From: Escherichia coli
GTDB lineage: Bacteria; Pseudomonadota; Gammaproteobacteria; Enterobacterales; Enterobacteriaceae
Direction: 5' to 3' (one strand)
NCBI RefSeq assembly: GCF_051903065.1
Contig: NZ_CP178438.1
DNA length: 64,000 nucleotides
This document shows, piece by piece, positions 1 through 64,000 of the stretch (positions are counted from its first letter, which is position 1; every line of letters begins with the position of its first letter). The notes beneath the pieces were generated by a model that did not search any database, had not been told where the DNA came from, and worked only from the letters and a program-made list of their open reading frames with translations. A program made the position numbers and the translations under genes.

Positions 1-13
1 TTGAGGTGCTCCA

Positions 14-289
14 GTGGCTTCTGTTTCTATCAGCTGTCCCTCCTGTTCAGCTACTGACGGGGTGGTGCGTAACGGCAAAAGCACCGCCGGACATCAGCGC
101 TATCTCTGCTCTCACTGCCGTAAAACATGGCAACTGCAGTTCACTTACACCGCTTCTCAACCCGGTACGCACCAGAAAATCATTGATATGGCCATGAATG
201 GCGTTGGATGCCGGGCAACAGCCCGCATTATGGGCGTTGGCCTCAACACGATTTTACGTCACTTAAAAAACTCAGGCCGCAGTCGGTAA
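14..289 (+). CDS. insA: IS1 InsA (transposition inhibitor / N-terminal part of InsAB')
   Basis: 91-aa [26 protein letters not shown]... with zinc-finger CxxC...CxxC; recognised as IS1 InsA. Confidence 0.9.
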
Positions 290-711
290 CCTCGCGCATA
301 CAGCCGGGCAGTGACGTCATCGTCTGCGCGGAAATGGACGAACAGTGGGGCTATGTCGGGGCTAAATCGCGCCAGCGCTGGCTGTTTTACGCGTATGACA
401 GGCTCCGGAAGACGGTTGTTGCGCACGTATTCGGTGAACGCACTATGGCGACGCTGGGGCGTCTTATGAGCCTGCTGTCACCCTTTGACGTGGTGATATG
501 GATGACGGATGGCTGTCCGCTGTATGAATCCCGCCTGAAGGGAAAGCTGCACGTAATCAGCAAGCGATATACGCAGCGAATTGAGCGGCATAACCTGAAT
601 CTGAGGCAGCACCTGGCACGGCTGGGACGGAAGTCGCTGTCGTTCTCAAAATCGGTGGAGCTGCATGACAAAGTCATCGGGCATTATCTGAACATAAAAC
701 ACTATCAATAA
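208..711 (+). CDS. insB: IS1 InsB reading frame (expressed as InsAB' by -1 frameshift)
   Basis: 167-aa ORF in -1 frame relative to insA, overlapping it across the A6C slippery site; recognised as IS1 InsB. Confidence 0.85.
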
Positions 712-1393
712 GTTGGAGTCATTACCAACCGCTTAGTGCCAGCAAAACACCCAGCGTCAATCTACTGAATTTCGTTGTCAGTCCAGAGGATTTTCGCAAA
801 TTAACCGTTGATGTTTTACCTACCCTGCGAGTTAATTCCGAGCAGGCCTGAAATACCTCTAGAGTGCAATTCCATATCACGCGATAGATTCTATTCATAT
901 AAACGCTCCATATACAAACAATACAGCCACGAAAGAGATGAGTCGTCAGACATTAAAAATGAAATTTATTAAATTGTCAGAGGTCTGTATTGAGTGTTAG
1001 TTGGAGGTGGGAAAGTGTCAATTTGGCTAATTTGCTAATACTTTCGAATTGATAGATTAAAAATTGCATAGTTCTTATTTCATTTAAAAATGAACTATGA
1101 GTTATTGTTGCTTAATAAGAAAACTGTTTCTTTCAGTAGGAAAATTATCATCATCATATTTAACAAAGAATAGCACTAATTGCTAAAAATCGAAGTTTAT
1201 TAAACCCCTTTTGCATCCATTAATGTCTTTAAGAATATTCGTTATAAAATAAGGGTTATGCTTAATTCTTTAAGAAAAATAGCAATTTTCCCTTGAATAT
1301 AGTACTGGTGATGAAACGATGAATCTGCAAGCTGGCATTTAACAAGCCAGCTCTAAAAGAAGGGAAATAAGAATAACTATACTCAAAAACTAA

Positions 1394-1419
1394 CAGCCAC
1401 GGTCATCATGATGTGGCTG
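1394..1419 (-). terminator. Candidate rho-independent terminator downstream of lsrK
   Basis: Inverted repeat CAGCCAC...GTGGCTG just past the lsrK stop, followed on the minus strand by a T-rich tract. Confidence 0.4.
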
Positions 1420-1428
1420 TCAATGAAA

Positions 1429-3021
1429 CTATAACCCAGGCGCTTTCCATAACGACGTCGTCAGTCCATGATCAACCAGCCCCAGCTGATCCTGATAAAC
1501 TGCCTGCCACTTATCGCGTGAATCCTGATAAAGTTCATGCTTTTCCGGGTCTGGTGTGTGCGTCCGTTCCCAGCGAACCAGGCGTTCTCCGGTTTCTGCC
1601 ATTGATGAAAAAATTCCGGCACCGACGCCAGCTGCAATGGCACATCCTAATGCAGTGGCTTCTTTGACCACCGGAATATTGACGGGTAATCCCGAGACAT
1701 CAGCGAGAATTTGACTCCATAATTTCCCTTTTGAACCTCCGCCTGCAAAGACTAACGATGAAGGATGAATATTCGAAAAATCAGCAATTTGCTGCAAGTT
1801 ACACGCTGATACAATCGCCGCATTTTCTTCCAGCGCACGGAACAATGTCGCTTTGTTACATTTATCCGGGTCAATGGACAAATTAATAAAGGAAGGCGCA
1901 GCGTGATACCAGGTTTTAAAGCGCATTCTGTCGGAGAAGATCGGCATTACGCCCCACGACCCAGGCGGCACCCGACTGGCCATCTCTTCCAGCAGCGTAT
2001 AGGTGTCGATGCCTAAATGTTCGGCAATCAGTTTTTCTTCGGCACAGAAAGCATCGCGGAACCAGCGCATGGTGAGTCCGGTAAAAAAGCTTATAGATTC
2101 AGCTTGTACCATGCCAGGAATAACATGAGGATTAACGCGCACGTTCATTTCTGGGTCTGTCACCGGCGCGGCTAAATTTACAACTTGCTGCCAGAATGTG
2201 CCGCCAAGAACCGCGGTTTGTGCCGGACGCACAACGCCTAACCCCAGGCAACCAAGCTGCACGTCGCCTCCTCCAACGACCACCGGAGTGCCCACCTTCA
2301 GACCGCAGAGTTCCGCCGCTTGTGAACTTACCACGCCCAGCAATGTGCCGGTTTCTTTGACAGGAGAAAGAATATCGGCACGCAGGCCAGCCATATCCAG
2401 CAATGCAGGTTTCCAGTCACGGATGGTTAGATCAAGAAGTCCCGTGGTGCCAGCGTTAGAGGGATCCACCGCAAGTTCGCCGCTGAGCATATAGGCCAGC
2501 CAGTCGCTGATCATGGTGATGGTTGATGCCTGACGGTAAATATCGGAACGATGGTGCGCCAGCCAAAGTAATCTGGGGATGGCACTTAAAGCCAGTGTTT
2601 GTCCGGTCGCGCGATAAACTTCGTTTTCAAAGGTATTGTTGTGCAGTTCTTTAAGTTCGCTAACTTCGCGCGCCGCTCTGGCATCCACATTGGCGCAGGC
2701 CCAGATCGGTGTTCCTTCATTGTTATATAAAACAATGCCTTCACGCATCGAACATGCCGAAACGGCAGCTATATACTCCGGGGCTATGCCGGCGTTGTGC
2801 AACGCCTGGCGCATACACTCACACGCCAGTTGCCAGTTTTTGTTGAGATCAAATTCCATAGAACCAGGAACGTCCGGTACTGCCAGATGCCGCCACTCCG
2901 CCTGTCCCACTGCTATTTGATTGCCTTCCAGGTCGAATATCACAGCCCGAATACTTCCGGTGCCTGCATCCAGCGCCATCAGGTAGTACTTTGATTCTGA
3001 AGGGGTAAAGAGTCGAGCCAT
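1429..3021 (-). CDS. lsrK: Autoinducer-2 kinase
   Basis: 530-aa ORF, FGGY sugar-kinase-like; position and divergent orientation relative to lsrA match the lsr locus. Confidence 0.9.
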
Positions 3022-3099
3022 TAGATTATCCTCGGCTTATGCGTTCTGTCTGTTCCTCTATACGTTCTCCATCATTCCCGGTAATAAGGTCATGCAAAT

Positions 3100-4053
3100 T
3101 TAACTACGTAAAATCGCCGCTGCTGTGTCCTGATCGGTAACCAGTGCGTTGATATAACCGCCTTTCATTGCAGCGGCAATTGCTTCGGCTTTATTTTCTC
3201 CCCCTGCCACGCCAACCCGGACGGGTATGGTCTTCAGCGCGCTTAAAGGTAAGCCAATCAGTTCGTTATGTATTTTGATATCCGTGACAACGTCACCTTT
3301 TGCATCAAAAAAGTAGCCTAAAATGTCGCCAACCGCCCCTTTTCGGCCAATCATTAACTGTTCGCCCTGGCTGATATAACCGGAGCGAATGATCGTCGCG
3401 TCGTCTTGTTGACTCACGGCCCCAATGCCGACAATCGCCACATCCGCTGCTTGCGCGGCTAACAGAACATCTTTGACGCAATTTTCATTTTTTAGCGTAC
3501 GGGCAATGTCAGCGGAGGATGCCCGCAACGGAGCCGGAATAATATTCACACTGCACGCCGCGTTAAGCTGTCCGATACCCGTCATATAAGAACCGACGCC
3601 ACCGGAGAGCGTGACCAGGCGAATTTGCTGTGACGAAATAAAACCACTTAAGCGTTGCAGCGTATTCATGGTTGCCTCGCCAAAACCAATCGCCAGCATC
3701 TGTTGTGGTTGAAGTAAACTCATCAACATATGCGCCGCGCCTATCCCCAGTCGCCCGCCGACATCAGCATCCGCAAGCCCAGGGATCACCCGGACATGTT
3801 GCAGCGAAAACTGACTACGTAATTGTGTTTCATATTCCAGACAGCCTTCAAAGCGAGAATTAATCTGCACGCGAATGATGCCGGACTGATGCCCTTTCTC
3901 CAGTAATCGCGACACTTTCAAACGGGTCAGGCCGAGACGATCGCTGATCTCACTCTGGGTCAGCCCGTCGTGGTAGTAAAACCACGCGATCCGCGCGACC
4001 TGTTCTTCTTCACACATTCCCTGTTCTGAAATTGCCGAATCGTTGATTGTCAT
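3100..4053 (-). CDS. lsrR: lsr operon transcriptional repressor (SorC/DeoR-like)
   Basis: 317-aa ORF with N-terminal HTH and sugar-phosphate-binding C-terminal domain; sits between lsrK and divergent lsrA. Confidence 0.9.
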
Positions 4054-4122
4054 AATTCATTCTTCACTTTGAACATATTTAAATCTTTAATGCAATTGTT
4101 CAGTTCTTGCGCATTTATATCT

Positions 4123-4138
4123 GTGATGGCAACCACAG
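4123..4138. promoter_or_regulatory. Candidate CRP-binding site in the lsrR-lsrA divergent promoter region
   Basis: TGTGATGGCAACCACA resembles the CRP consensus TGTGA-N6-TCACA; the lsr intergenic region is known to be CRP and LsrR regulated. Exact site assignment is my inference. Confidence 0.4.
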
Positions 4139-4301
4139 TTTGACTCTACGAGTATGAACAAACGCAACCGTGAAAATCAAAATAGCATAAATTGTGATCT
4201 ATTCGTCGGAAATATGTGCAATGTCCACCTAAGGTTATGAACAAATTAAAAGCAGAAATACATTTGTTCAAAACTCACCTGCAAAACTGAACGGGGGAAA
4301 T

Positions 4302-5837
4302 ATGCAAACGAGTGATACCCGCGCGTTACCGCTACTTTGCGCCCGCTCGGTTTATAAACAGTATTCAGGGGTTAATGTCCTGAAAGGCATCGATTTTACG
4401 TTGCACCAGGGGGAGGTCCACGCCCTGCTCGGCGGCAATGGTGCCGGTAAATCGACGTTAATGAAGATTATTGCCGGTATTACCCCTGCTGATAGCGGTA
4501 CGCTGGAGATTGGGGGCAACAACTACGTCAGATTAACGCCAGTTCATGCTCATCAGCTGGGTATTTATCTCGTTCCCCAGGAACCGCTGCTTTTCCCAAG
4601 CCTGTCGATAAAAGAAAACATCCTGTTTGGGCTGGCAAAAAAACAGCTCTCCATGCAGAAAATGAAGAACTTGCTGGCGGCGCTGGGCTGCCAGTTTGAT
4701 CTGCATAGTCTGGCAGGATCGCTGGATGTCGCCGATCGCCAAATGGTGGAAATCCTCCGCGGGCTGATGCGCGACTCGCGGATTCTGATCCTCGATGAAC
4801 CTACCGCCTCGCTTACCCCTGCGGAAACCGAACGCTTGTTTAGTCGCTTGCAAGAGCTGCTTGCTACTGGCGTGGGTATTGTTTTTATCTCGCATAAGCT
4901 GCCGGAAATTCGCCAGATTGCCGATCGAATTAGCGTGATGCGCGACGGAACCATCGCCTTAAGCGGCAAAACCAGCGAACTGTCTACCGACGACATTATT
5001 CAGGCCATCACGCCAGTGGTACGGGAAAAACCGCTCTCTGCCAGCCAAAAATTATGGCTGGAGTTACCTGGTAACCGCCCACAACATGCCGCCGGAACGT
5101 CGGTGCTGACACTGGAAAATCTGACTGGCGAAGGTTTCAGGAATGTCAGCCTGACGCTCAATGCCGGAGAAATTCTGGGCCTGGCTGGGCTGGTGGGAGC
5201 CGGACGCACAGAACTGGCCGAGACGCTCTATGGTCTGCGTACTTTGCGTGGCGGACGCATTATGCTGAATGGTAAAGAGATCAATAAATTATCCACTGGA
5301 GAACGTTTACTGCGCGGTCTGGTTTATCTGCCGGAAGATCGCCAGTCATCCGGACTGAATCTCGATGCTTCGCTGGCCTGGAACATCTGCGCCCTTACTC
5401 ATAACCTTCTTGGATTCTGGGCGAAAACCGCGAAAGATAATGCCACCCTGGAACGTTATCGTCGGGCGCTGAATATTAAATTTAACCAACCGGAACAAGC
5501 TGCACGGACATTATCCGGTGGCAACCAGCAAAAAATCCTCATTGCCAAATGCCTGGAAGCTTCGCCGCAAGCATTGATTGTCGATGAGCCGACGCGCGGC
5601 GTGGATGTCTCGGCCCGTAATGATATCTACCAGCTGTTGCGCAGCATCGCCGCACAGAATGTGGCAGTGCTGCTTATCTCCTCTGATCTGGAAGAGATCG
5701 AACTGATGGCAGATCGTGTGTATGTGATGCATCAGGGCGAAATTACCCACTCTGCACTGACCGGGCGCGATATTAATGTCGAGACTATTATGCGCGTTGC
5801 CTTCGGCGATAGTCAGCGTCAGGAGGCGTCATGCTGA
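4302..5837 (+). CDS. lsrA: AI-2 ABC transporter ATP-binding protein (duplicated ABC domains)
   Basis: 511-aa ORF with two Walker A motifs ([19 protein letters not shown]) and two LSGG signatures. Confidence 0.9.
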
Positions 5838-6859
5838 AGTTTATTCAGAACAACCGTGAAATCACGGCACTGCTGGCGGTGGTGCTGCTGTTTGCATTAC
5901 CCGGTTTTCTCGACCGCCAGTATTTAAGTGTGCAAACGCTGACCATGGTTTATAGCAGCGCGCAAATCCTGATCCTGCTGGCAATGGGCGCGACGCTGGT
6001 AATGCTTACGCGCAATATTGATGTTTCAGTGGGTTCGATTACCGGAATGTGCGCGGTGCTGTTGGGGATGTTACTGAACGCGGGGTATTCACTACCTGTT
6101 GCCTGTGTCGCGACTTTACTGCTTGGTTTGCTCGCGGGATTTTTCAACGGTGTCCTGGTCGCGTGGCTAAAGATCCCTGCCATTGTTGCCACCCTTGGCA
6201 CGTTAGGGTTGTACAGAGGCATCATGTTGCTGTGGACTGGCGGTAAATGGATTGAGGGGTTACCCGCCGAACTGAAACAGCTCTCCGCACCGCTGCTGCT
6301 TGGCGTTTCAGCAATTGGTTGGTTAACGATAATTCTGGTGGCATTTATGGCCTGGCTGCTGGCGAAGACAGCGTTTGGACGCAGTTTTTATGCCACGGGC
6401 GATAATTTACAGGGCGCTCGTCAACTGGGCGTTCGTACGGAAGCCATTCGCATTGTGGCATTTTCGTTGAACGGCTGCATGGCGGCACTGGCGGGAATTG
6501 TGTTTGCTTCGCAGATTGGTTTTATCCCCAACCAGACCGGTACCGGGCTGGAAATGAAAGCAATTGCAGCCTGCGTGCTGGGCGGTATTAGTTTGCTCGG
6601 CGGTTCCGGTGCGATCATCGGTGCGGTACTCGGCGCATGGTTCCTGACGCAGATCGATAGCGTACTGGTGCTGTTGCGCATTCCGGCATGGTGGAATGAT
6701 TTTATCGCGGGTCTGGTTCTGCTGGCGGTGCTGGTGTTTGATGGACGCCTGCGTTGTGCGCTGGAACGTAATCTGCGGCGGCAAAAATATGCCCGCTTTA
6801 TGACGCCACCGCCATCCGTTAAAACTGCTTCGTCAGGTAAAAAACGGGAGGCCGCATAA
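5831..6859 (+). CDS. lsrC: AI-2 ABC transporter permease
   Basis: 342-aa polytopic membrane ORF overlapping the lsrA stop; operon context. Confidence 0.9.
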
Positions 6860-7851
6860 TGCGTATTCGCTACGGTTGGGAACTGGCTCTTGCCGCACTG
6901 CTCGTTATTGAGATTGTCGCATTTGGTGCAATTAACCCGCGGATGTTAGATCTCAATATGTTGCTGTTCAGCACCAGTGACTTTATCTGCATTGGCATTG
7001 TCGCCCTACCGCTGACGATGGTGATTGTCAGTGGCGGGATAGATATTTCGTTTGGTTCGACCATCGGCCTCTGCGCCATTGCATTGGGCGTACTGTTTCA
7101 AAGTGGTGTGCCGATGCCGCTGGCGATTCTCCTGACCTTACTGCTCGGCGCATTGTGCGGGCTGATCAACGCCGGATTAATTATCTATACCAAAGTTAAC
7201 CCGCTGGTGATTACGCTTGGCACGCTGTATCTGTTTGCTGGAAGCGCTCTGCTGCTTTCCGGGATGGCCGGAGCGACGGGGTACGAAGGTATTGGTGGAT
7301 TCCCGATGGCGTTTACAGATTTCGCTAACCTGGATGTGCTGGGACTCCCCGTTCCGCTGATTATCTTCCTGATATGTCTCCTCGTTTTCTGGCTCTGGCT
7401 GCATAAAACCCATGCCGGACGTAATGTGTTTTTGATTGGGCAAAGCCCGCGCGTGGCGCTTTATAGCGCGATTCCAGTTAACCGCACCTTATGTGCGCTC
7501 TATGCCATGACGGGGCTGGCGTCTGCGGTCGCCGCTGTGCTGCTGGTATCGTATTTTGGTTCAGCACGTTCCGATCTCGGTGCGTCGTTTCTGATGCCCG
7601 CCATCACCGCCGTGGTGCTTGGCGGGGCCAATATTTATGGTGGTTCCGGTTCCATTATCGGCACCGCCATTGCGGTTTTATTAGTGGGATATTTGCAACA
7701 AGGTTTGCAAATGGCAGGAGTGCCAAATCAGGTGTCCAGCGCCCTTTCCGGTGCGCTACTTATCGTCGTTGTCGTAGGTCGTTCCGTTAGCCTGCATCGC
7801 CAGCAAATTAAAGAGTGGCTGGCGCGTCGGGCCAATAACCCATTGCCATAA
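6859..7851 (+). CDS. lsrD: AI-2 ABC transporter permease
   Basis: 330-aa polytopic membrane ORF, start overlapping the lsrC stop. Confidence 0.9.
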
Positions 7852-7862
7852 AGGATATCTTC

Positions 7863-8885
7863 ATGACACTTCATCGCTTTAAGAAAATCGCCTTACTTAG
7901 CGCTCTTGGCATTGCCGCAATCTCTATGAATGTGCAGGCCGCAGAGCGTATTGCATTTATTCCCAAACTGGTTGGCGTGGGATTTTTTACCAGCGGTGGC
8001 AACGGCGCACAACAAGCGGGTAAAGAGCTGGGCGTTGATGTGACCTACGACGGGCCGACAGAACCCAGTGTTTCTGGTCAGGTACAGTTGATTAATAACT
8101 TCGTCAATCAAGGTTATAACGCCATTATCGTTTCTGCGGTTTCGCCTGATGGCTTGTGTCCGGCACTGAAACGCGCCATGCAACGTGGTGTGAGAGTGCT
8201 GACCTGGGACTCTGATACTAAACCGGAGTGCCGCTCTTACTACATTAATCAGGGAACGCCCGCCCAGTTGGGAGGTATGTTGGTGGATATGGCGGCGCGT
8301 CAGGTGAATAAAGACAAAGCCAAAGTCGCGTTTTTCTACTCAAGCCCCACCGTTACGGACCAAAACCAGTGGGTGAAAGAAGCGAAAGCGAAAATCGCCA
8401 AAGAGCATCCTGGCTGGGAAATTGTCACTACGCAGTTTGGCTATAACGATGCCACTAAATCATTACAAACCGCAGAAGGAATATTAAAAGCGTATAGCGA
8501 TCTCGACGCCATTATCGCCCCTGATGCCAACGCCCTGCCCGCTGCCGCACAAGCCGCAGAAAACCTGAAAAATGACAAAGTTGCGATTGTCGGATTCAGT
8601 ACGCCAAATGTGATGCGCCCGTATGTAGAGCGCGGCACGGTGAAAGAATTTGGCCTGTGGGATGTGGTTCAGCAAGGCAAAATTTCAGTTTATGTCGCGG
8701 ATGCATTATTGAAAAAAGGATCAATGAAAACGGGCGACAAGCTGGATATTCAGGGCGTAGGTCAGGTGGAAGTCTCGCCAAACAGCGTCCAGGGCTATGA
8801 CTACGAAGCGGATGGTAATGGCATCGTACTGTTACCGGAGCGCGTGATATTCAACAAAGAGAATATCGGCAAATACGATTTCTGA
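7863..8885 (+). CDS. lsrB: AI-2 periplasmic binding protein
   Basis: 340-aa ORF with signal peptide ([26 protein letters not shown]) and periplasmic sugar-binding fold. Confidence 0.9.
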
Positions 8886-8911
8886 TGTGCATTACTTAAC
8901 CGGAGTAAGTT

Positions 8912-9787
8912 ATGGCAGATTTAGACGATATTAAAGATGGTAAAGATTTTCGTACCGATCAACCGCAAAAAAATATCCCTTTTACCCTGAAAGGTTGCGG
9001 TGCGCTGGATTGGGGAATGCAGTCACGCTTATCGCGGATATTTAATCCGAAAACGGGTAAAACCGTGATGCTGGCTTTTGACCATGGTTATTTTCAGGGA
9101 CCGACTACCGGACTTGAACGCATTGATATAAATATCGCCCCGCTGTTTGAACATGCCGATGTATTAATGTGTACGCGCGGCATTTTGCGCAGCGTAGTTC
9201 CCCCGGCGACCAATAAGCCGGTGGTACTGCGGGCGTCAGGTGCGAACTCTATCCTGGCGGAATTAAGCAATGAAGCCGTGGCGTTATCGATGGATGACGC
9301 CGTGCGCCTGAACAGTTGCGCGGTGGCGGCGCAGGTTTATATCGGCAGCGAATATGAACATCAGTCGATCAAAAATATTATTCAGCTGGTCGATGCCGGA
9401 ATGAAAGTGGGAATGCCGACCATGGCCGTGACTGGCGTGGGCAAAGATATGGTGCGCGATCAGCGTTATTTCTCGCTCGCGACTCGAATCGCCGCTGAAA
9501 TGGGGGCGCAAATTATCAAAACCTATTATGTCGAAAAAGGTTTTGAACGGATTGTTGCCGGATGTCCGGTACCCATTGTTATTGCTGGCGGTAAAAAATT
9601 ACCGGAGCGCGAGGCGCTGGAAATGTGCTGGCAGGCTATCGATCAGGGCGCTTCTGGTGTGGATATGGGGCGTAATATTTTCCAGTCTGACCATCCGGTG
9701 GCGATGATGAAAGCCGTACAGGCGGTGGTACACCATAACGAAACGGCTGATCGGGCATATGAACTCTATCTGAGTGAAAAACAGTAA
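8912..9787 (+). CDS. lsrF: 3-hydroxy-5-phosphonooxypentane-2,4-dione thiolase (aldolase-like)
   Basis: 291-aa ORF; operon position after lsrB. Confidence 0.85.
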
Positions 9788-9809
9788 CTGCGGATTAAGG
9801 AGAAGAAAC

Positions 9810-10100
9810 ATGCACGTCACACTGGTTGAAATTAACGTTCATGAAGACAAGGTTGACGAGTTTATCGAAGTTTTTCGCCAGAACCACCTGGGCTCGGTAC
9901 AGGAAGAAGGCAATTTGCGCTTCGATGTCTTACAGGACCCGGAAGTGAATTCGCGCTTTTATATCTACGAAGCCTATAAAGATGAAGACGCAGTGGCGTT
10001 CCATAAAACCACGCCCCACTACAAAACCTGTGTCGCGAAACTGGAATCTTTAATGACCGGGCCGCGTAAAAAACGTCTGTTCAATGGGTTGATGCCGTGA
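9810..10100 (+). CDS. lsrG: Phospho-AI-2 isomerase (ABM monooxygenase-like fold)
   Basis: Start placed at [14 protein letters not shown] giving 96 aa; the 108-aa ORF from 9774 probably over-extends the N-terminus. Confidence 0.85.
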
Positions 10101-10585
10101 GGCGAATTTATCCGGTGCGCCGTAAAACCCCGTCCTTCAGGGCGGGGATATAAGGCGCGGTTTTCCACCTGACCAGGTGTTTGCTGTTGTTCAATGTATT
10201 GGCGGATGACGGATATTGGCGCACCTCCGCAGCTACTGGCAAAATAGCCAGGACTCCACAAAACGCCTTTGTAGTAATACCTGACTGCAATATCTGGTCG
10301 ATCTCGTCGCAGTAACCTACCTGATACGCTTTTGAGGCTGTTTACCAGACTGGATATCGCCAGTTTGGGAGGATAGTTAATTAACAAATGGACGTGATCT
10401 GGTTCGCCATCCATTTCAACCAGTTCAGCTTCAAAATCAGCACATACATTTGAAAAGTAAGTGCGTAGTTTTTCTGTCGCGTCATGGTCAAAAATCTGGC
10501 GTCGGTATCTGGTGACAAAGACCATGTGAACATGCTTCAGGAAAACACAATGCCTTCCACGCCGGATATCTGTTTCTTTTTTCAC
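10019..10585 (-). CDS. tnpA: IS200/IS605-family Y1 (HuH) transposase TnpA; ORF is C-terminally extended past the likely element end
   Basis: Resembles IS200 TnpA including the HVHLL motif (HuH); 188 aa versus about 150 typical, with the last ~30 codons running over the lsrG 3' end. Confidence 0.75.
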
Positions 10586-11880
10586 AGACCAAAATATAAT
10601 TTGACCTGTGAAACGACTACAGGCATTTAAATTCCAGTTAAGACCCGGTGGTCAACAGGAGCGTGAAATGAGGCGCTTCGCAGGCGCATGTCGTTTCGTT
10701 TTCAATCGTGCTCTGGCACGTCAGAATGAGAATCATGAGGCCGGTAATAAATACATCCCTTACGGGAAAATGGCTTCCTGGCTGGTTGAGTGGAAAAATG
10801 CCACTGAAACGCAATGGCTTAAAGATGCCCCGTCACAGCCATTGCAACAGTCACTGAAAGACCTTGAGTGGGCTTACAAAAACTTCTTCCAGAAGCGGGC
10901 TGCTTTTCCCCGATTCAAAAAGCGGGGACAGAATGATGCATTCCGCTACCCGCAGGGCGTTAAGCTCGATCAGGAAAACAGCCGTATTTTTCTGCCGAAA
11001 CTGGGCTGGATGCGCTACCGGAATAGCCGTCAGGTCACGGGTGTTGTGAAAAATGTCACGGTCAGCCAGTCCTGCGGTAAGTGGCACATCAGTATTCAGA
11101 CAGAAAGTGAAGTATCAACTCCGGTTCACCCTTCAGCATCAATGATCGGGCTGGATGCTGGCGTGGCTAAACTCGCCACGCTGTCAGATGGCACAGTCTT
11201 TGACCCTGTAAACAGTTTTCAGAAAAACCAGAAGAAGCTGGCGAGACTTCAGCGACAGTTCAGCCGCAAGGTCAAATTCAGCAACAACTGGCAGAAGCAG
11301 AAACGCAAAATACAGCGACTGCATTCCCGTATCGCAAATATCCGCAGGGACTACCTTCACAAAGTCACAACGACCGTCAGCAAAAACCACGCAATGATAG
11401 TCATTGAGGATTTGAAGGTCAGCAACATGTCAAAGTCAGCAGCGGGTACGGTCAGCCAGCCGGGGCGCAATGTCCGGGCAAAATCAGGTTTAAACCGTTC
11501 GATACTGGATCAGGGCTGGTATGAAATGCGTCGCCAGCTTGAGTACAAGCAGCTCTGGTGTGGCGGTCAGGTGCTTGCTGTTCCGCCAGCGTACACAAGC
11601 CAGCGTTGCGCGTGCTGTGGTCATACAGCGAAAGAAAATCGCGTGTCACAAAGTAAATTCAGATGCCAGGTATGTGGATATACAGCGAACGCCGATGTAA
11701 ACGGCGCTCGTAACATTTTAGCGGCGGGGCACGCCGTTCTTGCCTGTGGAGGGATGGTGCAGTCAGGCCGCCCGTTGAAGCAGGAACCCACCGAAATGAT
11801 TCAGGCGACAGCCTGAACGTAGCAGGATCCTCGTCATTCAGGGCGTGGAGGATGTCAACAGTTTTATCTACAATTGGGGT
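10101..11880. mobile_element. IS200/IS605-family insertion element (divergent tnpA and tnpB); boundaries approximate
   Basis: Y1/HuH TnpA and TnpB ORFs back to back; a similar 17-mer CGTCnTTCAGGGCGnGG occurs in direct orientation at 10131-10147 and 11832-11848, which I interpret as subterminal end structures. Confidence 0.7.
10608..11816 (+). CDS. tnpB: TnpB (IS605 OrfB family, RuvC-like RNA-guided nuclease)
   Basis: 402-aa ORF with RuvC-like motifs ([26 protein letters not shown]) and a CxxC...CxxC zinc finger near the C-terminus; no internal stops. Confidence 0.85.
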
Positions 11881-11903
11881 AACGCGCTGACGGGAGTAAA
11901 AAA

Positions 11904-12662
11904 ATGTCTGACTGGAACCCCTCTTTATATCTGCACTTTGCCGCTAAACGATCGCGTCCGGCGGTGGAGCTGCTTGCCAGAGTGCCGCTGGAGAATGTCG
12001 AATATGTTGCCGATCTTGGCTGTGGCCCAGGTAACAGCACCGCCCTTCTACAACAACGTTGGCCTGCTGCCAGGATAACGGGCATCGACTCATCTCCGGC
12101 GATGGTTGCCGAAGCACGCAGTGCTTTGCCGGACTGCCAGTTTGTGGAAGCAGATATCCGCAATTGGCAACCGGAACAGACACTCGATCTGATTTTTGCT
12201 AATGCCTCACTGCAATGGCTGCCCGACCACTACGAATTGTTTCCTCATCTGGTTTCGTTACTTAATCCGCAGGGCGTGCTGGCAGTACAGATGCCAGATA
12301 ACTGGCTGGAGCCGACCCATGTGCTCATGCGCGAAGTTGCCTGGGAACAAAACTACCCGGATCGCGGGCGTGAGCCGCTGGCAGGCGTTCATGCTTACTA
12401 CGATATTTTGAGCGAAGCCGGATGTAAGGTCGATATCTGGCGAACCACTTACTATCATCAGATGCCGTCGCACCAGGCGATTATCGATTGGGTGACCGCC
12501 ACTGGATTACGTCCGTGGTTACAGGATCTGACCGAGAGCGAACAGCAGCATTTTCTTACGCGCTACCATCAGATGTTGGAAGAGCAGTATCCACTGCAAG
12601 AGAACGGACAGATACTGCTGGCATTTCCGCGTCTGTTTATTGTTGCCCGGCGTACGGAGTAA
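11904..12662 (+). CDS. tam: trans-aconitate 2-methyltransferase
   Basis: 252-aa ORF with SAM-binding motif ([11 protein letters not shown]); K-12 gene order. Confidence 0.85.
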
Positions 12663-12665
12663 GTA

Positions 12666-13580
12666 TCACGTCAGCTGGTAATGACGATCGGGAAGAATTT
12701 TTGCTGGAATTTCGGCTTCATCGTTCATCTGTAACAGGTCAATTTCAATAGCGTTGCAGATGGCATCCAGTGGTAAATCATTGTTTTCAATACCGAACGG
12801 ATCTTCCAGTTCTTCCGCCAGACAATCCAGCGAAATAAAAGTGTAGGAAATCAGCACAGAGATAAAAGGCGTCATGTAATGCAGGTCCACGACCAGCGCG
12901 AACGGCAGCATGATACAAAACAGATAAACGGTACGATGCAAAATCAGGGTGTAGGCAAAGGGAATTGGCGTGTAGGCAATGCGCTCGCAGCCTGCCAGAA
13001 CCGCTGAAATATCGTTAAGCCGATCGTTGAGGCTAATAAACAGGATATCTGAAAGCTGCCCATTGCGGCGCTGAACCGCCAACCATTCTCCCATTATTAA
13101 CAAGATACGGTTAGCTGGAGAGTTCGAAGCCAGTACACGCTGAAGATCTTCAGTCTTGAGATAATGAGCCAGCACTTCCGCCTGTGGCTGTTTGCGTAAT
13201 GTCATGCGTAAACAGTGGGCGAAAGCGATTTGCAGCCGGGCAAACTCCCTTACACTTGCCGAATCCGGCAATGTCGTTTTTACCTCGCGCAGTAACGACC
13301 GCGAGGCAATCATCAACTGCCCCCAAAGTTTTCGCGCTTCAACGTAACGGGCGTAACCAGCATTATTACGAAAACCAAGAAAAATGGCGATGGCGACACC
13401 GAGAATGCTGAACGGTGCGAGGGTGAATTTAATGCCCAAATGCGTGTACCAGGGCAGCATGAAAATAACAGCGATAGAAAAGACAAAATTGAGTAGTAAG
13501 CGCGAGGATATCTTGGATAATACTGAACCGTGCCAGACAAAAATACGGCGCAGCCAGTGTTGTTGTGGACGAACAATCAT
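12666..13580 (-). CDS. yneE: Bestrophin-family membrane protein
   Basis: Hydrophobic ORF; start placed at internal Met (MIVRPQQHW) to give ~304 aa; the ORF track allows extension to 13631. Confidence 0.75.
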   Translation of the reverse strand: MIVRPQQHWLRRIFVWHGSVLSKISSRLLLNFVFSIAVIFMLPWYTHLGIKFTLAPFSILGVAIAIFLGFRNNAGYARYVEARKLWGQLMIASRSLLREVKTTLPDSASVREFARLQIAFAHCLRMTLRKQPQAEVLAHYLKTEDLQRVLASNSPANRILLIMGEWLAVQRRNGQLSDILFISLNDRLNDISAVLAGCERIAYTPIPFAYTLILHRTVYLFCIMLPFALVVDLHYMTPFISVLISYTFISLDCLAEELEDPFGIENNDLPLDAICNAIEIDLLQMNDEAEIPAKILPDRHYQLT

Positions 13581-13786
13581 GGTTATCTTCAGGCGTGGAA
13601 AAGTCGCCCTATTAAACGTGATTACGATCACATTCTCAAGACACGACTTACAAATTACCTACAAGCTTACAACATTAACAGGCGCTGCATGTGGCACCTG
13701 TTAATGATAAAGGCACACAGGATGTTGTAACTAATATAGTGAAATAAGAAACCCGGTCGAAACCGGGTTCAGAAGTAACGGTGTTA

Positions 13787-15238
13787 TTAGCACAACGGAC
13801 GTACAGCTTCGCGCATCCCTTTTTCAAGAATCGCATCCAGGTCATTAGCAACCTGCTCGACCAGACCAGGCACTTGCGTCAGGTCCTGCTCCCAGTGGTC
13901 TTTTTCTGCCAACACAATCGCTACCAGTTCCTGGGTACCGATAACACGGTCACGATGCTGGCTCCAGAGTTGCTGATAACGTTCCAGCCAGTGTGCATCG
14001 TCCTGTACCGGATATGTTTCTCCGTTACGCTCACCACGATAGAACGCAATCAATGCCGCTAATGCAAAAGTAAGGCGCGCCGGAAGTGTGCCGTTTGCCT
14101 TCTGCCCTGCCAGCAGCTGCGGCAGGATGCGGGTGCGGAACTTGGTCATACCGTTGAGCGCGATAGACAGCAGCTGATGCTTGATGTACGGGTTACGGAA
14201 ACGCCCGGTGACTGCACTGGCGAAAGATTCCAGTTCATCACGAGGCAAATCAAGTACCGGAATAATTTCTTCGTAGATGGCTTTTTCAACGAATGCGCAA
14301 ATTTCAGCATCGTTCATCGCTTCACCTACGGTATCCAGCCCTGCCTGGAACGCCACCGGCACCAACGCGGTGTGTGCACCGTTGAGTATTGCCACTTTGC
14401 GTTCTTTATACGGTTTAATATCGTCAACAATCAGCACGTTGAGCGGATATTTGTCCAGACGCAGTTCAGTCGCTAAGGATTTCGGCCCCTGAATCACAAA
14501 CAGGTAAAAGTGTTCAGCGGTGTCGAGGAAACCATCGTGATAACCCAGTTCTTCTTCCAGTTTAGCTACTTCATCACGCGGATAACCGGTAACGATACGG
14601 TCCACCAGCGTAGAACAGAAGCTGTTAGCCTGATCCAGCCATTGAATAAATGCTTCTGGCAGTGCCCACTCTTGCGCATAGCGCAGCACCAGTTCACGCA
14701 ACGCGTCGCCATTGTAGTCAATCAACTCACACGGGATGATGATCCAACCTTTATCCAGCGCACCGTTGAAATGGCTAAAACGTTCGAACAGCAGACGGGT
14801 CAGTTTTGCGGGATAGCTTACCGCTGGCGCGTCATCGAATTTATCGCCCGCATGGTAGCTGATACCCGCTTCGGTGGTGTTAGAGAAAACAAAGCGCATT
14901 TCCGGGTTGTGCGCCAGTTTCAGGAATTCATCGTATTCACTGTAGACGCTGATTTCACGATTAACCGAGCGAATCAGACGCGCGTCGCTGACCGCTTCCC
15001 CCTTCTCATTCAGGCCACGGATAATGGTGGTATACAGACCATCCTGCGTGCTCAGTGACGGCGGGAATGAAGTTTCAATCGGACGAACAACGACCACGCC
15101 AGAATTCAGATCGGTGTGCTCATTCAGGAGATCGATTTGCCAGTCAACAAAGGCGCGCAGGAAGTTACCTTCACCAAACTGAATGATACGTTCTGGATAC
15201 TGTGCACCGGGAAAATCGCGACGATTTAGTGTTTTCAC
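13787..15238 (-). CDS. uxaB: Altronate oxidoreductase (tagaturonate reductase)
   Basis: 483-aa ORF, mannitol-dehydrogenase family; K-12 gene order. Confidence 0.85.
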
Positions 15239-15464
15239 AATGGGTTCCCTTCTGATTAGTCATACAACCTGTTTGAATTGGTACGACAGGTTAGCAAACT
15301 TTAATACGACGAACCCCTGTTTTGATCAACTCCTGATGATTAATGAGCAGTTTTATGAGAAAAGTGTGGAGCGGATCATGGTTTAATCGAGGAAAAACGC
15401 CTTTTCCTGGATCATAAAGTGGTAGAACACATTGCATTTAAATCGCTCTGAATGAACAAAGATG

Positions 15465-16883
15465 TCAGACAACTTCCTCACCGTAACGCATAGTGCTGGT
15501 ACGGTTGCGCCCATCTTTCTTCGAGCGATACAGACACGTATCGGCTTCGACCATCAATTTATTAAAGTCATCGGTCAGCGTTCGGTACGATGCGCGACCA
15601 CTACCGACGCCAATACTTACCGTGAGATAAAGCGTTTTTTGTTGCCAGGTGAATGGTTGCAGTTCAACGCCTTTACGGATTTTTTCCGCCATTAGCAGAC
15701 CATCGACAGGATTCACCGACGGCACTGCAACAGCAAATTCTTCGCCGCCCATGCGCGCCACCAGCCCCTTATCACCGACAATCTTCTGAATATGCCGGGC
15801 AAACACGCTTAACACTTTATCGCCACATTCATGTCCATAGTTATCGTTAATACTTTTGAAATAGTCGATATCAAGCAGCATGACAGTCAGATGTTGTGTC
15901 TGTTTCAGCGATGGACTTTTCAGCGCCTCATAAAGACCGGACCGTGAGTAAACCTGAGTCAGAAAATCAAAGTCGGCTCGCAGCGCAACTTGCTTCATTA
16001 GCGAATTGATCGCTGCCACGCTAAAAGAAACCATAATTGGGCATATCGCCATCGTGGCAATACCGAGACGTGCGGAGAACATTTCCGGAATGGAGAACGG
16101 CGAACCGACCGAGATATCAATCACCGAATTAGCCACCAGTACGATTTCCACCGCACCGGTGACAAAGGTCAACAGACATGTTACCTGCGGCGTATAGCGC
16201 ACTGCACACCAGATTAATGCAGGCAGCGGGAACGCCAGACTCCCCGCTCCGCCAATGACTACCGAGGCAATAACCGACACAATAAGCGCGATGGCGGGCA
16301 TCATCTGTTCTGCTTTAAAGCGCGGCAGCACTCCAGGAATAGCCAACGTCAGCATACAAGGCACGATCAACACGCCCGTTGAGAATTGCTCACTGAACCA
16401 GTCCGCAAGCAAAGGCCAGAAATCCAGACTATCAATACTGACCGAACCAATCGCCCCGACAATAGCGCATAATAATGCGGCAATCAGACAGTAATTAAAT
16501 AGCCGTAAGGCACTTACTGGCTCATACTTATTTTTCCCCAGACGCTTATCCCGCACGACCAGTAAGGCGACGGTAACAATAAACATCATATTGGAGAAAT
16601 TGATAGCCAGTGAAACCAGTCCCCATTCGGTGGTTATGACATCATAAACCAGCATCGCCACATAACTGATCGCATAGTAATGCAGTCGATTAAGCCAGAC
16701 ATAGCGGGCAAACACCCCCGCCATTACGCCATTCAGCGGCCAGAAAAGAGAAAGTTCGTGAACCAGCCGTAACTCTGCACCAATAAAATAGAACAGCGTG
16801 GTTAGCGCAAAAATAGCGATGCTATTACGTAGCAGATGACCTTCCTGGAACAAACGGAAAGTTGAAATGGGGTGTACATGCAT
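15465..16883 (-). CDS. dgcF: Membrane-anchored diguanylate cyclase (GGDEF)
   Basis: 472-aa ORF: N-terminal multi-TM region plus C-terminal GGDEF domain (RMGGEEF motif). Reference annotations may use a shorter start. Confidence 0.8.
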   Translation of the reverse strand: MHVHPISTFRLFQEGHLLRNSIAIFALTTLFYFIGAELRLVHELSLFWPLNGVMAGVFARYVWLNRLHYYAISYVAMLVYDVITTEWGLVSLAINFSNMMFIVTVALLVVRDKRLGKNKYEPVSALRLFNYCLIAALLCAIVGAIGSVSIDSLDFWPLLADWFSEQFSTGVLIVPCMLTLAIPGVLPRFKAEQMMPAIALIVSVIASVVIGGAGSLAFPLPALIWCAVRYTPQVTCLLTFVTGAVEIVLVANSVIDISVGSPFSIPEMFSARLGIATMAICPIMVSFSVAAINSLMKQVALRADFDFLTQVYSRSGLYEALKSPSLKQTQHLTVMLLDIDYFKSINDNYGHECGDKVLSVFARHIQKIVGDKGLVARMGGEEFAVAVPSVNPVDGLLMAEKIRKGVELQPFTWQQKTLYLTVSIGVGSGRASYRTLTDDFNKLMVEADTCLYRSKKDGRNRTSTMRYGEEVV

Positions 16884-17021
16884 TAATTATCTGTCCATAC
16901 AATTGCGGGTGGCAATTATCTCAACGTAATAAGTAAATTCTCATAAAGGATAGCATGTTCGCTGACAGCGGCGGCAAATAAAGGTACCCTGGGAATGCTA
17001 TTTTATCGTTTTCCGCAATTC

Positions 17022-17381
17022 TCATGGCTGATTCATCTGTACAACCAGCCAGTGATAGATTACCGCCACGATATAACGTTGTTGTTCTTCGCTTAACGAA
17101 ACACCCTGCGGAATGTTATGCCACTTAGCCAGACAACCGCGACAGCAGGTCGCGGTGGCGTGCTGAGCGATAAACACCGGATGCCCGCGCATGGGGGTTT
17201 GTTTACCGTCATTAGCCGGTAATGCCGGAGCAAGACGTTTAGCGACAAAATCCGCCGCATGTTGTTCGATGACTGGCGCGCCTTTCTCCAGACAATACTG
17301 ACGCTCTTTCATGCCCAAACGAAAGCGAGATCGAAATTTTGAACGGGATAAACGCGCGAAGAGTGGATCGAGAGACTGCAT
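17022..17381 (-). CDS. yneG: Uncharacterised protein YneG
   Basis: 119-aa ORF immediately downstream of glsB, same strand; K-12 gene order. Confidence 0.75.
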   Translation of the reverse strand: MQSLDPLFARLSRSKFRSRFRLGMKERQYCLEKGAPVIEQHAADFVAKRLAPALPANDGKQTPMRGHPVFIAQHATATCCRGCLAKWHNIPQGVSLSEEQQRYIVAVIYHWLVVQMNQP

Positions 17382-18307
17382 TAATAAACCGAACGCCCTA
17401 ACTGTTTCGTCAATTGTTCAAGGACGGCGATACCCGCAAGCGAGTTACCTGCATCATCCAGTTCCGGACTCCAGACTGCGATGGCCATTTCATGCGGAAC
17501 AATCGCCACAATACCGCCACCAACGCCAGATTTCGCCGGTAGTCCCACCCGCCAGGCAAACTCCCCCGCGTTCTGGTACATACCACTGGTCGCCATCAGC
17601 GCGTTAATTTGCCGTGCCTGCATTGGCGTCACCACAGGTTCATCAATATGAATAGCTTTCCCCTGATTAGCCAGAAAGACAAACGTCCGGGCCAGCTCTA
17701 CACAGCTCATTTTCAGAGCGCAGTAATGAAAATAGTTTTGCAGAACGGTTGTCACGTCATGATGGAAATTGCCAAACGACTTCATCAGCCAGGCGATAGC
17801 CGCATTTCGCGCGGAATGTTCAAATTCGGAACGCGCTACCACCGTATCGTAGGAAATATCAGACACACCGCTTAAGCCGCGCACGACTTCCAGCATACGT
17901 TGCCGTGGTGCGCTTAATCGCCCTTGCAACATATCGCAGACCACCAGCGCACCAGCATTAATAAACGGATTACGCGGAATACCCTGCTCCATTTCCAGTT
18001 GCACTAAAGAATTGAACGGTGATCCAGACGGATCTTTGCCGACGCGTTGCCAGATTTCCTCTTCGGAGTAATGACGCATGGCGACAACGAGACTCAGCAC
18101 TTTAGAAATAGACTGAATGGAAAAACGTTCTTGCGCGTCTCCGGCCTGAAAAAGCTGTCCGTCAACGGTACAGATAGCAATGCCCAATCGGGAACCGTCT
18201 ACTGTAGCCAGCGCCGGAATATAATCCGCGACTTTACCCTGACCAATGAGCGGCCGCACTTGCCGCAAGATGTTTTCTAAAATTGCATTATCCATGGCGA
18301 CTGCCAC
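17381..18307 (-). CDS. glsB: Glutaminase 2
   Basis: 308-aa ORF, serine-dependent glutaminase family (SGVGGGIVA region). Confidence 0.85.
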
Positions 18308-18370
18308 TTTCTACTCCTGGACCGCAGGTCTGAAAAGACCTGCGAGTATATCAGAGCTGAATATGTCGCG

Positions 18371-19759
18371 TCAGATCCGGTCTTTCCACACCGTCTGGAT
18401 ATTACAGAATTCGTGTAATCCGAAATGGGAAAGCTCACGACCAAAGCCACTCTTTTTCACGCCACCAAAGGCCACTCGCGCGTCGCTGGCACAATAACCA
18501 TTGATAAACACCCCACCGCATTCCAGACGTGCCGCCATCTGTCTGGCCTGTGTTTCGTCGGTGGTAAAAATGGTCGCTGAAAGGCCGAACTCACTATCAT
18601 TAGCCAGTTCCAGCGCATGTTCTGCATCTTTCGCAATGGTGATTGCCGCAACGGGGCCAAACATTTCTTCCCGAAATGCGGTCATTTCTGGGGTAACATT
18701 CGCCAGAACCGTTGGCGGATAGTAGTTACCTGCCCCAGCCATCTTTTCCCCGCCCAGTAACAAACGCGCACCCTGCGCCAGGGTTTTCTCCACCTGATGA
18801 TGCAGCTCATCACGTAAATCGAAACGAGCCATTGGTCCGAGAGCGTTCTCTTCGTCACGGGGATCGCCCATTTTCAAGGCTGCCGCAGCTGCCACAAAAC
18901 GTTCGGTAAATGCCGAAGCAATTCCCTCTTCGATAATAAAGCGTTTTGCCGCTGCACAAACCTGTCCGGTATTCTGATAACGTCCGGCTACCGCCGCTTT
19001 AACCGCCAGTTCCAGATCGGCATCGTTAAGCACAATAAATGGATCCGAACCGCCCAGTTCCAGTACGCATTTTTTCAGTGCCGCTCCAGCCTGTGCACCA
19101 ATAGCCGCTCCAGCACGAACACTTCCGGTCACCGTGATAGCAGCAATGCGCGAGTCTTTAATCATCTGAGTGACACCGTCATTGTCGGCATTCAGCCAGC
19201 CATATACGCCTTGTGGGATTCCCGCATCTTTAAACACCTGGGCAATGAGCTGAACACAGCCCATCACATTCGGCGCATGTTTAAGTAAGTATCCGTTACC
19301 AGCAAGAATGATGGGAACAGCGCCACGCATCACCTGCCATAACGGAAAATTCCACGGCATAATCGCCAGAATCGTCCCCAACGGTCGATACTCAATAACT
19401 GCCTGCTGATTTTCCACCAGCGTAGGTTCCGCCTTCAGCATTGCCGGACCATGTTCTGCATACCAGTCACACAAATTCGCCGATTTCGCCACTTCAGCGC
19501 GCGCCTGGTTGATTGGTTTGCCCATTTCACGGGTGATCATTTGCGCCATTTCTTCGCTACGGGCGCGCAGAGCCTTACCGATATCACGCAGTTTTTCAGC
19601 ACGATAATCTATATTTGTCTCGCGCCAGTCGCGAAAGCCTGCTGCCGCCAGCTGAAGTGCGTTTTCGATATCATCAGCACCAGCCCACGGCAGCACAGAA
19701 AGTTGTTCACCCGTGGCAGGATTTATCGAAATTGCATGAGTTGCCGGAGTAATGGTCAT
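18371..19759 (-). CDS. sad: NAD-dependent succinate-semialdehyde dehydrogenase
   Basis: Aldehyde dehydrogenase family (catalytic Cys region [12 protein letters not shown] motif); start placed at [10 protein letters not shown], while the ORF track extends to 19783. Confidence 0.8.
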
Positions 19760-19859
19760 CGGGGTATCTCCTTTATGAGTCATGGTATGAAGATACGCAG
19801 ATTTACTCTTGCTTTAAAATGAATAATATTAAGCCACTTATTCACGAATCGAGAATATT

Positions 19860-20741
19860 ATGGATCTGACCCAACTGGAGATGTTCAACGCGGTTGCCGA
19901 AGCTGGCAGCATTACGCAGGCTGCAGCAATAGTGCATCGCGTGCCGTCGAATCTCACTACCCGTCTACGCCAGCTGGAAACAGAACTGGGGGTAGATCTG
20001 TTTATTCGCGAGAATCAGCGTTTACGTCTATCTCCTGCCGGGCATAACTTTTTACGCTATAGCCAACAAATTCTCGCGTTAGTGGATGAAGCGCGGAGCG
20101 TTGTCGCTGGCGATGAGCCGCAAGGTTTATTTTCTCTGGGTTCGCTGGAAAGCACCGCAGCAGTGCGCATTCCGGCCACGCTGGCGGAATTCAACCGTCG
20201 TTATCCCAAAATTCAGTTTTCACTTTCCACCGGCCCTTCCGGCACTATGCTGGAAGGTGTGCTGGAGGGAAAACTTAATGCGGCGTTTATTGATGGACCC
20301 ATTAACCATACTGCCATTGACGGGATACCGGTATACCGCGAGGAGCTGATGATCGTCACGCCACAAGGTCATGCGCCAGTAATCCGTGCCAGTCAGGTTA
20401 ATGGCAGTAACATTTATGCCTTCCGCGCCAATTGTTCGTATCGTCGCCACTTCGAGAGCTGGTTTCATGCTGACGGTGCCGCTCCGGGAACTATCCATGA
20501 GATGGAGTCTTATCACGGAATGTTGGCCTGTGTGGTCGCAGGAGCAGGTATTGCGCTTATTCCGCGCTCTATGCTGGAAAGTATGCCGGGGCATCACCAG
20601 GTTGAAGCGTGGCCGTTAGCTGAGCAATGGCGTTGGCTAACAACCTGGCTGGTCTGGCGTCGTGGTGCGAAAACGCGTCCGCTCGAGGCATTTATTCAAC
20701 TACTGGATGTGCCTGACTCGACAAAACAGGGTTACCAATGA
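19860..20741 (+). CDS. yneJ: LysR-family transcriptional regulator
   Basis: 293-aa ORF with N-terminal LysR HTH; divergent from sad. Confidence 0.85.
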
Positions 20742-20818
20742 GCTATTTTTGATAGTTCTTGCGGCTAATATGCTCTATATAGTGATGTTCCGATGACTTA
20801 TGACTATATGGGGCAAAT

Positions 20819-21934
20819 ATGGTTACGCCAGTAAGCATCAGCAATTACATATCTCTTCCTGATGATTTTCCCGTTCGTAATATTGCACCGCAGGTAAAAG
20901 AAGTTTTAAAGGATTTTATTAATGCACTTAGTACAATAATATGTGATGAAGAGTGGCGCACGTCTTTAAACATCAACTCAGCCACAAAAAAGATATTTAA
21001 TAATCTTGACAACTTATCATATATTCAGAGGGCTTCTTTTCGGGGTAACGACACGCTATACAATGAAAAGGTTCAGTTTAAACTCACTTATCCCGCCAGG
21101 AATGGAAGGCACAAAGAAAATATTGAATTTCAGGTAGTAATAAATTTAAGCCCTATTTATTTAGATAATTTCCGCCATGATGGAGAAATTAATATTTTTT
21201 GCGCTCCCAACCCAAAGCCTGTTACTATGGGGCGCGTATTTCAGACCGGCGTCGAGCGTGTGCTCTTTCTGTTTCTGAATGATTTTATTGAACAATTCCC
21301 AATGATCAACCCTGGCGTACCCATCAAAAGAGCGCATACACCACATATTGAATCCCTGCCTCCGGATCACCATACCGCTGCAGATTACTTACGCCAGTTT
21401 GATTTGCTTGTCCTGAATTTTATCTCTCGCGGTAATTTTGTTATACTCCCCCGATTATGGAATAACTCTGAGGTTCACAGATGGTTCGTCAATAAAGATC
21501 CTAACTTGATCACCGCCATTCTCGACATAACGGACAGCGAATTAAAAGAGGATTTATTGCAAAGCCTGATGGATTCATTAGGTTCTAACAAACATGTACT
21601 ACCCGAAGTCTGCATCTGTTTTTTATCCCTTTTAGCAGAACAAGAATCTCCTCATTTTCAGGACTTGTTTTTATTTTTCGCCAATATGTTGTTACACTAT
21701 CACCAATTTATGAATCCCAATGAAAGTGATTTGAATGACGTGTTGATGCCAGCATCATTAAGTGATGATAAAATTATCAAACATATGGCGCGCAAGACCC
21801 TCAAACTGTTTGTAAAAAATGAAACACCGCCAAAAGTTACTCATGAAGACCTGGTGAAAAACAGGCCTCGCTCCCCTGTCAGACCACCTATACCCGCAAC
21901 CTCCAAAACGCCAGACATTCCTGATCGTCATTAA
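20819..21934 (+). CDS. yneK: Uncharacterised protein YneK
   Basis: 371-aa ORF, AT-rich codon usage suggestive of horizontally acquired DNA; K-12 gene order. Confidence 0.7.
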   Translation: MVTPVSISNYISLPDDFPVRNIAPQVKEVLKDFINALSTIICDEEWRTSLNINSATKKIFNNLDNLSYIQRASFRGNDTLYNEKVQFKLTYPARNGRHKENIEFQVVINLSPIYLDNFRHDGEINIFCAPNPKPVTMGRVFQTGVERVLFLFLNDFIEQFPMINPGVPIKRAHTPHIESLPPDHHTAADYLRQFDLLVLNFISRGNFVILPRLWNNSEVHRWFVNKDPNLITAILDITDSELKEDLLQSLMDSLGSNKHVLPEVCICFLSLLAEQESPHFQDLFLFFANMLLHYHQFMNPNESDLNDVLMPASLSDDKIIKHMARKTLKLFVKNETPPKVTHEDLVKNRPRSPVRPPIPATSKTPDIPDRH

Positions 21935-21952
21935 ACCGTGATGTTTACCGTC

Positions 21953-21984
21953 TCTCTGACGCGTGAAAGAATCAGCGTCAGAGA
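21953..21984. repeat. Strong inverted repeat downstream of yneK (possible terminator or protein-binding site)
   Basis: TCTCTGACGC ...12 nt... GCGTCAGAGA, 10-bp perfect stem; no clear T-run follows. Confidence 0.35.
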
Positions 21985-22084
21985 AACGGAAAACGCGATC
22001 CAGATCACAAATGCATTGTATTCACATCATTAACCGTTTTAAGATCATTTCATCACTTTTTCGCAACTCACCCGATAATCTGTT

Positions 22085-23275
22085 ATGACAACAAACACTG
22101 TTTCCCGCAAAGTGGCGTGGCTACGGGTCGTTACGCTGGCAGTCGCCGCCTTCATCTTCAACACCACCGAATTTGTCCCAGTTGGCCTGCTCTCTGACAT
22201 TGCGCAAAGTTTTCACATGCAAACCGCTCAGGTCGGCATTATGTTGACCATTTACGCATGGGTAGTAGCGCTAATGTCATTGCCTTTTATGTTAATGACC
22301 AGCCAGGTTGAACGGCGCAAATTACTGATCTGCCTGTTTGTGGTGTTTATTGCCAGCCACGTACTGTCGTTTTTATCGTGGAGCTTTACCGTTCTGGTGA
22401 TCAGTCGCATTGGTGTGGCTTTTGCACATGCGATTTTCTGGTCGATTACGGCGTCCCTGGCGATCCGTATGGCTCCGGCCGGGAAGCGAGCACAGGCATT
22501 GAGTTTAATTGCCACCGGTACAGCACTGGCAATGGTATTAGGTTTACCTCTCGGGCGCATTGTGGGGCAGTATTTCGGCTGGCGAATGACCTTCTTCGCG
22601 ATTGGTATCGGGGCGCTTATTACCCTTTTGTGCCTGATTAAGTTACTTCCCTTACTGCCCAGTGAGCATTCCGGTTCATTGAAAAGCCTCCCGCTATTGT
22701 TCCGCCGCCCGGCATTGATGAGCATTTATTTGTTAACTGTGGTGGTTGTCACCGCCCATTACACGGCATACAGCTATATTGAGCCTTTTGTGCAAAACAT
22801 TGCGGGATTCAGCGCCAACTTTGCCACGGCATTACTGTTATTACTCGGTGGTGCGGGCATTATTGGCAGCGTGATTTTCGGTAAACTGGGTAATCAATAT
22901 GCGTCTGCGTTGGTAAGTACGGCGATTGCGCTGTTGCTGGTGTGCCTGGCACTGCTGCTACCTGCGGCGAACAGTGAAATACACCTCGGGGTGCTGAGTA
23001 TTTTCTGGGGGATCGCGATGATGATCATCGGGCTTGGTATGCAGGTTAAAGTGCTGGCGCTGGCACCAGATGCCACCGACGTCGCGATGGCGCTATTCTC
23101 CGGGATATTTAATATTGGAATCGGCGCGGGTGCGTTGGTAGGTAATCAGGTAAGTCTGCACTGGTCAATGTCGATGATTGGTTATGTGGGCGCGGTGCCT
23201 GCCTTTGCCGCGTTAATATGGTCAATCATTATATTTCGCCGCTGGCCAGTGACACTCGAAGAACAGACGCAATAG
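22085..23275 (+). CDS. ydeA: MFS sugar (arabinose) efflux transporter
   Basis: 396-aa 12-TM MFS ORF; K-12 gene order. Confidence 0.85.
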
Positions 23276-23278
23276 TTG

Positions 23279-23302
23279 AAAGGCCCATTCGGGCCTTTTT
23301 TA
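23279..23302. terminator. Bidirectional rho-independent terminator between convergent ydeA and marC
   Basis: AAAGGCCCATTCGGGCCTTTTTT: GC stem flanked by A-run and T-run. Confidence 0.7.
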
Positions 23303-23965
23303 ATGATACGTTTTAATGATTTCCAGGATGCCGTTAATAATAAACTGCACCCCCATACATACCAGCAGGAATCCCATCAGACGGGAGATCGCTTCAATGC
23401 CCCCCTTACCCACCAGCCGCATAATTGCGCCAGAGCTGCGTAGACTTCCCCACAAAATAACCGCCACCAGGAAAAAGATCAGCGGCGGCGCAACCATCAG
23501 TACCCAATCAGCGAAGGTTGAACTCTGACGCACTGTGGACGCCGAGCTAATAATCATCGCAATGGTTCCCGGACCGGCGGTACTTGGCATTGCCAGTGGT
23601 ACAAAAGCAATATTGGCGCTGGGTTCATCTTCCAGCTCTTCCGACTTGCTTTTCGCTTCCGGTGAATCAATCGCTTTCTGTTGCGGAAAAAGCATCCGAA
23701 AACCGATAAACGCGACGATTAAGCCGCCTGCAATTCGCAGACCGGGAATCGAAATGCCAAATGTATCCATCACCAGTTGCCCGGCGTAATACGCCACCAT
23801 CATGATGGCAAAGACGTACACCGAGGCCATCAACGACTGACGATTACGTTCGGCACTGTTCATGTTGCCTGCCAGGCCAAGAAATAACGCGACAGTTGTT
23901 AATGGGTTAGCTAACGGCAGTAACACCACCAGCCCCAGGCCAATTGCTTTAAACAAATCTAACAT
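23300..23965 (-). CDS. marC: Inner membrane protein MarC (UPF0056)
   Basis: 221-aa multi-TM ORF divergent from marRAB. Confidence 0.85.
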
Positions 23966-24077
23966 TGGTGGTTGTTATCCTGTGTATCTGGGTTATCAGC
24001 GAAAAGTATAAGGGGTAAACAAGGATAAAGTGTCACTCTTTAGCTAACCTTGCATCGCATTGACCAAAACTTGAACC

Positions 24078-24102
24078 GATTTAGCAAAACGTGGCATCGG
24101 TC
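24078..24102 (+). promoter_or_regulatory. Candidate marbox (MarA/SoxS/Rob activator site) upstream of the marRAB promoter
   Basis: GATTTAGCAAAACGTGGCATCGGTC contains the GCA...AAA core typical of marbox sites; position relative to -35 fits the known marO architecture. Confidence 0.55.
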
Positions 24103-24113
24103 AATTCATTCAT

Positions 24114-24174
24114 TTGACTTATACTTGCCTGGGCAATATTATCCCCTGCAACTAATTACTTGCCAGGGCAACTA
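24114..24174 (+). promoter_or_regulatory. marRAB promoter/operator (marO) with two MarR-binding palindromes
   Basis: -35 TTGACT (24114-24119), -10 TATTAT (24136-24141); palindromes TTGCCTGGGCAA (site I, overlapping -35/-10) and TTGCCAGGGCAA (site II, just before the GTG start). Confidence 0.8.
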
Positions 24175-24176
24175 AT

Positions 24177-24611
24177 GTGAAAAGTACCAGCGATCTGTTC
24201 AATGAAATTATTCCATTGGGTCGCTTAATCCATATGGTTAATCAGAAGAAAGATCGTCTGCTTAACGAGTATCTGTCTCCGCTGGATATCACCGCGGCAC
24301 AGTTTAAGGTGCTCTGCTCTATCCGCTGCGCGGCGTGTATTACTCCGGTTGAACTGAAAAAAGTGTTGTCGGTCGACCTGGGAGCACTGACCCGTATGCT
24401 GGATCGCCTGGTCTGTAAAGGCTGGGTTGAAAGGTTGCCGAACCCGAATGATAAGCGCGGCGTACTGGTAAAACTTACCACCAGCGGCGCGGCAATATGT
24501 GAACAATGCCATCAATTAGTTGGCCAGGACCTGCATCAAGAATTAACAAAAAACCTGACGGCGGACGAAGTGGCAACACTTGAGCATTTGCTTAAGAAAG
24601 TCCTGCCGTAA
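24177..24611 (+). CDS. marR: Multiple antibiotic resistance repressor MarR (GTG start)
   Basis: 144-aa winged-helix ORF starting at GTG ([21 protein letters not shown]...). Confidence 0.9.
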
Positions 24612-24631
24612 ACAAAAAAAGAGGTATGACG

Positions 24632-25015
24632 ATGTCCAGACGCAATACTGACGCTATTACCATTCATAGCATTTTGGACTGGATCGAGGACAACCTGGAA
24701 TCGCCACTGTCACTGGAGAAAGTGTCAGAGCGTTCGGGTTACTCCAAATGGCACCTGCAACGGATGTTTAAAAAAGAAACCGGTCATTCATTAGGCCAAT
24801 ACATCCGCAGCCGTAAGATGACGGAAATCGCGCAAAAGCTGAAGGAAAGTAACGAGCCAATACTCTATCTGGCAGAACGATATGGCTTCGAGTCGCAACA
24901 AACTCTGACCCGAACCTTCAAAAATTACTTTGATGTCCCGCCACATAAATACCGGATGACCAATATGCAGGGCGAATCGCGCTTTTTACATCCATTAAAT
25001 CATTACAACAGCTAG
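24632..25015 (+). CDS. marA: AraC/XylS-family activator MarA
   Basis: 127 aa from [51 protein letters not shown]...; two HTH motifs. Confidence 0.9.
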
Positions 25016-25046
25016 TTGAAAACGTGACAACGTCACTGAGGCAATT

Positions 25047-25265
25047 ATGAAACCGCTTTTATCCGCAATAGCAGCTGCGCTTATTCTCTTTTCCGCGCAG
25101 GGCGTTGCGGAACAAACCCAGCAACCGCTCGTTACTTCCTGTGGCGATGTGGTGGTTGTTCCCCCATCGCAGGAACAACCACCGTTTGATTTAAATCACA
25201 TGGGTACTGGCAGTGATAAGTCGGATGCGCTCGGCGTGCCCTATTATAATCAACACTCTATGTAG
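25047..25265 (+). CDS. marB: Periplasmic protein MarB
   Basis: 72-aa ORF with signal peptide, last gene of marRAB. Confidence 0.85.
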   Translation: MKPLLSAIAAALILFSAQGVAEQTQQPLVTSCGDVVVVPPSQEQPPFDLNHMGTGSDKSDALGVPYYNQHSM

Positions 25266-25295
25266 TTTGTTCTGGCCCCGACATCTCGGGGCTTA

Positions 25296-26195
25296 TTAAC
25301 TTCCCACCTTTACCGCTTTACGCCACTGCAAACCAAATACATTGATATACAGTCCGGCCATAATGAGCACAGCCCCTAAGAATTGCAGACCTGTTAAGCG
25401 TTCATCCAGCAGTAACGCTGCACTTGCCAGACCGACTACCGGCACCAGTAATGATAATGGTGCGACACGCCATGTTTCATAGCGTCCAAGCAGCGTACCC
25501 CAAATCCCGTAGCCAACTATCGTCGCTACAAATGCCAGATACATCAACGCCAGAATGGTGGTCATGTCGATAGTGACCAGACTGTGAATCATTTTTCCGG
25601 AGCCATCGAGAATGAGCGAGGCGACAAAAAACGGAATTATCGGGATTAATGCGCTCCAGACGACCAGAGACATTACCGCCGGACGGGATGAATGAGACAT
25701 GATCTTTTTGTTGAAGATATTGCCACTCGCCCAACTAAATGCCGCTGCCAGAGTCAAAATAAAACCGAGCATCGCCACATGCTGACCGTTAAAGCTATCT
25801 TCGATTAACACCACTACGCCAAAAATCGCTAAGGCGATCCCCGCCAATTGTTTGCCATGCAGTCGCTCACCGAAAGTAAACGCGCCAAGCACGATAGTAA
25901 AAAACGCCTGTGCCTGTAACACCAGCGAAGCCAGTCCAGCAGGCATACCAAAGTTAATGGCGCAGAAGAGAAAGGCAAACTGTGCAAAACTGATGGTTAA
26001 TCCATACCCCAGCAGCAAATTCAGTGGTACTTTCGGTCGTGCGACAAAAAAGATGGCCGGAAAAGCGACCAGCATAAAGCGCAAACCGGCCAGCATCAGC
26101 GGTGGCATGTTATGAAGCCCCACTTTGATGACCACAAAATTTAGCCCCCATACGACCACTACCAGTAGCGCCAACACCCCATCTTTTCGCGACAT
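25296..26195 (-). CDS. eamA: Cysteine/O-acetylserine exporter (DMT superfamily)
   Basis: Multi-TM DMT ORF; start placed at MSRKDGVLALLVVVVWG (299 aa); the ORF track extends to 26216. Confidence 0.8.
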   Translation of the reverse strand: MSRKDGVLALLVVVVWGLNFVVIKVGLHNMPPLMLAGLRFMLVAFPAIFFVARPKVPLNLLLGYGLTISFAQFAFLFCAINFGMPAGLASLVLQAQAFFTIVLGAFTFGERLHGKQLAGIALAIFGVVVLIEDSFNGQHVAMLGFILTLAAAFSWASGNIFNKKIMSHSSRPAVMSLVVWSALIPIIPFFVASLILDGSGKMIHSLVTIDMTTILALMYLAFVATIVGYGIWGTLLGRYETWRVAPLSLLVPVVGLASAALLLDERLTGLQFLGAVLIMAGLYINVFGLQWRKAVKVGS

Positions 26196-26388
26196 TCTAC
26201 CGCCTCTGAATTTCATTTTTTGTCAGCAATCAACTTAGCTGAATTTACTTTTATTTAACAGTTCATTCATTAATCACCGTTTACCACAGCATTAATGGCA
26301 AATAAGTCGCTATACTTCGGATTTTTGCCATGCTATTTCTTTACATCTCCAAAACAAAACATAACGAAATGCACTGTCGGACAGCCAA

Positions 26389-27576
26389 ATGAACTTATCT
26401 CTGAGACGCTCTACTTGCGCCCTTCTCGCCTCGTCATTGTTATTAACTATCGGACGCGGCGCCACGCTGCCATTTATGACTATTTACTTAAGTCGTCAGT
26501 ACAGCCTGAGTGTCGATCTCATTGGTTATGCGATGACAATTGCGCTCACTATTGGCGTCGTTTTTAGCCTCGGTTTTGGTATCCTGGCGGATAAGTTCGA
26601 CAAGAAACGCTATATGTTACTGGCAATTACGGCCTTCGCCAGCGGTTTTATTGCTATTCCCCTGGAGGACAGCGTCACGCTGGTGGTACTTTTTTTCGCA
26701 CTCATCAACTGCGCCTATTCCGTTTTTGCCACAGTGTTGAAAGCCTGGTTTGCCGACAATCTTTCATCCACCAGCAAAACGAAGATCTTCTCGATCAACT
26801 ACACCATGCTCAATATTGGCTGGACCGTCGGCCCGCCGCTCGGCACGCTGTTGGTGATGCAGAGCATCAATCTGCCCTTTTGGCTGGCAGCTATCTGTTC
26901 CGCGTTTCCCATGCTTTTCATTCAAATTTGGGTAAAGCGCAGCGAGAAAATCATCGCCACGGAAACAGACAGTGTCTGGTCGCCGAAAGTTTTATTACAA
27001 GATAAAGCACTGTTGTGGTTTACCTGCTCTGGCTTTCTGGCTTCTTTTGTTAGTGGCGCATTTGCTTCATGCATCTCACAATATGTGATGGTGATTGCTG
27101 ATGGGGATTTTGCCGAAAAGGTGGTCGCGGTTGTTCTTCCGGTGAATGCTGCCATGGTGGTTACGTTGCAATATTCCGTGGGCCGCCGCCTTAACCCGGC
27201 TAACATCCGCGCGCTGATGACAGCTGGCACCCTCTGTTTCGTCATCGGTCTGGTCGGTTTTATTTTTTCCGGCAACAGCCTGCTATTGTGGGGTATGTCA
27301 GCTGCGGTATTTACTGTCGGTGAAATCATTTATGCGCCGGGCGAGTATATGTTGATTGACCATATTGCGCCGCCAGGAATGAAAGCCAGCTATTTTTCCG
27401 CCCAGTCTTTAGGCTGGCTTGGTGCCGCAATTAACCCATTAGTGAGTGGCGTAGTGCTAACCAGCCTGCCGCCTTCCTCGCTGTTTATCATCTTAGCGTT
27501 GGTGATCATTGCTGCGTGGGTGCTGATGTTAAAAGGGATTCGTGCAAAACCGTGGGGGCAGCCCGCGCTTTGTTGA
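26389..27576 (+). CDS. ydeE: MFS transporter YdeE
   Basis: 395-aa 12-TM MFS ORF. Confidence 0.85.
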   Translation: MNLSLRRSTCALLASSLLLTIGRGATLPFMTIYLSRQYSLSVDLIGYAMTIALTIGVVFSLGFGILADKFDKKRYMLLAITAFASGFIAIPLEDSVTLVVLFFALINCAYSVFATVLKAWFADNLSSTSKTKIFSINYTMLNIGWTVGPPLGTLLVMQSINLPFWLAAICSAFPMLFIQIWVKRSEKIIATETDSVWSPKVLLQDKALLWFTCSGFLASFVSGAFASCISQYVMVIADGDFAEKVVAVVLPVNAAMVVTLQYSVGRRLNPANIRALMTAGTLCFVIGLVGFIFSGNSLLLWGMSAAVFTVGEIIYAPGEYMLIDHIAPPGMKASYFSAQSLGWLGAAINPLVSGVVLTSLPPSSLFIILALVIIAAWVLMLKGIRAKPWGQPALC

Positions 27577-27702
27577 TTTAAGTCGAACACAATAAAAATT
27601 TAATTCAGCCTTCGTTTAGGTTACCTCTGCTAATATCTTTCTCATTGAGATGAAAATTAAGGTAAGCGAGGAAACACACCACACCATAAACGGAGGCAAA
27701 TA

Positions 27703-27798
27703 ATGCTGGGTAATATGAATGTTTTTATGGCAGTACTGGGAATAATTTTATTTTCTGGTTTTCTGGCAGCGTATTTCAGCCACAAATGGGATGACTAA
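27703..27798 (+). CDS. mgtS: Small membrane protein MgtS (31 aa)
   Basis: ATG...TAA encodes MLGNMNVFMAVLGIILFSGFLAAYFSHKWDD with an upstream GGAGG RBS; below the ORF-track size cutoff, read directly from the DNA. Confidence 0.85.
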   Translation: MLGNMNVFMAVLGIILFSGFLAAYFSHKWDD

Positions 27799-27825
27799 TG
27801 AACGGAGATAATCCCTCACCTAACC

Positions 27826-27864
27826 GGCCCCTTGTTACAGTTGTGTACAAGGGGCCTGATTTTT
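27826..27864 (+). terminator. Rho-independent terminator of mgtS
   Basis: GGCCCCTTGT...ACAAGGGGCC stem followed by a T-run. Confidence 0.65.
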
Positions 27865-27869
27865 ATGAC

Positions 27870-27968
27870 GGCGAAAAAAAACCGCCAGTAAACCGGCGGT
27901 GAATGCTTGCATGGATAGATTTGTGTTTTGCTTTTACGCTAACAGGCATTTTCCTGCACTGATAACGG
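27870..27968 (-). ncRNA. mgrR: PhoP-activated small RNA MgrR (ends approximate)
   Basis: Minus-strand terminator (stem CCGCCGGTTTACTGGCGG plus U-run) about 100 nt downstream of a PhoP-box-like promoter; lies between mgtS and dgcZ as in K-12. Confidence 0.6.
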
Positions 27969-28005
27969 ATCGTTGACACAGTAGCATCAGTTTTCTCAAT
28001 GAATG

Positions 28006-28023
28006 TTAAACGGAGCTTAAACT
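28006..28023 (-). promoter_or_regulatory. PhoP box (direct GTTTA repeat) of the mgrR promoter
   Basis: Minus-strand AGTTTA-AGCTC-CGTTTA fits (T/G)GTTTA-N5-(T/G)GTTTA. Confidence 0.6.
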
Positions 28024-28907
28024 CGGTTAATCACATTTTGTTCGTCAATAAACATGCAGCGATTTCTTCCGGTTTGCTTACCCTCATACATTGCCCGGTC
28101 TGCTCTTCCAATGACCACATCCAGAGGCTCTTCAGGAAATGCGCGACTGACACCTGCTGTCACGGTAATGTTGATATGCCCTTCAGAATGTGTGATGGCA
28201 TGGTTATCGACTAACTGGCAAATTCTGACACCTGCACGACATGCTTCTTCATCATTAGCCGCTTTGACAATAATGATAAATTCTTCGCCCCCGTAGCGAT
28301 AAACCGTTTCGTAATCACGCGTCCAACTGGCTAAGTAAGTTGCCAGGGTGCGTAATACTACATCGCCGATTAAATGCCCGTAGGTATCATTAACCAATTT
28401 AAATCGGTCAATATCCAACAACATTAAATAAAGATTCAGAGGCTCAGTGTTGCGTAACTGATGATCAAAGGATTCATCAAGAACCCGACGCCCCGGCAAT
28501 CCCGTCAAAACATCCATATTGCTACGGATTGTCAGCAAATAAATTTTGTAATCGGTTAATGCCGCAGTAAAAGAAAGCAACCCCTCCTGAAAGGCGTCGA
28601 AATGCGCGTCCTGCCAGTGATTTTCAACAATAGCCAGCATTAATTCCCGACCACAGTTATGCATATGTTGATGGGCAGAATCCATTAGCCGAACGTAAGG
28701 TAATTCATCGTTATCGAGTGGCCCCAGATGATCAATCCACCGACCAAACTGGCACAGTCCATAAGAATGGTTATCCGTTATTTCTGGCTTACTGGCATCT
28801 CTCGCTACCACGCTGTGAAACATACTCACCAGCCACTGGTAGTGGGCATCGATAGCCTTATTGAGATTTAACAAGATGGCATCAATTTCCGTTGTCTTCT
28901 TGATCAT
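28017..28907 (-). CDS. dgcZ: Zinc-regulated diguanylate cyclase (CZB + GGDEF)
   Basis: GGDEF domain (RYGGEEF); start placed at MIKKTTEIDAIL (296 aa). Confidence 0.85.
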   Translation of the reverse strand: MIKKTTEIDAILLNLNKAIDAHYQWLVSMFHSVVARDASKPEITDNHSYGLCQFGRWIDHLGPLDNDELPYVRLMDSAHQHMHNCGRELMLAIVENHWQDAHFDAFQEGLLSFTAALTDYKIYLLTIRSNMDVLTGLPGRRVLDESFDHQLRNTEPLNLYLMLLDIDRFKLVNDTYGHLIGDVVLRTLATYLASWTRDYETVYRYGGEEFIIIVKAANDEEACRAGVRICQLVDNHAITHSEGHINITVTAGVSRAFPEEPLDVVIGRADRAMYEGKQTGRNRCMFIDEQNVINRV

Positions 28908-29161
28908 TGCCACTCCTTTTTCACAGTTCCTTGTGCGCGTTATTCTAACGAGAGAAAAGCAAAATTACGTCAATATTTTCATAGAAATCCGAAGTTATGA
29001 GTCATATCTGAGATAACATTGTGATTTAAAACAAAATCAGCGGATAAAAAAGTGTTTAATTCTGTAAATTACCTCTGCATTATCGTAAATAAAAGGATGA
29101 CAAAAAGCATAACCCAATACCCTAATGGCCCAGTAGTTCAGGCCATCAGGCTAATTTATTT

Positions 29162-29554
29162 TTATTTCTGCAAATGAGTGACCCGAACGACGACCGGCGC
29201 GCTTTTCTTATCCAGACTGCCGCTAATGTTGATCATCTGGTCCGGCTGAACTTCTCGTCCATCAAAAACGGCCGCAGGAATAACAACATTAATTTCACCG
29301 CTCTTATCGCGAAAAACGTAACGGTCCTCTCCTTTGTGAGAAATCAAATTACCGCGTAGTGAAACCGAAGCGCCATCGTGCATGGTTTTTACGAAATCAA
29401 CGGTCATTTTTTTTGCATCATCGGTTCCGCGATAGCCATCTTCTATTGCATGAGGCGGCGGTGGCGCTGCATCCTGTTTTAAACCGCCCTGGTCATCTGC
29501 CAACGCATAAGGCATGACAAGAAAACTTGCTAATACAATGGCCTGAAAGTTCAT
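29162..29554 (-). CDS. ydeI: Periplasmic OB-fold (BOF/YgiW-family) stress protein
   Basis: 130-aa ORF with signal peptide; K-12 gene order. Confidence 0.8.
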
Positions 29555-29829
29555 ACTAACTCCTTAATTGCGTTTGGTTTGACTTATTAAGTCTGGTTGC
29601 TATTTTTATAATTGCCAAATAAGAATACTGCCAATTGTTATAAGGCATTTAAAATCAGCCAACTAGCTGTCAAATATTCAGAGAGTTTAACTCACTAAAG
29701 TTAAGAAGATTGAAAAGTCTTAAACATATTTTCAGAATAATCGGATTTATATGTTTGAAAATTATTATATTGGACGAGTATACAGAAAAAGCAAATCACC
29801 TTTACATATAAAAGCGTGGACAAAAAACA

Positions 29830-30348
29830 GTGAACATTAATAGAAATAAAATTGTACAACTTGCAGATACCGACACTATTGAAAACCTGACATCCGCGTT
29901 GAGTCAAAGACTTATCGCGGATCAATTACGCTTAACTACCGCCGAATCATGCACCGGCGGTAAGTTGGCTAGCGCCCTGTGTGCAGCTGAAGATACACCC
30001 AAATTTTACGGTGCAGGCTTTGTTACTTTCACCGATCAGGCAAAGATGAAAATCCTCAGCGTAAGCCAGCAATCTCTTGAACGATATTCTGCGGTGAGTG
30101 AGAAAGTGGCAGCAGAAATGGCAACCGGTGCCATAGAGCGTGCGGATGCTGATGTCAGTATTGCCATTACCGGCTACGGCGGACCGGAGGGCGGTGAAGA
30201 TGGTACGCCAGCGGGTACCGTCTGGTTCGCGTGGCATATTAAAGGCCAGAACTACACTGCGGTTATGCATTTTGCTGGCGACTGCGAAACGGTATTAGCT
30301 TTAGCGGTGAGGTTTGCCCTCGCCCAGCTGCTGCAGTTACTGCTATAA
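29830..30348 (+). CDS. ydeJ: CinA C-terminal-domain protein (NMN deamidase-like)
   Basis: 172-aa ORF; K-12 gene order. Confidence 0.8.
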   Translation: MNINRNKIVQLADTDTIENLTSALSQRLIADQLRLTTAESCTGGKLASALCAAEDTPKFYGAGFVTFTDQAKMKILSVSQQSLERYSAVSEKVAAEMATGAIERADADVSIAITGYGGPEGGEDGTPAGTVWFAWHIKGQNYTAVMHFAGDCETVLALAVRFALAQLLQLLL

Positions 30349-30392
30349 CCAGGCTGGCCTGGCGATATCTCCAGGACAGCCATTGGTGGTGT

Positions 30393-32438
30393 TTATATGT
30401 TCAAGCCACGATGTTGCAGCATCGGCATAATCTGAGGAGCCTTACCGCGCCATTGTCGATACAGGCGTTCCAGATCTTCGCTGTTACCTCTGGAAAGGAT
30501 CGCCTCGCGAAAACGCAGCCCATTTTCACGCGTTAATCCGCCCTGCTCAACAAACCACTGGTAACCATCATCGGCCAACATTTGCGTCCACAGATAAGCG
30601 TAATAACCTGCGGCATATCCGCCACCAAAAATATGGGCAAAATAACTGCTGCGATAGCGTGGCGGTATAGCAGGAAGATCCATATTTTCCGCCACCAGCG
30701 CCCGCAATTCGAAATCATCGACATCCTGCATTGCTTCGTTTTCTTCCAGGCAATGCCAGCGCATATCGAGAAGTGCGGCGCTAAGCAGTTCGCTCATCTC
30801 ATACCCTTTGTTGAACAGGCTGGCATTACGCATTTTCTGTTGCAGTTCGTCAGGCATTGCTGCCCCGCTCTGATAATGCCGGGCGTAGCGAGCGAATACC
30901 TGCGGATGCGTTGCCCAGTGTTCGTTGATTTGCGAAGGAAATTCGACAAAATCACGCGGCGTGTTGGTACCGGAAAGCGTGGCATAACGCTGGCGGGCAA
31001 AAAGGCCGTGCAGTGTATGACCAAATTCATGGAATAAGGTTATGACATCATCCCAGAGTAACAACGCAGGCTCACCGGCAACGGGTTTCTGATAATTGCA
31101 GACGTTATAAATTACCGGATGCGTTTCATTAAGCGTTGATTGCTCAACAAAATTGCCCATCCATGCACCGCCGCTTTTTGAATCACGGGCGAAGAAATCA
31201 CCGTAAAATAACGCCAGCCCCACGCCATTATGATCAAATATTTCCCACACACGAACGTCAGGATGGTAGACAGGGATATCAAAACGTTCGACAAACTTAA
31301 TACCGAAGAGCTGATTCGCGGTCCAGAATACACCTTCATTCAACACCGTGTTTAATTCAAAATATGGCTTGAGCTGCGCCTCATCAAGATCAAATTTCTC
31401 CCGCCGTACCTGTTCGGCATAAAATGCCCAGTCCCACGGCTGCGCGCTAAACCCGCCTTGCTGCTTATCGATAACCGCCTGTATGGAGGCTAATTCATCG
31501 CTCGCACGTTGACGCGCCGCTGGAACAATTTCCCGCATAAAGTTAAGTGCTGCTTCAGGTGTTTTTGCCATCTGATCGGCGATTTTCCATGCGGCATAAT
31601 GAGGAAAACCAAGTAGTGTTGCCTGTTGTGCACGGATCTCCACCAGACGTTGAATGATAGCGCGGGTATCATTGGCATCATTTTTTTCCGCTCGCGTCCA
31701 GCCCGCAATAAACAGTTTTTCACGCGTCGCACGATCGCGCATTTCGGCAAGCGCCGGTTGTTGGGTGGTATTCAGCAGCGGAATCAGCCATTTGTTATCC
31801 AGACCTTTCTCGCGAGCCGCCTCTGCCGCCAGCGCAATCTCTTGCTCACTCATTCCTGCCAGCTGCGCGATATCGTTCACAACCAGACCGCCGGATTTAT
31901 TTGCTGCCAGTAATCGCTGGTTAAATTGACTGGTCAGTGTCGCAGCTTCTGTATTCAGTACTTTTAATTTTGCTTTATCAGCTTGTGCAAGTTTGGCTCC
32001 GGCTAGGACAAAACGTTGATGAATCACCTCCACCAGGCGGATGGATTCACTATCAAGCCCCAGAGATTCACGGCGTTGCCAGACAGCATCTACCCGCGCG
32101 AATAATTCACCGTTCAGATAGATATCATTAGCCAGTTCCGCCAGTTCAGCGGAAAACTGCTCGTCAAGACGCTGTAATTCATCATTGGTATGCGCCGCAG
32201 TCATCGCAAAAAAGACGCTGGTAACGCGGGTAAGTAATTCTCCGCTTTGTTCCAGTGCCAGAATAGTATTGTTGAAATCAGGTGTTTGCGGGTTAAGCGC
32301 GATGGCAGCAATTTCTGCCCGCTTTTGCAGCATTCCCTCATCGAATGCCGGGCGATAGTGATGATTGGCAATTTGATCAAAATGGGGAGCCAAATACGGC
32401 AGTGTGCTTTGCACAAGGAAAGGATTCATTGTTGTCAT
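30393..32438 (-). CDS. dcp: Dipeptidyl carboxypeptidase II (M3 metallopeptidase)
   Basis: HEFGH zinc-binding motif present; start placed at MTTMNPFLVQ (681 aa); the ORF track extends to 32504. Confidence 0.85.
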   Translation of the reverse strand: MTTMNPFLVQSTLPYLAPHFDQIANHHYRPAFDEGMLQKRAEIAAIALNPQTPDFNNTILALEQSGELLTRVTSVFFAMTAAHTNDELQRLDEQFSAELAELANDIYLNGELFARVDAVWQRRESLGLDSESIRLVEVIHQRFVLAGAKLAQADKAKLKVLNTEAATLTSQFNQRLLAANKSGGLVVNDIAQLAGMSEQEIALAAEAAREKGLDNKWLIPLLNTTQQPALAEMRDRATREKLFIAGWTRAEKNDANDTRAIIQRLVEIRAQQATLLGFPHYAAWKIADQMAKTPEAALNFMREIVPAARQRASDELASIQAVIDKQQGGFSAQPWDWAFYAEQVRREKFDLDEAQLKPYFELNTVLNEGVFWTANQLFGIKFVERFDIPVYHPDVRVWEIFDHNGVGLALFYGDFFARDSKSGGAWMGNFVEQSTLNETHPVIYNVCNYQKPVAGEPALLLWDDVITLFHEFGHTLHGLFARQRYATLSGTNTPRDFVEFPSQINEHWATHPQVFARYARHYQSGAAMPDELQQKMRNASLFNKGYEMSELLSAALLDMRWHCLEENEAMQDVDDFELRALVAENMDLPAIPPRYRSSYFAHIFGGGYAAGYYAYLWTQMLADDGYQWFVEQGGLTRENGLRFREAILSRGNSEDLERLYRQWRGKAPQIMPMLQHRGLNI

Positions 32439-32574
32439 TTTCTTCTCCTGAACGCGAGGTGTTCCATAGCGTAGGCTTACTGATAACGGAGTGCAATCTT
32501 GCAAACCAGTATTACCCGCTCTTAAGCATCACGTGCTATGTTATTGACACACAAAAGCGTTGAGGAACAGTGAG

Positions 32575-33321
32575 ATGATCGTTTTAGTAACTGGAGCAAC
32601 GGCAGGTTTTGGTGAATGCATTACTCGTCGTTTTATTCAACAAGGGCATAAAGTTATCGCCACTGGCCGTCGCCAGGAACGGTTGCAGGAGTTAAAAGAC
32701 GAACTGGGAGATAATCTGTACATCGCCCAACTGGACGTTCGCAACCGCGCCGCTATTGAAGAGATGCTGGCATCGCTCCCTGCCGAGTGGAGCAATATTG
32801 ATATCCTGGTAAACAATGCCGGCCTGGCGTTGGGCATGGAGCCTGCGCATAAAGCCAGCGTTGAAGACTGGGAAACGATGATTGATACAAACAACAAAGG
32901 CCTGGTATATATGACGCGCGCCGTCTTACCGGGTATGGTTGAACGTAATCATGGTCATATTATTAACATTGGCTCAACGGCAGGTAGCTGGCCGTATGCC
33001 GGTGGTAACGTTTACGGTGCGACGAAAGCGTTTGTTCGTCAGTTTAGCCTGAATCTGCGTACGGACCTGCATGGTACGGCGGTGCGCGTCACCGACATCG
33101 AACCGGGTCTGGTGGGTGGCACCGAGTTTTCCAATGTCCGCTTTAAAGGCGATGACGGTAAAGCGGAAAAAACCTATCAAAATACCGTTGCATTGACGCC
33201 GGAAGATGTCAGCGAAGCCGTCTGGTGGGTGTCAACGCTGCCTGCTCACGTCAATATCAATACCCTGGAAATGATGCCGGTTACCCAAAGCTATGCCGGG
33301 CTGAATGTCCACCGTCAGTAA
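32575..33321 (+). CDS. ydfG: NADP-dependent 3-hydroxy acid dehydrogenase (SDR)
   Basis: SDR with TGATAGFG Rossmann motif; start placed at MIVLVTGATAGFG (248 aa). Confidence 0.85.
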   Translation: MIVLVTGATAGFGECITRRFIQQGHKVIATGRRQERLQELKDELGDNLYIAQLDVRNRAAIEEMLASLPAEWSNIDILVNNAGLALGMEPAHKASVEDWETMIDTNNKGLVYMTRAVLPGMVERNHGHIINIGSTAGSWPYAGGNVYGATKAFVRQFSLNLRTDLHGTAVRVTDIEPGLVGGTEFSNVRFKGDDGKAEKTYQNTVALTPEDVSEAVWWVSTLPAHVNINTLEMMPVTQSYAGLNVHRQ

Positions 33322-33409
33322 TTTTTATACCCGGCGTAACTGCCGGGTTATTGCTTGTCACAAAAAAGTGGTAGACTCATGCAGTTAACTCACTCACAAG
33401 CAAGAACGA

Positions 33410-34096
33410 ATGACCGTCGAAACGCAACTTAATCCCACACAGCCTGTCAATCAGCAAATTTATCGTATCCTTCGTCGCGACATTGTCCATTGCCTGATTG
33501 CCCCAGGCACACCGTTGTCGGAAAAAGAAGTTTCTGTTCGTTTCAATGTGTCACGCCAGCCGGTTCGTGAAGCCTTTATTAAACTGGCGGAAAACGGCCT
33601 GATTCAAATTCGTCCGCAGCGTGGCAGCTACGTCAACAAAATTTCCATGGCCCAGGTGCGCAACGGCAGTTTTATCCGTCAGGCCATTGAGTGCGCGGTG
33701 GCGCGTCGGGCGGCGAGCATGATTACCGAAAGCCAGTGCTACCAACTGGAACAAAATCTTCACCAGCAACGCATTGCCATTGAGCGCAAGCAACTGGATG
33801 ATTTTTTTGAACTTGATGACAACTTCCATCAACTCCTGACGCAGATTGCCGACTGTCAACTGGCGTGGGATACCATTGAGAACCTGAAAGCGACCGTTGA
33901 TCGCGTGCGCTATATGAGTTTCGACCACGTTTCTCCACCAGAAATGCTGTTACGCCAGCATCTTGATATTTTCTCTGCCCTGCAAAAACGTGATGGCGAT
34001 GCGGTAGAACGTGCAATGACGCAACATTTGCAGGAAATCAGCGAATCCGTGCGCCAGATCCGTCAGGAAAACAGCGACTGGTTTAGCGAAGAGTAA
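33410..34096 (+). CDS. ydfH: GntR/FadR-family transcriptional regulator
   Basis: 228-aa ORF with N-terminal GntR HTH and FCD C-terminal domain. Confidence 0.85.
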
Positions 34097-34272
34097 TTCA
34101 TTTCCTCTCATCCCATCCGGGGTGAGAGTCTTTTCCCCCGCCTTATGGCTCATGCATGCATCAAAAAAGATGTGAGCTTGATCAAAAACAAAAAATATTT
34201 CACTCGACAGGAGTATTTATATTGCGCCCGTTACGTGGGCTTCGACTGTAAATCAGAAAGGAGAAAACACCT

Positions 34273-34476
34273 ATGACGACCTACGATCGTAACCGTAACG
34301 CAATCACCACTGGCAGCCGTGTTATGGTTAGCGGCACCGGTCACACTGGCAAGATCCTGTCGATTGATACTGAAGGTCTGACCGCTGAGCAAATCCGCCG
34401 CGGAAAAACCGTAGTTGTTGAAGGTTGTGAAGAGAAACTGGCACCTCTGGACCTGATTCGTCTCGGCATGAACTAA
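34273..34476 (+). CDS. ydfZ: Small protein YdfZ
   Basis: 67-aa ORF; K-12 gene order. Confidence 0.75.
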
Positions 34477-34510
34477 GCGTGTGAATGCCGCCGATGGCGG
34501 CATTGCTTTT

Positions 34511-35971
34511 TTACTTCACGGAATATTTCGCCACGGTCGCTTTCGCACCATGCGCTAATAAAAACAAGTACGCTTCCGTCACTTTTGCAGTAAACAAGCT
34601 ATTGTCTGGCAAATCATCACCAAAGATCGCCTTAATCGCCAGCAATGACTGGACGCGCGCTTTCCCTTCGGCACTACTTTGTACAGCCTTCTGAATAACA
34701 GGTAACAGTGGGTCACTGATTTCAATCGGATTTCCCTGTTCATCAACACCACCGACATAACGCATCCAACCCGCGACGCCCAGCGCCAGCAGATCGAACT
34801 TGCTGTCATGCGCCAGATGCCAGCGAACAGAATCCAACATCCGCTGTGGCAATTTCTGGCTGCCATCCATCGCAATCTGCCAGGTTCGATGGCGTAACGC
34901 CGGGTTGCTATAGCGTGCAATTAATCGGTTAGCGTAATCTTGCAAATCAACGCCCTGCACTTTCAGCGTCGGCGCTTGTTCCTGCAACATCAAGCCATAC
35001 GCCGCATGACGATAATGTTCATCTTCCATACAGTCATTAATGTGCTGATATCCGGCAAGATAACCCAGATACGCCAGGAATGAATGACTGCCGTTGAGCA
35101 TGCGCAACTTCATCTCTTCATAAGGCAGTACATCGCTAACCAGTTCTGCTCCCGCTTTTTCCCATTCCGGACGTCCGGCAACAAAATTATCTTCGATTAC
35201 CCACTGGCGGAAAGGTTCACAGGCAACGCCAGCAGGATCGCGCACACCGGTAAGTTGTTCGATTTTCGCCAGCGTATCCTCTGTCACTGCGGGCACAATA
35301 CGGTCCACCATTGTTGATGGGAAAGTCACGTTATCTTCGATCCATTGTGCCAGTTTTACATCAACGGCTTGCGCGTAGGAAGTGACAACGTCACGCATAA
35401 CATGACCGTTTTCTGGCATGTTGTCACATGACATGACGGTAAATGCGGGAAGTCCTGCCGCTTTACGGCGAGCCAGCGCCTCAACAATCACCCCTGTTGC
35501 TGTTTTCGGCTGGTGGGGATTTTGCACGTCGGCAACGACCATCGGGTGATCGAGCATTAACTGTCCGGTCGCCGGAGAGTGGAAATACCCTTTTTCGGTG
35601 ATTGTCAGAGAGACAATCGCGATTTGTGGTTCACACATCGCAGCCAACACGGTTTCTAAGCCATCTATCTGTACGTGCAAGGCTTTTTTAACGACGCCAA
35701 CGACGCGAGCCGTCCACGCATCGGCCGACATTTCCGCAACGGTATAAAGATTATCTTGCTGTTGTAAATCGGCAATTTGCTGTTCGCCACCGATTAAGTT
35801 GACCTCATAATATCCCCAGTCACTGAAATGTTCTGTAGCAAGAATATCGGCATACACGCCCTGATGCGCACGGTGAAATGCACCAAAGCCTAAATGAACA
35901 ATTCTTGGGGCCAGGTTATTACGATCATAAACAGGGAGTGTCGCTTTTGCTGATAACAAATTATTTCCCAT
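34511..35971 (-). CDS. ydfI: Mannitol-dehydrogenase-family oxidoreductase
   Basis: 486-aa ORF with N-terminal Rossmann fold. Confidence 0.85.
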
Positions 35972-36059
35972 AACAATTCCTTAAATTTAAATATGGCAAG
36001 CTACATGTTTTGTTATATGAAGAAAAATCCCCTCTCCGGTAAGAGAAGGGATTGAGGAT

Positions 36060-37343
36060 TTAAAGACTTCTGGAAGGTTGCGCAGCTCTTACAACACGCG
36101 GTTGATCTTCCGCAGCGTCTTCCAGCGCACTTAAATCACGGTCTTTCACTTCTGGCATTTTCAGCGCAGAGATTAAACCAATCACTGAATATGCCATGAT
36201 CATAATGGCGATTGGATACCAGGATTCCGTCATGGTGCAGAAAATACCCGCCAGGATAGGACCAAAACCGGAAGCGATAAGACCACCAATTTCTTTAGAA
36301 ATAGCCATCCGGGTAAAGCGGTTTTTACAGCCGAACATTTCTGCCATGGTAATGTTTTCCAGAGCAAATAATCCCAGCACCGCACAGTTATGAATCACAA
36401 TCAGTGCAACCATAATGGTGCTCGGGGCATAGCTTTTATCTACGATGATAGAAAGCATTGGCCATGCCAGCACAATCGCGGAGGTATTCATAATAATATA
36501 CGGGATCCGGCGACCAATTTTATCGGATAACCAACCAAGGAACGGAATGGTCATAAAGCCGAGAATCGAACTAATCATCAATGCATCTGTTGGAATTGCT
36601 TTGTTAAACAATAACGTCTGCACTAAATAGCCTGCAAGGAAAGTCTGAATTAACCCGGAGTTACCCGCCTGACCAAAACGCAGCCCTGTTGCCAGCCAGA
36701 AGGATTTGCTCTGGAACATGCTACCAGCAGGTGCAGGTTTTGCTGTCGGTTGGTTGCTGTCGTTAACCTTCTCAAAGACCGGGCTTTCTTTCAGATTCAT
36801 ACGCAACCAGATAGCAAAGACCATCACGACAACGCTCGCCAGGAACGGTATACGCCATCCCCACGCCAGCAGTTCCTCTTTACTGAGAATGAAGAACATA
36901 AAGGCCCAGATTGCCGTTGCGCTTAAGGTTCCGCAGTTAGTTCCCATAGCCACAAATGAGGAGATAATTCCGCGCTTACCTTTTGGCGCATATTCCGCCA
37001 GCATCGTACCGGCACCGGAAATTTCCGCACCTGCACCCAACCCCTGAATAATACGCAGCGTCACCAGCAAGATGGGTGCAAAAACACCAATCTGTGCATA
37101 GGTCGGTAACACACCAATTAAGGTGGTACAGATCCCCATCATGGTGATGGTAATAAAGAGCACTTTTTTACGCCCTATTCTGTCGCCCATTTTGCCGAAA
37201 ATAAATGCTCCGACAATACGCGCCACATAACCTGCACCGTAGGTTCCCATTGCCAGAATTAACGCCATTGCCGTTGATGATTCAGGAAAAAATATTTCAT
37301 GAAACACTAACGCTGCGCCGAGTGAATATAACTGGAAATCCAT
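36060..37343 (-). CDS. ydfJ: MFS metabolite:H+ symporter-family transporter, probably N-terminally truncated at the prophage junction
   Basis: 427-aa MFS ORF whose 5' end abuts an abrupt shift to AT-rich phage-like DNA at about 37345. Confidence 0.7.
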   Translation of the reverse strand: MDFQLYSLGAALVFHEIFFPESSTAMALILAMGTYGAGYVARIVGAFIFGKMGDRIGRKKVLFITITMMGICTTLIGVLPTYAQIGVFAPILLVTLRIIQGLGAGAEISGAGTMLAEYAPKGKRGIISSFVAMGTNCGTLSATAIWAFMFFILSKEELLAWGWRIPFLASVVVMVFAIWLRMNLKESPVFEKVNDSNQPTAKPAPAGSMFQSKSFWLATGLRFGQAGNSGLIQTFLAGYLVQTLLFNKAIPTDALMISSILGFMTIPFLGWLSDKIGRRIPYIIMNTSAIVLAWPMLSIIVDKSYAPSTIMVALIVIHNCAVLGLFALENITMAEMFGCKNRFTRMAISKEIGGLIASGFGPILAGIFCTMTESWYPIAIMIMAYSVIGLISALKMPEVKDRDLSALEDAAEDQPRVVRAAQPSRSL

Positions 37344-37946
37344 AATTCACAGGTGTTTTTTCCCATCCTGTGGTTTCCTTGGCGTTTTCTAGGTTTTTTC
37401 AGATAGTTGCATTTTTTAAAAAGCATCCTAAGTTCGATCTCAGTGTCTATCTGGGGCCTATTTCTGTCCCATATATGCCCCAAAAAAACTCCCCAACAGA
37501 TAAGTAGTTTTTTCATGGATTTATGCGTAAAATCAAGAACGGCTGGAAATCATTCAATACTCACACTATCGAAAAATTTACCAGCCAACCGCAGCACGTT
37601 CTTGCATAAGGCGTGTCTGCGTTTTTTCAACTATTCAGATACATCACTCCCATCACAGTCATTCCTCCGCATCAAAGGCATATAGGCTATATCACCTTGA
37701 TATTTTTCTTTTTCAGATAAAAACTGTTATCTATGTATACTTTTAAACCCAATCCGTGTAGAGTCTCTGCATAAGATAGTTTGCAGTTGCCGCTTCAGCT
37801 TGCGCCATAAACCGCCTGATTTTTGCTGCCACCTGCTAGCATTCCTGTATACCTGAAACGACAATGTTTATCTACGAACTTTAAAAACACCCAAGATAAA
37901 AATTGTCAACTATATCATATATAACACATTACTAATTCGAGGCTAT

Positions 37947-38060
37947 ATGAACAGCATACTGATAATCACTTCTCTCCTTATCATATTCAGCATTTTTAGT
38001 CATGCCCTAATAAAATTAGGGATTGGCATATCCAATAACCCAGACAAAACCGATGTATAA
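37947..38060 (+). CDS. Candidate small hydrophobic protein (37 aa)
   Basis: ATG...TAA encodes [37 protein letters not shown], a single predicted TM helix; no homology check possible here. Confidence 0.3.
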
Positions 38061-38128
38061 GTCAACATATCCTGAATCAGACATACAATATCGCAATGAA
38101 AATCAATAATATTTTAAGGAATATCTTC

Positions 38129-38362
38129 ATGAAATCAAAAGACACCCTAAAGTGGTTCCCTGCGCAGCTTCCTGAAGTAAGAATTATCCTAGGGGATGCT
38201 GTAGTGGAAGTAGCAAAACAGGGAAGACCTATTAATACCAGAACATTGCTTGATTACATTGAAGGAAACATAAAGAAAAAATCATGGCTGGATAACAAAG
38301 AATTATTACAAACAGCGATATCAGTTCTTAAAGACAACCAAAATTTAAATGGTAAAATGTAA
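38129..38362 (+). CDS. ydfK: Prophage cold-shock-induced protein YdfK
   Basis: 77 aa from MKSKDTLKWFPAQLPEVRIILGDAVVEVAK... Confidence 0.8.
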   Translation: MKSKDTLKWFPAQLPEVRIILGDAVVEVAKQGRPINTRTLLDYIEGNIKKKSWLDNKELLQTAISVLKDNQNLNGKM

Positions 38363-38679
38363 TATAATAAACTTACTTTTTTATCATTTTTCCACTTTAA
38401 CAACATTTTTCTCCACTTTTCCACGTCCAAACAACTTGAAATCTGGTTAAAATAACACGCAACACTATTCTTCTTCCTTGAGTCCGCCCGGAACTCGAAA
38501 AACAAACCGAGTTAAAGCCATTTTTCACAAAATCGATTTTGGGTCTCACCAAAAATTACGGGGTTGCATACGCATTCGTTTATTTTCGAACGTGTACATA
38601 CAAATATGCACAAAAATAATCATAATTATTTTCTGAGATGCATTATGATATGAACACCAATTTCGAATAGAGTCTCACT

Positions 38680-39270
38680 ATGTCTCGAATTTTTGCTTAC
38701 TGTCGGATATCAACGCTGGATCAGACCACCGAAAATCAACGCCGGGAAATCGAAAGTGCAGGTTTTAAAATCAAACCTCAGCAAATAATCGAAGAACACA
38801 TTAGCGGCTCAGCAGCAACCAGTGAGCGTCCTGGTTTTAACCGGTTGCTTGCTCGCCTGAAATGTGGTGATCAATTGATTGTGACAAAACTGGATCGCCT
38901 TGGTTGTAATGCAATGGATATCAGGAAAACAGTGGAACAACTGACCGAAACAGGTATCAGAGTGCATTGCTTAGCATTGGGTGGCATTGACCTGACCAGT
39001 CCAACAGGAAAAATGATGATGCAAGTAATTTCAGCAGTCGCTGAATTTGAACGAGACCTTTTACTTGAACGCACTCATTCCGGGATAGTAAGAGCCCGCG
39101 GCGCAGGGAAACGTTTTGGTCGACCACCTGTGTTAAATGAAGAACAGAAACAGGTGGTATTCGAACGAATTAAGTCAGGTGTAAGTATAAGTGCCATTGC
39201 CCGGGAATTCAAAACCTCGCGGCAAACCATTTTAAGAGCCAAAGCAAAACTTCAGACACCTGACATATAA
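38680..39270 (+). CDS. pinQ: Serine recombinase, DNA invertase (Pin/Gin/Hin family)
   Basis: 196-aa ORF with catalytic N-terminus [15 protein letters not shown] and C-terminal HTH. Confidence 0.9.
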
Positions 39271-39367
39271 AAAATAATCTCGGTGTGAGATGCTTTACGT
39301 GTTCCAAGCCCCCTTCCTTGCCGTAAATGGAAAGATACATCTAATTATAGAATTTATATGTTTTACC

Positions 39368-39943
39368 CTACGGCAGTGCTGGCCATTCAATATCCTGTGC
39401 AGTTGACGTATCAACACGGTTCAGCAATACCCGATACTTTTTCCATGCTTCCAGCAACGAGATTTCTTCCTCCGTTGCAATTTCCAGATCTGCAGCATCC
39501 TGAAGCGGCGCAATATGCTCACTGGCTACCTGCATCAGGTTGTTTTTTGTTTCTTCCGCCTCCCGGATCCGGAACAGTTTTTCTGCTTCCGTATCCTTCA
39601 CCCAGGCTGTGCCGTTCCACTTCTGAAACTCCCCTTCCGGCGATAACCAGGTAACATTTTCCGGTAACGGACCGAGTTCAGAAATAAATAACGCGTCGCC
39701 GGAAGCCACGTCATAGACGGTTTTTCCCCGATGATCTTCAACGAGATGCCACGATGCCTCATCACTGTTGAAAACAGCCACGAAGCCTGCCGGAATATCT
39801 GGCGGTGCAATATCGGTACTGTTTGCTGGCAGACCTGTATGAGGCGGAATATATGCGTCACCTTCACCAATAAATTCATTAGTTCCGGCCAGCAGATTAT
39901 AAATTTTTATGGTCTGTGGTTGTTCACTCATTCTGAATGCCAT
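39368..39943 (-). CDS. tfaQ: Tail fibre assembly protein
   Basis: 191-aa ORF of the lambda Tfa family, immediately downstream of stf. Confidence 0.85.
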
Positions 39944-41159
39944 TATGCAAGCCTCACAATATAGTTAAATGCGATGTTTTTGACGGTGTTTTCCGCGTTA
40001 CCAGCAGCGTTAACGGTGATGGTGTGTCCATGTGAACCAATCGCAACGGAGTGCGTATGAGCACCAATACCGACAGTATGTGCATGTGCGCCTGCGCTTG
40101 CAGCAGTGCCGGACAGCGAGTGGGTATGAGCACCATCTGATGATGTCTTCCCTGCATTACGAGTCTGGCCACTACCGCTTGTTGTGCTCATAATCCCCGC
40201 GCTTAGATTTGAAATCGCGGTATAACCATTAGGGAAAATGCTCGTGTTCGTGCCACCAAATGCACCGGAACTCTTGTGTTGGTGCGCACCGGCACTATTT
40301 GCAGTCCCGCTAATACTATGGGTATGCGCCCCGGTGTTATTCGTGGATTTGGTTCCGTAATCAAACGACGATGTGTTTTTCGTCCCCAAATCCGTACTGG
40401 ATGCGCTGGCGCTGTGGGTGTGCGATTTAATGCCGTCCTGTTCCTGAGACAATACGGCACGACCACTGGCGGGTTTGCCCTTAATCGTCCAGCCACGCAT
40501 ATCAGGGATCACGGCTGACGGATAAGCGGCTGCAAGTTTCGGGTATGCAGATTTGTCAAAAGTCTGCCCCTGCATCAGGGCATAGCCAGACGGAACGGTA
40601 TCTGATGGCCACGGGATTGGTGCGCCAGGCGGATAAAACTGCTCTGATGGCGTATAGAGTGAATAAACTGTACCGTCCGTTAACCCTTCCGGCTTATTAG
40701 CAGAATATGCTGGTGACGTATGAATCGTCACGCTGGCATTACTGGTATAATCCCATTGAATATTTACACCAGTCGCATAATTTCCGATTGCAACGTAAAT
40801 ATCGTAAGTATCACCAGATGTATTGACCCAGGCAAAATTTGTAAACCCTGTCGATGTGCGCTGCCATAAAGCACCAGTAATCCCCTTCGGATTACCATTA
40901 CCTGCACGCAAAACAAGTTCAGATATACCTGCCTGTTGAGGTGACCCCACGTTAAATCCCGCGCCACCAATCAACGTAATTGAAACAACAGAACTCGCCT
41001 GTGGCATGGTTACCGTTGCTAATTTGAACCAACCAGCACCACCGCTGAATGACATTGTTGTTGAGTTAAGCGTACCAATATCTTTCGGCGTCAGTGTTAT
41101 ATCCGCTGAAAGCGCCTTACCATTCACCTTACGGGCAGAAGGTACCCGACCATTCGCAT
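39943..41159 (-). pseudogene. stfQ: Side tail fibre protein, C-terminal portion only (5' end cut by the IS903-like element)
   Basis: Open frame runs without a stop from the IS boundary at 41159; Gly/Ser/Thr/His-rich repeats typical of Stf; nearest start (GTG) at 41127. Confidence 0.8.
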
Positions 41160-42216
41160 GGCTTTGTTGAATAAATCGAACTTTTGCTGAGTTGAAGGAT
41201 CAGATCACGTATCTTCCCGACAACGCAGACCGTTCCGTGGCAAAGCAAAAGTTCAAAATCACCAACTGGCCCACCTACAATAAAGCCCTCATCAACCGTG
41301 GCTCCATAACTTTCTGGCTGGATGATGAAGCTATTCAGGCCTGGTATGAGTCAGCAACACCTTCTTCACGAGGCAGACCTCAGCGCTATTCTGACCTTGC
41401 CATCACGACTGTGCTGGTCATTAAACGCGTATTCAGGCTGACCCTGCGCGCTGCGCAGGGCTTTATTGATTCCATTTTTTCTCTGATGAACGTTCCGCTA
41501 CGCTGCCCGGATTACAGCTGTGTCAGCAGGCGGGCAAAGTCGGTTAATGTCAGTTTCAAAACGCCCACCCGGGGTGAAATCGCACACCTGGTAATTGATT
41601 CCACCGGGCTGAAGGTCTTCGGTGAAGGCGAGTGGAAAGTCAAAAAGCATGGCCAGGAACGCCGCCGTATCTGGCGTAAGCTGCATCTCGCCGTTGACAG
41701 TAAAACACATGAAATCATCTGCGCTGACCTGTCGCTGAACAACGTTACGGACTCAGAGGCCTTCCCCGGGTTAATCCGGCAAACCCACCGGAAAATCAGG
41801 TCAGCCGCCGCCGATGGCGCTTACGATACCCGGCTATGTCACGATGAACTGCGGCGTAAGAAAATCAGCGCGCTTATCCCTCCCCGAAAAGGTGCGGGTT
41901 ACTGGCCCGGTGAATATGCAGACCGTAACCGTGCAGTGGCTAATCAGCGAATGACCGGGAGTAATGCGCGGTGGAAATGGACAACAGATTACAACCGTCG
42001 CTCGATAGCGGAAACGGCGATGTACCGGGTAAAACAGCTGTTCGGGGGTTCACTGACACTGCGTGACTACGATGGTCAGGTTGCAGAGGCTATGGCCCTG
42101 GTACGAGCGCTGAACAAAATGACGAAAGCAGGTATGCCTGAAAGCGTGCGTATTGCCTGAAAACACAACCCGCTACGGGGGAGACTTACCCGAAATCTGA
42201 TTTATTCAACAAAGCC
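41160..42216 (+). mobile_element. IS903-like element (IS5 family, IS903 group), 1057 bp
   Basis: Terminal inverted repeats GGCTTTGTTGAATAAATC at 41160-41177 and its reverse complement at 42199-42216; flanking 9-mers differ (CATTCGCAT versus TTTATGACC), so no target-site duplication. Confidence 0.85.
41192..42160 (+). CDS. IS903-group DDE transposase
   Basis: 322-aa ORF recognised as IS903/IS102-like transposase (…[42 protein letters not shown]…). Confidence 0.85.
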
Positions 42217-43317
42217 TTTATGACCTAAAAGAAGTTCGACAATATAAGGATCCGCCCCCATATCATTAAGCGTAGTGGAAAATGTGCGCCTGAAATCATG
42301 TATGCACCACAAGCCATTAGTATCATGACCAAGACACCTGCATATTCTGTTTGCAGCCCCTGTTATTGTCGCCCTTTGCAAAGCACAACCGACAACATAA
42401 CCGCGATTTTTTGTTTCTGCGTAAAGATTAACGATCCATTGTTTTATTCCGTCAGGAACAGGCCTTACTATAGCCTCCTTGTTTTTGCTGTGCTCTTTTG
42501 GGACTGTCCATACCCAGTTTTTTAAATCCCATTCGTCCCAGGTGGATAGCCTCGCCTCCTGCTGTCGGCAACCAAACACCAGGCAGATAACCATTATTCT
42601 TCGGTTATATATTGATGACAGAGTTAGCAAATTATTACCGTAAGCATAAGACCATACATCAGCGGTTTCATTGATATTAAGAACGCGATCCCTTATACCG
42701 GATGAGCGCCCGACATAACTTACGTTAATATCTCCAAAGGGATCGCACGCGATGTATTGCCTGACGCGACAAAAACGCAACGCCTGTTTGATATCAAGAA
42801 AAATTGCACCAGACATAACAGGCGCATTTTTTTTGATCCTGTCAAAGACGGTAAGCCATGTGTGTAATTTGCACTGTTCTATAGCCATATCACCGATATA
42901 GGGGAAGATATGCTTTTCAAATCGTTTTATTAAATATTCATGCTCTTTTCTGGCTGTTGTGGCGTGATTGTCGTACCAGTAAAACAGCGCATCCCTTACG
43001 GTCACTGGTTGCATAGTTTTTTCGGCAGCAAGTTTTATTTGCCTGCGGGGGTCCAGATTTTCAGCCAGCCATTCACGGCACTGATCACGCATGCGCCTGG
43101 CCGTTGCAAGAGACATGTCAGGATAGCGACCAAGTGTAAGCCATACCGGAGGGGATTCCCTGCCACCAAGACGATAGTAAAAAACAAAGCTGATCCCCCC
43201 AACCATGCTTACACGCACAGACAACCCGCGCCCATCCGCTATTGTTTTTTGTTTGTCCTGCCGTTTTCCGACAAGACTCTTTAACAGTTTGTCACTGAGT
43301 TTGTTTTCAATAGCCAT
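42217..43317 (-). pseudogene. P4-like tyrosine integrase, 3'-truncated by the IS903-like element
   Basis: P4-type N-terminus and HDFRRTF...LLGH box, but the frame runs into the IS terminal repeat before the catalytic tyrosine would be encoded. Confidence 0.8.
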
Positions 43318-43335
43318 TAAAAGCCCTCAAGAGAT

Positions 43336-43389
43336 TTGCAATACACACCCATCCCGATCGCCAATTTGCAATACACATTGCAATACACA
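43336..43389. repeat. Three direct copies of TTGCAATACACA immediately upstream of the integrase start
   Basis: Copies at 43336-43347, 43366-43377 and 43378-43389 (last two in tandem); candidate arm-type recombinase or regulator binding sites. Confidence 0.6.
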
Positions 43390-43465
43390 AAACCGCGAAA
43401 AACTGGAAGGGTGATGAACGGTCATCAAAAGCATGGAAAACGACATTCCAGACGCAGCAAGGGTT

Positions 43466-46446
<2,981 letters not shown>

Positions 46447-46472
<26 letters not shown>

Positions 46473-46992
46473 TCAGCAACCCCGGTATCAGTTCATCCAG
46501 CGCGGCTGCTTTGTTCATGGCTTTGATGATATCCCGTTTCAGGAAATCAACATGTCGGTTTTCCAGTTCCGGAAAACGCCGCTGCACCGACAGGGGGATC
46601 CCGTCGAGAATACTGGCAATTTCACCTGCGATCCGCGACAGCACGAAAGTACAGAATGCGGTTTCCACCACTTCAGCGGAGTCTCTGGCATTTTTCAGCT
46701 CCTGTGCGTCGGCCTGCGCACGCGTAAGTCGATGGCGTTCGTACTCAATAGTCCCTGGCTGGAGATCTGTCTCGCTGGCCTGCCGCAGTTCTTCAACTTC
46801 CCGGCGCAGCTTTTCGTTCTCAATTTCAGCATCCCTTTCGGCATACCATCTTATAACGGCGGCAGAGTCATAAAGCACCTCATTACCCTTGCCACCGCCT
46901 CGCAGAACGGGCATTCCCTGTTCCTGCCAGTTCTGAATGGTACGGATACTCGCACCGAAAATGTCAGCCAGCTGCTTTTTGTTGACTTCCAT
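46447..46992 (-). CDS. nohA: Terminase small subunit (lambda Nu1 homologue)
   Basis: 181-aa ORF MEVNKKQLADIFGASIRTIQNWQEQGMPVLRGGGKGNEVLYD... matching lambda Nu1; symbol assumes equivalence with Qin nohA. Confidence 0.85.
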
Positions 46993-47169
46993 TGTTCATT
47001 CCACGGCCAAAAACAGAGAAAGGAAACGACAGAGGCCCAAAAGCTCGTTTTCAGCACCTGTCGTTTCCTTTCTTTTCAGAGGGTATTTTAAATAAAAACA
47101 TCAAGTTACGACGAAGAAGAACGGAAACGCCTTAAACCGGAAAATTTTCATAAATAGCGAAAACCCGCG

Positions 47170-47181
47170 AGGTCGCCGCCC
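47170..47181 (-). other. cosN cohesive-end site (lambda-type 12-nt GGGCGGCGACCT)
   Basis: Reverse complement of AGGTCGCCGCCC; 190 bp upstream of the Nu1 start exactly as in lambda, with cosB-like sequence in between. Confidence 0.85.
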
Positions 47182-47380
47182 CGTAACCTGTCGGATCGCC
47201 GGAAAGGACCCGCAAAATGATAATAATTATCATCTGCATGTCACAACGTGCATCTACGCCATCAAACCACGTCAAATAATCAATTATGACGCAGATATCG
47301 TATTAATTGATCTGCATCAACTTAACGTAAAAACAACTTCAGACAATACAAATCAGCGACACTGAATACGGGACAACCTC

Positions 47381-47614
47381 ATGTCAACGAAGAACAGAAC
47401 CCGCAGAACAACAACCCGCAACATCCGCTTTCCTAACCAAATGATTGAACAAATTAACATCGCTCTTGAGCAAAAAGGGTCCGGGAATTTCTCAGCCTGG
47501 GTCATTGAAGCCTGCCGCCGGAGACTGTGCTCAGAAAAAAGAGTTTCTTCTGAAGCAAACAAAGAAAAGAGTGACATTACTGAATTGCTCAGAAAACAGG
47601 TCAGACCAGATTGA
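47381..47614 (+). CDS. ynfO: Prophage protein YnfO
   Basis: 77-aa ORF on the far side of cos; K-12 Qin gene order nohA-ynfO-ydfO. Confidence 0.7.
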   Translation: MSTKNRTRRTTTRNIRFPNQMIEQINIALEQKGSGNFSAWVIEACRRRLCSEKRVSSEANKEKSDITELLRKQVRPD

Positions 47615-47671
47615 AGCAATTTAGATAATCGTGCAGACTACGCCCCCTCATATCACATGGAAGGTTTATCT

Positions 47672-48082
47672 ATGGATCAGGTAGTCATTTTTAAACAAAT
47701 ATTTGATAAAGTTCGAAACGATTTAAACTATCAATGGTTTTATTCTGAGCTAAAACGTCACAATGTCTCACATTACATTTACTATTTAGCCACAGAGAAT
47801 GTTCATATTGTATTAAAAAATGATAATACAGTGTTATTAAAGGGCCTAAAAAACATTGTGTCTGTCAAATTTTCAAAGGATAGGCATCTTATAGAAACGA
47901 CCTCTAATAAGCTGAAATCCAGAGAGATCACATTTCAGGAATACAGAAGAAACCTTGCTAAAGCAGGAGTTTTTCGGTGGGTTACAAATATCCACGAACA
48001 AAAAAGATATTACTATACCTTTGATAATTCATTACTATTTACTGAAAGCATCCAGAAAACTACACAGATCTTACCACGCTAA
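47672..48082 (+). CDS. ydfO: Prophage protein YdfO (DUF1398)
   Basis: Start placed at [11 protein letters not shown] (136 aa); the ORF track allows 47657. Confidence 0.75.
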
Positions 48083-48233
48083 ACCATAACGTCCGGCTTC
48101 TCTCACTCCTGAGCCGGACTGCATTGGTTTAATAAAAACCATCAACAATTGTGATTTAGATATTCGGAACCATTCAAATATAACAAAACCCCGTAAAAAC
48201 GAGGTTTATGGATAAATTTTATTATTGAATACA

Positions 48234-48407
48234 TCAGATTAAATTAATCTTGACATCATAGCTTTCAAGACCCGTCATTTTTTCCCGTGCGGTAAACTGA
48301 ATACTGGTAACTTCTTTCCCGGTCTTTTTCTTAAGTTCAATAATTTTTTTTGTTATATATTCAGAAATATCTGCTTCTGCTTTTGTTTTTAAGTTTTCAA
48401 TATTCAT
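48234..48407 (-). CDS. gnsB: GnsB (suppressor of secG/fabA phenotypes, GnsA/GnsB family)
   Basis: Read from DNA: MNIENLKTKAEADISEYITKKIIELKKKTGKEVTSIQFTAREKMTGLESYDVKINLI (57 aa). Confidence 0.8.
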   Translation of the reverse strand: MNIENLKTKAEADISEYITKKIIELKKKTGKEVTSIQFTAREKMTGLESYDVKINLI

Positions 48408-48578
48408 CATTTCCTCTTTTAGTCTGTTATGACTTTCCAGTTACACAGTAAGTCGATTATATGGTGCAAACGTGTAAAAGATAAGATGAAACATCGCAAT
48501 AATCAACATACGATAGTCTAAATTTTACACAAACAGACAAAGAGAATTTTCCTGAATTATCAATGCAATAGCATCAAA

Positions 48579-48734
48579 TCAACTCAAGAGCCTTATTGCT
48601 GCTTCCAGAATTTCTTCTGAAGTAACATGTCGATCCGCGGCTACATAAATGACTTTATGATCTCCGGTCAGAGATGGAAACCCTGCGGCCATTACAGTAA
48701 GGTGTGTTTTTTCGCCATTTGGATATTCACGCAT
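48579..48734 (-). CDS. ynfN: Small prophage protein YnfN
   Basis: 51 aa from MREYPNGEKTHLTVMAAGFPSLTG...; start choice based on my recollection of a 51-aa product, with alternative upstream starts available. Confidence 0.55.
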   Translation of the reverse strand: MREYPNGEKTHLTVMAAGFPSLTGDHKVIYVAADRHVTSEEILEAAIRLLS

Positions 48735-49080
48735 GATGGTGTTAACTCCAGTCATCGCTGGCACTACCACTGCTGGTTCAGAGTTAAAAAAAACTATGAT
48801 TTTTTTCATGATGTTACCGTAGTATGTGAGTATCCATCGAATAGACACCAAGCAAAAAAGCTCCCGAAGGAGCCTTCATTTTCACTTTTTTAAATCCAAC
48901 GACAGACGGCTGGCATTTAAGTATTGTGAAATATTATCAAATGTAATCATCATTGATTTACAAAAGATACATTTTGCCCCGAAAGGATTCATGTCAGAAA
49001 CATCAAAAGATGATGTTCTATACTGGGAACCATGACAACACGGGCATCTAAAGTGAATATGGTTTGTAATATTGTCTACC

Positions 49081-49293
49081 TCAAAGCGCCACTACATGAA
49101 CAGCGGCAGGACCTTTAGGTCCGTTCTCAATACCAAATTCAACTTCCTGATTCTCAGTTAATGTTTTGAAATCGTTGCTCTGAATTGCTGAGAAATGGAC
49201 AAACACATCTTTGCTGCCATCTTTCGGCGTGATGAAACCAAAACCTTTTTCAGGGTTAAACCATTTCACTAAACCAGTCATTTTGTTAGACAT
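49081..49293 (-). CDS. cspI: Cold shock protein CspI
   Basis: 70-aa [44 protein letters not shown]... Confidence 0.9.
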
Positions 49294-49655
49294 AATTATT
49301 ACCTTTTGAAGAAATTAGCCCTTGGGCAGAATGGTCCGAAAAAAAATATCAGAGAGAAAAACCAACAAGGAAATCTCAAGAGGTACAAATAATAAAATTA
49401 TAACAATGACTGCTTCAGATAAATTTGTAACAAACCAGAACACCATTAACGCATGATTAACCACCCATAGCAAGGATTACTTTTGTAAAGAAAAACACAG
49501 CAATGAAAGAATAGCTTTATTTATTAATAAAACGTGTCATTCTGATTAAGACCTTTTATCTTACCCTTAAGATTTCAGGAATTTTGGCTCATGGAAGAGT
49601 CCTTTTTATTTAAATTTTACATTCCGCGATGTAAATGTTCCGATTTAATATTACC

Positions 49656-50679
<1,024 letters not shown>

Positions 50680-50683
<4 letters not shown>

Positions 50684-50991
50684 AGATATTTATGATGAGG
50701 ACGCTCGTGCTTATTGGCAGGATTTTCAATCTTAAAGGAGTACTGATGCTGCAGATAAGACTCAACTTTTTCTGACAATTTTTCTGCTACTTCCAGGAAG
50801 ACTTGCCGGACGCTCCTTCTGGCTGCTGCCTCATAAAACTCCAGCGCAGCTCCTTCAACACGGTCCATGGCGACATCCAGGTCAAAAATTTCACCGTCAA
50901 AGCGTTCTTTGTCCTGTAAGGCTACAGTTACCGTAACTTTATTCTCAAAATTACGGACTCCTTTCACAACCAGTTCATAGTCTTGAGTCAT
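50680..50991 (-). CDS. ydfR: Prophage protein YdfR (DUF1327)
   Basis: 103-aa ORF between holin and endolysin. Confidence 0.75.
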
Positions 50992-50995
50992 TGGA

Positions 50996-51211
50996 TTACT
51001 CTCCTCTCGCAGCCTTACGCCTGTCTTCTTTAATCTTGAAATAAAGATTTGTCAGATACGTCAGCAGGCAAAAAACCAGGCTACCCAGCACACCGATTGC
51101 AGCCCACTGTGACGGAGTTACTTTATCGAGTAACTGCAATGCCCAGAAACCAGCATTACCCGCCGATGTGCCATAGGCAACACCTGTTGTTAACTTATCC
51201 ATTGATTTCAT
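50996..51211 (-). CDS. essQ: Class II holin (phage 21 S-like)
   Basis: 71 aa from [14 protein letters not shown]... with two TM segments; first gene of the lysis cassette. Confidence 0.8.
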
Positions 51212-51429
51212 ATCCTCACCCCGATGTACACGGATGGTGCAATATGTTTGAAAAGATCGGAGTCTACGGGGTAGTTTTGACAGCACACGTTGTTCTCAAC
51301 GGCGCTAAAAAACATACACATTAAAAATGTGGGTAATTATTTTGAAAGAAAATCATATATAAAATAATAATACGAGAAATGTTTTCATATTTAGTGTACT
51401 GTATACGGCCATTTATACAGGAAATGCCT

Positions 51430-51600
51430 ATGTCAGAACGTAAAGACTCAAAATCACGCCGTAATTATCTCGTTAAATGTTCCTGCCCAAACTGCACCCA
51501 AGAGTCAGAACACAGTTTTTCAAGAGTACAAAAAGGTGCCCTTTTGATCTGCCCTCATTGCAACAAAGTATTCCAGACAAATCTTAAAGCTGTAGCCTGA
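51430..51600 (+). CDS. ynfU: Small zinc-ribbon protein (56 aa)
   Basis: MSERKDSKSRRNYLVKCSCPNCTQESEHSFSRVQKGALLICPHCNKVFQTNLKAVA with CxCPxC...CPxC; symbol from memory, moderate certainty. Confidence 0.55.
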   Translation: MSERKDSKSRRNYLVKCSCPNCTQESEHSFSRVQKGALLICPHCNKVFQTNLKAVA

Positions 51601-51963
51601 TTGATTTTATTAGTAACAAGTATTTTTTATATTTTAATAATATATTTAAAGCAGATAATAAAAAACCCGCCTGAGCGGGTTTGAGATTGTGGTGCTTTTT
51701 GTGGGAGTCATCCACTTACGCACTTTGTTTTGCGATGCCAGCAGTTAGCTTCTGCTGTGAAACTATTCATGCAGCAAACCTGCACTTCACCACAATGGTT
51801 AGCATACTTTTCCTGATTAAGATTTTGCCAAATATGCTGGCCATTGTTTCATGTATTGGACCTCCTTACTTTTTATTAAAGAGATCCAATATTCACTACT
51901 CTGTCCGTATCTCTACTCAGGCATCAGCCTTCTTCGTTATCGTATACAGACGAGCGATGAATT

Positions 51964-52179
51964 TTAATCAGTAATGATGACATTTACTGCTGCAGGACCT
52001 TTAGCACCACTCTCTATAGAGAAGGTAACCTTTTGACCTTCAAATAAGGTTCGATAATTATCATTCTGAATCGCAGAAAAATGCACAAACACATCTTTAC
52101 TACCATCAACAGGAGAAATAAAGCCGAAACCTTTATCAGCGTTAAACCATTTTACTAAACCAGTCATTTTATTTGACAT
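51964..52179 (-). CDS. cspB: Cold shock protein CspB
   Basis: 71-aa [44 protein letters not shown]... Confidence 0.9.
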
Positions 52180-52489
52180 TCTACATTCCTTAACTTGAGC
52201 CTTTCGGCATAAATGGTTTGCATAACAGAAACGACTTCGTACTTAATTGGAGAGACTCAAAGAAGGAATAAGTGAATAACACCTGAAATGAGAACTGCTT
52301 TAGTAAACTACTTCGTATATCGTCTGTTCTTCAAACCGACGCAGTCATTAACTCATAGTTGAACATATGAAGCAATGTTTATTTTAGACATCCAGCCACC
52401 TTCAATCCTATCAAAAAAGTAGTTTTCTCCAGGAACGTGTGTATGGTGCACCAGGTTATCAGTATTAAGGAGTTTTTCTGTCCCCTAAA

Positions 52490-52690
52490 ATGACAGGAAT
52501 TGTCAAAAACTTTGACGGCAAAAGCGGCAAGGGTCTTATCACCCCATCCGATGGTCGTATCGATGTCCAGCTTCATGTTTCAGCGCTCAATCTCCGCGAT
52601 GCAGAAGAAATTACCACCGGATTACGCGTGGAATTTTACCGGATAAATGGTCTGCGTGGCCCTTCAGCTGCCAATGTTTACCTTTCATGA
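52490..52690 (+). CDS. cspF: Cold shock-like protein CspF
   Basis: 66-aa divergent CSD-like ORF ([30 protein letters not shown]...) opposite cspB. Confidence 0.8.
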
Positions 52691-53111
52691 GCTATATTAA
52701 AGCTTTAATTTCAGGCCCCATCGGATCACACATGGAGAGTTTTTATGAATAACCCCGTCTGTCTTGATGACTGGTTGATTGGCTTTAAAATCTTATGCTG
52801 TACTTTGGCCGTAATAGCTCTGCTAATAATATAATAAGCAGACTCATTGTGTTTAGGGACATTGTACTGGAAGAAAACATTTTAAACATCAGGCAAATAA
52901 CCAAGTCACCAGCTAAATAATAAGTTAACAGACATGAGTCCCGGGATGAGATTCAACATTACCATTGCCCCATTTAAAGCACAAAACCCGCTCATCAGCG
53001 GGTTTTCTACTTTTTCTTAACGTCGGGTATACAAAGCCCATCGTTGAAAAAATTTTATCCATATTTTTTGAAAAATGCAAACATCATGTCGCCATCTTCA
53101 GCAAAAATCAT

Positions 53112-53864
53112 TTATCTCGTCACCTTCCTCAATTGCGCTTCCGCGTATGCTTCTTCCTGCCAGCACTTTGTTACCAGTTTACCAATGACGTCCGCATACC
53201 CCTTATACCACTGATAATCGGTCAGGTCTGGTACCAGCTTCTGGACATGACGTCGTGCCAGCGTGGTCGGTAAACGACTAAACCGGTTTCCATTACAACG
53301 CCCACAAATCTTATATACCGGTACGCCATGAAACCGGGTTCTTTTTTCATCCAGAACAATCCCTTTACCCTTACACCCTCTGCACGCTGTGCTGGCTTCG
53401 CCCTTACCATGGCAATGCTGACATAGTTCCTTCACCCATTCTTCCTTGATTACAGATTCCCCGCGTCTGTAGTGTTTCACCACTTCGCGCAATACATTAT
53501 AAAATCCCGTACCTGAACAATGCTCACAGCGAGCCTTACTTGCCGCAGACCTGGAGTAATCAGCAAAGGCAAAACTCACGAGGTAAGGAATAATCTGTAA
53601 CCGGATTTCTTCACTCAATTTGTTCAATGTCGGGTTATCCAGTGCCATCGCGTAATTTAGCAGGCCTTCAATCGCAAACTGAGGGTCCTGAACACCAACT
53701 TTTGCCAGAAATAAGGCCAACCCAAGTGGTGCTTTCGACTGCACCATCCCCTGCGCTGCCATTACATCCGTAATTGTTAAACAACCGGTGCCTGTCGCTG
53801 GAGCGTCATCGCTCAATTTTGGAGATTTTGGGGAGTAATATTTTGGTAAGGCTTCAAGGTTCAT
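53112..53864 (-). CDS. quuQ: Late-gene antiterminator Q homologue
   Basis: 250 aa from MNLEALPKYY... with Cys-rich zinc-binding region (CEHCSGTG...CQHCHGKG...CRGCKGKG). Confidence 0.8.
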   Translation of the reverse strand: MNLEALPKYYSPKSPKLSDDAPATGTGCLTITDVMAAQGMVQSKAPLGLALFLAKVGVQDPQFAIEGLLNYAMALDNPTLNKLSEEIRLQIIPYLVSFAFADYSRSAASKARCEHCSGTGFYNVLREVVKHYRRGESVIKEEWVKELCQHCHGKGEASTACRGCKGKGIVLDEKRTRFHGVPVYKICGRCNGNRFSRLPTTLARRHVQKLVPDLTDYQWYKGYADVIGKLVTKCWQEEAYAEAQLRKVTR

Positions 53865-53877
53865 GCTCGTTCTCCAC

Positions 53878-54966
53878 TTACGCCAGTACGCCAATTGCCA
53901 GCGCGCGATCGATAAAACGAAATATCAGCTCCAGTTGGGAGCCATACTTATCTTCAAATGCCACTGTATCCGTATGCAGCTCGTTGTGATGCTTTCTGCA
54001 CAAAGGCAACACAAAGAGATCATGTGCTTTTGTTCCCATTCCGCCCTGCCCGTGACCAATCAGATGATGCGGATCGTCGGCTGGCATACCGCAGCAAGCA
54101 CACGGCTGTGTCTTAACCCAACGTGTGTATTTCTCCTTAACCCAGCGGCGACGTTTAGGCAGCTTCATGAAAGATTCCGGAGACTCTGGATCAACGGTGA
54201 TGCTTACCACCGTCTTTTCCTGTGGTGATTTTTGTTGCTGGTGGGCGTAAGGCAACGGTGCAAGATTTTTTGTGCGTTGTTTCAATATGCTGGTGGCGGT
54301 CTGCTCTCCCGGTACGATGTCGCTTTCGCGGTACACCGAGCAGATTTTTTCCGCTGGTAATCCCAGCGAACGACGCGATACAGCCTCAGGTAGTGCATCC
54401 ACCACCTGATTGCAGACCGCCCACCAGGATAATTCAGCCAAAGATAATTCCCGCTCCTGCGTACCGCTTATTGCGTGACGGATGACGTCAATCACCCATG
54501 CTGTCAGATTTTGTTGAGCAAGCAGCTCCAGTGATTCCGATGTCTGGTCACGCAGTTGGTTGTCGCAGTGCCAGCACAACACCATTGCGCCGGTACCATA
54601 ACGGTGAATGACTGTTTCAGTGTGATGGTAATCGCCATTAGGCCACTGGCAGGATGTAACATGACGTAATAGCCAGTCGGACAATGCGCCAACGCCGCCA
54701 GCAGCACGAATCACCCGTTCGTTACTAAAAAACGGCAGCAATGTTTTGTCTTCCGCCAGCGGCTGGCGAACGGCAGGAACGACTCCGGATGGCAGATTAC
54801 GCATGCTTTTTGGTTCCGGTTCCACCAGCACTCGAGGATTATGAAATATCTGTATGGATTCACGGCCCGGCTTAAGGACCACCAGCCCAAGCTCAGGCAC
54901 CAGAACAGGTCTAAGTAATACCCGCACGTTACCTCCAGATCCGTTGCTGGAAAGTGCGGGACGCAC
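53878..54966 (-). CDS. ydfU: Prophage protein YdfU (DUF968)
   Basis: 362-aa ORF with C-terminal Cys/His cluster (CACCGMPADDPHHLIGHG...CRKHHNELH); true start may be internal. Confidence 0.75.
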   Translation of the reverse strand: MRPALSSNGSGGNVRVLLRPVLVPELGLVVLKPGRESIQIFHNPRVLVEPEPKSMRNLPSGVVPAVRQPLAEDKTLLPFFSNERVIRAAGGVGALSDWLLRHVTSCQWPNGDYHHTETVIHRYGTGAMVLCWHCDNQLRDQTSESLELLAQQNLTAWVIDVIRHAISGTQERELSLAELSWWAVCNQVVDALPEAVSRRSLGLPAEKICSVYRESDIVPGEQTATSILKQRTKNLAPLPYAHQQQKSPQEKTVVSITVDPESPESFMKLPKRRRWVKEKYTRWVKTQPCACCGMPADDPHHLIGHGQGGMGTKAHDLFVLPLCRKHHNELHTDTVAFEDKYGSQLELIFRFIDRALAIGVLA

Positions 54967-55207
54967 GTGGTGGGCGTTCGGAATAAGGCAGCCTGACAGA
55001 GATTATCCAGTGCCGATAGTCGAGACTGAGAGCTTTCTTAACCTCGAACCCGCGCCTGCGGTAAGAATGAATCAGCCATTCGGCCTGTTCTGCAGTGCAT
55101 GGAGGGTGCTGGAACCATTCAGACTTGAATGCGTGAGAATACCGCCCGTGCGTGCAGGCAAGAACGGGCGAATTATCAGAATTGTAATATTTTGCGTTGC
55201 GTGCCAT
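54929..55207 (-). CDS. Hypothetical prophage protein (92 aa)
   Basis: ORF MARNAKYYNSDNSPVLACTHGRYSHAFKSEWFQHPPCTAEQAEWLIH... between rem and ydfU; overlaps the annotated ydfU 5' end, so one of the two starts is probably wrong. Confidence 0.35.
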   Translation of the reverse strand: MARNAKYYNSDNSPVLACTHGRYSHAFKSEWFQHPPCTAEQAEWLIHSYRRRGFEVKKALSLDYRHWIISVRLPYSERPPRASRTFQQRIWR

Positions 55208-55273
55208 CGGTTTTCTCCGGTGGCACGGTGTTACTCAGCGGGAGTTCAGCCCCGCGCAAGATTGTAGATGAGT

Positions 55274-55525
55274 TTATTCTCCTGAAAAAGCAGAAAAGCC
55301 AGCTTTTATTCCGATCTCTTTCAATGCCTGTAATGAAGTGACAAACTCACCTTCGCGCAAGATAAATCCGTCCGTGACCCGAGCATCCACAAAATTAATT
55401 AACGCAGCCCCATTCTTTCGCAAACACATAATGCGGTAATGACTAACAAGATTTCCATTTTCAACGCACACAGCATAGAGGCCATCTTCACAAAAAATTT
55501 TACGCAGTTCTTCGATGTTCATCAT
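55274..55525 (-). CDS. rem: Prophage protein Rem
   Basis: 83-aa ORF MMNIEELRKIFCEDGLYAVCVENGNLVSHYRIM... Confidence 0.8.
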   Translation of the reverse strand: MMNIEELRKIFCEDGLYAVCVENGNLVSHYRIMCLRKNGAALINFVDARVTDGFILREGEFVTSLQALKEIGIKAGFSAFSGE

Positions 55526-55654
55526 CAGAATCCTTCCGGATAATTAGCTCTCCCCTTTAAGGGACCATCCCTCTTATCCCTGCGCGCTACTTAAGTATTT
55601 TTGATTCTATTCCGGCACCGTCCAGAACTTCAAACGCGTTGAAAATAAAAACAA

Positions 55655-55680
55655 AAACCCGCCGAAGCGGGTTAAGTGCG
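55655..55680 (-). terminator. Rho-independent terminator / 3' fold of the hokD transcript
   Basis: Minus-strand AACCCGCTTCGGCGGGTT followed by TTTTGTTTTTATTTT. Confidence 0.65.
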
Positions 55681-55741
55681 GGTGCGTTGAGGATGCCTGC
55701 CACATCAGAGGTGGCGAGGGATTTCTCCCCCGCCGGGTCTC

Positions 55742-55897
55742 TTACTCCTCAGGTTCGTAAGCTGTGAAGACAGCGACCTCCGTCTGGCCGGTTCGGATTC
55801 GTACCTCGCAGAGGTCTTTCCTCGTTACCAGTGCCGTCACTATGACGGTTAAACAGATGACGATCAGGGCGATTAACATCGCCTTTTGCTGCTTCAT
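55742..55897 (-). CDS. hokD: Hok-family type I toxin (51 aa)
   Basis: Read from DNA: MKQQKAMLIALIVICLTVIVTALVTRKDLCEVRIRTGQTEVAVFTAYEPEE. Confidence 0.85.
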   Translation of the reverse strand: MKQQKAMLIALIVICLTVIVTALVTRKDLCEVRIRTGQTEVAVFTAYEPEE

Positions 55898-55968
55898 AGC
55901 CTGCTTCTCCTGTCAACGCAAAGCAGAAGTGTCACCTTCGGTGCGAAACAGAGATGTCATGCTTTGGT

Positions 55969-56256
55969 TCAGAGAATGCGTTTGACCGCCTCGCTATATA
56001 CTTCCGAGCGTTCTCTTTTCCCAACAGAAATCACGAAAACGACAACTTTCTCGTCTATAACCTGGTATACAAGGCGATAGCCTGAAGACCGGAGCTTAAT
56101 CTTGTAACAATCAGGCATACCACGGAGCTTGTTTGCTTCAATCCGGGGTGACTCAAGTACTTCAACCAGCTTCTTTTTCAACTGTTCACGTACCGTCGAG
56201 CCCAGCTTTCGCCATTCCTTTAGTGCCCGCTCGTCAAAATCCAGAAAATACGCCAT
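55969..56256 (-). CDS. relE: Type II toxin RelE (ribosome-dependent mRNA interferase)
   Basis: 95-aa ORF MAYFLDFDERALKEWRKLGSTVREQLKKKLVEVLESPRIE... Confidence 0.9.
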   Translation of the reverse strand: MAYFLDFDERALKEWRKLGSTVREQLKKKLVEVLESPRIEANKLRGMPDCYKIKLRSSGYRLVYQVIDEKVVVFVISVGKRERSEVYSEAVKRIL

Positions 56257-56495
56257 CAGAGTTCATCCAGCGTCACACGTACTGGCTTAGGATTACGAAG
56301 CCGTTCTTTCACTATCTCCACAAGTTCAGCATCTTCATCACTCAGGAGTGTCTGTTTGAACGGCAAGCGTTCATTGTCAGCGATATACTCGAGCATGAGA
56401 CGAAGCGCTTCAGAAGGAGTTACACCCATTTTTTCAAGCGCGGCGTAAGAACGCGCTTTAAGTTCATCGTCAATACGCAGGTTAATGCTACCCAT
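56256..56495 (-). CDS. relB: Type II antitoxin RelB
   Basis: 79-aa ORF MGSINLRIDDELKARSYAALEKMGVTPSEALRLM..., start overlapping the relE region as in relBE. Confidence 0.9.
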   Translation of the reverse strand: MGSINLRIDDELKARSYAALEKMGVTPSEALRLMLEYIADNERLPFKQTLLSDEDAELVEIVKERLRNPKPVRVTLDEL

Positions 56496-56499
56496 GTCT

Positions 56500-56535
56500 T
56501 ACACCTCTTGTAATTACAAATGTCATTACAAGTAT
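56500..56535 (-). promoter_or_regulatory. relBE promoter/operator (relO) inverted hexad repeats
   Basis: CTTGTAATTACAAATGTCATTACAAG contains palindromic TTGTAAT/ATTACAA elements immediately upstream of relB. Confidence 0.6.
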
Positions 56536-56825
56536 CGCACTACAACATGCTTAGGGCAAGTCACGAAGGAAGTCAGAAAGTAGTCGTAAGAACGGTGATC
56601 ACTGTCCGCTTTGTGCCAGGAGCAGCCATTGCTAAGTCCATCCTGTATTGTGCAGGTCAGCTCGTTTTTAAAGAGTCCGGCCATCATCTTACTGGTACAG
56701 ACACCATATACTTTGTGACGGTCAGGCTACATATGCACAACTCAACTTATTCATCTATTTTTTGCTTTAGCATGTCAGTGTTGCTTTCTCGTCGGCGGGT
56801 GAGCGGTGACCTGACCTGTCGATAA
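56520..56825 (+). CDS. ydfV: Prophage protein YdfV
   Basis: 101-aa ORF divergent from relB; K-12 gene order. Confidence 0.65.
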   Translation: MSLQVSHYNMLRASHEGSQKVVVRTVITVRFVPGAAIAKSILYCAGQLVFKESGHHLTGTDTIYFVTVRLHMHNSTYSSIFCFSMSVLLSRRRVSGDLTCR

Positions 56826-57027
56826 AGGAACGTAACACGTTTTATGCAACACCCGCATGCGGCAGAAAATTATTGCCGAACGTTTACCCCTGTCAACAAG
56901 CTTTACTTTCTGAGGCGCGCCAGCCCGCGAGGAAAACAATCTGAACATCAAACAATTAATGACACAAGAAATACGATTAAAGATTTTTTTGTACATGCCG
57001 ATAGTGCTTTTTTAAAAGGAGAAATCT

Positions 57028-57360
57028 ATGTCTGTCACAATTCAGGGAAATACCTCAACCGTTATTTCAAACAACTCCGCCCCGGAAGGAACATCAGAAA
57101 TAGCCAAAATCACAAGACAAATTCAGGTGCTGACTGAAAAGCTTGGGAAAATCTCATCGGAAGAGGGGATGACGACACAGCAGAAAAAAGAAATGGCTGC
57201 ATTGGTACAGAAGCAAATTGAAAGCCTCTGGGCTCAACTGGAGCAGTTGTTAAGGCAGCAGGCAGAGAAAAAGAATGAAGACGCGACAGTTCAGCCTGAT
57301 AAAAAAGAAGAGAAAAAAGACGATACAAATACCGCTGGCACCATTGATATTTACGTCTAA
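57028..57360 (+). CDS. flxA: FlxA (FliA-regulated protein)
   Basis: 110-aa ORF MSVTIQGNTSTVISNNSAPEGTSEIAKITRQIQVLTEKLGK... Confidence 0.85.
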   Translation: MSVTIQGNTSTVISNNSAPEGTSEIAKITRQIQVLTEKLGKISSEEGMTTQQKKEMAALVQKQIESLWAQLEQLLRQQAEKKNEDATVQPDKKEEKKDDTNTAGTIDIYV

Positions 57361-57373
57361 GTGACAGCCGTAT

Positions 57374-57402
57374 TGTGGCCCTCATCGGGCCACTTTTCGC
57401 CA
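57374..57402 (+). terminator. Candidate terminator after flxA
   Basis: TGGCCCTCATCGGGCCA stem followed by CTTTTCG. Confidence 0.45.
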
Positions 57403-57796
57403 TCAGCCTTTTCTTTAAAGACATATTATCTTTGTATCATTTCTGATAGTTAACATTACAAGATATAAGTAATGGACGCACTCCCAATTAGTCTATTTAA
57501 ATCGCCACGAGTTTAACTGACAACCCATGATCAATTATGAATTGCAACTATTTCTGTAGTCACTTTTGTGGGGACAGTCCACAAAACTGCCAACTTCCGC
57601 TTCTTGCTCTTAGCGGACATTAGCATAGGCTATTTACCATAACGCCTCATTACGCACACCGCCCAGACTGACTCAGCGCGTTTCTGGCATATCCCCGGTA
57701 AAACAAGTAACAAACCACCCGAAAATGAACACCAGAAACGCGACTTAAGAATCTACCCTATGAATGGATATGCACTCAACCGAATCGATCTTGGTT

Positions 57797-59110
57797 TCAA
57801 TCTTTTTTATCGGGATCAGGCTTCTTTTTAGGTAACTTCGGGGGCTTAACTTGCTGATGACTTTGCGTTCGGCGCGTAAGCCAGGGATGGTCAGCTTTAG
57901 GTTTAACATAGTATTTTGAGCGTAAATCAATACGGGCATTATCCACTCGTTCATGGACACTCTTTTCATCATCCGGTGGTATAGGCTCCGGGCCATCAAC
58001 ATACTTTTCCCAGCCCAGCGCTTTCCCGTCATACAGAACGTTAATTTCACCGTCAAAGTTCTCGCATACAGTAACAACCGAATGCCTAAGTCGATATCCC
58101 CGGCCCTCACTGCGTACCTGAAACGCACTGCTTTTGTACTGGAAAGTGAGATTTTTAGACAGAACGCGCTTCGCCTGTAGGCTGAAGATATAACCCAGTT
58201 CCTCTTCAGAATGGTGCACATCAAGATGAGCATTATCAGTAGTACGAGGCGACGTAGCGAACCGGTTGTTATAGGCTTCAATAAAGGTCGGCAACCATGC
58301 ATTTGCTGTTTCAATATCACTGATATTCTGAAGCCGCATTTCTTTGACCAGCCTGTCCTGTAGTGTCTGATTGGCGCGCTCTACCCGCCCTTTTGCCTGC
58401 GGGCTGTTGGCATGGATTGGCTCGATGCCCAGTGTCTTTATCGCACGAGTGAACTGGGTCAGCTCACCTTCCCGCTCTGGGTTATTTACCCTGAATATAC
58501 TGTGTCTATCAGAGTAGAGAGCGAGCGGTACGCCATGATCATTAAGGTAACCCCGGAGGGTTTCCATGTAAGCCCGGGTTGTTTCAGCAGGCACAAAACG
58601 CAACGCCATCAACGCACTGGTGGCATCATCAATGAAAACGATCAGTGTACATCTGGGGCCTCGATTTTCAAACCAGTCATGAGATGAGCCATCAATCTGG
58701 ATCAGTTCACCGTAAGATGGTCGTCGCATGCGGCGTTGATATATACGGGCAATTTTACGACGGCGTTCACGCCATAACCCCTCTTCTATCATCCACTTTC
58801 TGAGAGTTTCAACGGATAAAGATAAACCGTGTATCTCGCGCAATTTTTCGCACGCAAACGTAGGTCCAAAATCAGCGTAACGGCCTTTGAGGAGTGAAAT
58901 TACTGTTGCTCTGAATTCAGTAGAAAAGGAATTATTAGGACGCTTTCCACGTCGGTGGGAAACCAGACCAGAAGGCCCTTCATTTCTATACCGTTGCACC
59001 AGACGTTTAACCTGCCGAATAGAAATGCCAATGCGTGCCGCAGCTTGTTCCTGAATAATCTGAAGTCGGTGGAGTTCCTTATGACTCATCGTAACAGTCT
59101 CTTTGATCAT
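57797..59110 (-). CDS. Single-ORF DDE transposase with N-terminal HTH and rve integrase core (IS481-like; family uncertain)
   Basis: 437-aa ORF; candidate DDE residues in ...IQIDGSSHDW..., ...LYSDRHS..., ...KGRVERANQT...; Lys/Pro-rich C-terminal tail; no companion helper ORF. Confidence 0.7.
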   Translation of the reverse strand: MIKETVTMSHKELHRLQIIQEQAAARIGISIRQVKRLVQRYRNEGPSGLVSHRRGKRPNNSFSTEFRATVISLLKGRYADFGPTFACEKLREIHGLSLSVETLRKWMIEEGLWRERRRKIARIYQRRMRRPSYGELIQIDGSSHDWFENRGPRCTLIVFIDDATSALMALRFVPAETTRAYMETLRGYLNDHGVPLALYSDRHSIFRVNNPEREGELTQFTRAIKTLGIEPIHANSPQAKGRVERANQTLQDRLVKEMRLQNISDIETANAWLPTFIEAYNNRFATSPRTTDNAHLDVHHSEEELGYIFSLQAKRVLSKNLTFQYKSSAFQVRSEGRGYRLRHSVVTVCENFDGEINVLYDGKALGWEKYVDGPEPIPPDDEKSVHERVDNARIDLRSKYYVKPKADHPWLTRRTQSHQQVKPPKLPKKKPDPDKKD

Positions 59111-59444
59111 GAAAAATCCCCCAGAGAATTGTCTGGGGACATTTTAGAATGGTTCAAAGGGGACATTACAGCTTGGTGTTAACAATAGCCTGCTTCTCCG
59201 TGCCTTTCGGCACGTAAGAGGCTAACCTACATGTGTCTAGCATGAAATTGGCCTCAGATTAATGTTAAGCGTCTTGCAGGACGCGTAATGTTAACTGGGG
59301 CTTTTCTCTATCTGCCGTTGGTGTCCATGCCCGAGGCAGATAGCCTCAAGCACCCGCAGTCATTCTACTTAACTAAGATTTCCCCGCAAACCGTTTTTGT
59401 CCAGCACAGTAAATATCCAACTAAACCAATGGAGTTCGCTGTAT

Positions 59445-59663
59445 TTACCGCCAGTATTCAATGCACATGACCGCCATGAACACCCCTAAAAAAAGGGCAT
59501 TTATATATCCAAATATTAATATCAAAACATCAACTTTTTCCATATACCTTGCTGTGAAGATGATGGGCATACATGATGCGAACAACCAGAACGCAACAAA
59601 CAAAAACTGCAATGCGTTTTTCATTATTCCTCCTACAATCAATGTGCAATTACATTTAAACAC
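59445..59663 (-). CDS. Candidate small membrane protein (two predicted TM segments)
   Basis: ORF ...MKNALQFLFVAFWLFASCMPIIFTARYMEKVDVLILIFGYINALFLGVFMAVMCIEYWR; hydrophobic profile only, no homology assessed. Confidence 0.3.
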   Translation of the reverse strand: MFKCNCTLIVGGIMKNALQFLFVAFWLFASCMPIIFTARYMEKVDVLILIFGYINALFLGVFMAVMCIEYWR

Positions 59664-60776
59664 ACCTCAATTTGGCCGGACATATAAATATCTAAACCAG
59701 AAAAAATCACTTACATAGCGTTACAAACTCTTTAGTCTAAAGGTTCATCGTAAAACATTCCCCATACTTATCAGTCCGTTCCGCGCCAGGTAGCTCATTG
59801 CCTTATCTGGCAACCTGTAATCAGGTTTCCGCTTTTTCAGTTGGCTGGTCGTTTAACCGACATAGTTAATCCATTAATCTAGTTGCCGGATGTTGGTGGA
59901 TTTTCGCGTTTTAGTTGTTCATAAAAGTGCACAGCTTTAACCAGTTCTTCTGATGTAACTGGGACTGGTGAGGCAGTGAATAAGGCCTGAATTTGATAGT
60001 TCGGCCTGTCGTTACAATCCTCTTTTTTCGGTACATATTTCCAGTCACCAGACCACTACTTCCCCTGAAAGTCCGTAACGCCTTTTTTCACGTAGCGATA
60101 TCGCCATGCCACTGGTTTTGCTTGCCCCGCCGTTTCATGCCCTTCCTGATAATTAATCTCGCTCATTCATCGCCCCACTCATCACAATATGCTTCGACCG
60201 GAGTTTTTCCCGCTTCATAGTCATCACGCTAGGATTCGACATCAGCAGCACTTCCACCGCGTAACTCACCATAGTCCATTAATAGTTCATCCCGCTCTTC
60301 AAAACTGATGTTATATTTAGCTGAACAAAAATCAGCCACTTTGTTCTTCCTCATCGTCTTTTATTTCGTGGTATGAGTAATTGCAGTAGTTAAAGAAAAT
60401 TTCTTATGCTCCGTCATGAATTTCCTCAGGTGTTGCGTCATCGTCCACTTCGAATACATCCTCAAAATCTCCACCAGCTATTCCCGTTTCAATAATAATT
60501 TTGAACTTTCGCATTTCACTACCGCCCTTTCGGGCGGCCTCCTGATGTTCTGAGGGTGCAGAAATCCATCCGGTTAAGGATTAAATTTTATTTACAGAAC
60601 TGAATTTAATTATTCAGATATACGTATCTGTAGCCTTACGAATCTACTCACTGGATGCCTCTTTCATAAAAATAATCCAGTGGGTTTTATCGTTTTTTCC
60701 CTGTTCGTTGACAGATAACAGGTTTTCTGTCTGTCAGTGCCAGAATCTGGCTTACCGGTATTTGCGTTTCATTCCA

Positions 60777-61133
60777 TTAAAAAATCAGAACGCCGTGCGG
60801 CCTCAACACCCGAAAGGCTTCTTTAAATCTCTGTCGCGAATCATCACGCCAGGCATCTTTATTCAGCCGTCCATATTTCTTTCCCATCCAGGCGTTATCA
60901 CCAACACTCTCAAGATGCGGAGGGTCTAATACAACCATCGAAAAAGATGCGTCTGCAAATGATAATGCACGAAAATCTGCGATAATGTCAGGGCTGATAA
61001 TCAAGCGTCTCCCATTGCGTAATGTGTATCCTTCTTTTCTGATATCGCTGAATATCGCCCGTTCGTCAGACTTATCGAACCAGAACATGCGGCTGCCACA
61101 GCACATATCAAGAATGGTTGCCGGTGCACTCAC
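60777..61133 (-). pseudogene. SAM-dependent methyltransferase-like protein, probably truncated
   Basis: 118-aa ORF with SAM-binding-like ILDMCCGS and a DPPH motif (compare DPPY/DPPW of N6/N4 DNA methyltransferases); too short for a complete enzyme and followed by degraded coding sequence. Confidence 0.5.
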
Positions 61134-61552
61134 TGCGCCACGTCCTGAAAATTACCCTGATAGAAAGCCAGTATGCGCTGCATAACTTCGCTCTTCCGGC
61201 ACTCGCGACAGATTATGTTTAGGCGACTGTCGTAGCGACGTATTTCTCCGTCAGGTGATGACCAGATAAGGTCCGGATCAACCACAGCAGGTTTCTTCAC
61301 CTTTGCCCTCGAGAGTTTTTTGCGGGCGTTTTGCCAGTCCTTACGCGCCTGTTCAGAGGGGAATAACCCGTAGCCGGAGTTGTATACATCGCCACTGGCT
61401 ACCAGCTCTCTGGCAAGAACGCTCATCAGATATCTAGTCGCACCTGTTTTAGCTTCCAGTTGCCGTAACGTCTCACGGCCGCTCTGGCGCACGAGTTCCA
61501 CCACCTGCCATTTAATTTTTTCCCGCTCTTCTTGTGTAAAAACTTTTGCCAC
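61130..61552 (-). CDS. Hypothetical prophage early protein (140 aa)
   Basis: Uninterrupted ORF within the early-right operon; Lys/Arg-rich middle and CxxC near the C-terminus; function unknown. Confidence 0.5.
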   Translation of the reverse strand: MAKVFTQEEREKIKWQVVELVRQSGRETLRQLEAKTGATRYLMSVLARELVASGDVYNSGYGLFPSEQARKDWQNARKKLSRAKVKKPAVVDPDLIWSSPDGEIRRYDSRLNIICRECRKSEVMQRILAFYQGNFQDVAQ

Positions 61553-61592
61553 AAGTCCCCCTTAAAATTACCTCATGACCTGAAATCAACAC

Positions 61593-62612
61593 TTATCCTC
61601 TGAAACCAGGCGGAATTTCTGTATCCGGTTCAGAAATATGATTAACACAACGCTGTACAGGTGAACGTCCCAGGCGGATGACCAGTTCGTCCCATTTTTC
61701 GAGGAGCTTTGACGGGCTCATGATGTTTTTTACCCAGAATGGATCTCGCTGAACCCGACCAAACATTTCGCAAATTTGTCTGTGGCTTCTGCCATCCAGC
61801 ATCCGCATTGTGCGCACGTCATTGGCCCAGGCAGTCCAGTTAGGCTCTTTTGGTCGCATGATCTCGCCATCATCACTGGCTGCCTGTTCGTAGAGACCCA
61901 CGATCCGCCCCCAGATCCACTGCGCACACGCCAAATCCTCCCTGCTACCCCACTGGCGTTTTTTCGCACTAAACACAACCGCGTCGGAGTTCCGGGTTAA
62001 AAAATCCTGTTCAGTCGTCTGCGGGTCCGGTTGCGAAGCTTCCGGACGAAAAGTGTTTTTATTCTCTGTAGTAATCTCTGTTGTATTCTCTGTAAGATCA
62101 TCAGGCCATTTTGACCCGATGACATTGGGTCGTTTTGAACCAATGGAGCGTTTCATTTTGACCTCTTCCATCGTGTCATTTTGACCTGATGGAGCGGCGC
62201 ATTTTGAACCGATGGATTCGCTCAATTTGCCACCATCTAAAAGCTCGCTCCCATAGTTGATCGTGTAGAAATTGGTCATATCGCGCTTTGATTTATTGAG
62301 CTTTTCACAACGCAAAAGCCCCAGCGTTTTCAGACTTGCAAACGCGCGCTTTAACGTTGACTCTGACCAGAATGGGAACTGTTCCAGCCATTGTTCCGTT
62401 GTGTTATAAATCCAGCGAACACCATCACATTCCATGCCGGAGTTGGTATCTCTCAACCAGTAGTGCAGTTGTTGCAAAACAATGGCTTCGTTTAAGCCAA
62501 TTTTCATTGCCAGCTGCGTGTTTATAACCAGTGGGCGTTCAGCAAAAAGAAGGCTCATAATTCCATCCAGCTTTTTGTTGGTATTGCTGTCGATACGCAA
62601 GTTTGAAAGCAA
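61593..62612 (-). CDS. Putative phage replication initiation / replisome organiser protein (O-like position)
   Basis: 339-aa ORF in the position of lambda O; N-terminal region looks like a winged-helix phage replication organiser domain. Assignment by position and general resemblance only. Confidence 0.5.
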   Translation of the reverse strand: MLSNLRIDSNTNKKLDGIMSLLFAERPLVINTQLAMKIGLNEAIVLQQLHYWLRDTNSGMECDGVRWIYNTTEQWLEQFPFWSESTLKRAFASLKTLGLLRCEKLNKSKRDMTNFYTINYGSELLDGGKLSESIGSKCAAPSGQNDTMEEVKMKRSIGSKRPNVIGSKWPDDLTENTTEITTENKNTFRPEASQPDPQTTEQDFLTRNSDAVVFSAKKRQWGSREDLACAQWIWGRIVGLYEQAASDDGEIMRPKEPNWTAWANDVRTMRMLDGRSHRQICEMFGRVQRDPFWVKNIMSPSKLLEKWDELVIRLGRSPVQRCVNHISEPDTEIPPGFRG

Positions 62613-63060
62613 TTGCTTTTTCTATAAGTTCGTCAGTTTCACGATCCACTACGGCAGGATCAGCAAAAAGCAGTCCGGACTCCACCACATCGCCATATTC
62701 TTTGTTTAACCCGGCGATCATGCACGTGATGCTTTTTCCGTCAGTAATTTCACGATACAACCTGAAATCATTAATCCGGATAGCCTCCATAATTGCAGGC
62801 ACTAGCGCCGTGAACTTTTCACGCTTATCCCTGGTGTCGATAGCCTTCCAGCGTTCAAATATCTTCACTCGATTAACGCCAAGCGCTCGCTGATCAATCG
62901 CGCCACCTTCATATGTGACACGCTGAACATCGATGTTCGGGCGCTCTTTCAAAGCCCAGAATGCTTCAGTGATTAATATCGTCGCCTGCTCCTGTGTCAT
63001 TCCTGGTCGACATATCCAGGCATCCAGAGCCTCACGAGCCTGTTCAGGAGTGATTTTCAT
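62539..63060 (-). CDS. Phage early protein at the cII position (possibly YdaT-like)
   Basis: 173-aa ORF directly downstream of dicC on the minus strand; functional assignment tentative. Confidence 0.45.
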   Translation of the reverse strand: MKITPEQAREALDAWICRPGMTQEQATILITEAFWALKERPNIDVQRVTYEGGAIDQRALGVNRVKIFERWKAIDTRDKREKFTALVPAIMEAIRINDFRLYREITDGKSITCMIAGLNKEYGDVVESGLLFADPAVVDRETDELIEKAIAFKLAYRQQYQQKAGWNYEPSFC

Positions 63061-63274
63061 TGTTCAACCGCCCCGCCCGCTTCGTCTTACGATATTCATC
63101 ATAAACTTTGGGATCATACTGAAGCTCCCCGCCAGATGCCTCCTGTAGACGCATCGCGCGACCTTCGGGAACTAAATCCCCTTTCCAGCTATAAAGCGAA
63201 GCCAAACGAATACCTGCTGCTTGTGCAAGTTTTGTTTTTGAACCGAAATACAAAAGAGCGTCAGTTTTAAGCAT
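63044..63274 (-). CDS. dicC: Cro-like repressor DicC
   Basis: 76-aa ORF MLKTDALLYFGSKTKLAQAAGIRLASLYSWKGD... divergent from dicA. Confidence 0.9.
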   Translation of the reverse strand: MLKTDALLYFGSKTKLAQAAGIRLASLYSWKGDLVPEGRAMRLQEASGGELQYDPKVYDEYRKTKRAGRLNNENHS

Positions 63275-63357
63275 TTAAAACACCTTTATTGTTAGCCATA
63301 ACTAACAAGATAGATGTTAACAAAAACATAGTCAATACGATTTAGCATTAGCTAACT

Positions 63358-63765
63358 ATGGAAACAAAAAATTTAACTATCGGCGAACGCATCAGGTATC
63401 GTCGGAAAAACCTCAAACACACCCAAAGGTCTCTTGCTAAAGCCCTGAAAATCTCCCATGTGTCTGTATCACAATGGGAACGGGGTGATAGTGAACCTAC
63501 AGGGAAGAACCTTTTTGCCCTCAGCAAAGTATTGCAATGCTCACCAACATGGATTCTATTTGGCGATGAAGACAAGCAACCAACACCACCTGTTGAGAAG
63601 CCAGTTGCCTTATCCCCCAAAGAACTAGAGCTCCTTGAGCTGTTTAATGCACTGCCAGAATCAGAACAGGATACCCAGCTCGCCGAAATGCGAGCTCGAG
63701 TAAAAAACTTCAATAAACTCTTTGAAGAATTACTAAAAGCCCGTCAGCGGACAAATAAAAGATAA
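63358..63765 (+). CDS. dicA: Repressor DicA (HTH, controls dicB)
   Basis: 135-aa ORF METKNLTIGERIRYRRKNLKHTQRSLAKALKISHVSVSQWERGD... with Xre-type HTH. Confidence 0.9.
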   Translation: METKNLTIGERIRYRRKNLKHTQRSLAKALKISHVSVSQWERGDSEPTGKNLFALSKVLQCSPTWILFGDEDKQPTPPVEKPVALSPKELELLELFNALPESEQDTQLAEMRARVKNFNKLFEELLKARQRTNKR

Positions 63766-63931
63766 CATCATCAATGAGTTATCTTTTACCACATCAATTA
63801 TGTTAGCTATAGCATACAAAATCACTTGACCGATATGTTAGTCATGGCTAATCTTGTTTGCATCAACACACCGCACGGTGTTCTCAGCAAACAGTTCCGC
63901 TACCCCAGCGTTAAGGGGAAATGAGGTCAGC

Positions 63932-64000
63932 ATGGATACTATCGATCTTGGCAACAACGAATCTCTGGTGTACGGCGTGTTTCCAAACCAGGACGGCACG
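63932..64000 (+). CDS. ydfB: Small prophage protein, partial (window ends within the gene)
   Basis: ATG at 63932 opens MDTIDLGNNESLVYGVFPNQDGT...; symbol assumed from K-12 gene order after dicA. Confidence 0.4.
   Translation, partial: MDTIDLGNNESLVYGVFPNQDGT

Follow-up and report, generated by a model that had tools for sequence, protein, structure and literature searches.

Genes at the pinQ locus

In the window, i.e. the whole 64-kb stretch of Escherichia coli DNA analysed here, a gene for a small serine recombinase converges on a tail fibre assembly gene. The genes and elements at this locus are the following:

ynfT, further upstream of ydfK: like ydfK a phage accessory gene, lying upstream of the relic described below
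38130-38362, plus strand: ydfK, cold-shock protein gene, annotated in E. coli 042 and strain 23CRST027, the DNA of which is identical here
38680-39270, plus strand: pinQ, 196 aa (Pfam Resolvase, 2.5e-36; HTH_7, 3.8e-11)
39368-39943, minus strand: tfaQ, tail fibre assembly gene, 191 aa (Caudo_TAP, 3.6e-43), convergent with pinQ
39943-41159 (open frame 39943-41157), minus strand: stfQ remnant with collar and fibre-repeat domains, truncated on its 5' side
41160-42216, plus strand: IS903B (IS5 family), 1,057 bp, with terminal inverted repeats and DDE transposase domains

Open reading frames and Pfam domains confirm pinQ, tfaQ and the truncated stfQ at the positions given in a preliminary description of this DNA. 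The gene order ynfT-ydfK-pin is common to Rac, Qin, DLP12-type prophage and phages, and the PinQ protein of the window shares 100% of its residues with K-12 PinR and 99% with K-12 PinQ. Genes of the pinQ/pinR type are widespread, being present in 2,796 of 5,426 complete E. coli genomes (approximately half), and the two viable phages 2H10 and Tritos encode a PinQ that is 100% identical to that of the window.

The stfQ remnant covers the C-terminal residues 584-987 of a side tail fibre of 987 aa and is identical to the E. coli 042 protein at 403 of 404 positions. The end of stf at 41159 in the preliminary description is the junction with IS903B, the terminal inverted repeats of which lie at 41160-41192 and 42184-42216; the element is annotated as IS903B in match H163, and in strain 23CRST027 the sequences that flank it here are separated by approximately 28 kb. 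As judged from these junctions, the truncation of stfQ results from a deletion bounded by IS903B and not from site-specific recombination, and it is unrelated to the origin of pinQ.

Crossover sites and invertibility of the tail fibre segment

The preliminary description portrayed pinQ as an orphan recombinase next to a single tfa-stf set and without crossover sites in cis, and this portrayal is borne out. It had found no gix-like sites by eye, in agreement with our computational searches for sites of ~26 bp and for inverted repeats. In these searches, the true e14 pixL and pixR sites were taken from K-12 and used in a mismatch search and in a scan with a two-half-site consensus. The e14 pix core has no match with up to three mismatches in the whole 64 kb, and the best 26-bp stretch in the scan with the Din half-site consensus matches at 14 of 20 positions, which is chance level. 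With the exception of the IS ends, no pair of inverted repeats around the genes exceeds 70-84% complementarity over 15-33 nt, and the same search in one intact prophage and two intact phages gave no convincing pair. Thus, no paired inverted 26-bp sites of the hix/gix/pix type flank a segment beside the gene, and the 97-bp spacer between pinQ and tfaQ (39271-39367) is devoid of a crossover site but holds a relic of a transposon end, to which we return below. Two candidate pairs were discarded: the arms 37810-37833 and 38542-38565, which would enclose ynfT-ydfK, show 75% complementarity across 24 nt and are otherwise unsupported, and the pair AAAGTGGTTCCCTGCGC and GCGCAGGGAAACGTTTT recurs in all relatives only by virtue of its arms in the conserved ydfK and pinQ genes.

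The arrangement of the tail fibre genes leads to the same picture. Instead of two opposed sets of an stf C-terminus and tfa, the window contains one, and a single stf-tfa set is also found in 042, 23CRST027, 2H10, K-12 Qin, Rac and KSC64, whereas e14 has two. In the intact relatives, which include a DLP12-type prophage, the single set converges on pin, and phage Tritos, which has different tail-fibre genes, is likewise without a second inverted set. An uninterrupted junction between pinQ and tfaQ occurs in 2,046 E. coli records; among the exceptions sampled in this survey, in which 40 of 4,993 records were examined individually, are an IS insertion, tfa genes without pin, and plasmid copies of the transposon. 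The survey gave no sign of a second orientation of the segment, and inversions have been reported only in e14 and not in Qin or rac (Kirigo et al. 2025, PMC12529663). On the strength of these sequence comparisons, we conclude that tfaQ-stfQ is not an invertible segment and has never been one. The earlier suggestion that the segment is locked in one orientation is therefore not upheld, given that there is no trace of a lost second set and that the intact relatives have a single set.

A decayed tail-fibre inversion system of the Gin/Pin type, which would have lost a second stf'-tfa' set together with its sites and thereby become locked, would explain why, as in Mu, P1 and e14, a small serine recombinase adjoins tail-fibre genes, and it is in line with the databases, in which the gene is labelled a DNA invertase. 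It is difficult to reconcile with the orientation of pin, which converges on tfa unlike in e14, with the presence of the same single set in intact viable phages, and with the lack of pix-like sites and flanking inverted repeats. As described next, it also conflicts with the affinity of PinQ itself, which is far closer to transposon resolvases (79-85% identity) than to PinE (38%), and with the res homologue and the transposon inverted repeat that flank pinQ. We give this scenario hardly any credence.

Probable resolvase descent of PinQ and the relics around its gene

The Din-type invertases Gin, Cin, PinE and Hin are ~60-70% identical among themselves. PinQ, at 38% identity to PinE, falls outside this group but shares 79-85% identity with TnpR resolvases of the Tn3 family; on these figures the assignment of PinQ to the Pin family in the preliminary description fails. 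The TnpR of the transposon is itself 39% identical to PinE, so that PinE is about equally far from both proteins, which indicates that the invertase-like name of PinQ rests on generic, family-level similarity. Bit scores with Gin and gamma-delta resolvase are 105 and 83 for PinQ, and 92 and 88.5 for the transposon TnpR, and NCBIfam offers no specific family for PinQ.

Four independent homologues (P0014, P0084, P0100 and P0073), 79-85% identical to PinQ, each have at a distance of 160 bp a divergent gene for a 994-aa transposase with the domains DUF4158 and DDE_Tnp_Tn3. PinQ is, thus, an ortholog of the TnpR encoded beside a Tn3-family transposase. The homologues reside on plasmids of E. coli and Klebsiella and also in three differently flanked copies of the transposon in Shewanella baltica, two of which have 5-bp target duplications. 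From the gene order we infer that these homologues are resolvases. That the plasmid homologues might be the plasmids' own multimer-resolution systems was considered and rejected, as their neighbourhoods identify them as transposon TnpRs, some of them beside tnpA remnants. The parent transposon, we assume, may correspond to the ISSba14- or Tn5403-like entries of ISfinder; a literature search for the sequence of its inverted repeat gave no match, and the papers on ISSba14 and Tn5403 gave no comparable sequence.

The similarity to the transposon is not restricted to the gene. In a blastn comparison, the transposon and the window are 82.2% identical over 712 bp (window 38600-39309), and a manual alignment carries the homology to the left as far as 38567. 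The homology stops at 39309, and it also ends there in the plasmid copy H145. Within and around pinQ the following features can be distinguished:

38567-38592, plus strand: site A of the res relic, CATACGCATTCG TT TATTTTCGAACG, with a degenerate left half
38607-38638, plus strand: site B of the res relic, TGCACAAAAATA ATCATAAT TATTTTCTGAGA
38639-38670, plus strand: site C region of the res relic, with more half-site-like motifs
38905-38907, plus strand: codon 76 of pinQ, TGT (Cys), in the motif LDRLGC, from reading of the sequence and alignment
39276-39313, minus strand: diverged right terminal inverted repeat, GGGGGCTTGGAACACGTAAAGCATCTCACACCGAGATT on the minus strand, marking the end of the relic

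A stretch of ~115 bp upstream of pinQ is homologous to the res site of the transposon, yet degenerate, with sites A, B and C following one another between 38567 and 38670 in the order and spacing of the transposon. Site A is the homologue of the transposon dyad closest to tnpA (26 bp, 12-2-12), which by analogy to Tn3 and gamma-delta is the presumed crossover site I; its half-sites score -0.9 and 6.2 bits compared to 14-18 bits in the transposon copies. Site B is homologous to the 32-bp dyad TGTCCGAAAGTC-N8-CACTTTCGGATA of the transposon and is overlapped by a promoter-like sequence, TGTACA-16-AATAAT, at 38593-38620; as a dyad it scores 12.1 bits compared to 30.0 bits in the transposon and 11-15.4 bits in shuffled sequence. 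The site C region contains the -10-like sequence TATGAT, in place of which all transposon copies have TATAAT. Altogether, the half-sites of the relic score between -0.9 and 6.7 bits compared to 10-18 bits in transposons (in a model built from 16 half-sites), suggesting that the subsites are too weak to function as binding sites. A search of the window and of the whole 2H10 genome for a second res-like dyad or a second terminal inverted repeat gave no convincing candidate, the best scoring 17-18.5 bits on a scale on which shuffles reach 11-15 bits and real sites 30-34 bits.

The res homologue is kept upstream of the gene in all copies. We considered whether the upstream conservation is a sign of selection and rejected this idea, because the conservation reflects a mosaic recombination boundary between two prophage lineages near 38650, just upstream of pinQ, and is, therefore, uninformative with respect to constraint on the res relic.

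At the other end, the relic of the terminal inverted repeat follows directly after the stop codon of pinQ, as does the inverted repeat GGGGTCCGCTTGGAAAACGGAAAATATCCCACGCTAAG in six transposon copies. It is identical to the transposon repeat at 24 of 32 positions without gaps; the intact transposon has a 38-bp repeat that begins GGGGTCCGCTTGG. The alignment score of 16 is no higher than that of the best chance match in a window-wide search, and the significance of the relic, therefore, derives from its exact position and its continuity with the homology of the gene. The terminal inverted repeat on the tnpR side is, thus, represented by a diverged copy. A tblastn search of the window with TnpA gave nothing (best E = 0.25), and no second terminal inverted repeat is present within the window; in other words, the transposase gene and the second end that would make up a complete transposon are both missing.

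Combining these data, we consider it probable that the 0.75 kb from 38567 to 39313, the left boundary being approximate, are a res-tnpR-inverted repeat relic of a Tn3-family transposon. In this model, (i) a Tn3-family transposon would have inserted into an ancestral lambdoid phage, just past its tail-fibre assembly gene, (ii) tnpA and the left end would then have been lost, and (iii) a degenerate res, tnpR (i.e. pinQ) and the right terminal inverted repeat would have survived. A search for the intermediate form, a lambdoid phage with an intact copy of the transposon, found none. The gene is already known; its reclassification as a transposon resolvase relic is new.

To act, a resolvase needs a molecule that carries two complete res sites as direct repeats, and given that only one decayed copy is present here, no local rearrangement is expected. 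PinQ might still be a working resolvase that acts on the res relic when two copies come together, e.g. in phage genome dimers or between Rac-type and Qin-type prophages, in that way resolving multimers or driving the exchange of lambdoid modules. The intact gene, identical in several viable phages, the upstream res homologue retained in all copies, and the mosaic breakpoint near 38650 between two prophage lineages are in favour of such an activity. However, the subsites of the relic are at chance level as dyads, the catalytic arginine is missing (see below), and the breakpoint lies off the presumed crossover site A and is explained by homologous recombination. Moreover, lambdoid phages package from concatemers, and these phages are not known to need dimer resolution. 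On balance, a working resolvase appears highly improbable to us.

Activity of PinQ and comparison with known systems

In addition to the decay of its sites, the transposon-derived recombinase itself has changed. Cys76 occupies the position of a catalytic arginine (R71 in Tn3 and gamma-delta resolvase; LDRLGR in other serine recombinases). Cysteine is found at this position in 5 of 120 clusters, all of the prophage type and including a lineage that is 15% diverged. Of the other 115 clusters, 114 keep arginine and the remaining one is without a readable motif. PinQ keeps Y7, R9, S11 and R73, and the equivalent of D36 is a glutamate clade-wide, i.e. the full catalytic set of Tn3 resolvase (Y6, R8, S10, D36, R68 and R71) is not complete in PinQ. 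In Tn3 resolvase, the substitutions R71A and R71K abolish recombination and slow cleavage ~1000-fold (PMC2794168), and a corresponding effect of the arginine-to-cysteine change in PinQ would be an extrapolation from these alanine and lysine mutants. Because cysteine replaces R71 in every prophage copy and the binding sites have drifted from the transposon consensus, PinQ is probably a poor recombinase.

The gene has nevertheless been maintained. Between prophage lineages dN/dS is 0.33-0.36 compared to 0.02-0.07 between transposon copies, corresponding to a constraint that is 5-15 times weaker in the prophage lineage to which the window belongs than on the transposon TnpR. A dN/dS of less than 1, together with the 100% identity of the protein among viable phages, shows that pinQ is not simply decaying. 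Given that the gene is intact at about half-relaxed constraint in approximately half of the E. coli genomes and in viable phages, PinQ probably retains some DNA-binding or trans-acting role. Such a role would be, for example, weak autoregulation at the res relic, which overlaps the promoter, or modulation of another recombinase.

The latter option bears on recent experiments in which overproduction of K-12 PinQ increased inversion of the e14 P segment from ~30% to 88% and protected cells against T2, and from which it was also noted that PinQ does not invert the DNA adjoining its own gene (Kirigo et al., NAR 2025, PMC12529663). According to these authors, PinQ is fully active in trans and cleaves and rejoins the e14 pix sites directly; the inversion creates a chimeric StfE2 that blocks adsorption of T2, and the locus in the window would then contribute the enzyme to a defence system divided between two loci. 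The stimulation of P-segment inversion by overproduced PinQ argues for activity despite Cys76; T2 survivors carry the inversion, protection is lost in the absence of stfP, stfE or e14, and T2 induces the pinQ/pinR transcripts 14-fold (PMC12529663). In addition, site A of the transposon shares its 12-2-12 geometry with Din crossover sites. On the other hand, deletion of pinE alone locks the P segment despite the presence of pinQ and pinR, and the strain list contains neither PinQ in a pinE-null background nor a catalytic-serine mutant (PMC12529663). Overproduction of PinE gave ~49% inversion, as expected of a reversible invertase (PMC12529663), and the 88% obtained with PinQ suggest selection or a non-catalytic bias. 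PinQ is also without an equivalent of Tn3 R71, it shares its recognition helix with its clade, and the pix half-sites score -11 to -2 bits in the model of the cognate half-sites of this clade. The window is devoid of e14 and of any pix site. Taken together, we consider direct catalysis by PinQ at pix sites rather unlikely.

Alternatively, the effect of PinQ on the e14 P segment may be indirect. We tentatively suggest, as a possibility and not as a firm conclusion, that PinQ and PinR are catalytically impaired pseudo-recombinases kept by lambdoid phages for DNA binding, and that P-segment inversion is catalysed by PinE, the part of PinQ being limited to a bias or stimulation, e.g. by means of mixed complexes, site occupancy or selection.

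These considerations matter because genes of the pinQ/pinR type are annotated everywhere as DNA invertases and underpin the anti-phage mechanism claimed in 2025. Descent from a resolvase, a decayed res and the absent catalytic arginine change the outcomes to be expected of experiments, for which a strain lacking pinE and the PinQ variants Ser11Ala and Cys76Arg are controls absent so far. Annotators need not seek an invertible tail-fibre segment beside genes of this type, and the locus in the window is an ordinary, fixed prophage remnant.

The K-12 PinQ and PinR proteins studied by Kirigo et al. are encoded by the same gene as that in the window and are treated there as active invertases related to PinE, with no mention of an ancestry among transposon resolvases, of res and inverted repeat relics, or of the cysteine at the arginine position. 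With e14 Pin, Mu Gin, P1 Cin and Salmonella Hin, PinQ shares a small serine recombinase, tail-fibre neighbours, and the 'pin' name or invertase annotation; in e14, however, pin adjoins the alternative stf' at its 5' end, whereas pinQ has the opposite orientation and converges on tfa.

The domain architecture of Tn3 and gamma-delta resolvase is common to PinQ, with a similarity of only ~83 bits to gamma-delta resolvase, and the divergent tnpA-res-tnpR order of these elements is common to the intact homologues of the transposon, in which variably spaced dyads overlap promoters. The core of the gamma-delta half-site is TGTCYGATAA or CGTTCGAAAT, and the core TGTCCGAAA found here is related to it. 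The crossover site of gamma-delta res comprises 28 bp, whereas the presumed crossover site of the transposon comprises 26 bp (12-2-12), like invertase sites; and in contrast to the three-subsite res of Tn3 and gamma-delta, the window has a single decayed site without a partner. The closest parallel is the Tn3-family transposon found on plasmids, as the Hafnia-type copy P0100, and in Shewanella baltica, which encodes the 994-aa TnpA and a divergent TnpR of 194-196 aa. Compared to this transposon, the copy in the window is without tnpA and the left inverted repeat and, being borne by a lambdoid phage, is not mobile as a transposon; the two have in common the recombinase, the upstream res and the position of the right terminal inverted repeat.

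Probable transposon ancestry of pinQ

The window is E. coli chromosome that includes the right end of a lambdoid prophage of Qin type inserted in ydfJ, with the gene order ydfI, ydfJ', ynfT, ydfK, pinQ, tfaQ and a remnant of stfQ (its C-terminal 404 codons). Pfam domains (E-values 1e-6 to 1e-43) establish that pinQ, tfaQ and the truncated stfQ are real genes where the preliminary description had placed them.

Features of the pinQ locus
38567-38592, site A relic, homologous to the transposon intergenic region
38607-38638, site B relic, likewise homologous
38639-38670, site C relic, likewise homologous
38680-39270, + strand, pinQ (Pfam Resolvase and HTH_7)
39276-39313, diverged terminal inverted repeat (IR)
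39368-39943, - strand, tfaQ (Pfam Caudo_TAP)
39943-41157, - strand, stfQ remnant, C-terminal 404 codons (Pfam Collar and fibre repeats)
41160-42216, IS903B, 1,057 bp

The recombinase (38680-39270) is identical to K-12 PinR of Rac and differs from K-12 PinQ by two residues (R3Q, V158A; K-12 loci L013 and L014), despite its Qin position in ydfJ.

PinQ is 38% identical to PinE, the Pin protein of e14, and its best match among solved structures is Gin (105 bits), with gamma-delta resolvase modestly behind (83 bits). A large clade in the protein database is 77-85% identical to PinQ and is found on more than 1,800 plasmids. In all four clade neighbourhoods examined (E. coli plasmids, Klebsiella, the Hafnia-type protein P0100 and Shewanella baltica), the recombinase gene is divergent from, and 160 bp off, the gene for a 994-aa transposase with DUF4158 and DDE_Tnp_Tn3 domains. 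The S. baltica genome holds three copies of this transposon with differing flanks, two of them with 5-bp target duplications (TTTAA, ATGGG), which is what an active Tn3-family transposon would leave. Given that the TnpR of this transposon shares 39% identity with PinE and is as close to Gin as to gamma-delta resolvase, the resemblance to invertases behind the name PinQ is a generic family-level similarity.

The flanking sequences confirm the putative Tn3-family transposon ancestry of pinQ. The tnpA-tnpR intergenic region of the transposon holds strong dyads, i.e. site A (26 bp, 12-2-12 geometry, e.g. TGACCGAAAATG AC CGGTTTCGGACA) and site B (32 bp, TGTCCGAAAGTC-N8-CACTTTCGGATA), and a third region carrying TATAAT; the ~115 bp 5' of the pinQ start align with it in the same order and spacing. 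In six transposon copies the 38-bp terminal IR (GGGGTCCGCTTGGAAAACGGAAAATATCCCACGCTAAG) lies immediately 3' of the stop codon of tnpR, and a diverged IR (24/32 identical) lies immediately 3' of the pinQ stop codon, where transposon similarity stops. With blastn, the transposon aligns to window positions 38600-39309 at 82.2% identity (712 bp), and the megablast match of a plasmid copy (hit H145) also ends at 39309. In a window-wide search the IR score is by itself non-significant, and the IR relic counts because of its position and its continuity with the gene homology. Neither tnpA nor a second IR has left any trace in the window.

Upstream of the relic, two small palindromes, AACTCG-N10-CGAGTT (38494-38515) and AAAATCGATTTT (38531-38542), lie in phage-specific DNA lacking transposon homology and are kept in phages 2H10 and Tritos and in strain KSC64. 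Between the Qin-type and DLP12-type copies, identity is 96-100% over 37900-38650 and then 82-98% (for the most part 86-92%), beginning shortly before the start codon of pin; this drop at ~38650-38670 is a mosaic recombination boundary within the site C region. Rare hybrid recombinases (P0004-P0008) join an N-terminal part of transposon type, in which the catalytic position is Arg, to a C-terminal part of PinQ type that ends in AKLQTPDI, suggesting that a transposon copy may have recombined with the pin gene of a prophage and so restored the Arg.

Decay of sites and active site

In a half-site model made from 16 transposon half-sites, the transposon half-sites score 10-18 bits against -0.9 to 6.7 bits for their homologues in the window; as dyads, the transposon sites score 34 and 30 bits against 12 bits for relic site B, the level of shuffled sequence. 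The best + strand half-site match in the window, TGACCGAAACAG (12.9 bits, 38942-38953), lies inside the pinQ coding sequence, is exceeded in the window only by a - strand match at 26372 (13.2 bits), lacks a dyad partner and is probably coincidental.

The motif is LDRLGC in PinQ and PinR and also in a prophage lineage that differs from them by 15%; PinE and 114 of 115 other clusters have LDRLGR, and in the remaining cluster the motif could not be read. Cys76 (codon TGT, 38905-38907) stands in the alignment at R71 of Tn3 and gamma-delta resolvases, and the remaining key active-site residues are present. In Tn3 resolvase, R71A and R71K make recombination undetectable and cleavage ~1000-fold slower while binding is kept (PMC2794168). 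Judged from sequence, the relic is thus decayed twice over, in its binding sites and in its active site. Constraint on the pin gene has loosened without being lost: comparison of the two prophage lineages gives a dN/dS ratio of 0.33-0.36, against 0.02-0.07 among transposon copies.

Neither the window nor the full 2H10 genome contains a partner res-like site. A resolvase requires that one molecule carry two complete, directly repeated res sites, and because only one degenerate copy is found here, no local DNA rearrangement is expected. PinQ is probably a poor catalyst. A pinQ-type gene persists in 2,796 of 5,426 complete E. coli genomes, roughly half, and in viable phages, which suggests that PinQ may keep a residual DNA-binding or trans-acting role.

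A single, fixed tail-fibre set

The preliminary description had seen no gix-like inverted sites by eye, and our searches agree. The core of the e14 crossover sites (K-12 pixL, TTCTCCCAAACCAAGGTTTTCGAGAG; pixR, TTCTCCCAAACCAACGTTTATGAAAA) has no match at ≤3 mismatches in the 64-kb window, the best 26-bp stretch reaches 14/20 consensus positions, i.e. chance level, and a computational search for inverted repeats around pinQ-tfaQ-stfQ gave weak pairs only, in the window as in the intact 042 prophage and phages 2H10 and Tritos.

The suggestion that the segment is locked in one orientation, as a remnant of a Pin/Gin inversion system, is rejected, since intact relatives share the single-set layout. 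There, J-lom-stf-tfa converges on pin, followed by ydfK, in E. coli 042 and 23CRST027 (Stf 987 aa), phage 2H10, K-12 Qin, K-12 Rac and a DLP12-type prophage; in phage Tritos pin and ydfK are placed alike, but with a different tail-fibre module without lom. PinQ is 99-100% identical to that of the window in 11 deposited phage records, including 2H10 and Tritos, and no second, inverted tail-fibre set was found among the relatives and phages compared. The pinQ-tfaQ junction is unbroken across 2,046 records from E. coli; the exceptions sampled comprised an insertion of IS1414, tfa genes from prophages that lack pin, and one plasmid transposon copy. Similarly, Kirigo et al. reported inversions in e14 alone and none in Qin or rac (PMC12529663). 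The tail-fibre genes are fixed. In total, the orphan status of pinQ stands, with neither crossover sites nor a second set, whereas its assignment to the invertase family and the history proposed for it give way to TnpR ancestry and the layout of the relatives.

In the DLP12-type prophage of E. coli KSC64, four genes (for a methyltransferase, ynfT, ydfK and pin) separate the main tfa from a C-terminal fragment of a second tfa (L016 5035-5247). The fragment has the orientation of the main tfa, and therefore this opposite-strand four-gene block is bracketed by a full tfa on one side and a directly oriented tfa fragment on the other, an arrangement that may be the footprint of a tail-fibre module replacement.

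Position 41159, taken previously as the end of the set, is the junction with IS903B. Because the IS903B flanks lie ~28 kb apart in the closest genome, strain 23CRST027, the stfQ truncation is the edge of an IS-bounded deletion, which seems to have removed most of the prophage tail region from this genome; site-specific recombination plays no part in the truncation. IS903B connects mid-stfQ with a 3'-truncated tyrosine integrase gene (41160-43317; integrase 42202-43317, - strand), beyond which lie a portal-gene fragment, a head-tail joining gene and lambda-type terminase genes.

PinQ and the e14 P segment

pinQ is a well-known gene; that it is a Tn3-family res-tnpR-IR relic with Arg-to-Cys at the catalytic position appears to be unstated in the accessible literature. 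The identification is moderately interesting for its bearing on a mechanism that was claimed recently. Kirigo et al. (NAR 2025) reported that overproduced K-12 PinQ lifts e14 P-segment inversion from ~30% to 88%, blocking T2 adsorption (PMC12529663). This rise would fit catalysis in trans by PinQ itself, a reading that we consider rather unlikely: pinE deletion alone locks the P segment, and neither a pinE-null test nor a catalytic-serine mutant is listed (PMC12529663); overproduced PinE gives ~50% inversion, as for a reversible invertase, versus 88% with PinQ; the half-site model of the PinQ clade gives the half-sites of pix -11 to -2 bits; and PinQ lacks the catalytic Arg. The window lacks e14 and therefore cannot decide the matter. 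The authors remark that PinQ does not invert its own neighbourhood (PMC12529663), in agreement with its orphan status here. In e14, pin adjoins the 5' end of the alternative stf', unlike pinQ, which converges on tfa.

Follow-up and report, generated by a model that had tools for sequence, protein, structure and literature searches.

An IS903B copy joins a truncated side-tail-fibre gene to a truncated satellite integrase gene in a Qin-like prophage of Escherichia coli

IS903 and IS903B (IS5 family, IS903 group) are described elements whose length, 18-bp inverted repeats and single DDE transposase are the same as those of the copy reported here; the element itself shows no differences. Their norm is a 9-bp target duplication, and the preferred target motif of IS903 is WTTYA-N9-TRAAW (Table 1 of PMC2577343). 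Adjacent deletions by IS903, which arise by intramolecular, cointegrate-type transposition, are described as common, and repeated, growing deletions from one IS have been followed in a long-term evolution experiment (PMC11708052). Two further systems are relevant to this locus. Helper-embedded PICI (HE-PICI) satellites have the integration site B:Phage_portal_2:241, and their doubled motif and its spacing from att have been defined (Tommasini, Mageeney & Williams 2023, PMC10111431). Qin and DLP12 of E. coli K-12 are lambdoid prophages that have been stripped of structural genes, which is the same outcome as the one we describe.

The window, a 64-kb stretch of E. coli DNA, contains one IS903B copy. 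The initial annotation placed an IS903-like element at 41127-42230; the element is there, but its true ends lie further in (Table 1), the first 33 bp of the wider range being tail-fibre DNA and the last 14 bp integrase DNA. The perfect 18-bp terminal inverted repeats reported for it are present, and GGCTTTGTTGAATAAATC would be expected by chance at 0.11 matches per window even with 3 mismatches permitted. The transposase ORF matches the NCBIfam model NF033579 (IS5-family transposase) at 357 bits against a cut-off of 140. At the DNA level, the copy is 100% identical to those carrying RefSeq transposase WP_000654812.1, "IS5-like element IS903B family transposase", and the name IS903B that we use is based on this RefSeq/PGAP annotation.

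Table 1. Features at and around the IS903B junction, in window coordinates.
Feature	Position	Strand	Remarks
pinQ	38680-39270	+	Part of the retained left arm of the Qin-like prophage at ydfJ
tfaQ	39368-39943	-	Part of the retained left arm of the Qin-like prophage at ydfJ
stf', 5'-truncated side-tail-fibre gene	39943-41159	-	C-terminal 405 of 987 codons kept, N-terminal 582 lost
Left flanking 9-mer CATTCGCAT	41151-41159		Poor match to the IS903 target motif
IS903B, complete, 1057 bp	41160-42216	+	No base missing at either terminus
Left 18-bp terminal inverted repeat GGCTTTGTTGAATAAATC	41160-41177	+	
IS903B transposase ORF	41192-42160	+	322 codons from a TTG start
Right 18-bp terminal inverted repeat	42199-42216	-	Perfect complement of the left repeat
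Right flanking 9-mer TTTATGACC (42217-42225), then TAAAA	42217-42230		Perfect right half TRAAW, in the correct register
int', 3'-truncated HE-PICI tyrosine integrase gene	42217-43317	-	367 of 413 codons kept
Doubled motif TGTATTGCAATGTGTATTGC, HE-PICI attP-arm-specific	43368-43387	-	Exact match, 0 expected by chance
Satellite/portal attachment junction, ~13-bp att identity block CATA[C/A]ATCGCCTT	43513-43525		
Portal gene (lambda-B-like), N-terminal half	43513-44347	-	Interrupted by the satellite at Pfam Phage_portal_2 position ~242

The 9-mers bordering the element, CATTCGCAT and TTTATGACC, share essentially no bases, in agreement with the earlier claim that the flanks differ and no target duplication is present. 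Neither joint shows microhomology and the IS ends are exact, which together give the joints the appearance of transposase-made junctions. To the left, the minus-strand tail-fibre frame stays open through the IS boundary, as far as a stop inside the element; its product matches Pfam Collar and Phage_fiber. To the right, the integrase frame enters the IS for 4 codons (...ELLLGHK in the gene, followed by GFVE in the IS) and stops at 42202. It is cut 8 codons ahead of the catalytic Tyr, where the intact protein goes on as ...ELLLGHKVKGVAGVYNKS..., so that the Tyr downstream of the HDFRR and LGH motifs is missing from int'. Both truncations had been recognized from the window alone. The 5' truncation of stf was confirmed by its reading frame and by comparison with the sister genome described below, and the loss of the 3' end of int, running into the IS before the catalytic tyrosine, by comparison of the frame with the intact protein.

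The two joints differ in how well they fit the preferred target of IS903. In the intact int gene, the right break sits on TTTCA-N10-TAAAA, which contains both half-sites of WTTYA-N9-TRAAW; the full motif occurs 3 times in the 64 kb with an N9 spacer and 5 times with an N10 spacer. The left joint in stf matches the half-sites at 0/5 and 3/5 positions and does not fit.

Pfam assigns the integrase an N-terminal Arm-DNA-bind_3 (DUF4102) domain and a C-terminal Phage_integrase domain. Its initial description as P4-like holds for this P4-type domain architecture, but the resemblance is broad: the NCBIfam P4-like model PRK09692 scores 64 bits, far under its cut-off of 434, and the element is a PICI rather than P4. 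The 64-kb window contains no tRNA genes, which rules out a tRNA attachment site for the integrase. The doubled TGTATTGC motif at 43368-43387 starts 132 bp from the centre of the att core (~43519). This spacing is shared with described HE-PICIs (PMC10111431), as are integration in a lambda-B-like portal gene, co-orientation and gene order; the PICI gene order was read in the sister genome, and of those genes the window retains int' alone. The remains of the HE-PICI in the window consist of the att junction, the arm motif and the 367 int codons. The genes stf' and int' thus derive from nested elements at one locus, the satellite lying inside the prophage's own portal gene.

The undeleted arrangement is found in E. 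coli 23CRST027, a near-clonal complete genome with at most 2 substitutions relative to the window over ~63 kb outside the IS. Its IS903B is identical, has the same orientation and is flanked by a perfect 9-bp duplication, CTCTGAATC, as in a simple insertion. It lies within an ~11-kb HE-PICI satellite (gene order int, AlpA-like, Bro, primase, capsid/terS, from annotation and PHROG matches), and this satellite in turn interrupts the portal gene of a lambdoid, Qin-like prophage located at ydfJ. The N- and C-terminal halves of that portal gene are split around the satellite, all on one strand. A total of 27.2 kb present in 23CRST027 is missing from the window, 24,389 bp on the left side of that IS and 2,852 bp on the right, and both window flanks are collinear with the sister genome, every match being on the same strand. 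Comparison with intact relatives, the check proposed at the outset, located a loss of 27.2 kb around a resident IS903B, and the collinearity supports the original proposal, in which either the IS mediated an adjacent deletion or two IS copies recombined, as opposed to a simple insertion.

The prophage shares its ydfJ site with the Qin prophage of K-12, and flanking ydfK, pinQ, tfaQ, nohA, cspI/B/F, relBE, hokD and dicA/C match. However, the J'::stf' or A'::stf' joints of K-12-type remnants are IS-free, whereas the joint in the window is marked by IS903B and represents a different deletion.

The explanation that we favor, with a probability of roughly 55%, is that the resident IS903B deleted DNA on both of its sides by two adjacent deletions, one from each end. 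The ancestor would have been a Qin-like lambdoid prophage at ydfJ with its portal gene interrupted by the ~11-kb HE-PICI satellite, and IS903B would first have inserted normally into the satellite, producing the duplication CTCTGAATC. In the window's lineage, intramolecular transposition of this resident copy would then have caused two one-ended adjacent deletions. In each, the IS ends would attack a nearby target on the same chromosome and the intervening DNA would be lost as a circle, leaving the IS joined through an intact terminus to its new flank with no target duplication. The right end would have shifted 2,852 bp, to the consensus IS903 target in the satellite integrase gene, and the left end 24,389 bp, into the side-tail-fibre gene. 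The losses would comprise the remaining satellite, the C-terminal half of the portal gene, all head and tail genes and the 582 N-terminal codons of stf. The lack of a duplication in the window, in contrast to the canonical one in 23CRST027, would be a property of the event and not of the element, because the flanks were deleted. A second copy with matching half duplications, which the initial annotation suggested looking for, is not expected because the deletion discards the reciprocal product.

A close parallel is provided by the nested IS150 adjacent deletions of the Lenski experiment (PMC11708052), where the IS was likewise kept with intact ends and no duplication while neighbouring DNA was lost. 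Those deletions extend stepwise from a pre-existing copy; here the stepwise path is our reconstruction, and both sides are eroded. We infer that the retained IS is the resident copy and that the joints are the work of transposase and not of RecA, and any order of the two events would be inferred in the same way. A search of 5,426 complete E. coli genomes yielded no intermediate in which one side alone is deleted. The resident copy in 23CRST027 is presumed to be ancestral. It could in principle have inserted after the lineages split; we put at ~5% the chance that one of ~20 copies would fall within this 27-kb interval in the required orientation, a figure that is raised by the apparent preference of IS903B for this prophage.

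The product sequence of two deletions is identical to the outcome of insertion followed by homologous recombination. New same-orientation IS903B insertions in stf and/or int, with RecA-dependent recombination between the direct copies, would leave a hybrid IS with mismatched flanks exactly as observed, and the int site is a consensus insertion target. The element is also multicopy and active in this clone: 23CRST027 has ~17-20 copies overall (an estimate from 21 matching places), including an extra one in gene O where the corresponding window site is empty, and this extra copy and the multicopy state indicate that IS903B was recently mobile in the clone, which counts for the two-deletion reading as well. 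This route is possible, although we lean against it. It requires three or four events rather than two, and no IS903B with a duplication at the stf or int site was found among the 5,426 complete genomes. The copies are nearly identical, which makes any signature of recombination unreadable.

A single event has also to be considered, in which one large stf-to-int deletion removed the resident IS as well and IS903B was captured at the broken ends without duplication. An IS at the centre of a deletion with no duplication is the pattern reported for IS5 in E. coli C, for which such capture was proposed (PMC11708052), but that mechanism is itself hypothetical. The right joint coincides, in exact register, with a perfect IS903 half-site, which argues for normal target choice by transposase, and the same-orientation resident copy in the lost interval would be a coincidence. 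We consider capture very improbable.

The evidence for the junction is the assembled window rather than reads, and IS copies are classic collapse points. An assembly could have joined the outer flanks across the repeat, with IS903B present in both stf and int and the 27 kb still between them. This would need two additional insertions in this strain. Moreover, the IS-int' joint is also present in an independent short-read draft assembly, GCA_036912935.1, in a contig that ends inside the IS; the exact truncated int' protein was found only in this one draft contig. In other, finished genomes (LCP30S3_I3, NT1F34 and CP53), duplication-free deletion joints at IS903B are likewise common in this prophage. 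An artefact of this kind is accordingly most unlikely.

Finally, a simple IS903B insertion into a pre-existing stf'/int' joint, with later erosion of its duplication by mutation, is a formal possibility only, and we regard its probability as negligible. CATTCGCAT and TTTATGACC have almost nothing in common, the flanks are otherwise 100% identical to the sister genome, which leaves no time for erosion, and an IS-free stf'/int' joint was absent from the 5,426 genomes.

The whole stf'-IS-int' arrangement was found in 0 of 5,426 complete E. coli genomes, with no record covering at least 80% of the region. In the same set, the right joint occurs elsewhere only in LCP30S3_I3, with a 1-bp offset; the IS there has 3 substitutions and the flanks are ~0.6% different from the window. 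We treat this joint as probably an independent event rather than shared ancestry, although a 1-bp homopolymer sequencing error is possible. For the left joint, the only counterpart is a similar but distinct IS903B::stf' joint in CP53, which is 18 bp off and in a diverged stf allele (only 78% identical). Matches H10-H16 seemed to share the left joint but proved to be distinct IS903B copies at other places in Qin or close to it. The 394-aa stf' ORF occurs very widely, but as the product of different, IS-free deletions.

The left breakpoint falls in a crowded place. Window positions 41141-41159 hold at least 4 independent rearrangement joints, and the tail-fibre break is within 18 bp of the three others. 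The members of the cluster are the widespread DLP12-type terminase-A'::stf' joint, the K-12-type Qin J'::stf' joint, the IS903B::stf' joint of CP53 and the joint in the window. The break in stf may be non-random: it could lie at a specific site prone to breakage or recombination, or at the edge of a module just upstream of a 14-residue motif, and such a place would repeatedly steer how lambdoid side-tail-fibre genes decay and are shuffled. We think this rather unlikely. A Pin/Gin-type inversion crossover was considered for this cluster and dropped: the match to gix is 8/26 by eye and there is no convincing inverted partner beside pinQ.

Prophage loss driven by IS903B, as seen here, is ordinary, well-understood and already known biology. 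The importance of the locus is limited in that it involves no new mechanism and no new kind of element. It is nevertheless a clean, nucleotide-resolved case of one IS disarming a prophage and its parasitic satellite in a couple of steps, and it explains the orphaned look of some HE-PICI integrases beside transposases. It also provides an example of the laboratory-defined IS903 target motif predicting a natural site that is hit recurrently, in int, where the joint of LCP30S3_I3 lies 1 bp away.

We put at about 90% the probability that the single IS903B copy in the window records an IS903B-associated deletion of ~27 kb relative to an ancestor like 23CRST027 (NZ_AP045789.1), a near-clonal complete sister genome. 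The initial annotation had placed the element at 41127–42230; the observation stands, with the coordinates trimmed to those in the table. At the DNA level the IS shows 100% identity with copies for which RefSeq gives the product name "IS5-like element IS903B family transposase". The element is bounded by perfect 18-bp terminal inverted repeats (GGCTTTGTTGAATAAATC). The flanking 9-mers differ (CATTCGCAT vs TTTATGACC) and hence form no target duplication; insertion of the IS into an older joint is unlikely. On the left, the minus-strand frame of stf', a 5'-truncated side-tail-fibre gene, is open over the IS boundary and meets its first upstream stop 13 codons into the IS. On the right, the frame of int', a 3'-truncated integrase gene, enters the IS for 4 codons and then stops (...ELLLGHK-GFVE*). 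The intact integrase continues past the break as ...ELLLGHKVKGVAGVYNKS... Tyrosine recombinases carry their motifs in the order HxxR, LGH, Y, and by this order the catalytic tyrosine is predicted to be 8 residues beyond the break. The initial annotation had read the repeats, the unlike 9-mers, the open stf frame and the integrase frame cut short of its tyrosine in the same way.

Features of the window, with stf joints of other loci at their equivalent positions
Feature	Window coordinates	Remarks
IS1 copy	1-728	interrupts ECSE_1600-family autotransporter gene (23CRST027 annotation)
IS200/IS605 tnpA fragment adjoining full-length TnpB	~10175-11816	between lsrG and tam; TnpB an InsQ-type RNA-guided endonuclease, 402 aa
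Left of IS: ydfJ', ydfK, pinQ, tfaQ, stf'	pinQ 38680-39270; tfaQ 39368-39943	
DLP12-type terminase-A'::stf' joint	41141-41146	widespread; microhomology TACC
K-12-type Qin J'::stf' joint	41141-41146	shared microhomology GGTACC
IS903B::stf' joint, CP53 (L005 9213-9231)	41141-41146	stf allele only 78% identical
IS903B, complete	41160-42216	1057 bp
Transposase ORF, sole one of IS903B	41192-42160	NCBIfam NF033579 (IS5-family), 357 bits vs cut-off 140
Right of IS: int', portal', gpW, terminase A, Nu1		portal', from a lambda-B-like portal gene, is 834 bp long
Doubled motif tgTGTATTGCantgTGTATTGCa	43368-43387	exact match
att identity block	43513-43525	~13 bp
Beyond Nu1: Qin lysis, csp, relBE, hokD, dicA genes		
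Truncated ISNCY-family transposase gene	~58067-59110	Qin-like prophage early region (23CRST027 annotation)
Alignment to 23CRST027	1-24013	1 mismatch
Alignment to 23CRST027	23813-41159	1 mismatch
Alignment to 23CRST027	42216-52600	100% identical
Alignment to 23CRST027	52372-64000	100% identical except additional IS903B in 23CRST027

The locus carries a Qin-like lambdoid prophage with ydfJ as its insertion site, and there are no tRNA genes within the window. Outside the stf'-IS-int' region, 23CRST027 is near-identical to it. The 23CRST027 prophage has a complete 987-codon stf, lom, J and all tail and head genes, and its portal gene is split into two halves by an ~11.8-kb satellite (locus L006, 35088-46954). 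The satellite genes, all co-oriented with the portal gene, encode an integrase, an AlpA-like excisionase/regulator, a Bro-N anti-repressor, an Icd-like product, a primase, SSB, a major capsid protein, a head-decoration protein and a small terminase subunit. Between the primase gene and a small gene sits a resident IS903B, 100% identical to the window copy and in the same orientation; its perfect 9-bp target-site duplication (TSD; CTCTGAATC) identifies it as a plain insertion. The left flank in the window ends at the base 24,389 bp left of this resident copy, and the right flank starts 2,852 bp to its right (1-bp ambiguity). The window is thus the 23CRST027 arrangement from which 27.2 kb has been removed, on both sides of one IS. 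This comparison with a prophage carrying intact stf and int, which the initial annotation had proposed, supports and refines its reading of an IS-mediated adjacent deletion or IS–IS recombination rather than a simple insertion.

The stf'-IS-int' arrangement was found in 0 of 5,426 complete E. coli genomes. 23CRST027 is a sister of the window lineage and not its direct ancestor, because it has an additional IS903B in the Qin replication gene O (locus L019, 9363-10436; 1056 bp, transposase frameshifted, TSD CCAGAATGG) whose site is empty in the window (61734-61742), where O is intact. This copy, absent from the window, shows that IS903B has been mobile in this clone.

Both IS termini are complete to the last base and neither joint has microhomology, which argues for transposase chemistry or intra-IS recombination and not random breakage. 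Capture of the IS at a broken deletion joint is unlikely. IS903 is reported to form adjacent deletions commonly, via a cointegrate-type pathway, and in a long-term evolution experiment a resident IS gave repeated, growing adjacent deletions (PMC11708052). The most economical path, to which we give slightly better than even odds, would be two adjacent deletions from the resident IS903B, one per IS end. Had new copies entered stf and/or int and then undergone homologous recombination with the resident IS, the product would be identical, and sequence alone cannot tell the two routes apart; we regard this second route as possible but doubtful. Assembly collapse across the IS is unlikely, since the IS-int' joint was seen independently in a short-read draft contig, which stops 110 bp into the IS.

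At the right break, the intact int gene reads TTTCA-C-TTTATGAC-C-TAAAA (L006 45630-45660; window side 42217-42230). Both half-sites perfectly match the motif WTTYA-N9-TRAAW published for IS903 targets (PMC2577343, Table 1), with a spacer of 10 bp instead of 9. The whole window holds 3 full motifs with the N9 spacer and 5 with N10. The window joint follows the register of the right half-site. In strain LCP30S3_I3, which belongs to an unrelated lineage, IS903B is joined to the same gene in the left half-site register (L001 9040-9075), 1 bp away, an offset that could conceivably reflect a 1-bp homopolymer sequencing error in that genome. Relative to the window, that IS has 3 substitutions, the flanks are ~0.6% different and the left flank is wholly different. 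We take the two joints as most probably independent, since 23CRST027, identical to the window, nevertheless keeps int intact. That makes the int site a hot spot for IS903 in nature.

At the left joint the IS903 target motif is not matched. This joint lies no more than 18 bp from three further, independent stf joints (window 41141-41159), giving at least 4 independent rearrangement joints within ~20 bp. The loci compared were L005 in CP53, L009/L012/L016 (~5975-5990) and L011 (~5975-5990). Sequence is uninterrupted across this point in at least 1,277 genomes, and in the public collection 271 blocks hold the exact 394-aa ORF downstream of the joint. A Pin/Gin-type crossover site as the cause of clustering did not fit the sequence.

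The initial annotation had called the integrase P4-like. Its domain architecture (Arm-DNA-bind_3 + Phage_integrase) agrees with that, but the element is not P4: it is a satellite of PICI type that sits inside its helper. Helper-embedded PICIs (HE-PICIs), described by Tommasini, Mageeney and Williams (PMC10111431), likewise interrupt the portal gene, and int' is the last remnant of one (window 42217-43525) that had integrated into the Qin-like prophage at its portal gene, the lambda B cognate. In Pfam Phage_portal_2 coordinates the portal fragment runs to position 242, corresponding to the HE-PICI site type B:Phage_portal_2:241 (PMC10111431). The doubled motif, reported as unique to HE-PICIs with fixed spacing to the att centre (PMC10111431), starts 132 bp from that centre in the window, equal to the published spacing. 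The remnant thus keeps both the att core and the doubled TGTATTGC motif. The int-att-portal' joint is present in 62 of 5,426 complete E. coli genomes.

We infer that the prophage has been stripped of every structural gene from the N-terminal half of portal to the C-terminal part of stf, and that of the satellite only an inactive integrase and a single att arm are left. Excision and particle formation would be beyond both. The observation is confirmed, and the element, mechanism and satellite class have all been described already. Both 23CRST027 and 2017.11.01CC carry IS903B copies that have duplications. TSD-less copies abut truncated Qin genes in the finished genomes of LCP30S3_I3, NT1F34 and CP53 (L001, L004, L005), with deletion end points that differ among the three; such decay is therefore routine at the Qin locus, and IS903B-linked erosion of the Qin-like prophage is recurrent.

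Follow-up and report, generated by a model that had tools for sequence, protein, structure and literature searches.

The two reading frames that appear to collide at the start of ydfU in the Qin cryptic prophage of Escherichia coli are, as judged by comparative analysis, both real genes, and the clash between them is a longest-ORF artefact. Our comparisons place ydfU at positions 53878-54927 on the minus strand of the window (the whole 64,000-nt stretch of DNA analyzed here, from contig NZ_CP178438.1 of assembly GCF_051903065.1), with a GTG start at 54927 and a product of 349 aa. Together with the gene for a 92-aa protein that precedes it, ydfU very probably forms a pair of co-oriented genes of a nin-like region, situated upstream of the Q antiterminator gene in a lambdoid prophage and joined by a translational-coupling junction.

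Results

Genomic setting of the gene pair

A 901-nt stretch around the 92-aa ORF is 100% identical to E. coli W3110, and the window is E. coli K-12; MG1655 coordinates are obtained by adding 1,589,377 to window coordinates. The region is part of Qin, whose minus strand carries, in order, relBE, hokD, rem, the 92-aa ORF, ydfU and ydfT, the last encoding the Q antiterminator. We take the Qin segment upstream of Q to be the counterpart of the lambda nin region. Among 5,426 complete E. coli genomes, 4,426 match the region from rem to ydfU at least in part, 2,795 of these over 80% or more of its length, at one to eight places per genome (median 1). The features on which our argument turns are as follows.

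55274..55525, minus strand: rem, the upstream neighbor in K-12, an optional module member in a neighborhood that varies across related loci
55215..55218, minus strand: GGAG, a Shine-Dalgarno-like element 7 nt 5′ of the ATG of the 92-aa gene (anti-Shine-Dalgarno duplex, -6.6 kcal/mol)
54929..55207, minus strand: 92-aa gene, stop codon included (ORF list, conservation, phrog_1212, RefSeq W3110)
55130..55207, minus strand: codons 1-26 of the 92-aa gene, a variable N-terminal extension that is predicted to be disordered (dN/dS 0.6)
54932..55129, minus strand: codons 27-92, the conserved core (dN/dS 0.11, phrog_1212, AlphaFold2 core)
54932..54936, minus strand: GGAGG, Shine-Dalgarno of ydfU (-10.6 kcal/mol; invariant in 238 loci)
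54928..54966, minus strand: 13-codon extension of the longest ydfU frame, outside ydfU and inside the 92-aa gene in the +1 frame (no Shine-Dalgarno; dN/dS 3.5)
53878..54927, minus strand: ydfU (b1560), a 349-aa DUF968 protein of the His-Me finger nuclease family, start GTG 54927

A 66-nt gap separates the 92-aa gene from an upstream ORF in 79 loci, the commonest such ORFs encoding Rem proteins, and in some loci that lack rem the 92-aa gene directly follows the hokD region. Rem itself (83 aa), an optional insert between hokD and the 92-aa gene, matches only phrog_340, a family of unknown function, and has no Pfam match. On the other side of the pair, the longest frame of ydfT (53112-53894, minus strand; TTG 53894, 260 aa) overlaps the end of ydfU through the same longest-ORF artefact; RefSeq starts ydfT at ATG 53864 (250 aa), 13 nt past the ydfU stop. 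Further along, an Rfam match to the cspA thermoregulator (52000-52340, minus strand, 150.8 bits), clipped by the search boundary, is presumably the cspB leader.

The 92-aa frame evolves as a protein-coding gene

A sequence-only reading of this DNA had drawn attention to 38 nt (54929-54966) held in common by an ATG-initiated ORF of 92 aa (54929-55207, minus strand) and the longest ydfU frame, a GTG-initiated ORF of 362 aa (53878-54966, minus strand). The overlap is as described, the ydfU frame being +1 relative to the 92-aa ORF, and we agree that the longest ydfU frame is incompatible with the 92-aa ORF. The same reading judged that the 92-aa product does not look random. Its length alone is not beyond chance, since the same DNA holds a spurious 137-aa antisense ORF; it is conservation that puts the 92-aa frame beyond chance. 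The antisense ORF (54854-55267, plus strand), which is open in K-12, carries at least one stop codon in 73 of 95 unique homologous sequences and is a shadow ORF.

Across the 95 unique sequences, mean column entropies at the first, second and third codon positions of the 92-aa frame are 0.26, 0.26 and 0.61. Pooled Nei-Gojobori dN/dS is 0.22 for the whole frame, 0.11 for residues 27-92 and 0.054 for residues 72-92; when the columns of residues 27-92 are read in shifted frames, it is 3.5 (+1, the ydfU frame) and 1.7 (+2). Length varies by indels of two or three codons, in multiples of three only, and the ATG is invariant. A GGAG or AGAG upstream of this ATG is kept in most related loci. The product has 129 protein homologues in E. 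coli, Shigella, E. albertii and E. marmotae, with identities down to 58%. By these measures, the 92-aa frame is a real gene.

Conservation of 54929-55207 might also be expected of a non-coding element, such as a leader or Rho-utilization region that controls ydfU, or of a recombination-prone mosaic joint. A Rho-dependent terminator does map between rem and ydfU (PMC9160355), the last codons of the frame double as a Shine-Dalgarno and the MG1655 curators annotate no gene there. However, the concentration of variation at third codon positions, a dN/dS of 0.11 where shifted frames exceed 1 and the restriction of indels to multiples of three all speak for translation, as do the confidently predicted AlphaFold2 fold (core pLDDT >90) and the existence of homologues at 30-47% identity in Salmonella, Klebsiella, Yersinia, Edwardsiella, Cronobacter and other phages, similarity to which is detected at the protein level only. 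Moreover, the presence of a Rho site does not preclude a gene, as the lambda nin region illustrates. We consider a non-coding origin of the conservation very improbable.

ydfU starts one nucleotide beyond the upstream stop codon

The junction reads ...ATC TGG AGG TAA C GTG CGG GTA..., in which GTG 54927 lies 1 nt past the TAA of the 92-aa gene and 4 nt past a GGAGG formed by its last two sense codons (TGG-AGG). In 238 related loci gathered from IMG/VR and RefSeq, the junction TGGAGGTAA-N-GTG is kept, the codon equivalent to 54927 being GTG in 237 and ATG in one. The predicted duplex with the anti-Shine-Dalgarno has an energy of -10.6 kcal/mol at 54927, against a local background with a mean of -2.6 kcal/mol and a first percentile of -8.7. 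RefSeq likewise gives ydfU 1050 nt and a start at GTG 54927 in both W3110 and MG1655. The 38-nt conflict arises because ydfU was drawn out to the farthest in-frame upstream GTG (54966); with initiation at GTG 54927, 1 nt past the stop codon of the 92-aa ORF, the conflict is gone.

Two other starts have to be weighed. If ydfU were the longest frame (GTG 54966, 362 aa), the 92-aa ORF would be a chance frame. This is the longest ORF present, and one 330-aa homologue, P0189, covers 99% of the long query in a database search. P0189 is, however, the lone exception among the homologues listed for the long frame, nearly all of which cover 93% of the query (residues 14-189) and thus begin at its residue 14. 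The K-12-type GTG at 54966, 13 codons upstream of 54927, is found in only 47 of the 238 loci; 71 have any start codon farther upstream in the ydfU frame and 167 have none. There is no Shine-Dalgarno at 54966 (+0.1 kcal/mol), and the frame of the extension has a dN/dS of 3.5. The 92-aa frame that would have to be dismissed shows strong purifying selection, and its homologues in other genera are 30-47% identical. There is next to no chance that this longest frame is ydfU: the comparative data already refute the long start, which detection of the N-terminal peptide MRPALSSNGSGGN would revive.

It is also conceivable that the 92-aa gene is real and that ydfU begins at an internal methionine (MRNLPSGVV), which the sequence-only reading placed at about 54807 and whose ATG is in fact at 54804-54802. 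This codon is ATG instead of GTG, and the methionine is conserved in the ydfU alignment. Nevertheless, the 41 codons that precede it show protein-level conservation with a codon-periodic pattern. Across 159 unique ydfU sequences, with codons counted from 54927, mean column entropies at codon positions 1, 2 and 3 are 0.21, 0.07 and 0.37 for codons 1-20 and 0.28, 0.14 and 0.61 for codons 21-40. This coding-type conservation of the first 40 codons argues that 54804 is not the start. These codons are also covered by two profiles from their first positions, phrog_96 aligning to residues 1-349 of the 349-aa protein and phrog_11007 to residues 2-134. The Shine-Dalgarno match of the internal ATG is at background level (-3.5 kcal/mol versus a mean of -2.6 kcal/mol), and initiation there would offer no explanation for 124 nt of conserved coding-like sequence. 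We give very little credence to the internal start and retain GTG 54927. The choice that had been posed, between an internal methionine for ydfU and an unreal 92-aa ORF, overlooked GTG 54927, and both of its branches fail. That reading would have yielded to homologues that back the long start and leave the 92-aa frame unconserved; the homologue alignments gave the opposite.

The small protein is an N-terminally extended member of phrog_1212

Residues 27-92 of the 92-aa product align with positions 1-66 of the 66 positions of phrog_1212 (PHROGs v4, "unknown function"; E 1.7e-35, 121.9 bits), and phage homologues score similarly. A profile search of 1.84 billion cluster representatives returned 72 matches, many of them 65-70 aa long and aligned, from residue 2 of each onward, with residues 28-92, such that F27-K28 of the K-12 protein correspond to M1-K2 of family members. 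Family members are typically 65-69 aa long and start M-K-x-x-W-F, whereas the K-12 protein has 92 aa; the N-terminally extended variant is common to the Escherichia lineage and homologue P0125. We conclude from these alignments that the Escherichia lineage has apparently replaced the ancestral start methionine (now F27) and initiates 26 codons upstream.

The extension is loosely constrained. Its dN/dS of 0.6, compared with approximately 0.7 in the other frames, is barely distinguishable from that of neutral sequence, and residues 1-26 have pLDDT values below 50 and are predicted to be disordered. Both properties would suit a cell that makes only the 66-residue core, with initiation near codon 27 and codons 1-26 serving as untranslated leader, as would the 65-69 aa size of the wider family and its start at the F27 position. 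Yet K-12 has no in-frame ATG, GTG or TTG between codon 2 and the core, and since no other in-frame start precedes the core, translation of the core entails translation of the extension. In addition, ATG 55207 is invariant, a GGAG lies 7 nt upstream of it and, despite 2- and 3-codon indels, the frame is uninterrupted in 95 of 95 unique sequences. Synthesis of the core alone is improbable, and we favor translation of all 92 codons.

AlphaFold2, run with an alignment of 58 sequences, gave a mean pLDDT of 78.7. Residues 28-75 (pLDDT >90) are predicted to adopt a beta-alpha-beta-beta topology, followed by a conserved, basic and aromatic extended tail that ends in QQRIWR. The protein is strongly basic (pI 10.2). 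Its best structural match in BFVD is N15 Orf QD1; apart from this, fold searches returned generic matches only. No sequence relatives were found in the PDB at E < 0.07, and there was no match in Pfam (E <= 1), NCBIfam or PADLOC.

Two functional readings were considered and found no support. The Cys and His residues remarked on in the sequence-only reading are present (C18, C37; H20, H25, H34, H47, H66), but they form no conserved metal site: none of the Cys or His positions is conserved family-wide, members being found in which C37 is replaced by M, L, V or I and H34 by Q or Y, and therefore metal binding, including zinc, is unlikely. A toxin-antitoxin or defense role was also set aside, as PADLOC matched neither the small protein nor Rem nor YdfU and the small protein has no NCBIfam or Pfam match. 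GenBank record ON470583.1 labels a homologue of the 92-aa gene (L248:2501-2779) "toxin to Rem". A literature search on this label found nothing relevant, and rem is absent from many loci that retain the 92-aa gene.

A stop/start junction recurs across the family

Using single members as queries, we located loci of the more diverse family, with named carriers that include Gifsy-2, mEp237, SPN3UB, phiES15, GF-2 and PY54 as well as phages of Klebsiella, Hafnia, Erwinia and Pantoea. The downstream gene is DUF968/YdfU in all E. coli Qin-type loci. In Gifsy-2 and GF-2 the family member is followed by NinG/Rap; in phiES15, mEp237 and a Klebsiella phage it is followed by a YbcO-type nuclease, RusA and Q; and in four IMG/VR loci it lies directly before RusA. 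Upstream neighbors vary (rem, hokD, DUF1367, YbcN, RdgC).

Almost everywhere, the junction has the form TGG-(GGG or AGG)-(TGA or TAA), 1-2 nt, then ATG or GTG. This W-(G/R)-stop-N1-2-start arrangement occurs in all 238 E. coli-type loci and, in most of 46 further loci, stands before NinG, YbcO or RusA. Since the ORF ends in TGG-(GGG/AGG), the terminal Trp-Gly or Trp-Arg codons double as the ribosome-binding site of the downstream gene. The exceptions are of the PY54/N15 type, in which an RdgC-like gene precedes the member and 48 nt lie between the member and an uncharacterized gene for a 175-aa non-nuclease protein. In one IMG/VR contig (L282:2917-3501), an extra G in the G-run of the junction (TGGGGGGTG versus TGGGGGTGA) fuses the phrog_1212 member in frame to YbcO, giving a 194-aa ORF with a Pfam YbcO match at residues 99-190; the two genes may be truly fused there, or the homopolymer may have been misread in sequencing.

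Discussion

Much of what we describe is already on record. In W3110 and in strain 2013C-3250, the boundaries that RefSeq PGAP gives the two genes are identical to ours, the 92-aa product of W3110 being WP_012304870.1, a "hypothetical protein". Besides W3110, PGAP calls the 92-aa ORF in a locus that is approximately 81% identical in DNA, where 1 nt likewise separates it from the DUF968 gene. Thus, the correct boundaries are already in the RefSeq automatic annotation, and phrog_1212 is already in PHROGs. The curated MG1655 record has nothing annotated between ydfU (which ends at 1,644,304) and rem (which starts at 1,644,651). This unannotated gap is 346 nt (window 54929-55273, MG1655 1,644,306-1,644,650), and PGAP calls the gene in W3110 and many other E. 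coli. The absence of the 92-aa gene from MG1655 looks like an omission in the reference annotation. What is slightly new is this omission, the recognition of the K-12 protein as an N-terminally extended phrog_1212 member and the family-wide junction in which the last two codons of one gene are the Shine-Dalgarno of the next. The value is mostly for annotation: the start of ydfU is fixed (GTG 54927, 349 aa), and a conserved 92-codon gene missing from the reference is exposed. The junction habit of phrog_1212 offers a modest lead, open to testing, on what two uncharacterized prophage proteins do.

How might the pair be expressed? In our proposal, the upstream gene (54929-55207) would encode a basic 92-aa phrog_1212 protein with a loosely constrained, disordered 26-residue leader that begins at the upstream ATG. 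The GGAGG within TGG-AGG-TAA would serve as the ribosome-binding site of ydfU, and ribosomes that end at the TAA, or that are recruited by the embedded GGAGG, would initiate at GTG 54927. YdfU synthesis would then follow translation of the small gene, tying the two proteins together. We infer this coupling from the anatomy of the junction only, which has the features of a coupled pair: stop and start within a few nucleotides and a Shine-Dalgarno inside the upstream ORF (TGG AGG TAA C GTG, -10.6 kcal/mol).

Published transcriptomes suggest that this expression is held in check. By microarray and RNA-seq, ydfU rises in rho and nusG mutants and with bicyclomycin (2.36, 1.95, 1.4, 2.77 and 1.76), whereas rem is not raised under those conditions (0.54 to -0.52), and a site upstream of ydfU is listed among the strongest Rho-dependent terminators (PMC9160355). 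As ydfU but not rem is derepressed, a strong Rho-dependent terminator would lie in or near the small gene (54929-55525, minus strand). Rho-dependent termination before ydfU resembles the terminators of the lambda nin region. The small gene may be poorly transcribed or translated in the uninduced cryptic prophage, and the pair is probably not expressed while the K-12 prophage is at rest. Direct evidence that K-12 expresses the small gene was sought and not found.

YdfU itself has a DUF968 (PF06147) Pfam match of 256.6 bits (cut-off, 27.8) at residues 173-359 of the long frame, and weak matches to HNHc_6 (26.2 bits, just under the cut-off of 26.6) and RecA_dep_nuc; its C terminus contains CxxC...HH...H...CxxHH. 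YdfU/DUF968 forms group 7 of the His-Me finger nucleases in a survey that names the K-12 protein and that counts YbcO/DUF1364 and NinG, like DUF968, among these nucleases, all with a presumed role in phage recombination (Jablonska et al., 2017; PMC5714182). The putative His-Me finger assignment of YdfU rests on that survey; the protein is the same, and only its start codon (GTG 54927, 349 aa) is settled here.

What the small protein does can be approached only tentatively. Our best guess, made with low confidence, casts it as a nucleic-acid-binding or accessory factor for the recombination or junction nucleases whose genes it precedes (YdfU/DUF968, YbcO, NinG/Rap, RusA). An accessory or DNA-binding role is preferred because of its constant place before junction nucleases, its basic charge and its conserved basic and aromatic tail. 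Confidence stays low because the partner gene changes and because of the PY54 exception; the non-nuclease neighbor in PY54/N15-type loci and the generic fold matches count against the guess. A more specific version, in our view somewhat less likely still, is that phrog_1212 proteins work specifically with the structure-specific nucleases of lambdoid nin regions (YdfU/DUF968, YbcO, NinG/Rap and RusA) as their activators, inhibitors or DNA-targeting subunits, with the stop/start junction balancing the two. If so, K-12 would carry an unannotated phrog_1212 member that controls YdfU.

The arrangement can be compared with several known systems. In textbook coupled pairs, such as trpB-trpA and those of many phage operons, the downstream Shine-Dalgarno lies inside the end of the upstream coding sequence. 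The 92-aa gene and ydfU resemble the trpB-trpA type in having stop and start 1 nt apart and a GGAGG in the last sense codons. In lambda and DLP12, NinE precedes ybcO and NinF precedes ninG. Like NinE and NinF, the 92-aa protein is small, basic and of unknown function, and its gene lies directly before a nin-region nuclease gene and Q; unlike them, it belongs to a different family, no sequence relationship having been found (no Pfam match at E <= 1). The closest comparison is with phrog_1212 itself, examples of which are Gifsy-2 STM1021.1n, mEp237 gp51, phiES15 gp17, GF-2 ORF72, PY54 ORF47 and N15 "Orf QD1". The K-12 protein shares with the family the motif WF...Y(R/K)xRG...LP...QQ(R/K)xW(G/R), a position in the early region of temperate enterobacterial phages and the stop/start junction. 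It differs in having 92 rather than 65-69 aa, with Phe27 in place of the start Met and a variable 26-residue extension, and in its partner, which is DUF968/YdfU instead of the NinG, YbcO or RusA that accompany other members.

Follow-up and report, generated by a model that had tools for sequence, protein, structure and literature searches.

The tract at positions 59745-60776 (minus strand) of the window, the 64,000-nucleotide stretch of Escherichia coli DNA that was analysed, is almost certainly a row of pseudogenes that belong to Qin, a defective lambdoid prophage, and lie in its early-right operon; decay has also reached the 3′ end of the adjacent methyltransferase gene. The tract is already flagged as pseudogene in public annotation, and is thus nothing new but genome decay of an ordinary kind: the RefSeq Qin pseudogenes called by PGAP occupy the same locus and have the same sequence, 100% identical in hundreds of genomes. 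An ORF map of positions 57000-64000, together with annotated matches, gives the surroundings. On the minus strand, dicC at the cro position (63274-63044), a YdaT-family gene (63060-62539), an O-like replication gene (62612-61593), a DUF977/‘LygF’ gene (61552-61130) and the methyltransferase ORF (61133-60777) precede the tract, and an ISNCY-type transposase ORF (59110-57797) follows it. On the plus strand, dicA (63358-63765) diverges from the operon and flxA (57028-57360) runs opposite to it; past flxA lie ydfV, relBE, hokD, rem and ydfU. The MG1655 annotation names this region ‘cryptic prophage Qin’. Positions 59400-61200 are 100% identical in the best 25 matches listed, and in 520 records the best match to this interval has at least 99% identity; carriers of the tract include ATCC 8739 and a record labelled DH5alpha. 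A promoter scan of the tract gave no excess over the shuffled expectation, and a search of the literature on Qin ydfX/ydfW, hokD and ECOR13 returned nothing specific to the tract.

What is left of the coding sequence? The initial annotation pointed to two minus-strand peptides, MRKFKIIIETGIAGGDFEDVFEVDDDATPEEIHDGA (60404..60514, 36 aa) and MRKNKVADFCSAKYNISFEERDELLMDYGELRGGSAADVES (60229..60354, 41 aa), and read them as parts of decayed genes instead of intergenic DNA. Both peptides exist, no minus-strand ORF between 59745 and 60776 exceeds 45 aa, and the reading as decayed coding sequence is borne out: every piece has an intact phage or prophage homologue, and PGAP marks pieces of the tract as pseudogenes. 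When the intact proteins are aligned to the tract by tblastn, the matches cross the stops, with E = 1e-38 for the 60-aa protein (gene A), 8e-34 for the 58-aa protein (gene B) and 8e-60 for the 171-aa protein (gene C); on these sequence comparisons, the similarity is far beyond chance. Intact copies of genes A and B occur in ON470612, PP818812, ArgO145 and strains KKa014, ESY002, OkiPb01697 and AR_451; intact copies of gene C occur in OkiPb01697, AR_451 and PP818812. Gene order, overlapping junctions and an intergenic hairpin are the same in the intact A-B-C cassettes (ON470612, PP818812, ArgO145, OkiPb01697) as in the window, at a nucleotide identity of about 88-94%. The difference is in the frames: in the intact cassettes A (60 aa; 57 aa in PP818812) and B (58 aa) are both open and under purifying selection, and some also have an open C (119 or 171 aa), whereas all three are broken in the window. 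Alignment with the intact homologues locates the lesions base by base.

The first casualty along the operon is a small class I SAM-dependent DNA methyltransferase gene (61133-60644, minus), whose extent follows from nucleotide alignment to its intact homologue, a 175-aa ORF in the Stx2c phage LC727889. Its open part, the 118-codon ORF at 61133..60777, stops at a TAA (60779-60777) where the homologue has AAA (Lys). After this stop the same frame runs on for 26 codons (WNETQIPVSQILALTDRKPVICQRTG); the frame is then lost to an additional G in the G-run at 60701-60699, and a TAG (60646-60644) closes the remnant. A frameshift at the methyltransferase T-run, the first guess, was rejected by the alignment, which has instead an A-to-T substitution that creates the TAA. 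The initial annotation had misplaced the upper boundary of the stretch between the genes, at 60776: positions 60776-60644 are the C-terminal ~44 codons of the methyltransferase beyond the TAA. The profile comparison fits this picture. Against phrog_954 (‘DNA methyltransferase’), the 118-aa ORF scores 196.6 bits and a repaired 162-aa product 265 bits; the open ORF covers only positions 52-165 of the 229 in the profile, and the remainder, to position 205, is recovered only when the TAA is skipped and the +1 frameshift is corrected. In other genomes, PGAP records a ‘SAM-dependent methyltransferase; frameshifted; internal stop’ that maps to 61088-60644; in many genomes, it takes the 118-aa stub as an ordinary CDS (WP_001310834.1). 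Methyltransferase-like elements, ILDMCCGS and DPPH, can be read in the retained part of the ORF; we take them to be catalytic motifs. The stub may conceivably retain some activity.

A conserved intergenic spacer of 129 nt (60643-60515, minus) separates the methyltransferase remnant from gene A. Along it lie an AGGAGG (60543-60538), a hairpin (GCCGCCC-GAAA-GGGCGGT, 60538-60521) and the gene A ATG at 60514; this arrangement is conserved in phages ON470612 and PP818812, and ArgO145 matches from the hairpin onward. The hairpin, lying between the AGGAGG and the start codon of gene A, might place the Shine-Dalgarno sequence close enough to the ATG. A 49-bp block around it recurs beside DUF4014 genes in many other E. 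coli prophages and resembles a module-junction sequence. Rfam has no match at E <= 1 within 59700-60776.

Gene A (60514-60332, minus) is a 60-codon pseudogene of the DUF7167/phrog_1997 family. Its codon 37 has changed from AAA, present in 7/7 homologues, to TAA (60406-60404), and four further non-synonymous changes are unique to the window. With the stop masked, the translation matches PF23768 over the entire profile (1-60/60; E = 3.1e-13, 50 bits against a cut-off of 24.4) and phrog_1997 at E = 2.4e-28; gene A therefore belongs to the DUF7167 family by its match and lacks an uninterrupted reading frame. PGAP calls it ‘DUF7167 family protein; internal stop’ at the same coordinates. Gene B (60339-60163, minus; 58 codons, phrog_519) shares 8 nt with gene A and 4 nt (ATGA) with gene C, and the intact versions have these overlaps too. 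It has lost its start codon (ATG to GTG, 60339-60337), codon 37 has changed from TGG to TAG (60231-60229), and Trp 16, invariant across eight intact homologues, has been replaced by Arg; window-unique changes amount to ~10 non-synonymous codons against 3 synonymous ones. The phrog_519 profile still matches the window copy (E = 1.3e-10), at 43 bits versus 83 bits for the intact protein, and an open frame with an ATG start is absent. PGAP leaves gene B unannotated. Read from their sequences, A and B are very acidic small proteins.

Gene C (60166-59745, minus; phrog_660), 171 aa when intact, carries four lesions by comparison with the intact WP_001289995.1 of strain OkiPb01697, used as the reference: (i) a CAG-to-TAG change at 60058-60056; (ii) a 90-bp in-frame deletion at ~59903/59902 between AATCC(A/G)CCAG repeats; (iii) a second in-frame TAG at 59881-59879; and (iv) a 4-bp deletion at 59848/59847, after which the original TGA is kept at 59747-59745. 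The N-terminal 93 codons match phrog_660 (E = 8.8e-29); the open frame of 119-190 aa that goes with membership in this family is missing. PGAP annotates a ‘hypothetical protein; frameshifted; internal stop’ at exactly 60166-59745. An origin of gene C by a deletion that joined two genes (in PP818812, of 119 aa and 181 aa) was considered and rejected, given the intact 171-aa single-gene homologue. In ON470612 (vB_EcoS-640R1), the 85-aa ‘hypothetical protein’ annotated at 3427-3684 stems from the same dead gene C and is an artefact of a frameshift: it has an A8 run instead of A6, and both the TAG and the 90-bp deletion of the window are present.

Over the four genes, the tally is five nonsense codons, two indels that shift the frame, a single in-frame deletion and the lost ATG of gene B. 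Five nonsense codons to two frameshifts is a slightly unusual mix, and the numbers are too small to mean anything. The description of these genes as frameshifted is mostly wrong, given the five in-frame stops against two frameshifting indels and the in-frame 90-bp deletion. The idea that each short frame continues in another frame is wrong for most of the tract: it is right for the gene C tail, displaced by the 4-bp deletion, and for the methyltransferase tail, displaced by the extra G, but genes A and B, the first part of C and most of the methyltransferase continue in the same frame.

Could so many interruptions be errors of sequencing or assembly? The +1 G does sit in a short homopolymer run, where such an error might be suspected. 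However, the lesions are mostly substitutions, base-by-base checks of fully overlapping records gave an identical sequence in each, the complete genomes listed, which come from many laboratories, agree at 100% identity, and alleles that have diverged by ~1% keep all of the stops; this explanation is hardly credible. Could ribosomes instead read across the stops, whether by programmed recoding or with the help of a suppressor tRNA, and still make full-length proteins? An in-frame stop in each of four adjacent genes, with the frame intact right after it, speaks for such a mechanism. Yet both TAA and TAG occur among the stops, in place of the sense codons AAA, AAA, TGG and CAG of the homologues, and no tRNA gene was found in the window. 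Read-through would also have to contend with frameshifting indels in the methyltransferase gene and gene C and with the 90-bp deletion in the latter, and substitutions in the window lineage appear unconstrained. We consider read-through highly improbable, if a shade less so than error, and return to the reading that the four genes are dead.

The substitutions themselves argue for this. The full-length A and B are real genes under strong purifying selection: comparisons among seven intact A+B pairs, at dS ~0.2, yield dN/dS of 0.04-0.10, with 10-11 synonymous versus 2-3 non-synonymous differences in an example. In the window copies of A and B, ~14 non-synonymous codons (including the 2 stops, the lost ATG and the invariant Trp) versus 5 synonymous ones are unique to the window, against a non-synonymous-to-synonymous ratio of ~1:4 in intact copies. 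The pattern in the window comes near to what neutrality predicts and is opposite to that in intact copies. Decay also continues. Qin copies that are ~0.7-0.9% diverged retain all stops, and the Qin allele of strain ZYS9073 has changed the TAG to TAA at 60229 and has acquired a 1-bp deletion at 60082. An IS1, IS3, IS4, IS5, ISKpn26 or IS903B element sits inside 59400-61200 in 14 of the best 25 E. coli matches, and K-12 MG1655 lacks 57982-62780 of the window (4.8 kb), the whole tract included. Relaxed constraint and independent lesions in sister lineages, the two marks of neutral decay, are thus both found.

If the tract is so widespread, might the short ORFs be genuine small genes, such that the 36-aa N-terminal DUF7167 peptide and the 41-aa peptide are selected in their truncated form? 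Each ORF retains a start codon and the upstream AGGAGG/hairpin context, and several hundred E. coli genomes have the sequence at 100% identity. This identity, however, reflects recent common descent of one prophage and not constraint. The window-unique changes are mostly non-synonymous, in contrast to the low dN/dS of the intact homologues; the sequence past each stop aligns in frame with the full-length proteins; gene B is without its ATG and an invariant Trp; and the diverged Qin copies with their new lesions, the IS insertions in other strains and the MG1655 deletion all speak of a sequence free to change. The short ORFs are not conserved as such, and that they are small genes in their own right is very unlikely. 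The reading as pseudogenes stands.

The order in which the genes died can be read from the distribution of their lesions. The first TAG and the 90-bp deletion of gene C are common to the prophages of KKa014 and ESY002 and to ON470612. Since all three have open A and B, gene C was dead before the Qin lineage split off. By contrast with these shared lesions, those of the methyltransferase, A and B are seen only in Qin alleles.

How does the tract relate to the nin region of lambda, from whose genes the initial annotation derived it? In lambda, the nin region is dispensable (nin5 deletion), and its accessory genes separate the replication genes from the late-gene antiterminator; the tract occupies the equivalent map position: the order is dicC(cro)-ydaT-O-like-DUF977-methyltransferase-A-B-C, then hokD-rem-ydfU, and in the relative ON470612 it runs on via ydfU and rusA to the antitermination protein Q. 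The lambda nin proteins, unlike the map position, find no counterpart, having no sequence similarity to the tract or to its intact homologues. The nine proteins Ren and NinB-NinI (tblastn, blastp) reached at best E = 0.26 in window positions 59300-61300; no hit in the entire window had E <= 1e-3, and with intact A, B and C the E-value was never below 0.07. Phage ArgO145 carries the A-B pair among ead/Ea22-like genes, a non-nin position. The tract is thus nin by position and not by descent; the attribution to nin-region genes holds for the map and fails for homology. A separate observation concerns the neighbouring gene: the DUF977/‘LygF’ homologue of ON470612 and lambda Ren share a 20-residue stretch of 60% identity (E = 7e-6). 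As to what the ancestral proteins did, sequence searches of Pfam, NCBIfam, PHROGs and the PDB led only to DUF families or families of unknown function, and the best solved relative in the PDB was a designed protein at E = 0.0016.

Several features downstream of the tract deserve mention in their own right. An unannotated ORF of 59 codons (59445-59624, minus; MKNALQFLFVAFWLF...) would encode a very hydrophobic peptide and has an AGGAGG 6 nt before its ATG. It differs from three relatives by 1 substitution in 180 nt, and their downstream flank is several-fold more divergent; Pfam, PHROG and NCBIfam hold no match to it. The ORF opposite, annotated as ‘hornerin’ in ON470612, seems spurious. A full-length Rfam match to sok (RF01794, 104 bits) lies at 59184-59355 on the minus strand. 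Homology to intact hok/sok prophage loci reaches 59185 and resumes at 55911, at the ribosome-binding site/ATG of hokD (55897). The 3.3 kb between hold the ISNCY transposase, flxA, ydfV and relBE, and are flanked by a 15-bp direct repeat, GGAGAAGCAGGCTAT (copies at 55896-55910 and 59185-59199). The homology break and this repeat indicate that hokD in Qin was split from its sok/mok leader by an inserted block. The ISNCY-type (rve-like) transposase ORF (57797-59110, minus; 437 aa) is intact; terminal inverted repeats were sought for it and no clear ones found. PGAP splits this ORF into an ‘incomplete’ pseudogene and ‘YdfW’, and does so even where a genome matches the window at 100% identity; K-12 ‘ydfW’ corresponds to the last 49 codons of the 437-aa ORF. 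The MG1655 deletion fuses the N-terminal part of the YdaT-family gene (‘ydfX’) to this C-terminal end of the transposase.

Why would four adjacent genes have died? A, B, C and the methyltransferase are accessory genes of unknown function that, in intact lambdoid phages, lie between the replication genes and the hok/ydfU/rusA/Q block. In the history that we propose for a prophage unable to finish the lytic cycle, the early operon would presumably be silenced by the DicA repressor; with selection on the four genes gone, nonsense substitutions, small indels and a repeat-mediated deletion would pile up, with gene C hit first and the methyltransferase, A and B only afterwards, in the Qin lineage. 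The tract would now be functionless and vertically inherited, eroding by point lesions, IS insertions and, in K-12, deletion. Loss of selection in a repressed, defective prophage is thus the probable cause, and we infer that no residual function is left. One record suggests a variation on this history: PV340562 (‘Escherichia phage PhiR42_1, complete genome’, from ECOR13) has the same decayed tract at 99.9% identity, which may mean that some carriers are complete, even active, phages. The decay would then perhaps stem from dispensability of the genes and not from the death of the whole prophage.

At the level of annotation, two corrections follow: gene B is a pseudogene that annotation has missed, and what is listed as a 118-aa ‘methyltransferase’ CDS is a truncated stub. 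There is a slim chance that one or more of the stubs (the 36-aa acidic DUF7167 half, the 41-aa gene B product and/or the 118-aa methyltransferase) are translated from the AGGAGG/hairpin leader and have been co-opted by the host; if true, this would explain why the tract is retained across hundreds of E. coli lineages. On the favoured reading as dead genes, the tract lets the stepwise decay of genes in a domesticated prophage be followed cleanly, base by base.

Follow-up and report, generated by a model that had tools for sequence, protein, structure and literature searches.

We conclude with high confidence that the DNA downstream of dicC in the 64-kb window (the whole stretch analysed, 64,000 nucleotides) belongs to a lambdoid cryptic prophage of the Qin family and forms its early-right (PR-type) operon, in a version less decayed than that of K-12. 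The module is ordinary and already known: it occurs in deposited phage genomes and is annotated in RefSeq, and several hundred E. coli other than K-12 have the Qin operon in this form.

Four ORFs of 173, 339, 140 and 118 aa, all on the minus strand, stand directly downstream of dicC (62539-63060, 61593-62612, 61130-61552 and 60777-61133, respectively), as an earlier note on this DNA had reported. Below, the first is assigned to the YdaT family of regulators (cII position), the second to a replication initiator, the third to a DUF977 (LygF) protein at the ren position and the fourth to a methyltransferase fragment. All four have phage homologues, with PHROG E values of 5.5e-40, 8.3e-91, 1.6e-47 and 6.7e-58 in the same order, and are therefore not chance ORFs. 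Because dicC overlaps the 173-aa ORF by 17 nt, this ORF overlaps the initiator ATG by 20 nt, and the 140- and 118-aa ORFs overlap by 4 nt, we consider them packed as a single operon. At its head stand two divergent repressor genes, one of CI type and one of Cro type, as in a lambdoid PR operon: dicA (63358..63765, plus strand; Pfam HTH_3, 1.3e-16, and Phage_CI_repr, 7.5e-6), annotated under this name in E. coli W, and the Cro analogue dicC (63044..63274, minus strand; 76 aa; Pfam P22_Cro, 1.7e-11), identical to K-12 dicC nucleotide for nucleotide. Upstream of dicC, a consensus scan points to a candidate PR-like sigma-70 promoter, TTGACT-17-TATCTT (63307..63335, minus strand; 9/12 positions), in a region where such a scan finds fewer promoter-like sites than in shuffled sequence; its position agrees with the divergent dicA/dicC promoter and switch described previously (bioRxiv 10.1101/2024.09.21.614188). 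No tRNA genes were found in the window.

The last gene of the operon is, judged by homology, an inactivated small phage DNA methyltransferase, the DNA substrate being an annotation-level label. The 118-aa ORF matches PHROG 954 and carries both motifs that had been pointed out in it, LDMCCGS at residues 8-14 (motif I, SAM binding) and DPPH at residues 70-73 (motif IV). Translation and DNA alignment with intact alleles extend the whole gene body of this orphan pseudogene to 60644..61133 (minus strand), with two lesions: a TAA at 60777-60779, codon 119, which is AAA in intact alleles, and a +1 frameshift due to an extra G (CCC on the plus strand, 60699-60701). PGAP flags the same two lesions in strain MS15047, and the region of this gene is found in 905 E. 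coli genomes. Intact alleles measure 157-175 aa, the 157-aa one being from another E. coli strain, 2014C-4423, and an intact allele matches PADLOC MTase_II (1.5e-71), while a PDB sequence search with the intact protein returned no solved relative, noise apart; the window copy does not form a complete ORF of about 157-175 aa. Thus, the proposal of a truncated methyltransferase stands as to the inactivated phage enzyme and falls as to truncation: shortening by deletion is ruled out, since the full gene body is present with its nonsense codon and frameshift. Where RefSeq records list the 118-aa fragment as an intact protein, the pseudogene call corrects them.

Beyond this pseudogene lies a decayed nin-type region of small ORFs (59356..60643, minus strand), for which PGAP annotates a DUF7167 gene with an internal stop and a frameshifted hypothetical gene in E. 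coli W, whose sequence is 99.9% identical to the window there; small genes homologous to this region adjoin hok in other lambdoid phages. The prophage is defective overall, with fragmentary late genes, most of them missing, and with an IS and a second integrase gene among them, so that the module may never fire. Taken together with an IS903B found within the initiator gene in some strains, the dead methyltransferase, the stops and frameshifts in the downstream small genes and the loss of most late genes could suggest that the four ORFs are themselves decayed, non-functional remnants whose frames happen to have stayed open in a dead prophage. Comparison with phages makes this improbable. Escherichia phages mEp460_ev081 (LR597641) and HannyBb (PP925841) have the same order of cro-like, YdaT-like, initiator and DUF977 genes, all in intact frames, at a DNA identity of 96-97%; at the protein level, identity to the window is 98-99% for the YdaT-like protein and the initiator and about 93% for the DUF977 protein. 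Protein lengths are equal (173/173 and 321/321 aa), save for the DUF977 call in mEp460_ev081, which is shorter (133 aa). Synonymous change is in excess in the initiator, with 15 synonymous to 3 nonsynonymous differences in one of the two comparisons and 23 to 7 in the other. The immunity genes do differ, DicC being only about 70% identical, and mEp460_ev081 has no methyltransferase, HannyBb only a 68-aa fragment.

The homology evidence supports the reading of the 173-aa ORF, at the cII position, as a YdaT-family regulator and functional equivalent of CII. It matches PHROG 163, labelled ‘CII-like’, and Pfam PF06254 over residues 59-131 (E 4.5e-5), the latter with 24.2 bits against a cut-off of 21, a small margin that makes the YdaT assignment marginal to the extent that it leans on this score. 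A 29-aa stretch matches the helix-turn-helix region of Rac YdaT, and in this pairwise sequence alignment, IFERW falls opposite the IYHRW of Rac YdaT. Such a placement would be compatible with the conserved recognition-helix arginine of YdaT (Phe59-Arg60 in CP-933P YdaT), for which a variant with a one-residue insertion is described (PMC9986795). A PDB sequence search with the YdaT-like protein gave no match to the solved YdaT structures, noise apart, and neither NCBIfam nor PADLOC matched the YdaT-like, initiator or DUF977 proteins. The Pfam family names (YdaT_toxin, YdaS_toxin) and the PGAP/RefSeq product name ‘toxin YdaT family protein’ would instead make dicC and the 173-aa gene a YdaS/YdaT-type toxin–antitoxin pair, which we regard as very unlikely. 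According to the literature, genetic context and structure make YdaS and YdaT equivalents of Cro and CII, and the toxin hypothesis is not upheld by experiment (PMC9986795; see also PMC5917428, PMC8630535). Moreover, the pair is immediately flanked by a CI-type repressor on one side and a replication initiator on the other. The racR-ydaS-ydaT-ydaU-ydaV-ydaW genes of Rac follow the same logic of repressor, Cro analogue, YdaT-family regulator and then initiator; Rac differs in its DnaC-like YdaV, in a YdaT that shares only the 29-aa stretch, and in YdaW, which in K-12 is not similar to the DUF977 protein.

The 339-aa ORF is the mechanical maximal ORF, read from a TTG. All homologues begin with MSLLF, and the real start is thus probably the ATG at 62558, giving an initiator of 321 aa (61593..62558, minus strand; PHROG 391). 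A first AlphaFold2 run with 13 close homologues reached a pLDDT of 55, with all Foldseek matches at E > 0.04; when rerun with a 35-sequence alignment, the model comprised two folded domains, a disordered linker and a disordered tail. The protein may accordingly be divided into a winged-helix N-terminal domain, the linker, a helical C-terminal domain and a DnaT-like tail. Structurally, it comes closest to replication initiators and primosome proteins, and the N-terminal domain is, in the predicted structure, a winged helix of DnaD/RepA_N type. Pfam searched at E up to 10 returned only noise, and the lambda O family model (Phage_rep_O) was not matched; as far as homology tells, the initiator works like O, yet it falls outside the Pfam family of lambda O.

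By its sequence, the part of the initiator gene that codes for the disordered linker holds an origin of its own, made up of iterons and an AT-rich repeat. A repeat search revealed 5-6 copies of a 23-bp repeat (62099..62230; families D1/D2, spacing 23-24 bp), which encode SIGSK repeats; all five matches to the core CRTTTTGAMC in the 64-kb window lie within 62107-62209. Beside them is an AT-rich tandem repeat of 3 × 12 bp (62060..62095, family D3), a candidate unwinding element by analogy with the lambda ori. In lambda, iterons inside the initiator gene, in its linker-coding part, are followed by an AT-rich stretch, and the layout in the window is the same, as befits a lambdoid PR operon. The positional logic of lambda cro-cII-O-P-ren is shared as well; unlike lambda, the operon has no sequence member of the CII, O or P families and no P gene.

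The mapping of the four ORFs onto the cII/O/P/nin positions, proposed in the earlier note, therefore needs revision in one place: the cII position (PF06254, PHROG 163) and the O-like gene (PHROG 391, iterons) hold, and P does not, the 140-aa ORF being a DUF977 gene. Its product matches PF06163 (5.1e-29) and PHROG 142, labelled ‘Ren-like’; apart from noise, PDB, NCBIfam and PADLOC gave no match, and a literature search for DUF977 returned nothing related. That it is nonetheless the analogue of P, the helicase loader, is suggested by its place immediately after the initiator and is hardly to be expected, as the DUF977 protein has no AAA+ or lambda-P similarity, and a Rac-like prophage of 2014C-4423 and a Klebsiella phage each have a distinct DnaC-like loader gene upstream of their DUF977 gene. 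No helicase loader, P or DnaC-like, follows the initiator, without any AAA+ or P match in 59200-63060, and neither mEp460_ev081 nor HannyBb has a loader gene; the module is thus devoid of a P/DnaC-type loader gene here and in related phages, which again argues against the 140-aa ORF as an analogue of P.

We propose that transcription would start from the DicA-repressed dicC promoter and proceed through dicC and the YdaT-like, initiator and DUF977 genes into the dead methyltransferase. Derepression would let the winged-helix domain of the initiator bind the iterons, with opening of the AT-rich repeats next to them. With no loader gene of its own, the phage module would draw on host DnaB-DnaC directly, perhaps by way of the DnaT-like tail of the initiator. 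This tail (...VNHISEPDTEIPPGFRG-COOH) aligns with that of E. coli DnaT (...VNTVSEPDSQIPPGFRG-COOH) with an hhalign E value of 4.4e-6, both at the protein end. The flexible 20-residue C-terminal tail of DnaT is what it has in common with the initiator; the DnaT domains do not align with it. Homology of the whole initiator C-terminal domain to that of DnaT was considered and rejected, hhalign aligning the last 21 residues only. Many homologues have a DnaT-like tail, and the linker before it varies in length. The last 19 residues of Rac YdaU, a DUF1376 protein otherwise unrelated, match the initiator at 13/19 positions; YdaU has this tail despite its DnaC-like neighbour, which counts against the role proposed for it. 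Searching the literature for DnaT together with the GFRG motif of the tail gave nothing relevant. A tentative and rather doubtful reading is that the tail may be a portable docking peptide, joining phage origins to the host factor bound by the DnaT tail.

MG1655 has only the short ydfW (49 aa) and ydfX (96 aa) between flxA and dicC, in agreement with the earlier note. Comparing the window with NC_000913.3 by blastn gave two colinear segments abutting at window 57981/62781, so that 57982..62780 (4799 bp) is missing from K-12 and the ORFs are not present intact there. These data support the loss of most of the operon from K-12 by one clean 4.8-kb deletion running from the interior of a transposase gene to that of the YdaT-like gene. 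K-12 Qin is the same prophage with the same flanks, and dicC, relBE, hokD, flxA and ydfW are nucleotide-identical to the window; gone from it are the initiator with its origin, the DUF977 gene, the methyltransferase pseudogene and the larger part of the YdaT-like gene. The transposase gene has also lost three quarters of its length, and the hokD locus its sok half. YdfX consists of the first 93 residues of the 173-aa protein and 3 junk codons, and ydfW corresponds to the last 49 codons of the IS1202-family transposase. That K-12 is instead ancestral and the window gained 4.8 kb by insertion has nothing in its favour beyond the difference itself and is scarcely credible, given that truncated halves of two genes (YdfX, YdfW) are kept at the K-12 junction, that this junction falls at a 9-bp imperfect microhomology (ATAGGCTCC/ATAGCCTCC), and that the contiguous K-12 junction occurs in 360/5426 genomes, the five sampled by name being K-12 or laboratory derivatives.

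A separate observation concerns relBE, ydfV and flxA, which ride on a 3.3-kb transposon of the IS1202 family (window 55911-59184) whose insertion sites are hok ribosome-binding sites. Its transposase matches NCBIfam ISNCY_2 (1.7e-136; 455 bits against a cut-off of 250), the element ends in TGT/ACA with 22/30 matching inverted-repeat positions, and target-site duplications of 15-16 bp have four different sequences at four sites. On a plasmid, the element has a length of 3301 bp. It thus displays the traits of the family, namely the transposase, 5′-TGT...ACA-3′ ends, imperfect terminal inverted repeats and a target-site duplication (PMC10132070). A search inside the 3.3-kb element for a left inverted repeat that could delimit a separate 1.6-kb IS found none.

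The significance of the operon itself is small, being the correct reading of an annotated prophage operon, and the side observations could matter more. If true, the docking-peptide reading would account for a module that functions with no P-type loader, and would suggest a partner of the DnaT tail, for which we found no defined role in the literature examined. For the annotation of K-12, ydfX, to which a 2024 preprint still assigns no function, is what remains of the 5′ part of a gene for a CII-equivalent regulator; ydfW/intK is the remaining 3′ end of a transposase gene, and K-12 Qin is without origin and initiator. Finally, the model toxin–antitoxin pair relBE travels on a transposon whose targets are hok genes.

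Four ORFs follow dicC on the minus strand of Qin, the lambdoid cryptic prophage that also holds dicA, at the coordinates and with the lengths of an earlier note, whose interpretation as an early-right operon is essentially right. dicC (63044-63274, minus), which lies upstream of the four ORFs and matches Pfam P22_Cro, is identical in nucleotide sequence to its counterpart in K-12 (MG1655), and dicA (63358-63765) is divergent from them. The claimed phage early-region homology was borne out by a PHROG search, which gave a strong family match for each: PHROG 163 'CII-like' (5.5e-40) for the 173-aa YdaT-like ORF (62539-63060), PHROG 391 'replication initiation O-like' (8.3e-91) for the claimed O-like gene (61593-62612, up to 339 aa), PHROG 142 (1.6e-47) as well as Pfam DUF977 (5.1e-29) for the 140-aa ORF (61130-61552), and PHROG 954 'DNA methyltransferase' (6.7e-58) for the 118-aa ORF (60777-61133), all on the minus strand. 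Overlaps of 17 nt (dicC and the 173-aa ORF), 20 nt (the 173-aa ORF and the initiator) and 4 nt (the 140-aa and 118-aa ORFs) give the genes a translationally coupled operon layout. The initiator probably starts at the ATG at 62558, the start shared by every homologue and every annotation, and is then 321 aa long, 339 aa being just the longest possible ORF. The finding of an early-right operon is ordinary, and the annotation is already present in RefSeq and in phage records. Judged by its sequence, the window copy of the module looks intact and may be expressed.

YdaT proteins, formerly named toxins, are now regarded as functional CII equivalents (PMC9986795). The 173-aa protein clears the Pfam YdaT_toxin threshold narrowly (24.2 bits versus a cut-off of 21) and has a 29-aa stretch in common with YdaT of the Rac prophage, in which a candidate FxR/YxR recognition-helix motif falls; a PDB search returned no sequence match between it and the solved YdaT structures. 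The reading of the 140-aa ORF as occupying the P position was not upheld: it encodes a DUF977 protein ('LygF' in phage records) for which no P or DnaC similarity was found, and 'Ren-like' is only a PHROG annotation label. In other prophages, a distinct DnaC-like gene stands upstream of DUF977.

Direct repeats of 23 bp, five to six in number, occupy 62099-62230 within the initiator gene, and three 12-bp AT-rich repeats come after them at 62060-62095. The iteron core CRTTTTGAMC has five matches in the whole 64-kb window, all within 62107-62209 and spaced by 23-24 bp. AlphaFold2, run with a 35-sequence alignment, predicts two domains, one N-terminal and confident (residues 11-105), the other C-terminal and helical (181-298), which are separated by a disordered stretch (110-179) and followed by a disordered tail; the disordered stretch is the part encoded by the iterons and AT-rich repeats. 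The lambda origin lies within the O linker, a placement that resembles that of the repeats in the disordered stretch here. In some initiator homologues (290 aa), 31 residues of the SIGSK repeats encoded at 62099-62230 are missing as a block, and iteron number thus differs between copies.

The last 20 residues of the initiator, VNHISEPDTEIPPGFRG (codons in 61593-61655, minus), resemble the C-terminal end of DnaT from E. coli, VNTVSEPDSQIPPGFRG (phmmer on PDB with a 55-aa query, E 7e-4 to 2e-3; hhalign E 4.4e-6), and hhalign found no alignment between the two proteins outside this tail. The IPxGFRG motif is fixed at the C terminus of homologues, diverged ones included, after a linker of variable length. 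The Rac initiator YdaU, which is unrelated elsewhere, terminates in VNTVSLPDSAIPPGFRG, so that both ends are near copies of the DnaT tail (...SEPDxxIPPGFRG-COOH). The C-terminal part of DnaT is described as a highly flexible 20-residue tail (review, PMC5778457), and a preprimosome structure paper (2026) gives it no partner. We infer that the tail may serve as a docking peptide, a lead worth separate follow-up; a role as a simple loader substitute was rejected because Rac carries both the tail and the DnaC-like YdaV.

The 118-aa ORF, presented earlier as a truncated phage DNA methyltransferase, does belong to a methyltransferase family, and its end is a TAA at codon 119 beyond which the gene body continues. 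Translation past this stop (60777-60779) stays in frame (WNETQIPVSQILALTDRKPVI, as in full-length relatives), and alignment with intact alleles reveals that an A-to-T change turned codon 119 from AAA into TAA and that a G has been added 78 nt beyond it; the gene body thus starts at 61133 and extends to 60644-60646, where the ancestral stop lies. Both lesions recur in a 98.7%-identical Qin variant, flagged 'frameshifted; internal stop' by PGAP, which indicates that inactivation is old in this lineage. The 118-aa product listed as an intact protein in RefSeq is an artefact. Strain 2014C-4423 has an intact 157-aa allele, located after a DUF977 gene in a Rac-like prophage, and this allele matches PADLOC 'MTase_II' over its whole length (1.5e-71); from annotation, DNA is the putative substrate.

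With coverage of at least 80% of 60500-63400 as the criterion, 280 genomes have the full region, E. coli W and ATCC 8739 among them; there PGAP labels the genes 'toxin YdaT family protein', hypothetical protein (the initiator), 'DUF977 family protein' and 'class I SAM-dependent methyltransferase'. The cro-like/YdaT-like/initiator/DUF977 block also occurs in the deposited Escherichia phage genomes mEp460_ev081 and HannyBb at 96-97% DNA identity, with 169/173 identical residues in the YdaT-like proteins and 314-318 of 321 in the initiators, whose differences are mostly synonymous (15 against 3 nonsynonymous, and 23 against 7). The immunity genes of these phages differ from those of the window, DicC being only ~70% identical, which places a mosaic boundary inside dicC. 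No P or DnaC-type gene follows the initiator in either phage. In two clinical strains otherwise 100% identical to the window (NZ_AP045789.1 and NZ_AP045800.1), IS903B interrupts the initiator. On 56 contigs, 448-aa proteins combine the YdaT Pfam domain with 99% of the initiator at ~100% identity; they resemble a fusion of the overlapping pair of genes, perhaps through a frameshift variant or an artefact of gene calling.

As the earlier note had stated, K-12 keeps only short fragments between flxA and dicC. Colinearity between the window and MG1655 ends at 57981 and resumes at 62781; in K-12, which thus lacks 4799 bp (57982-62780), the two segments are directly joined. The junction is an imperfect 9-bp microhomology, ATAGGCTCC/ATAGCCTCC. 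On one side, YdfX consists of residues 1-93 of the 173-aa protein plus three foreign codons; on the other, YdfW (IntK) corresponds to the final 49 codons of an ISNCY/IS1202-family transposase gene that encodes 437 aa. These truncated gene halves rule out an insertion into the window with K-12 ancestral, and establish a deletion in K-12. Of 5426 complete E. coli genomes, 360 have the contiguous K-12 junction, and all five named examples are K-12 or laboratory derivatives.

Other differences from K-12 were observed. A 1.75-kb IS200/IS605-type element between lsrG and tam (10113-11858; Y1 transposase of 188 aa, TnpB/Cas12f-like protein of 402 aa) is absent from K-12. The GGDEF gene matching dgcF (15465-16883, minus) encodes 472 aa versus 315 annotated in K-12, where 498 bp on its 5' side (16451-16948) are missing. 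The stfQ-nohA interval of Qin (40641-46463) spans 5.8 kb versus 257 bp, with genes for an IS5-family transposase, an integrase (371 aa), part of a lambda-type portal (293 aa) and a large terminase (641 aa). Apart from the comparison with K-12, Rfam gave gathering-level matches in the window to STnc560, IS009 and two cspA-type thermoregulator leaders (27792-28005, 39402-39600, 49054-49439, 51917-52340), the last two within the Qin cold-shock gene region.

Relative to mEp460_ev081 and HannyBb, 55911-59184 is a single insertion carrying relE, relB, ydfV, flxA and the IS1202-family transposase. It is one 3.3-kb transposon-like unit, with 5'-TGT...ACA-3' ends, terminal inverted repeats matching at 22/30 positions and an exact flanking 15-bp duplication, ATAGCCTGCTTCTCC. 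Copies of 3301 bp with a 446-aa transposase, 99.2-99.7% identical, reside on IncI, IncF and IncK plasmids of Salmonella, Enterobacter and E. coli, and the 15-16-bp duplication differs from one copy to the next; the Qin transposase has a 27-bp in-frame deletion, and the unit is present in 1303 of the 5426 E. coli genomes. A plasmid-derived relBE integrated at hokD has been described (PMC6379469), and ISfinder lists ISEsa1 as 1609 bp with no duplication (PMC10132070); we found no mention of a transposase with relBE at hokD in the accessible literature, and this transposon is also a lead worth separate follow-up. In all cases the insertion site is the stretch from the Shine-Dalgarno sequence to the ATG in a hok gene. 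In the window, the hokD coding sequence (55742-55897, minus) adjoins the left end of the unit and a full-length Rfam sok match (59184-59355, minus; 104 bits) lies directly at its right end, so that the hokD locus is split in two. Insertion at hok explains the relB-relE-hokD arrangement of K-12, whose hokD lacks sok because the 4.8-kb deletion then removed the sok half.
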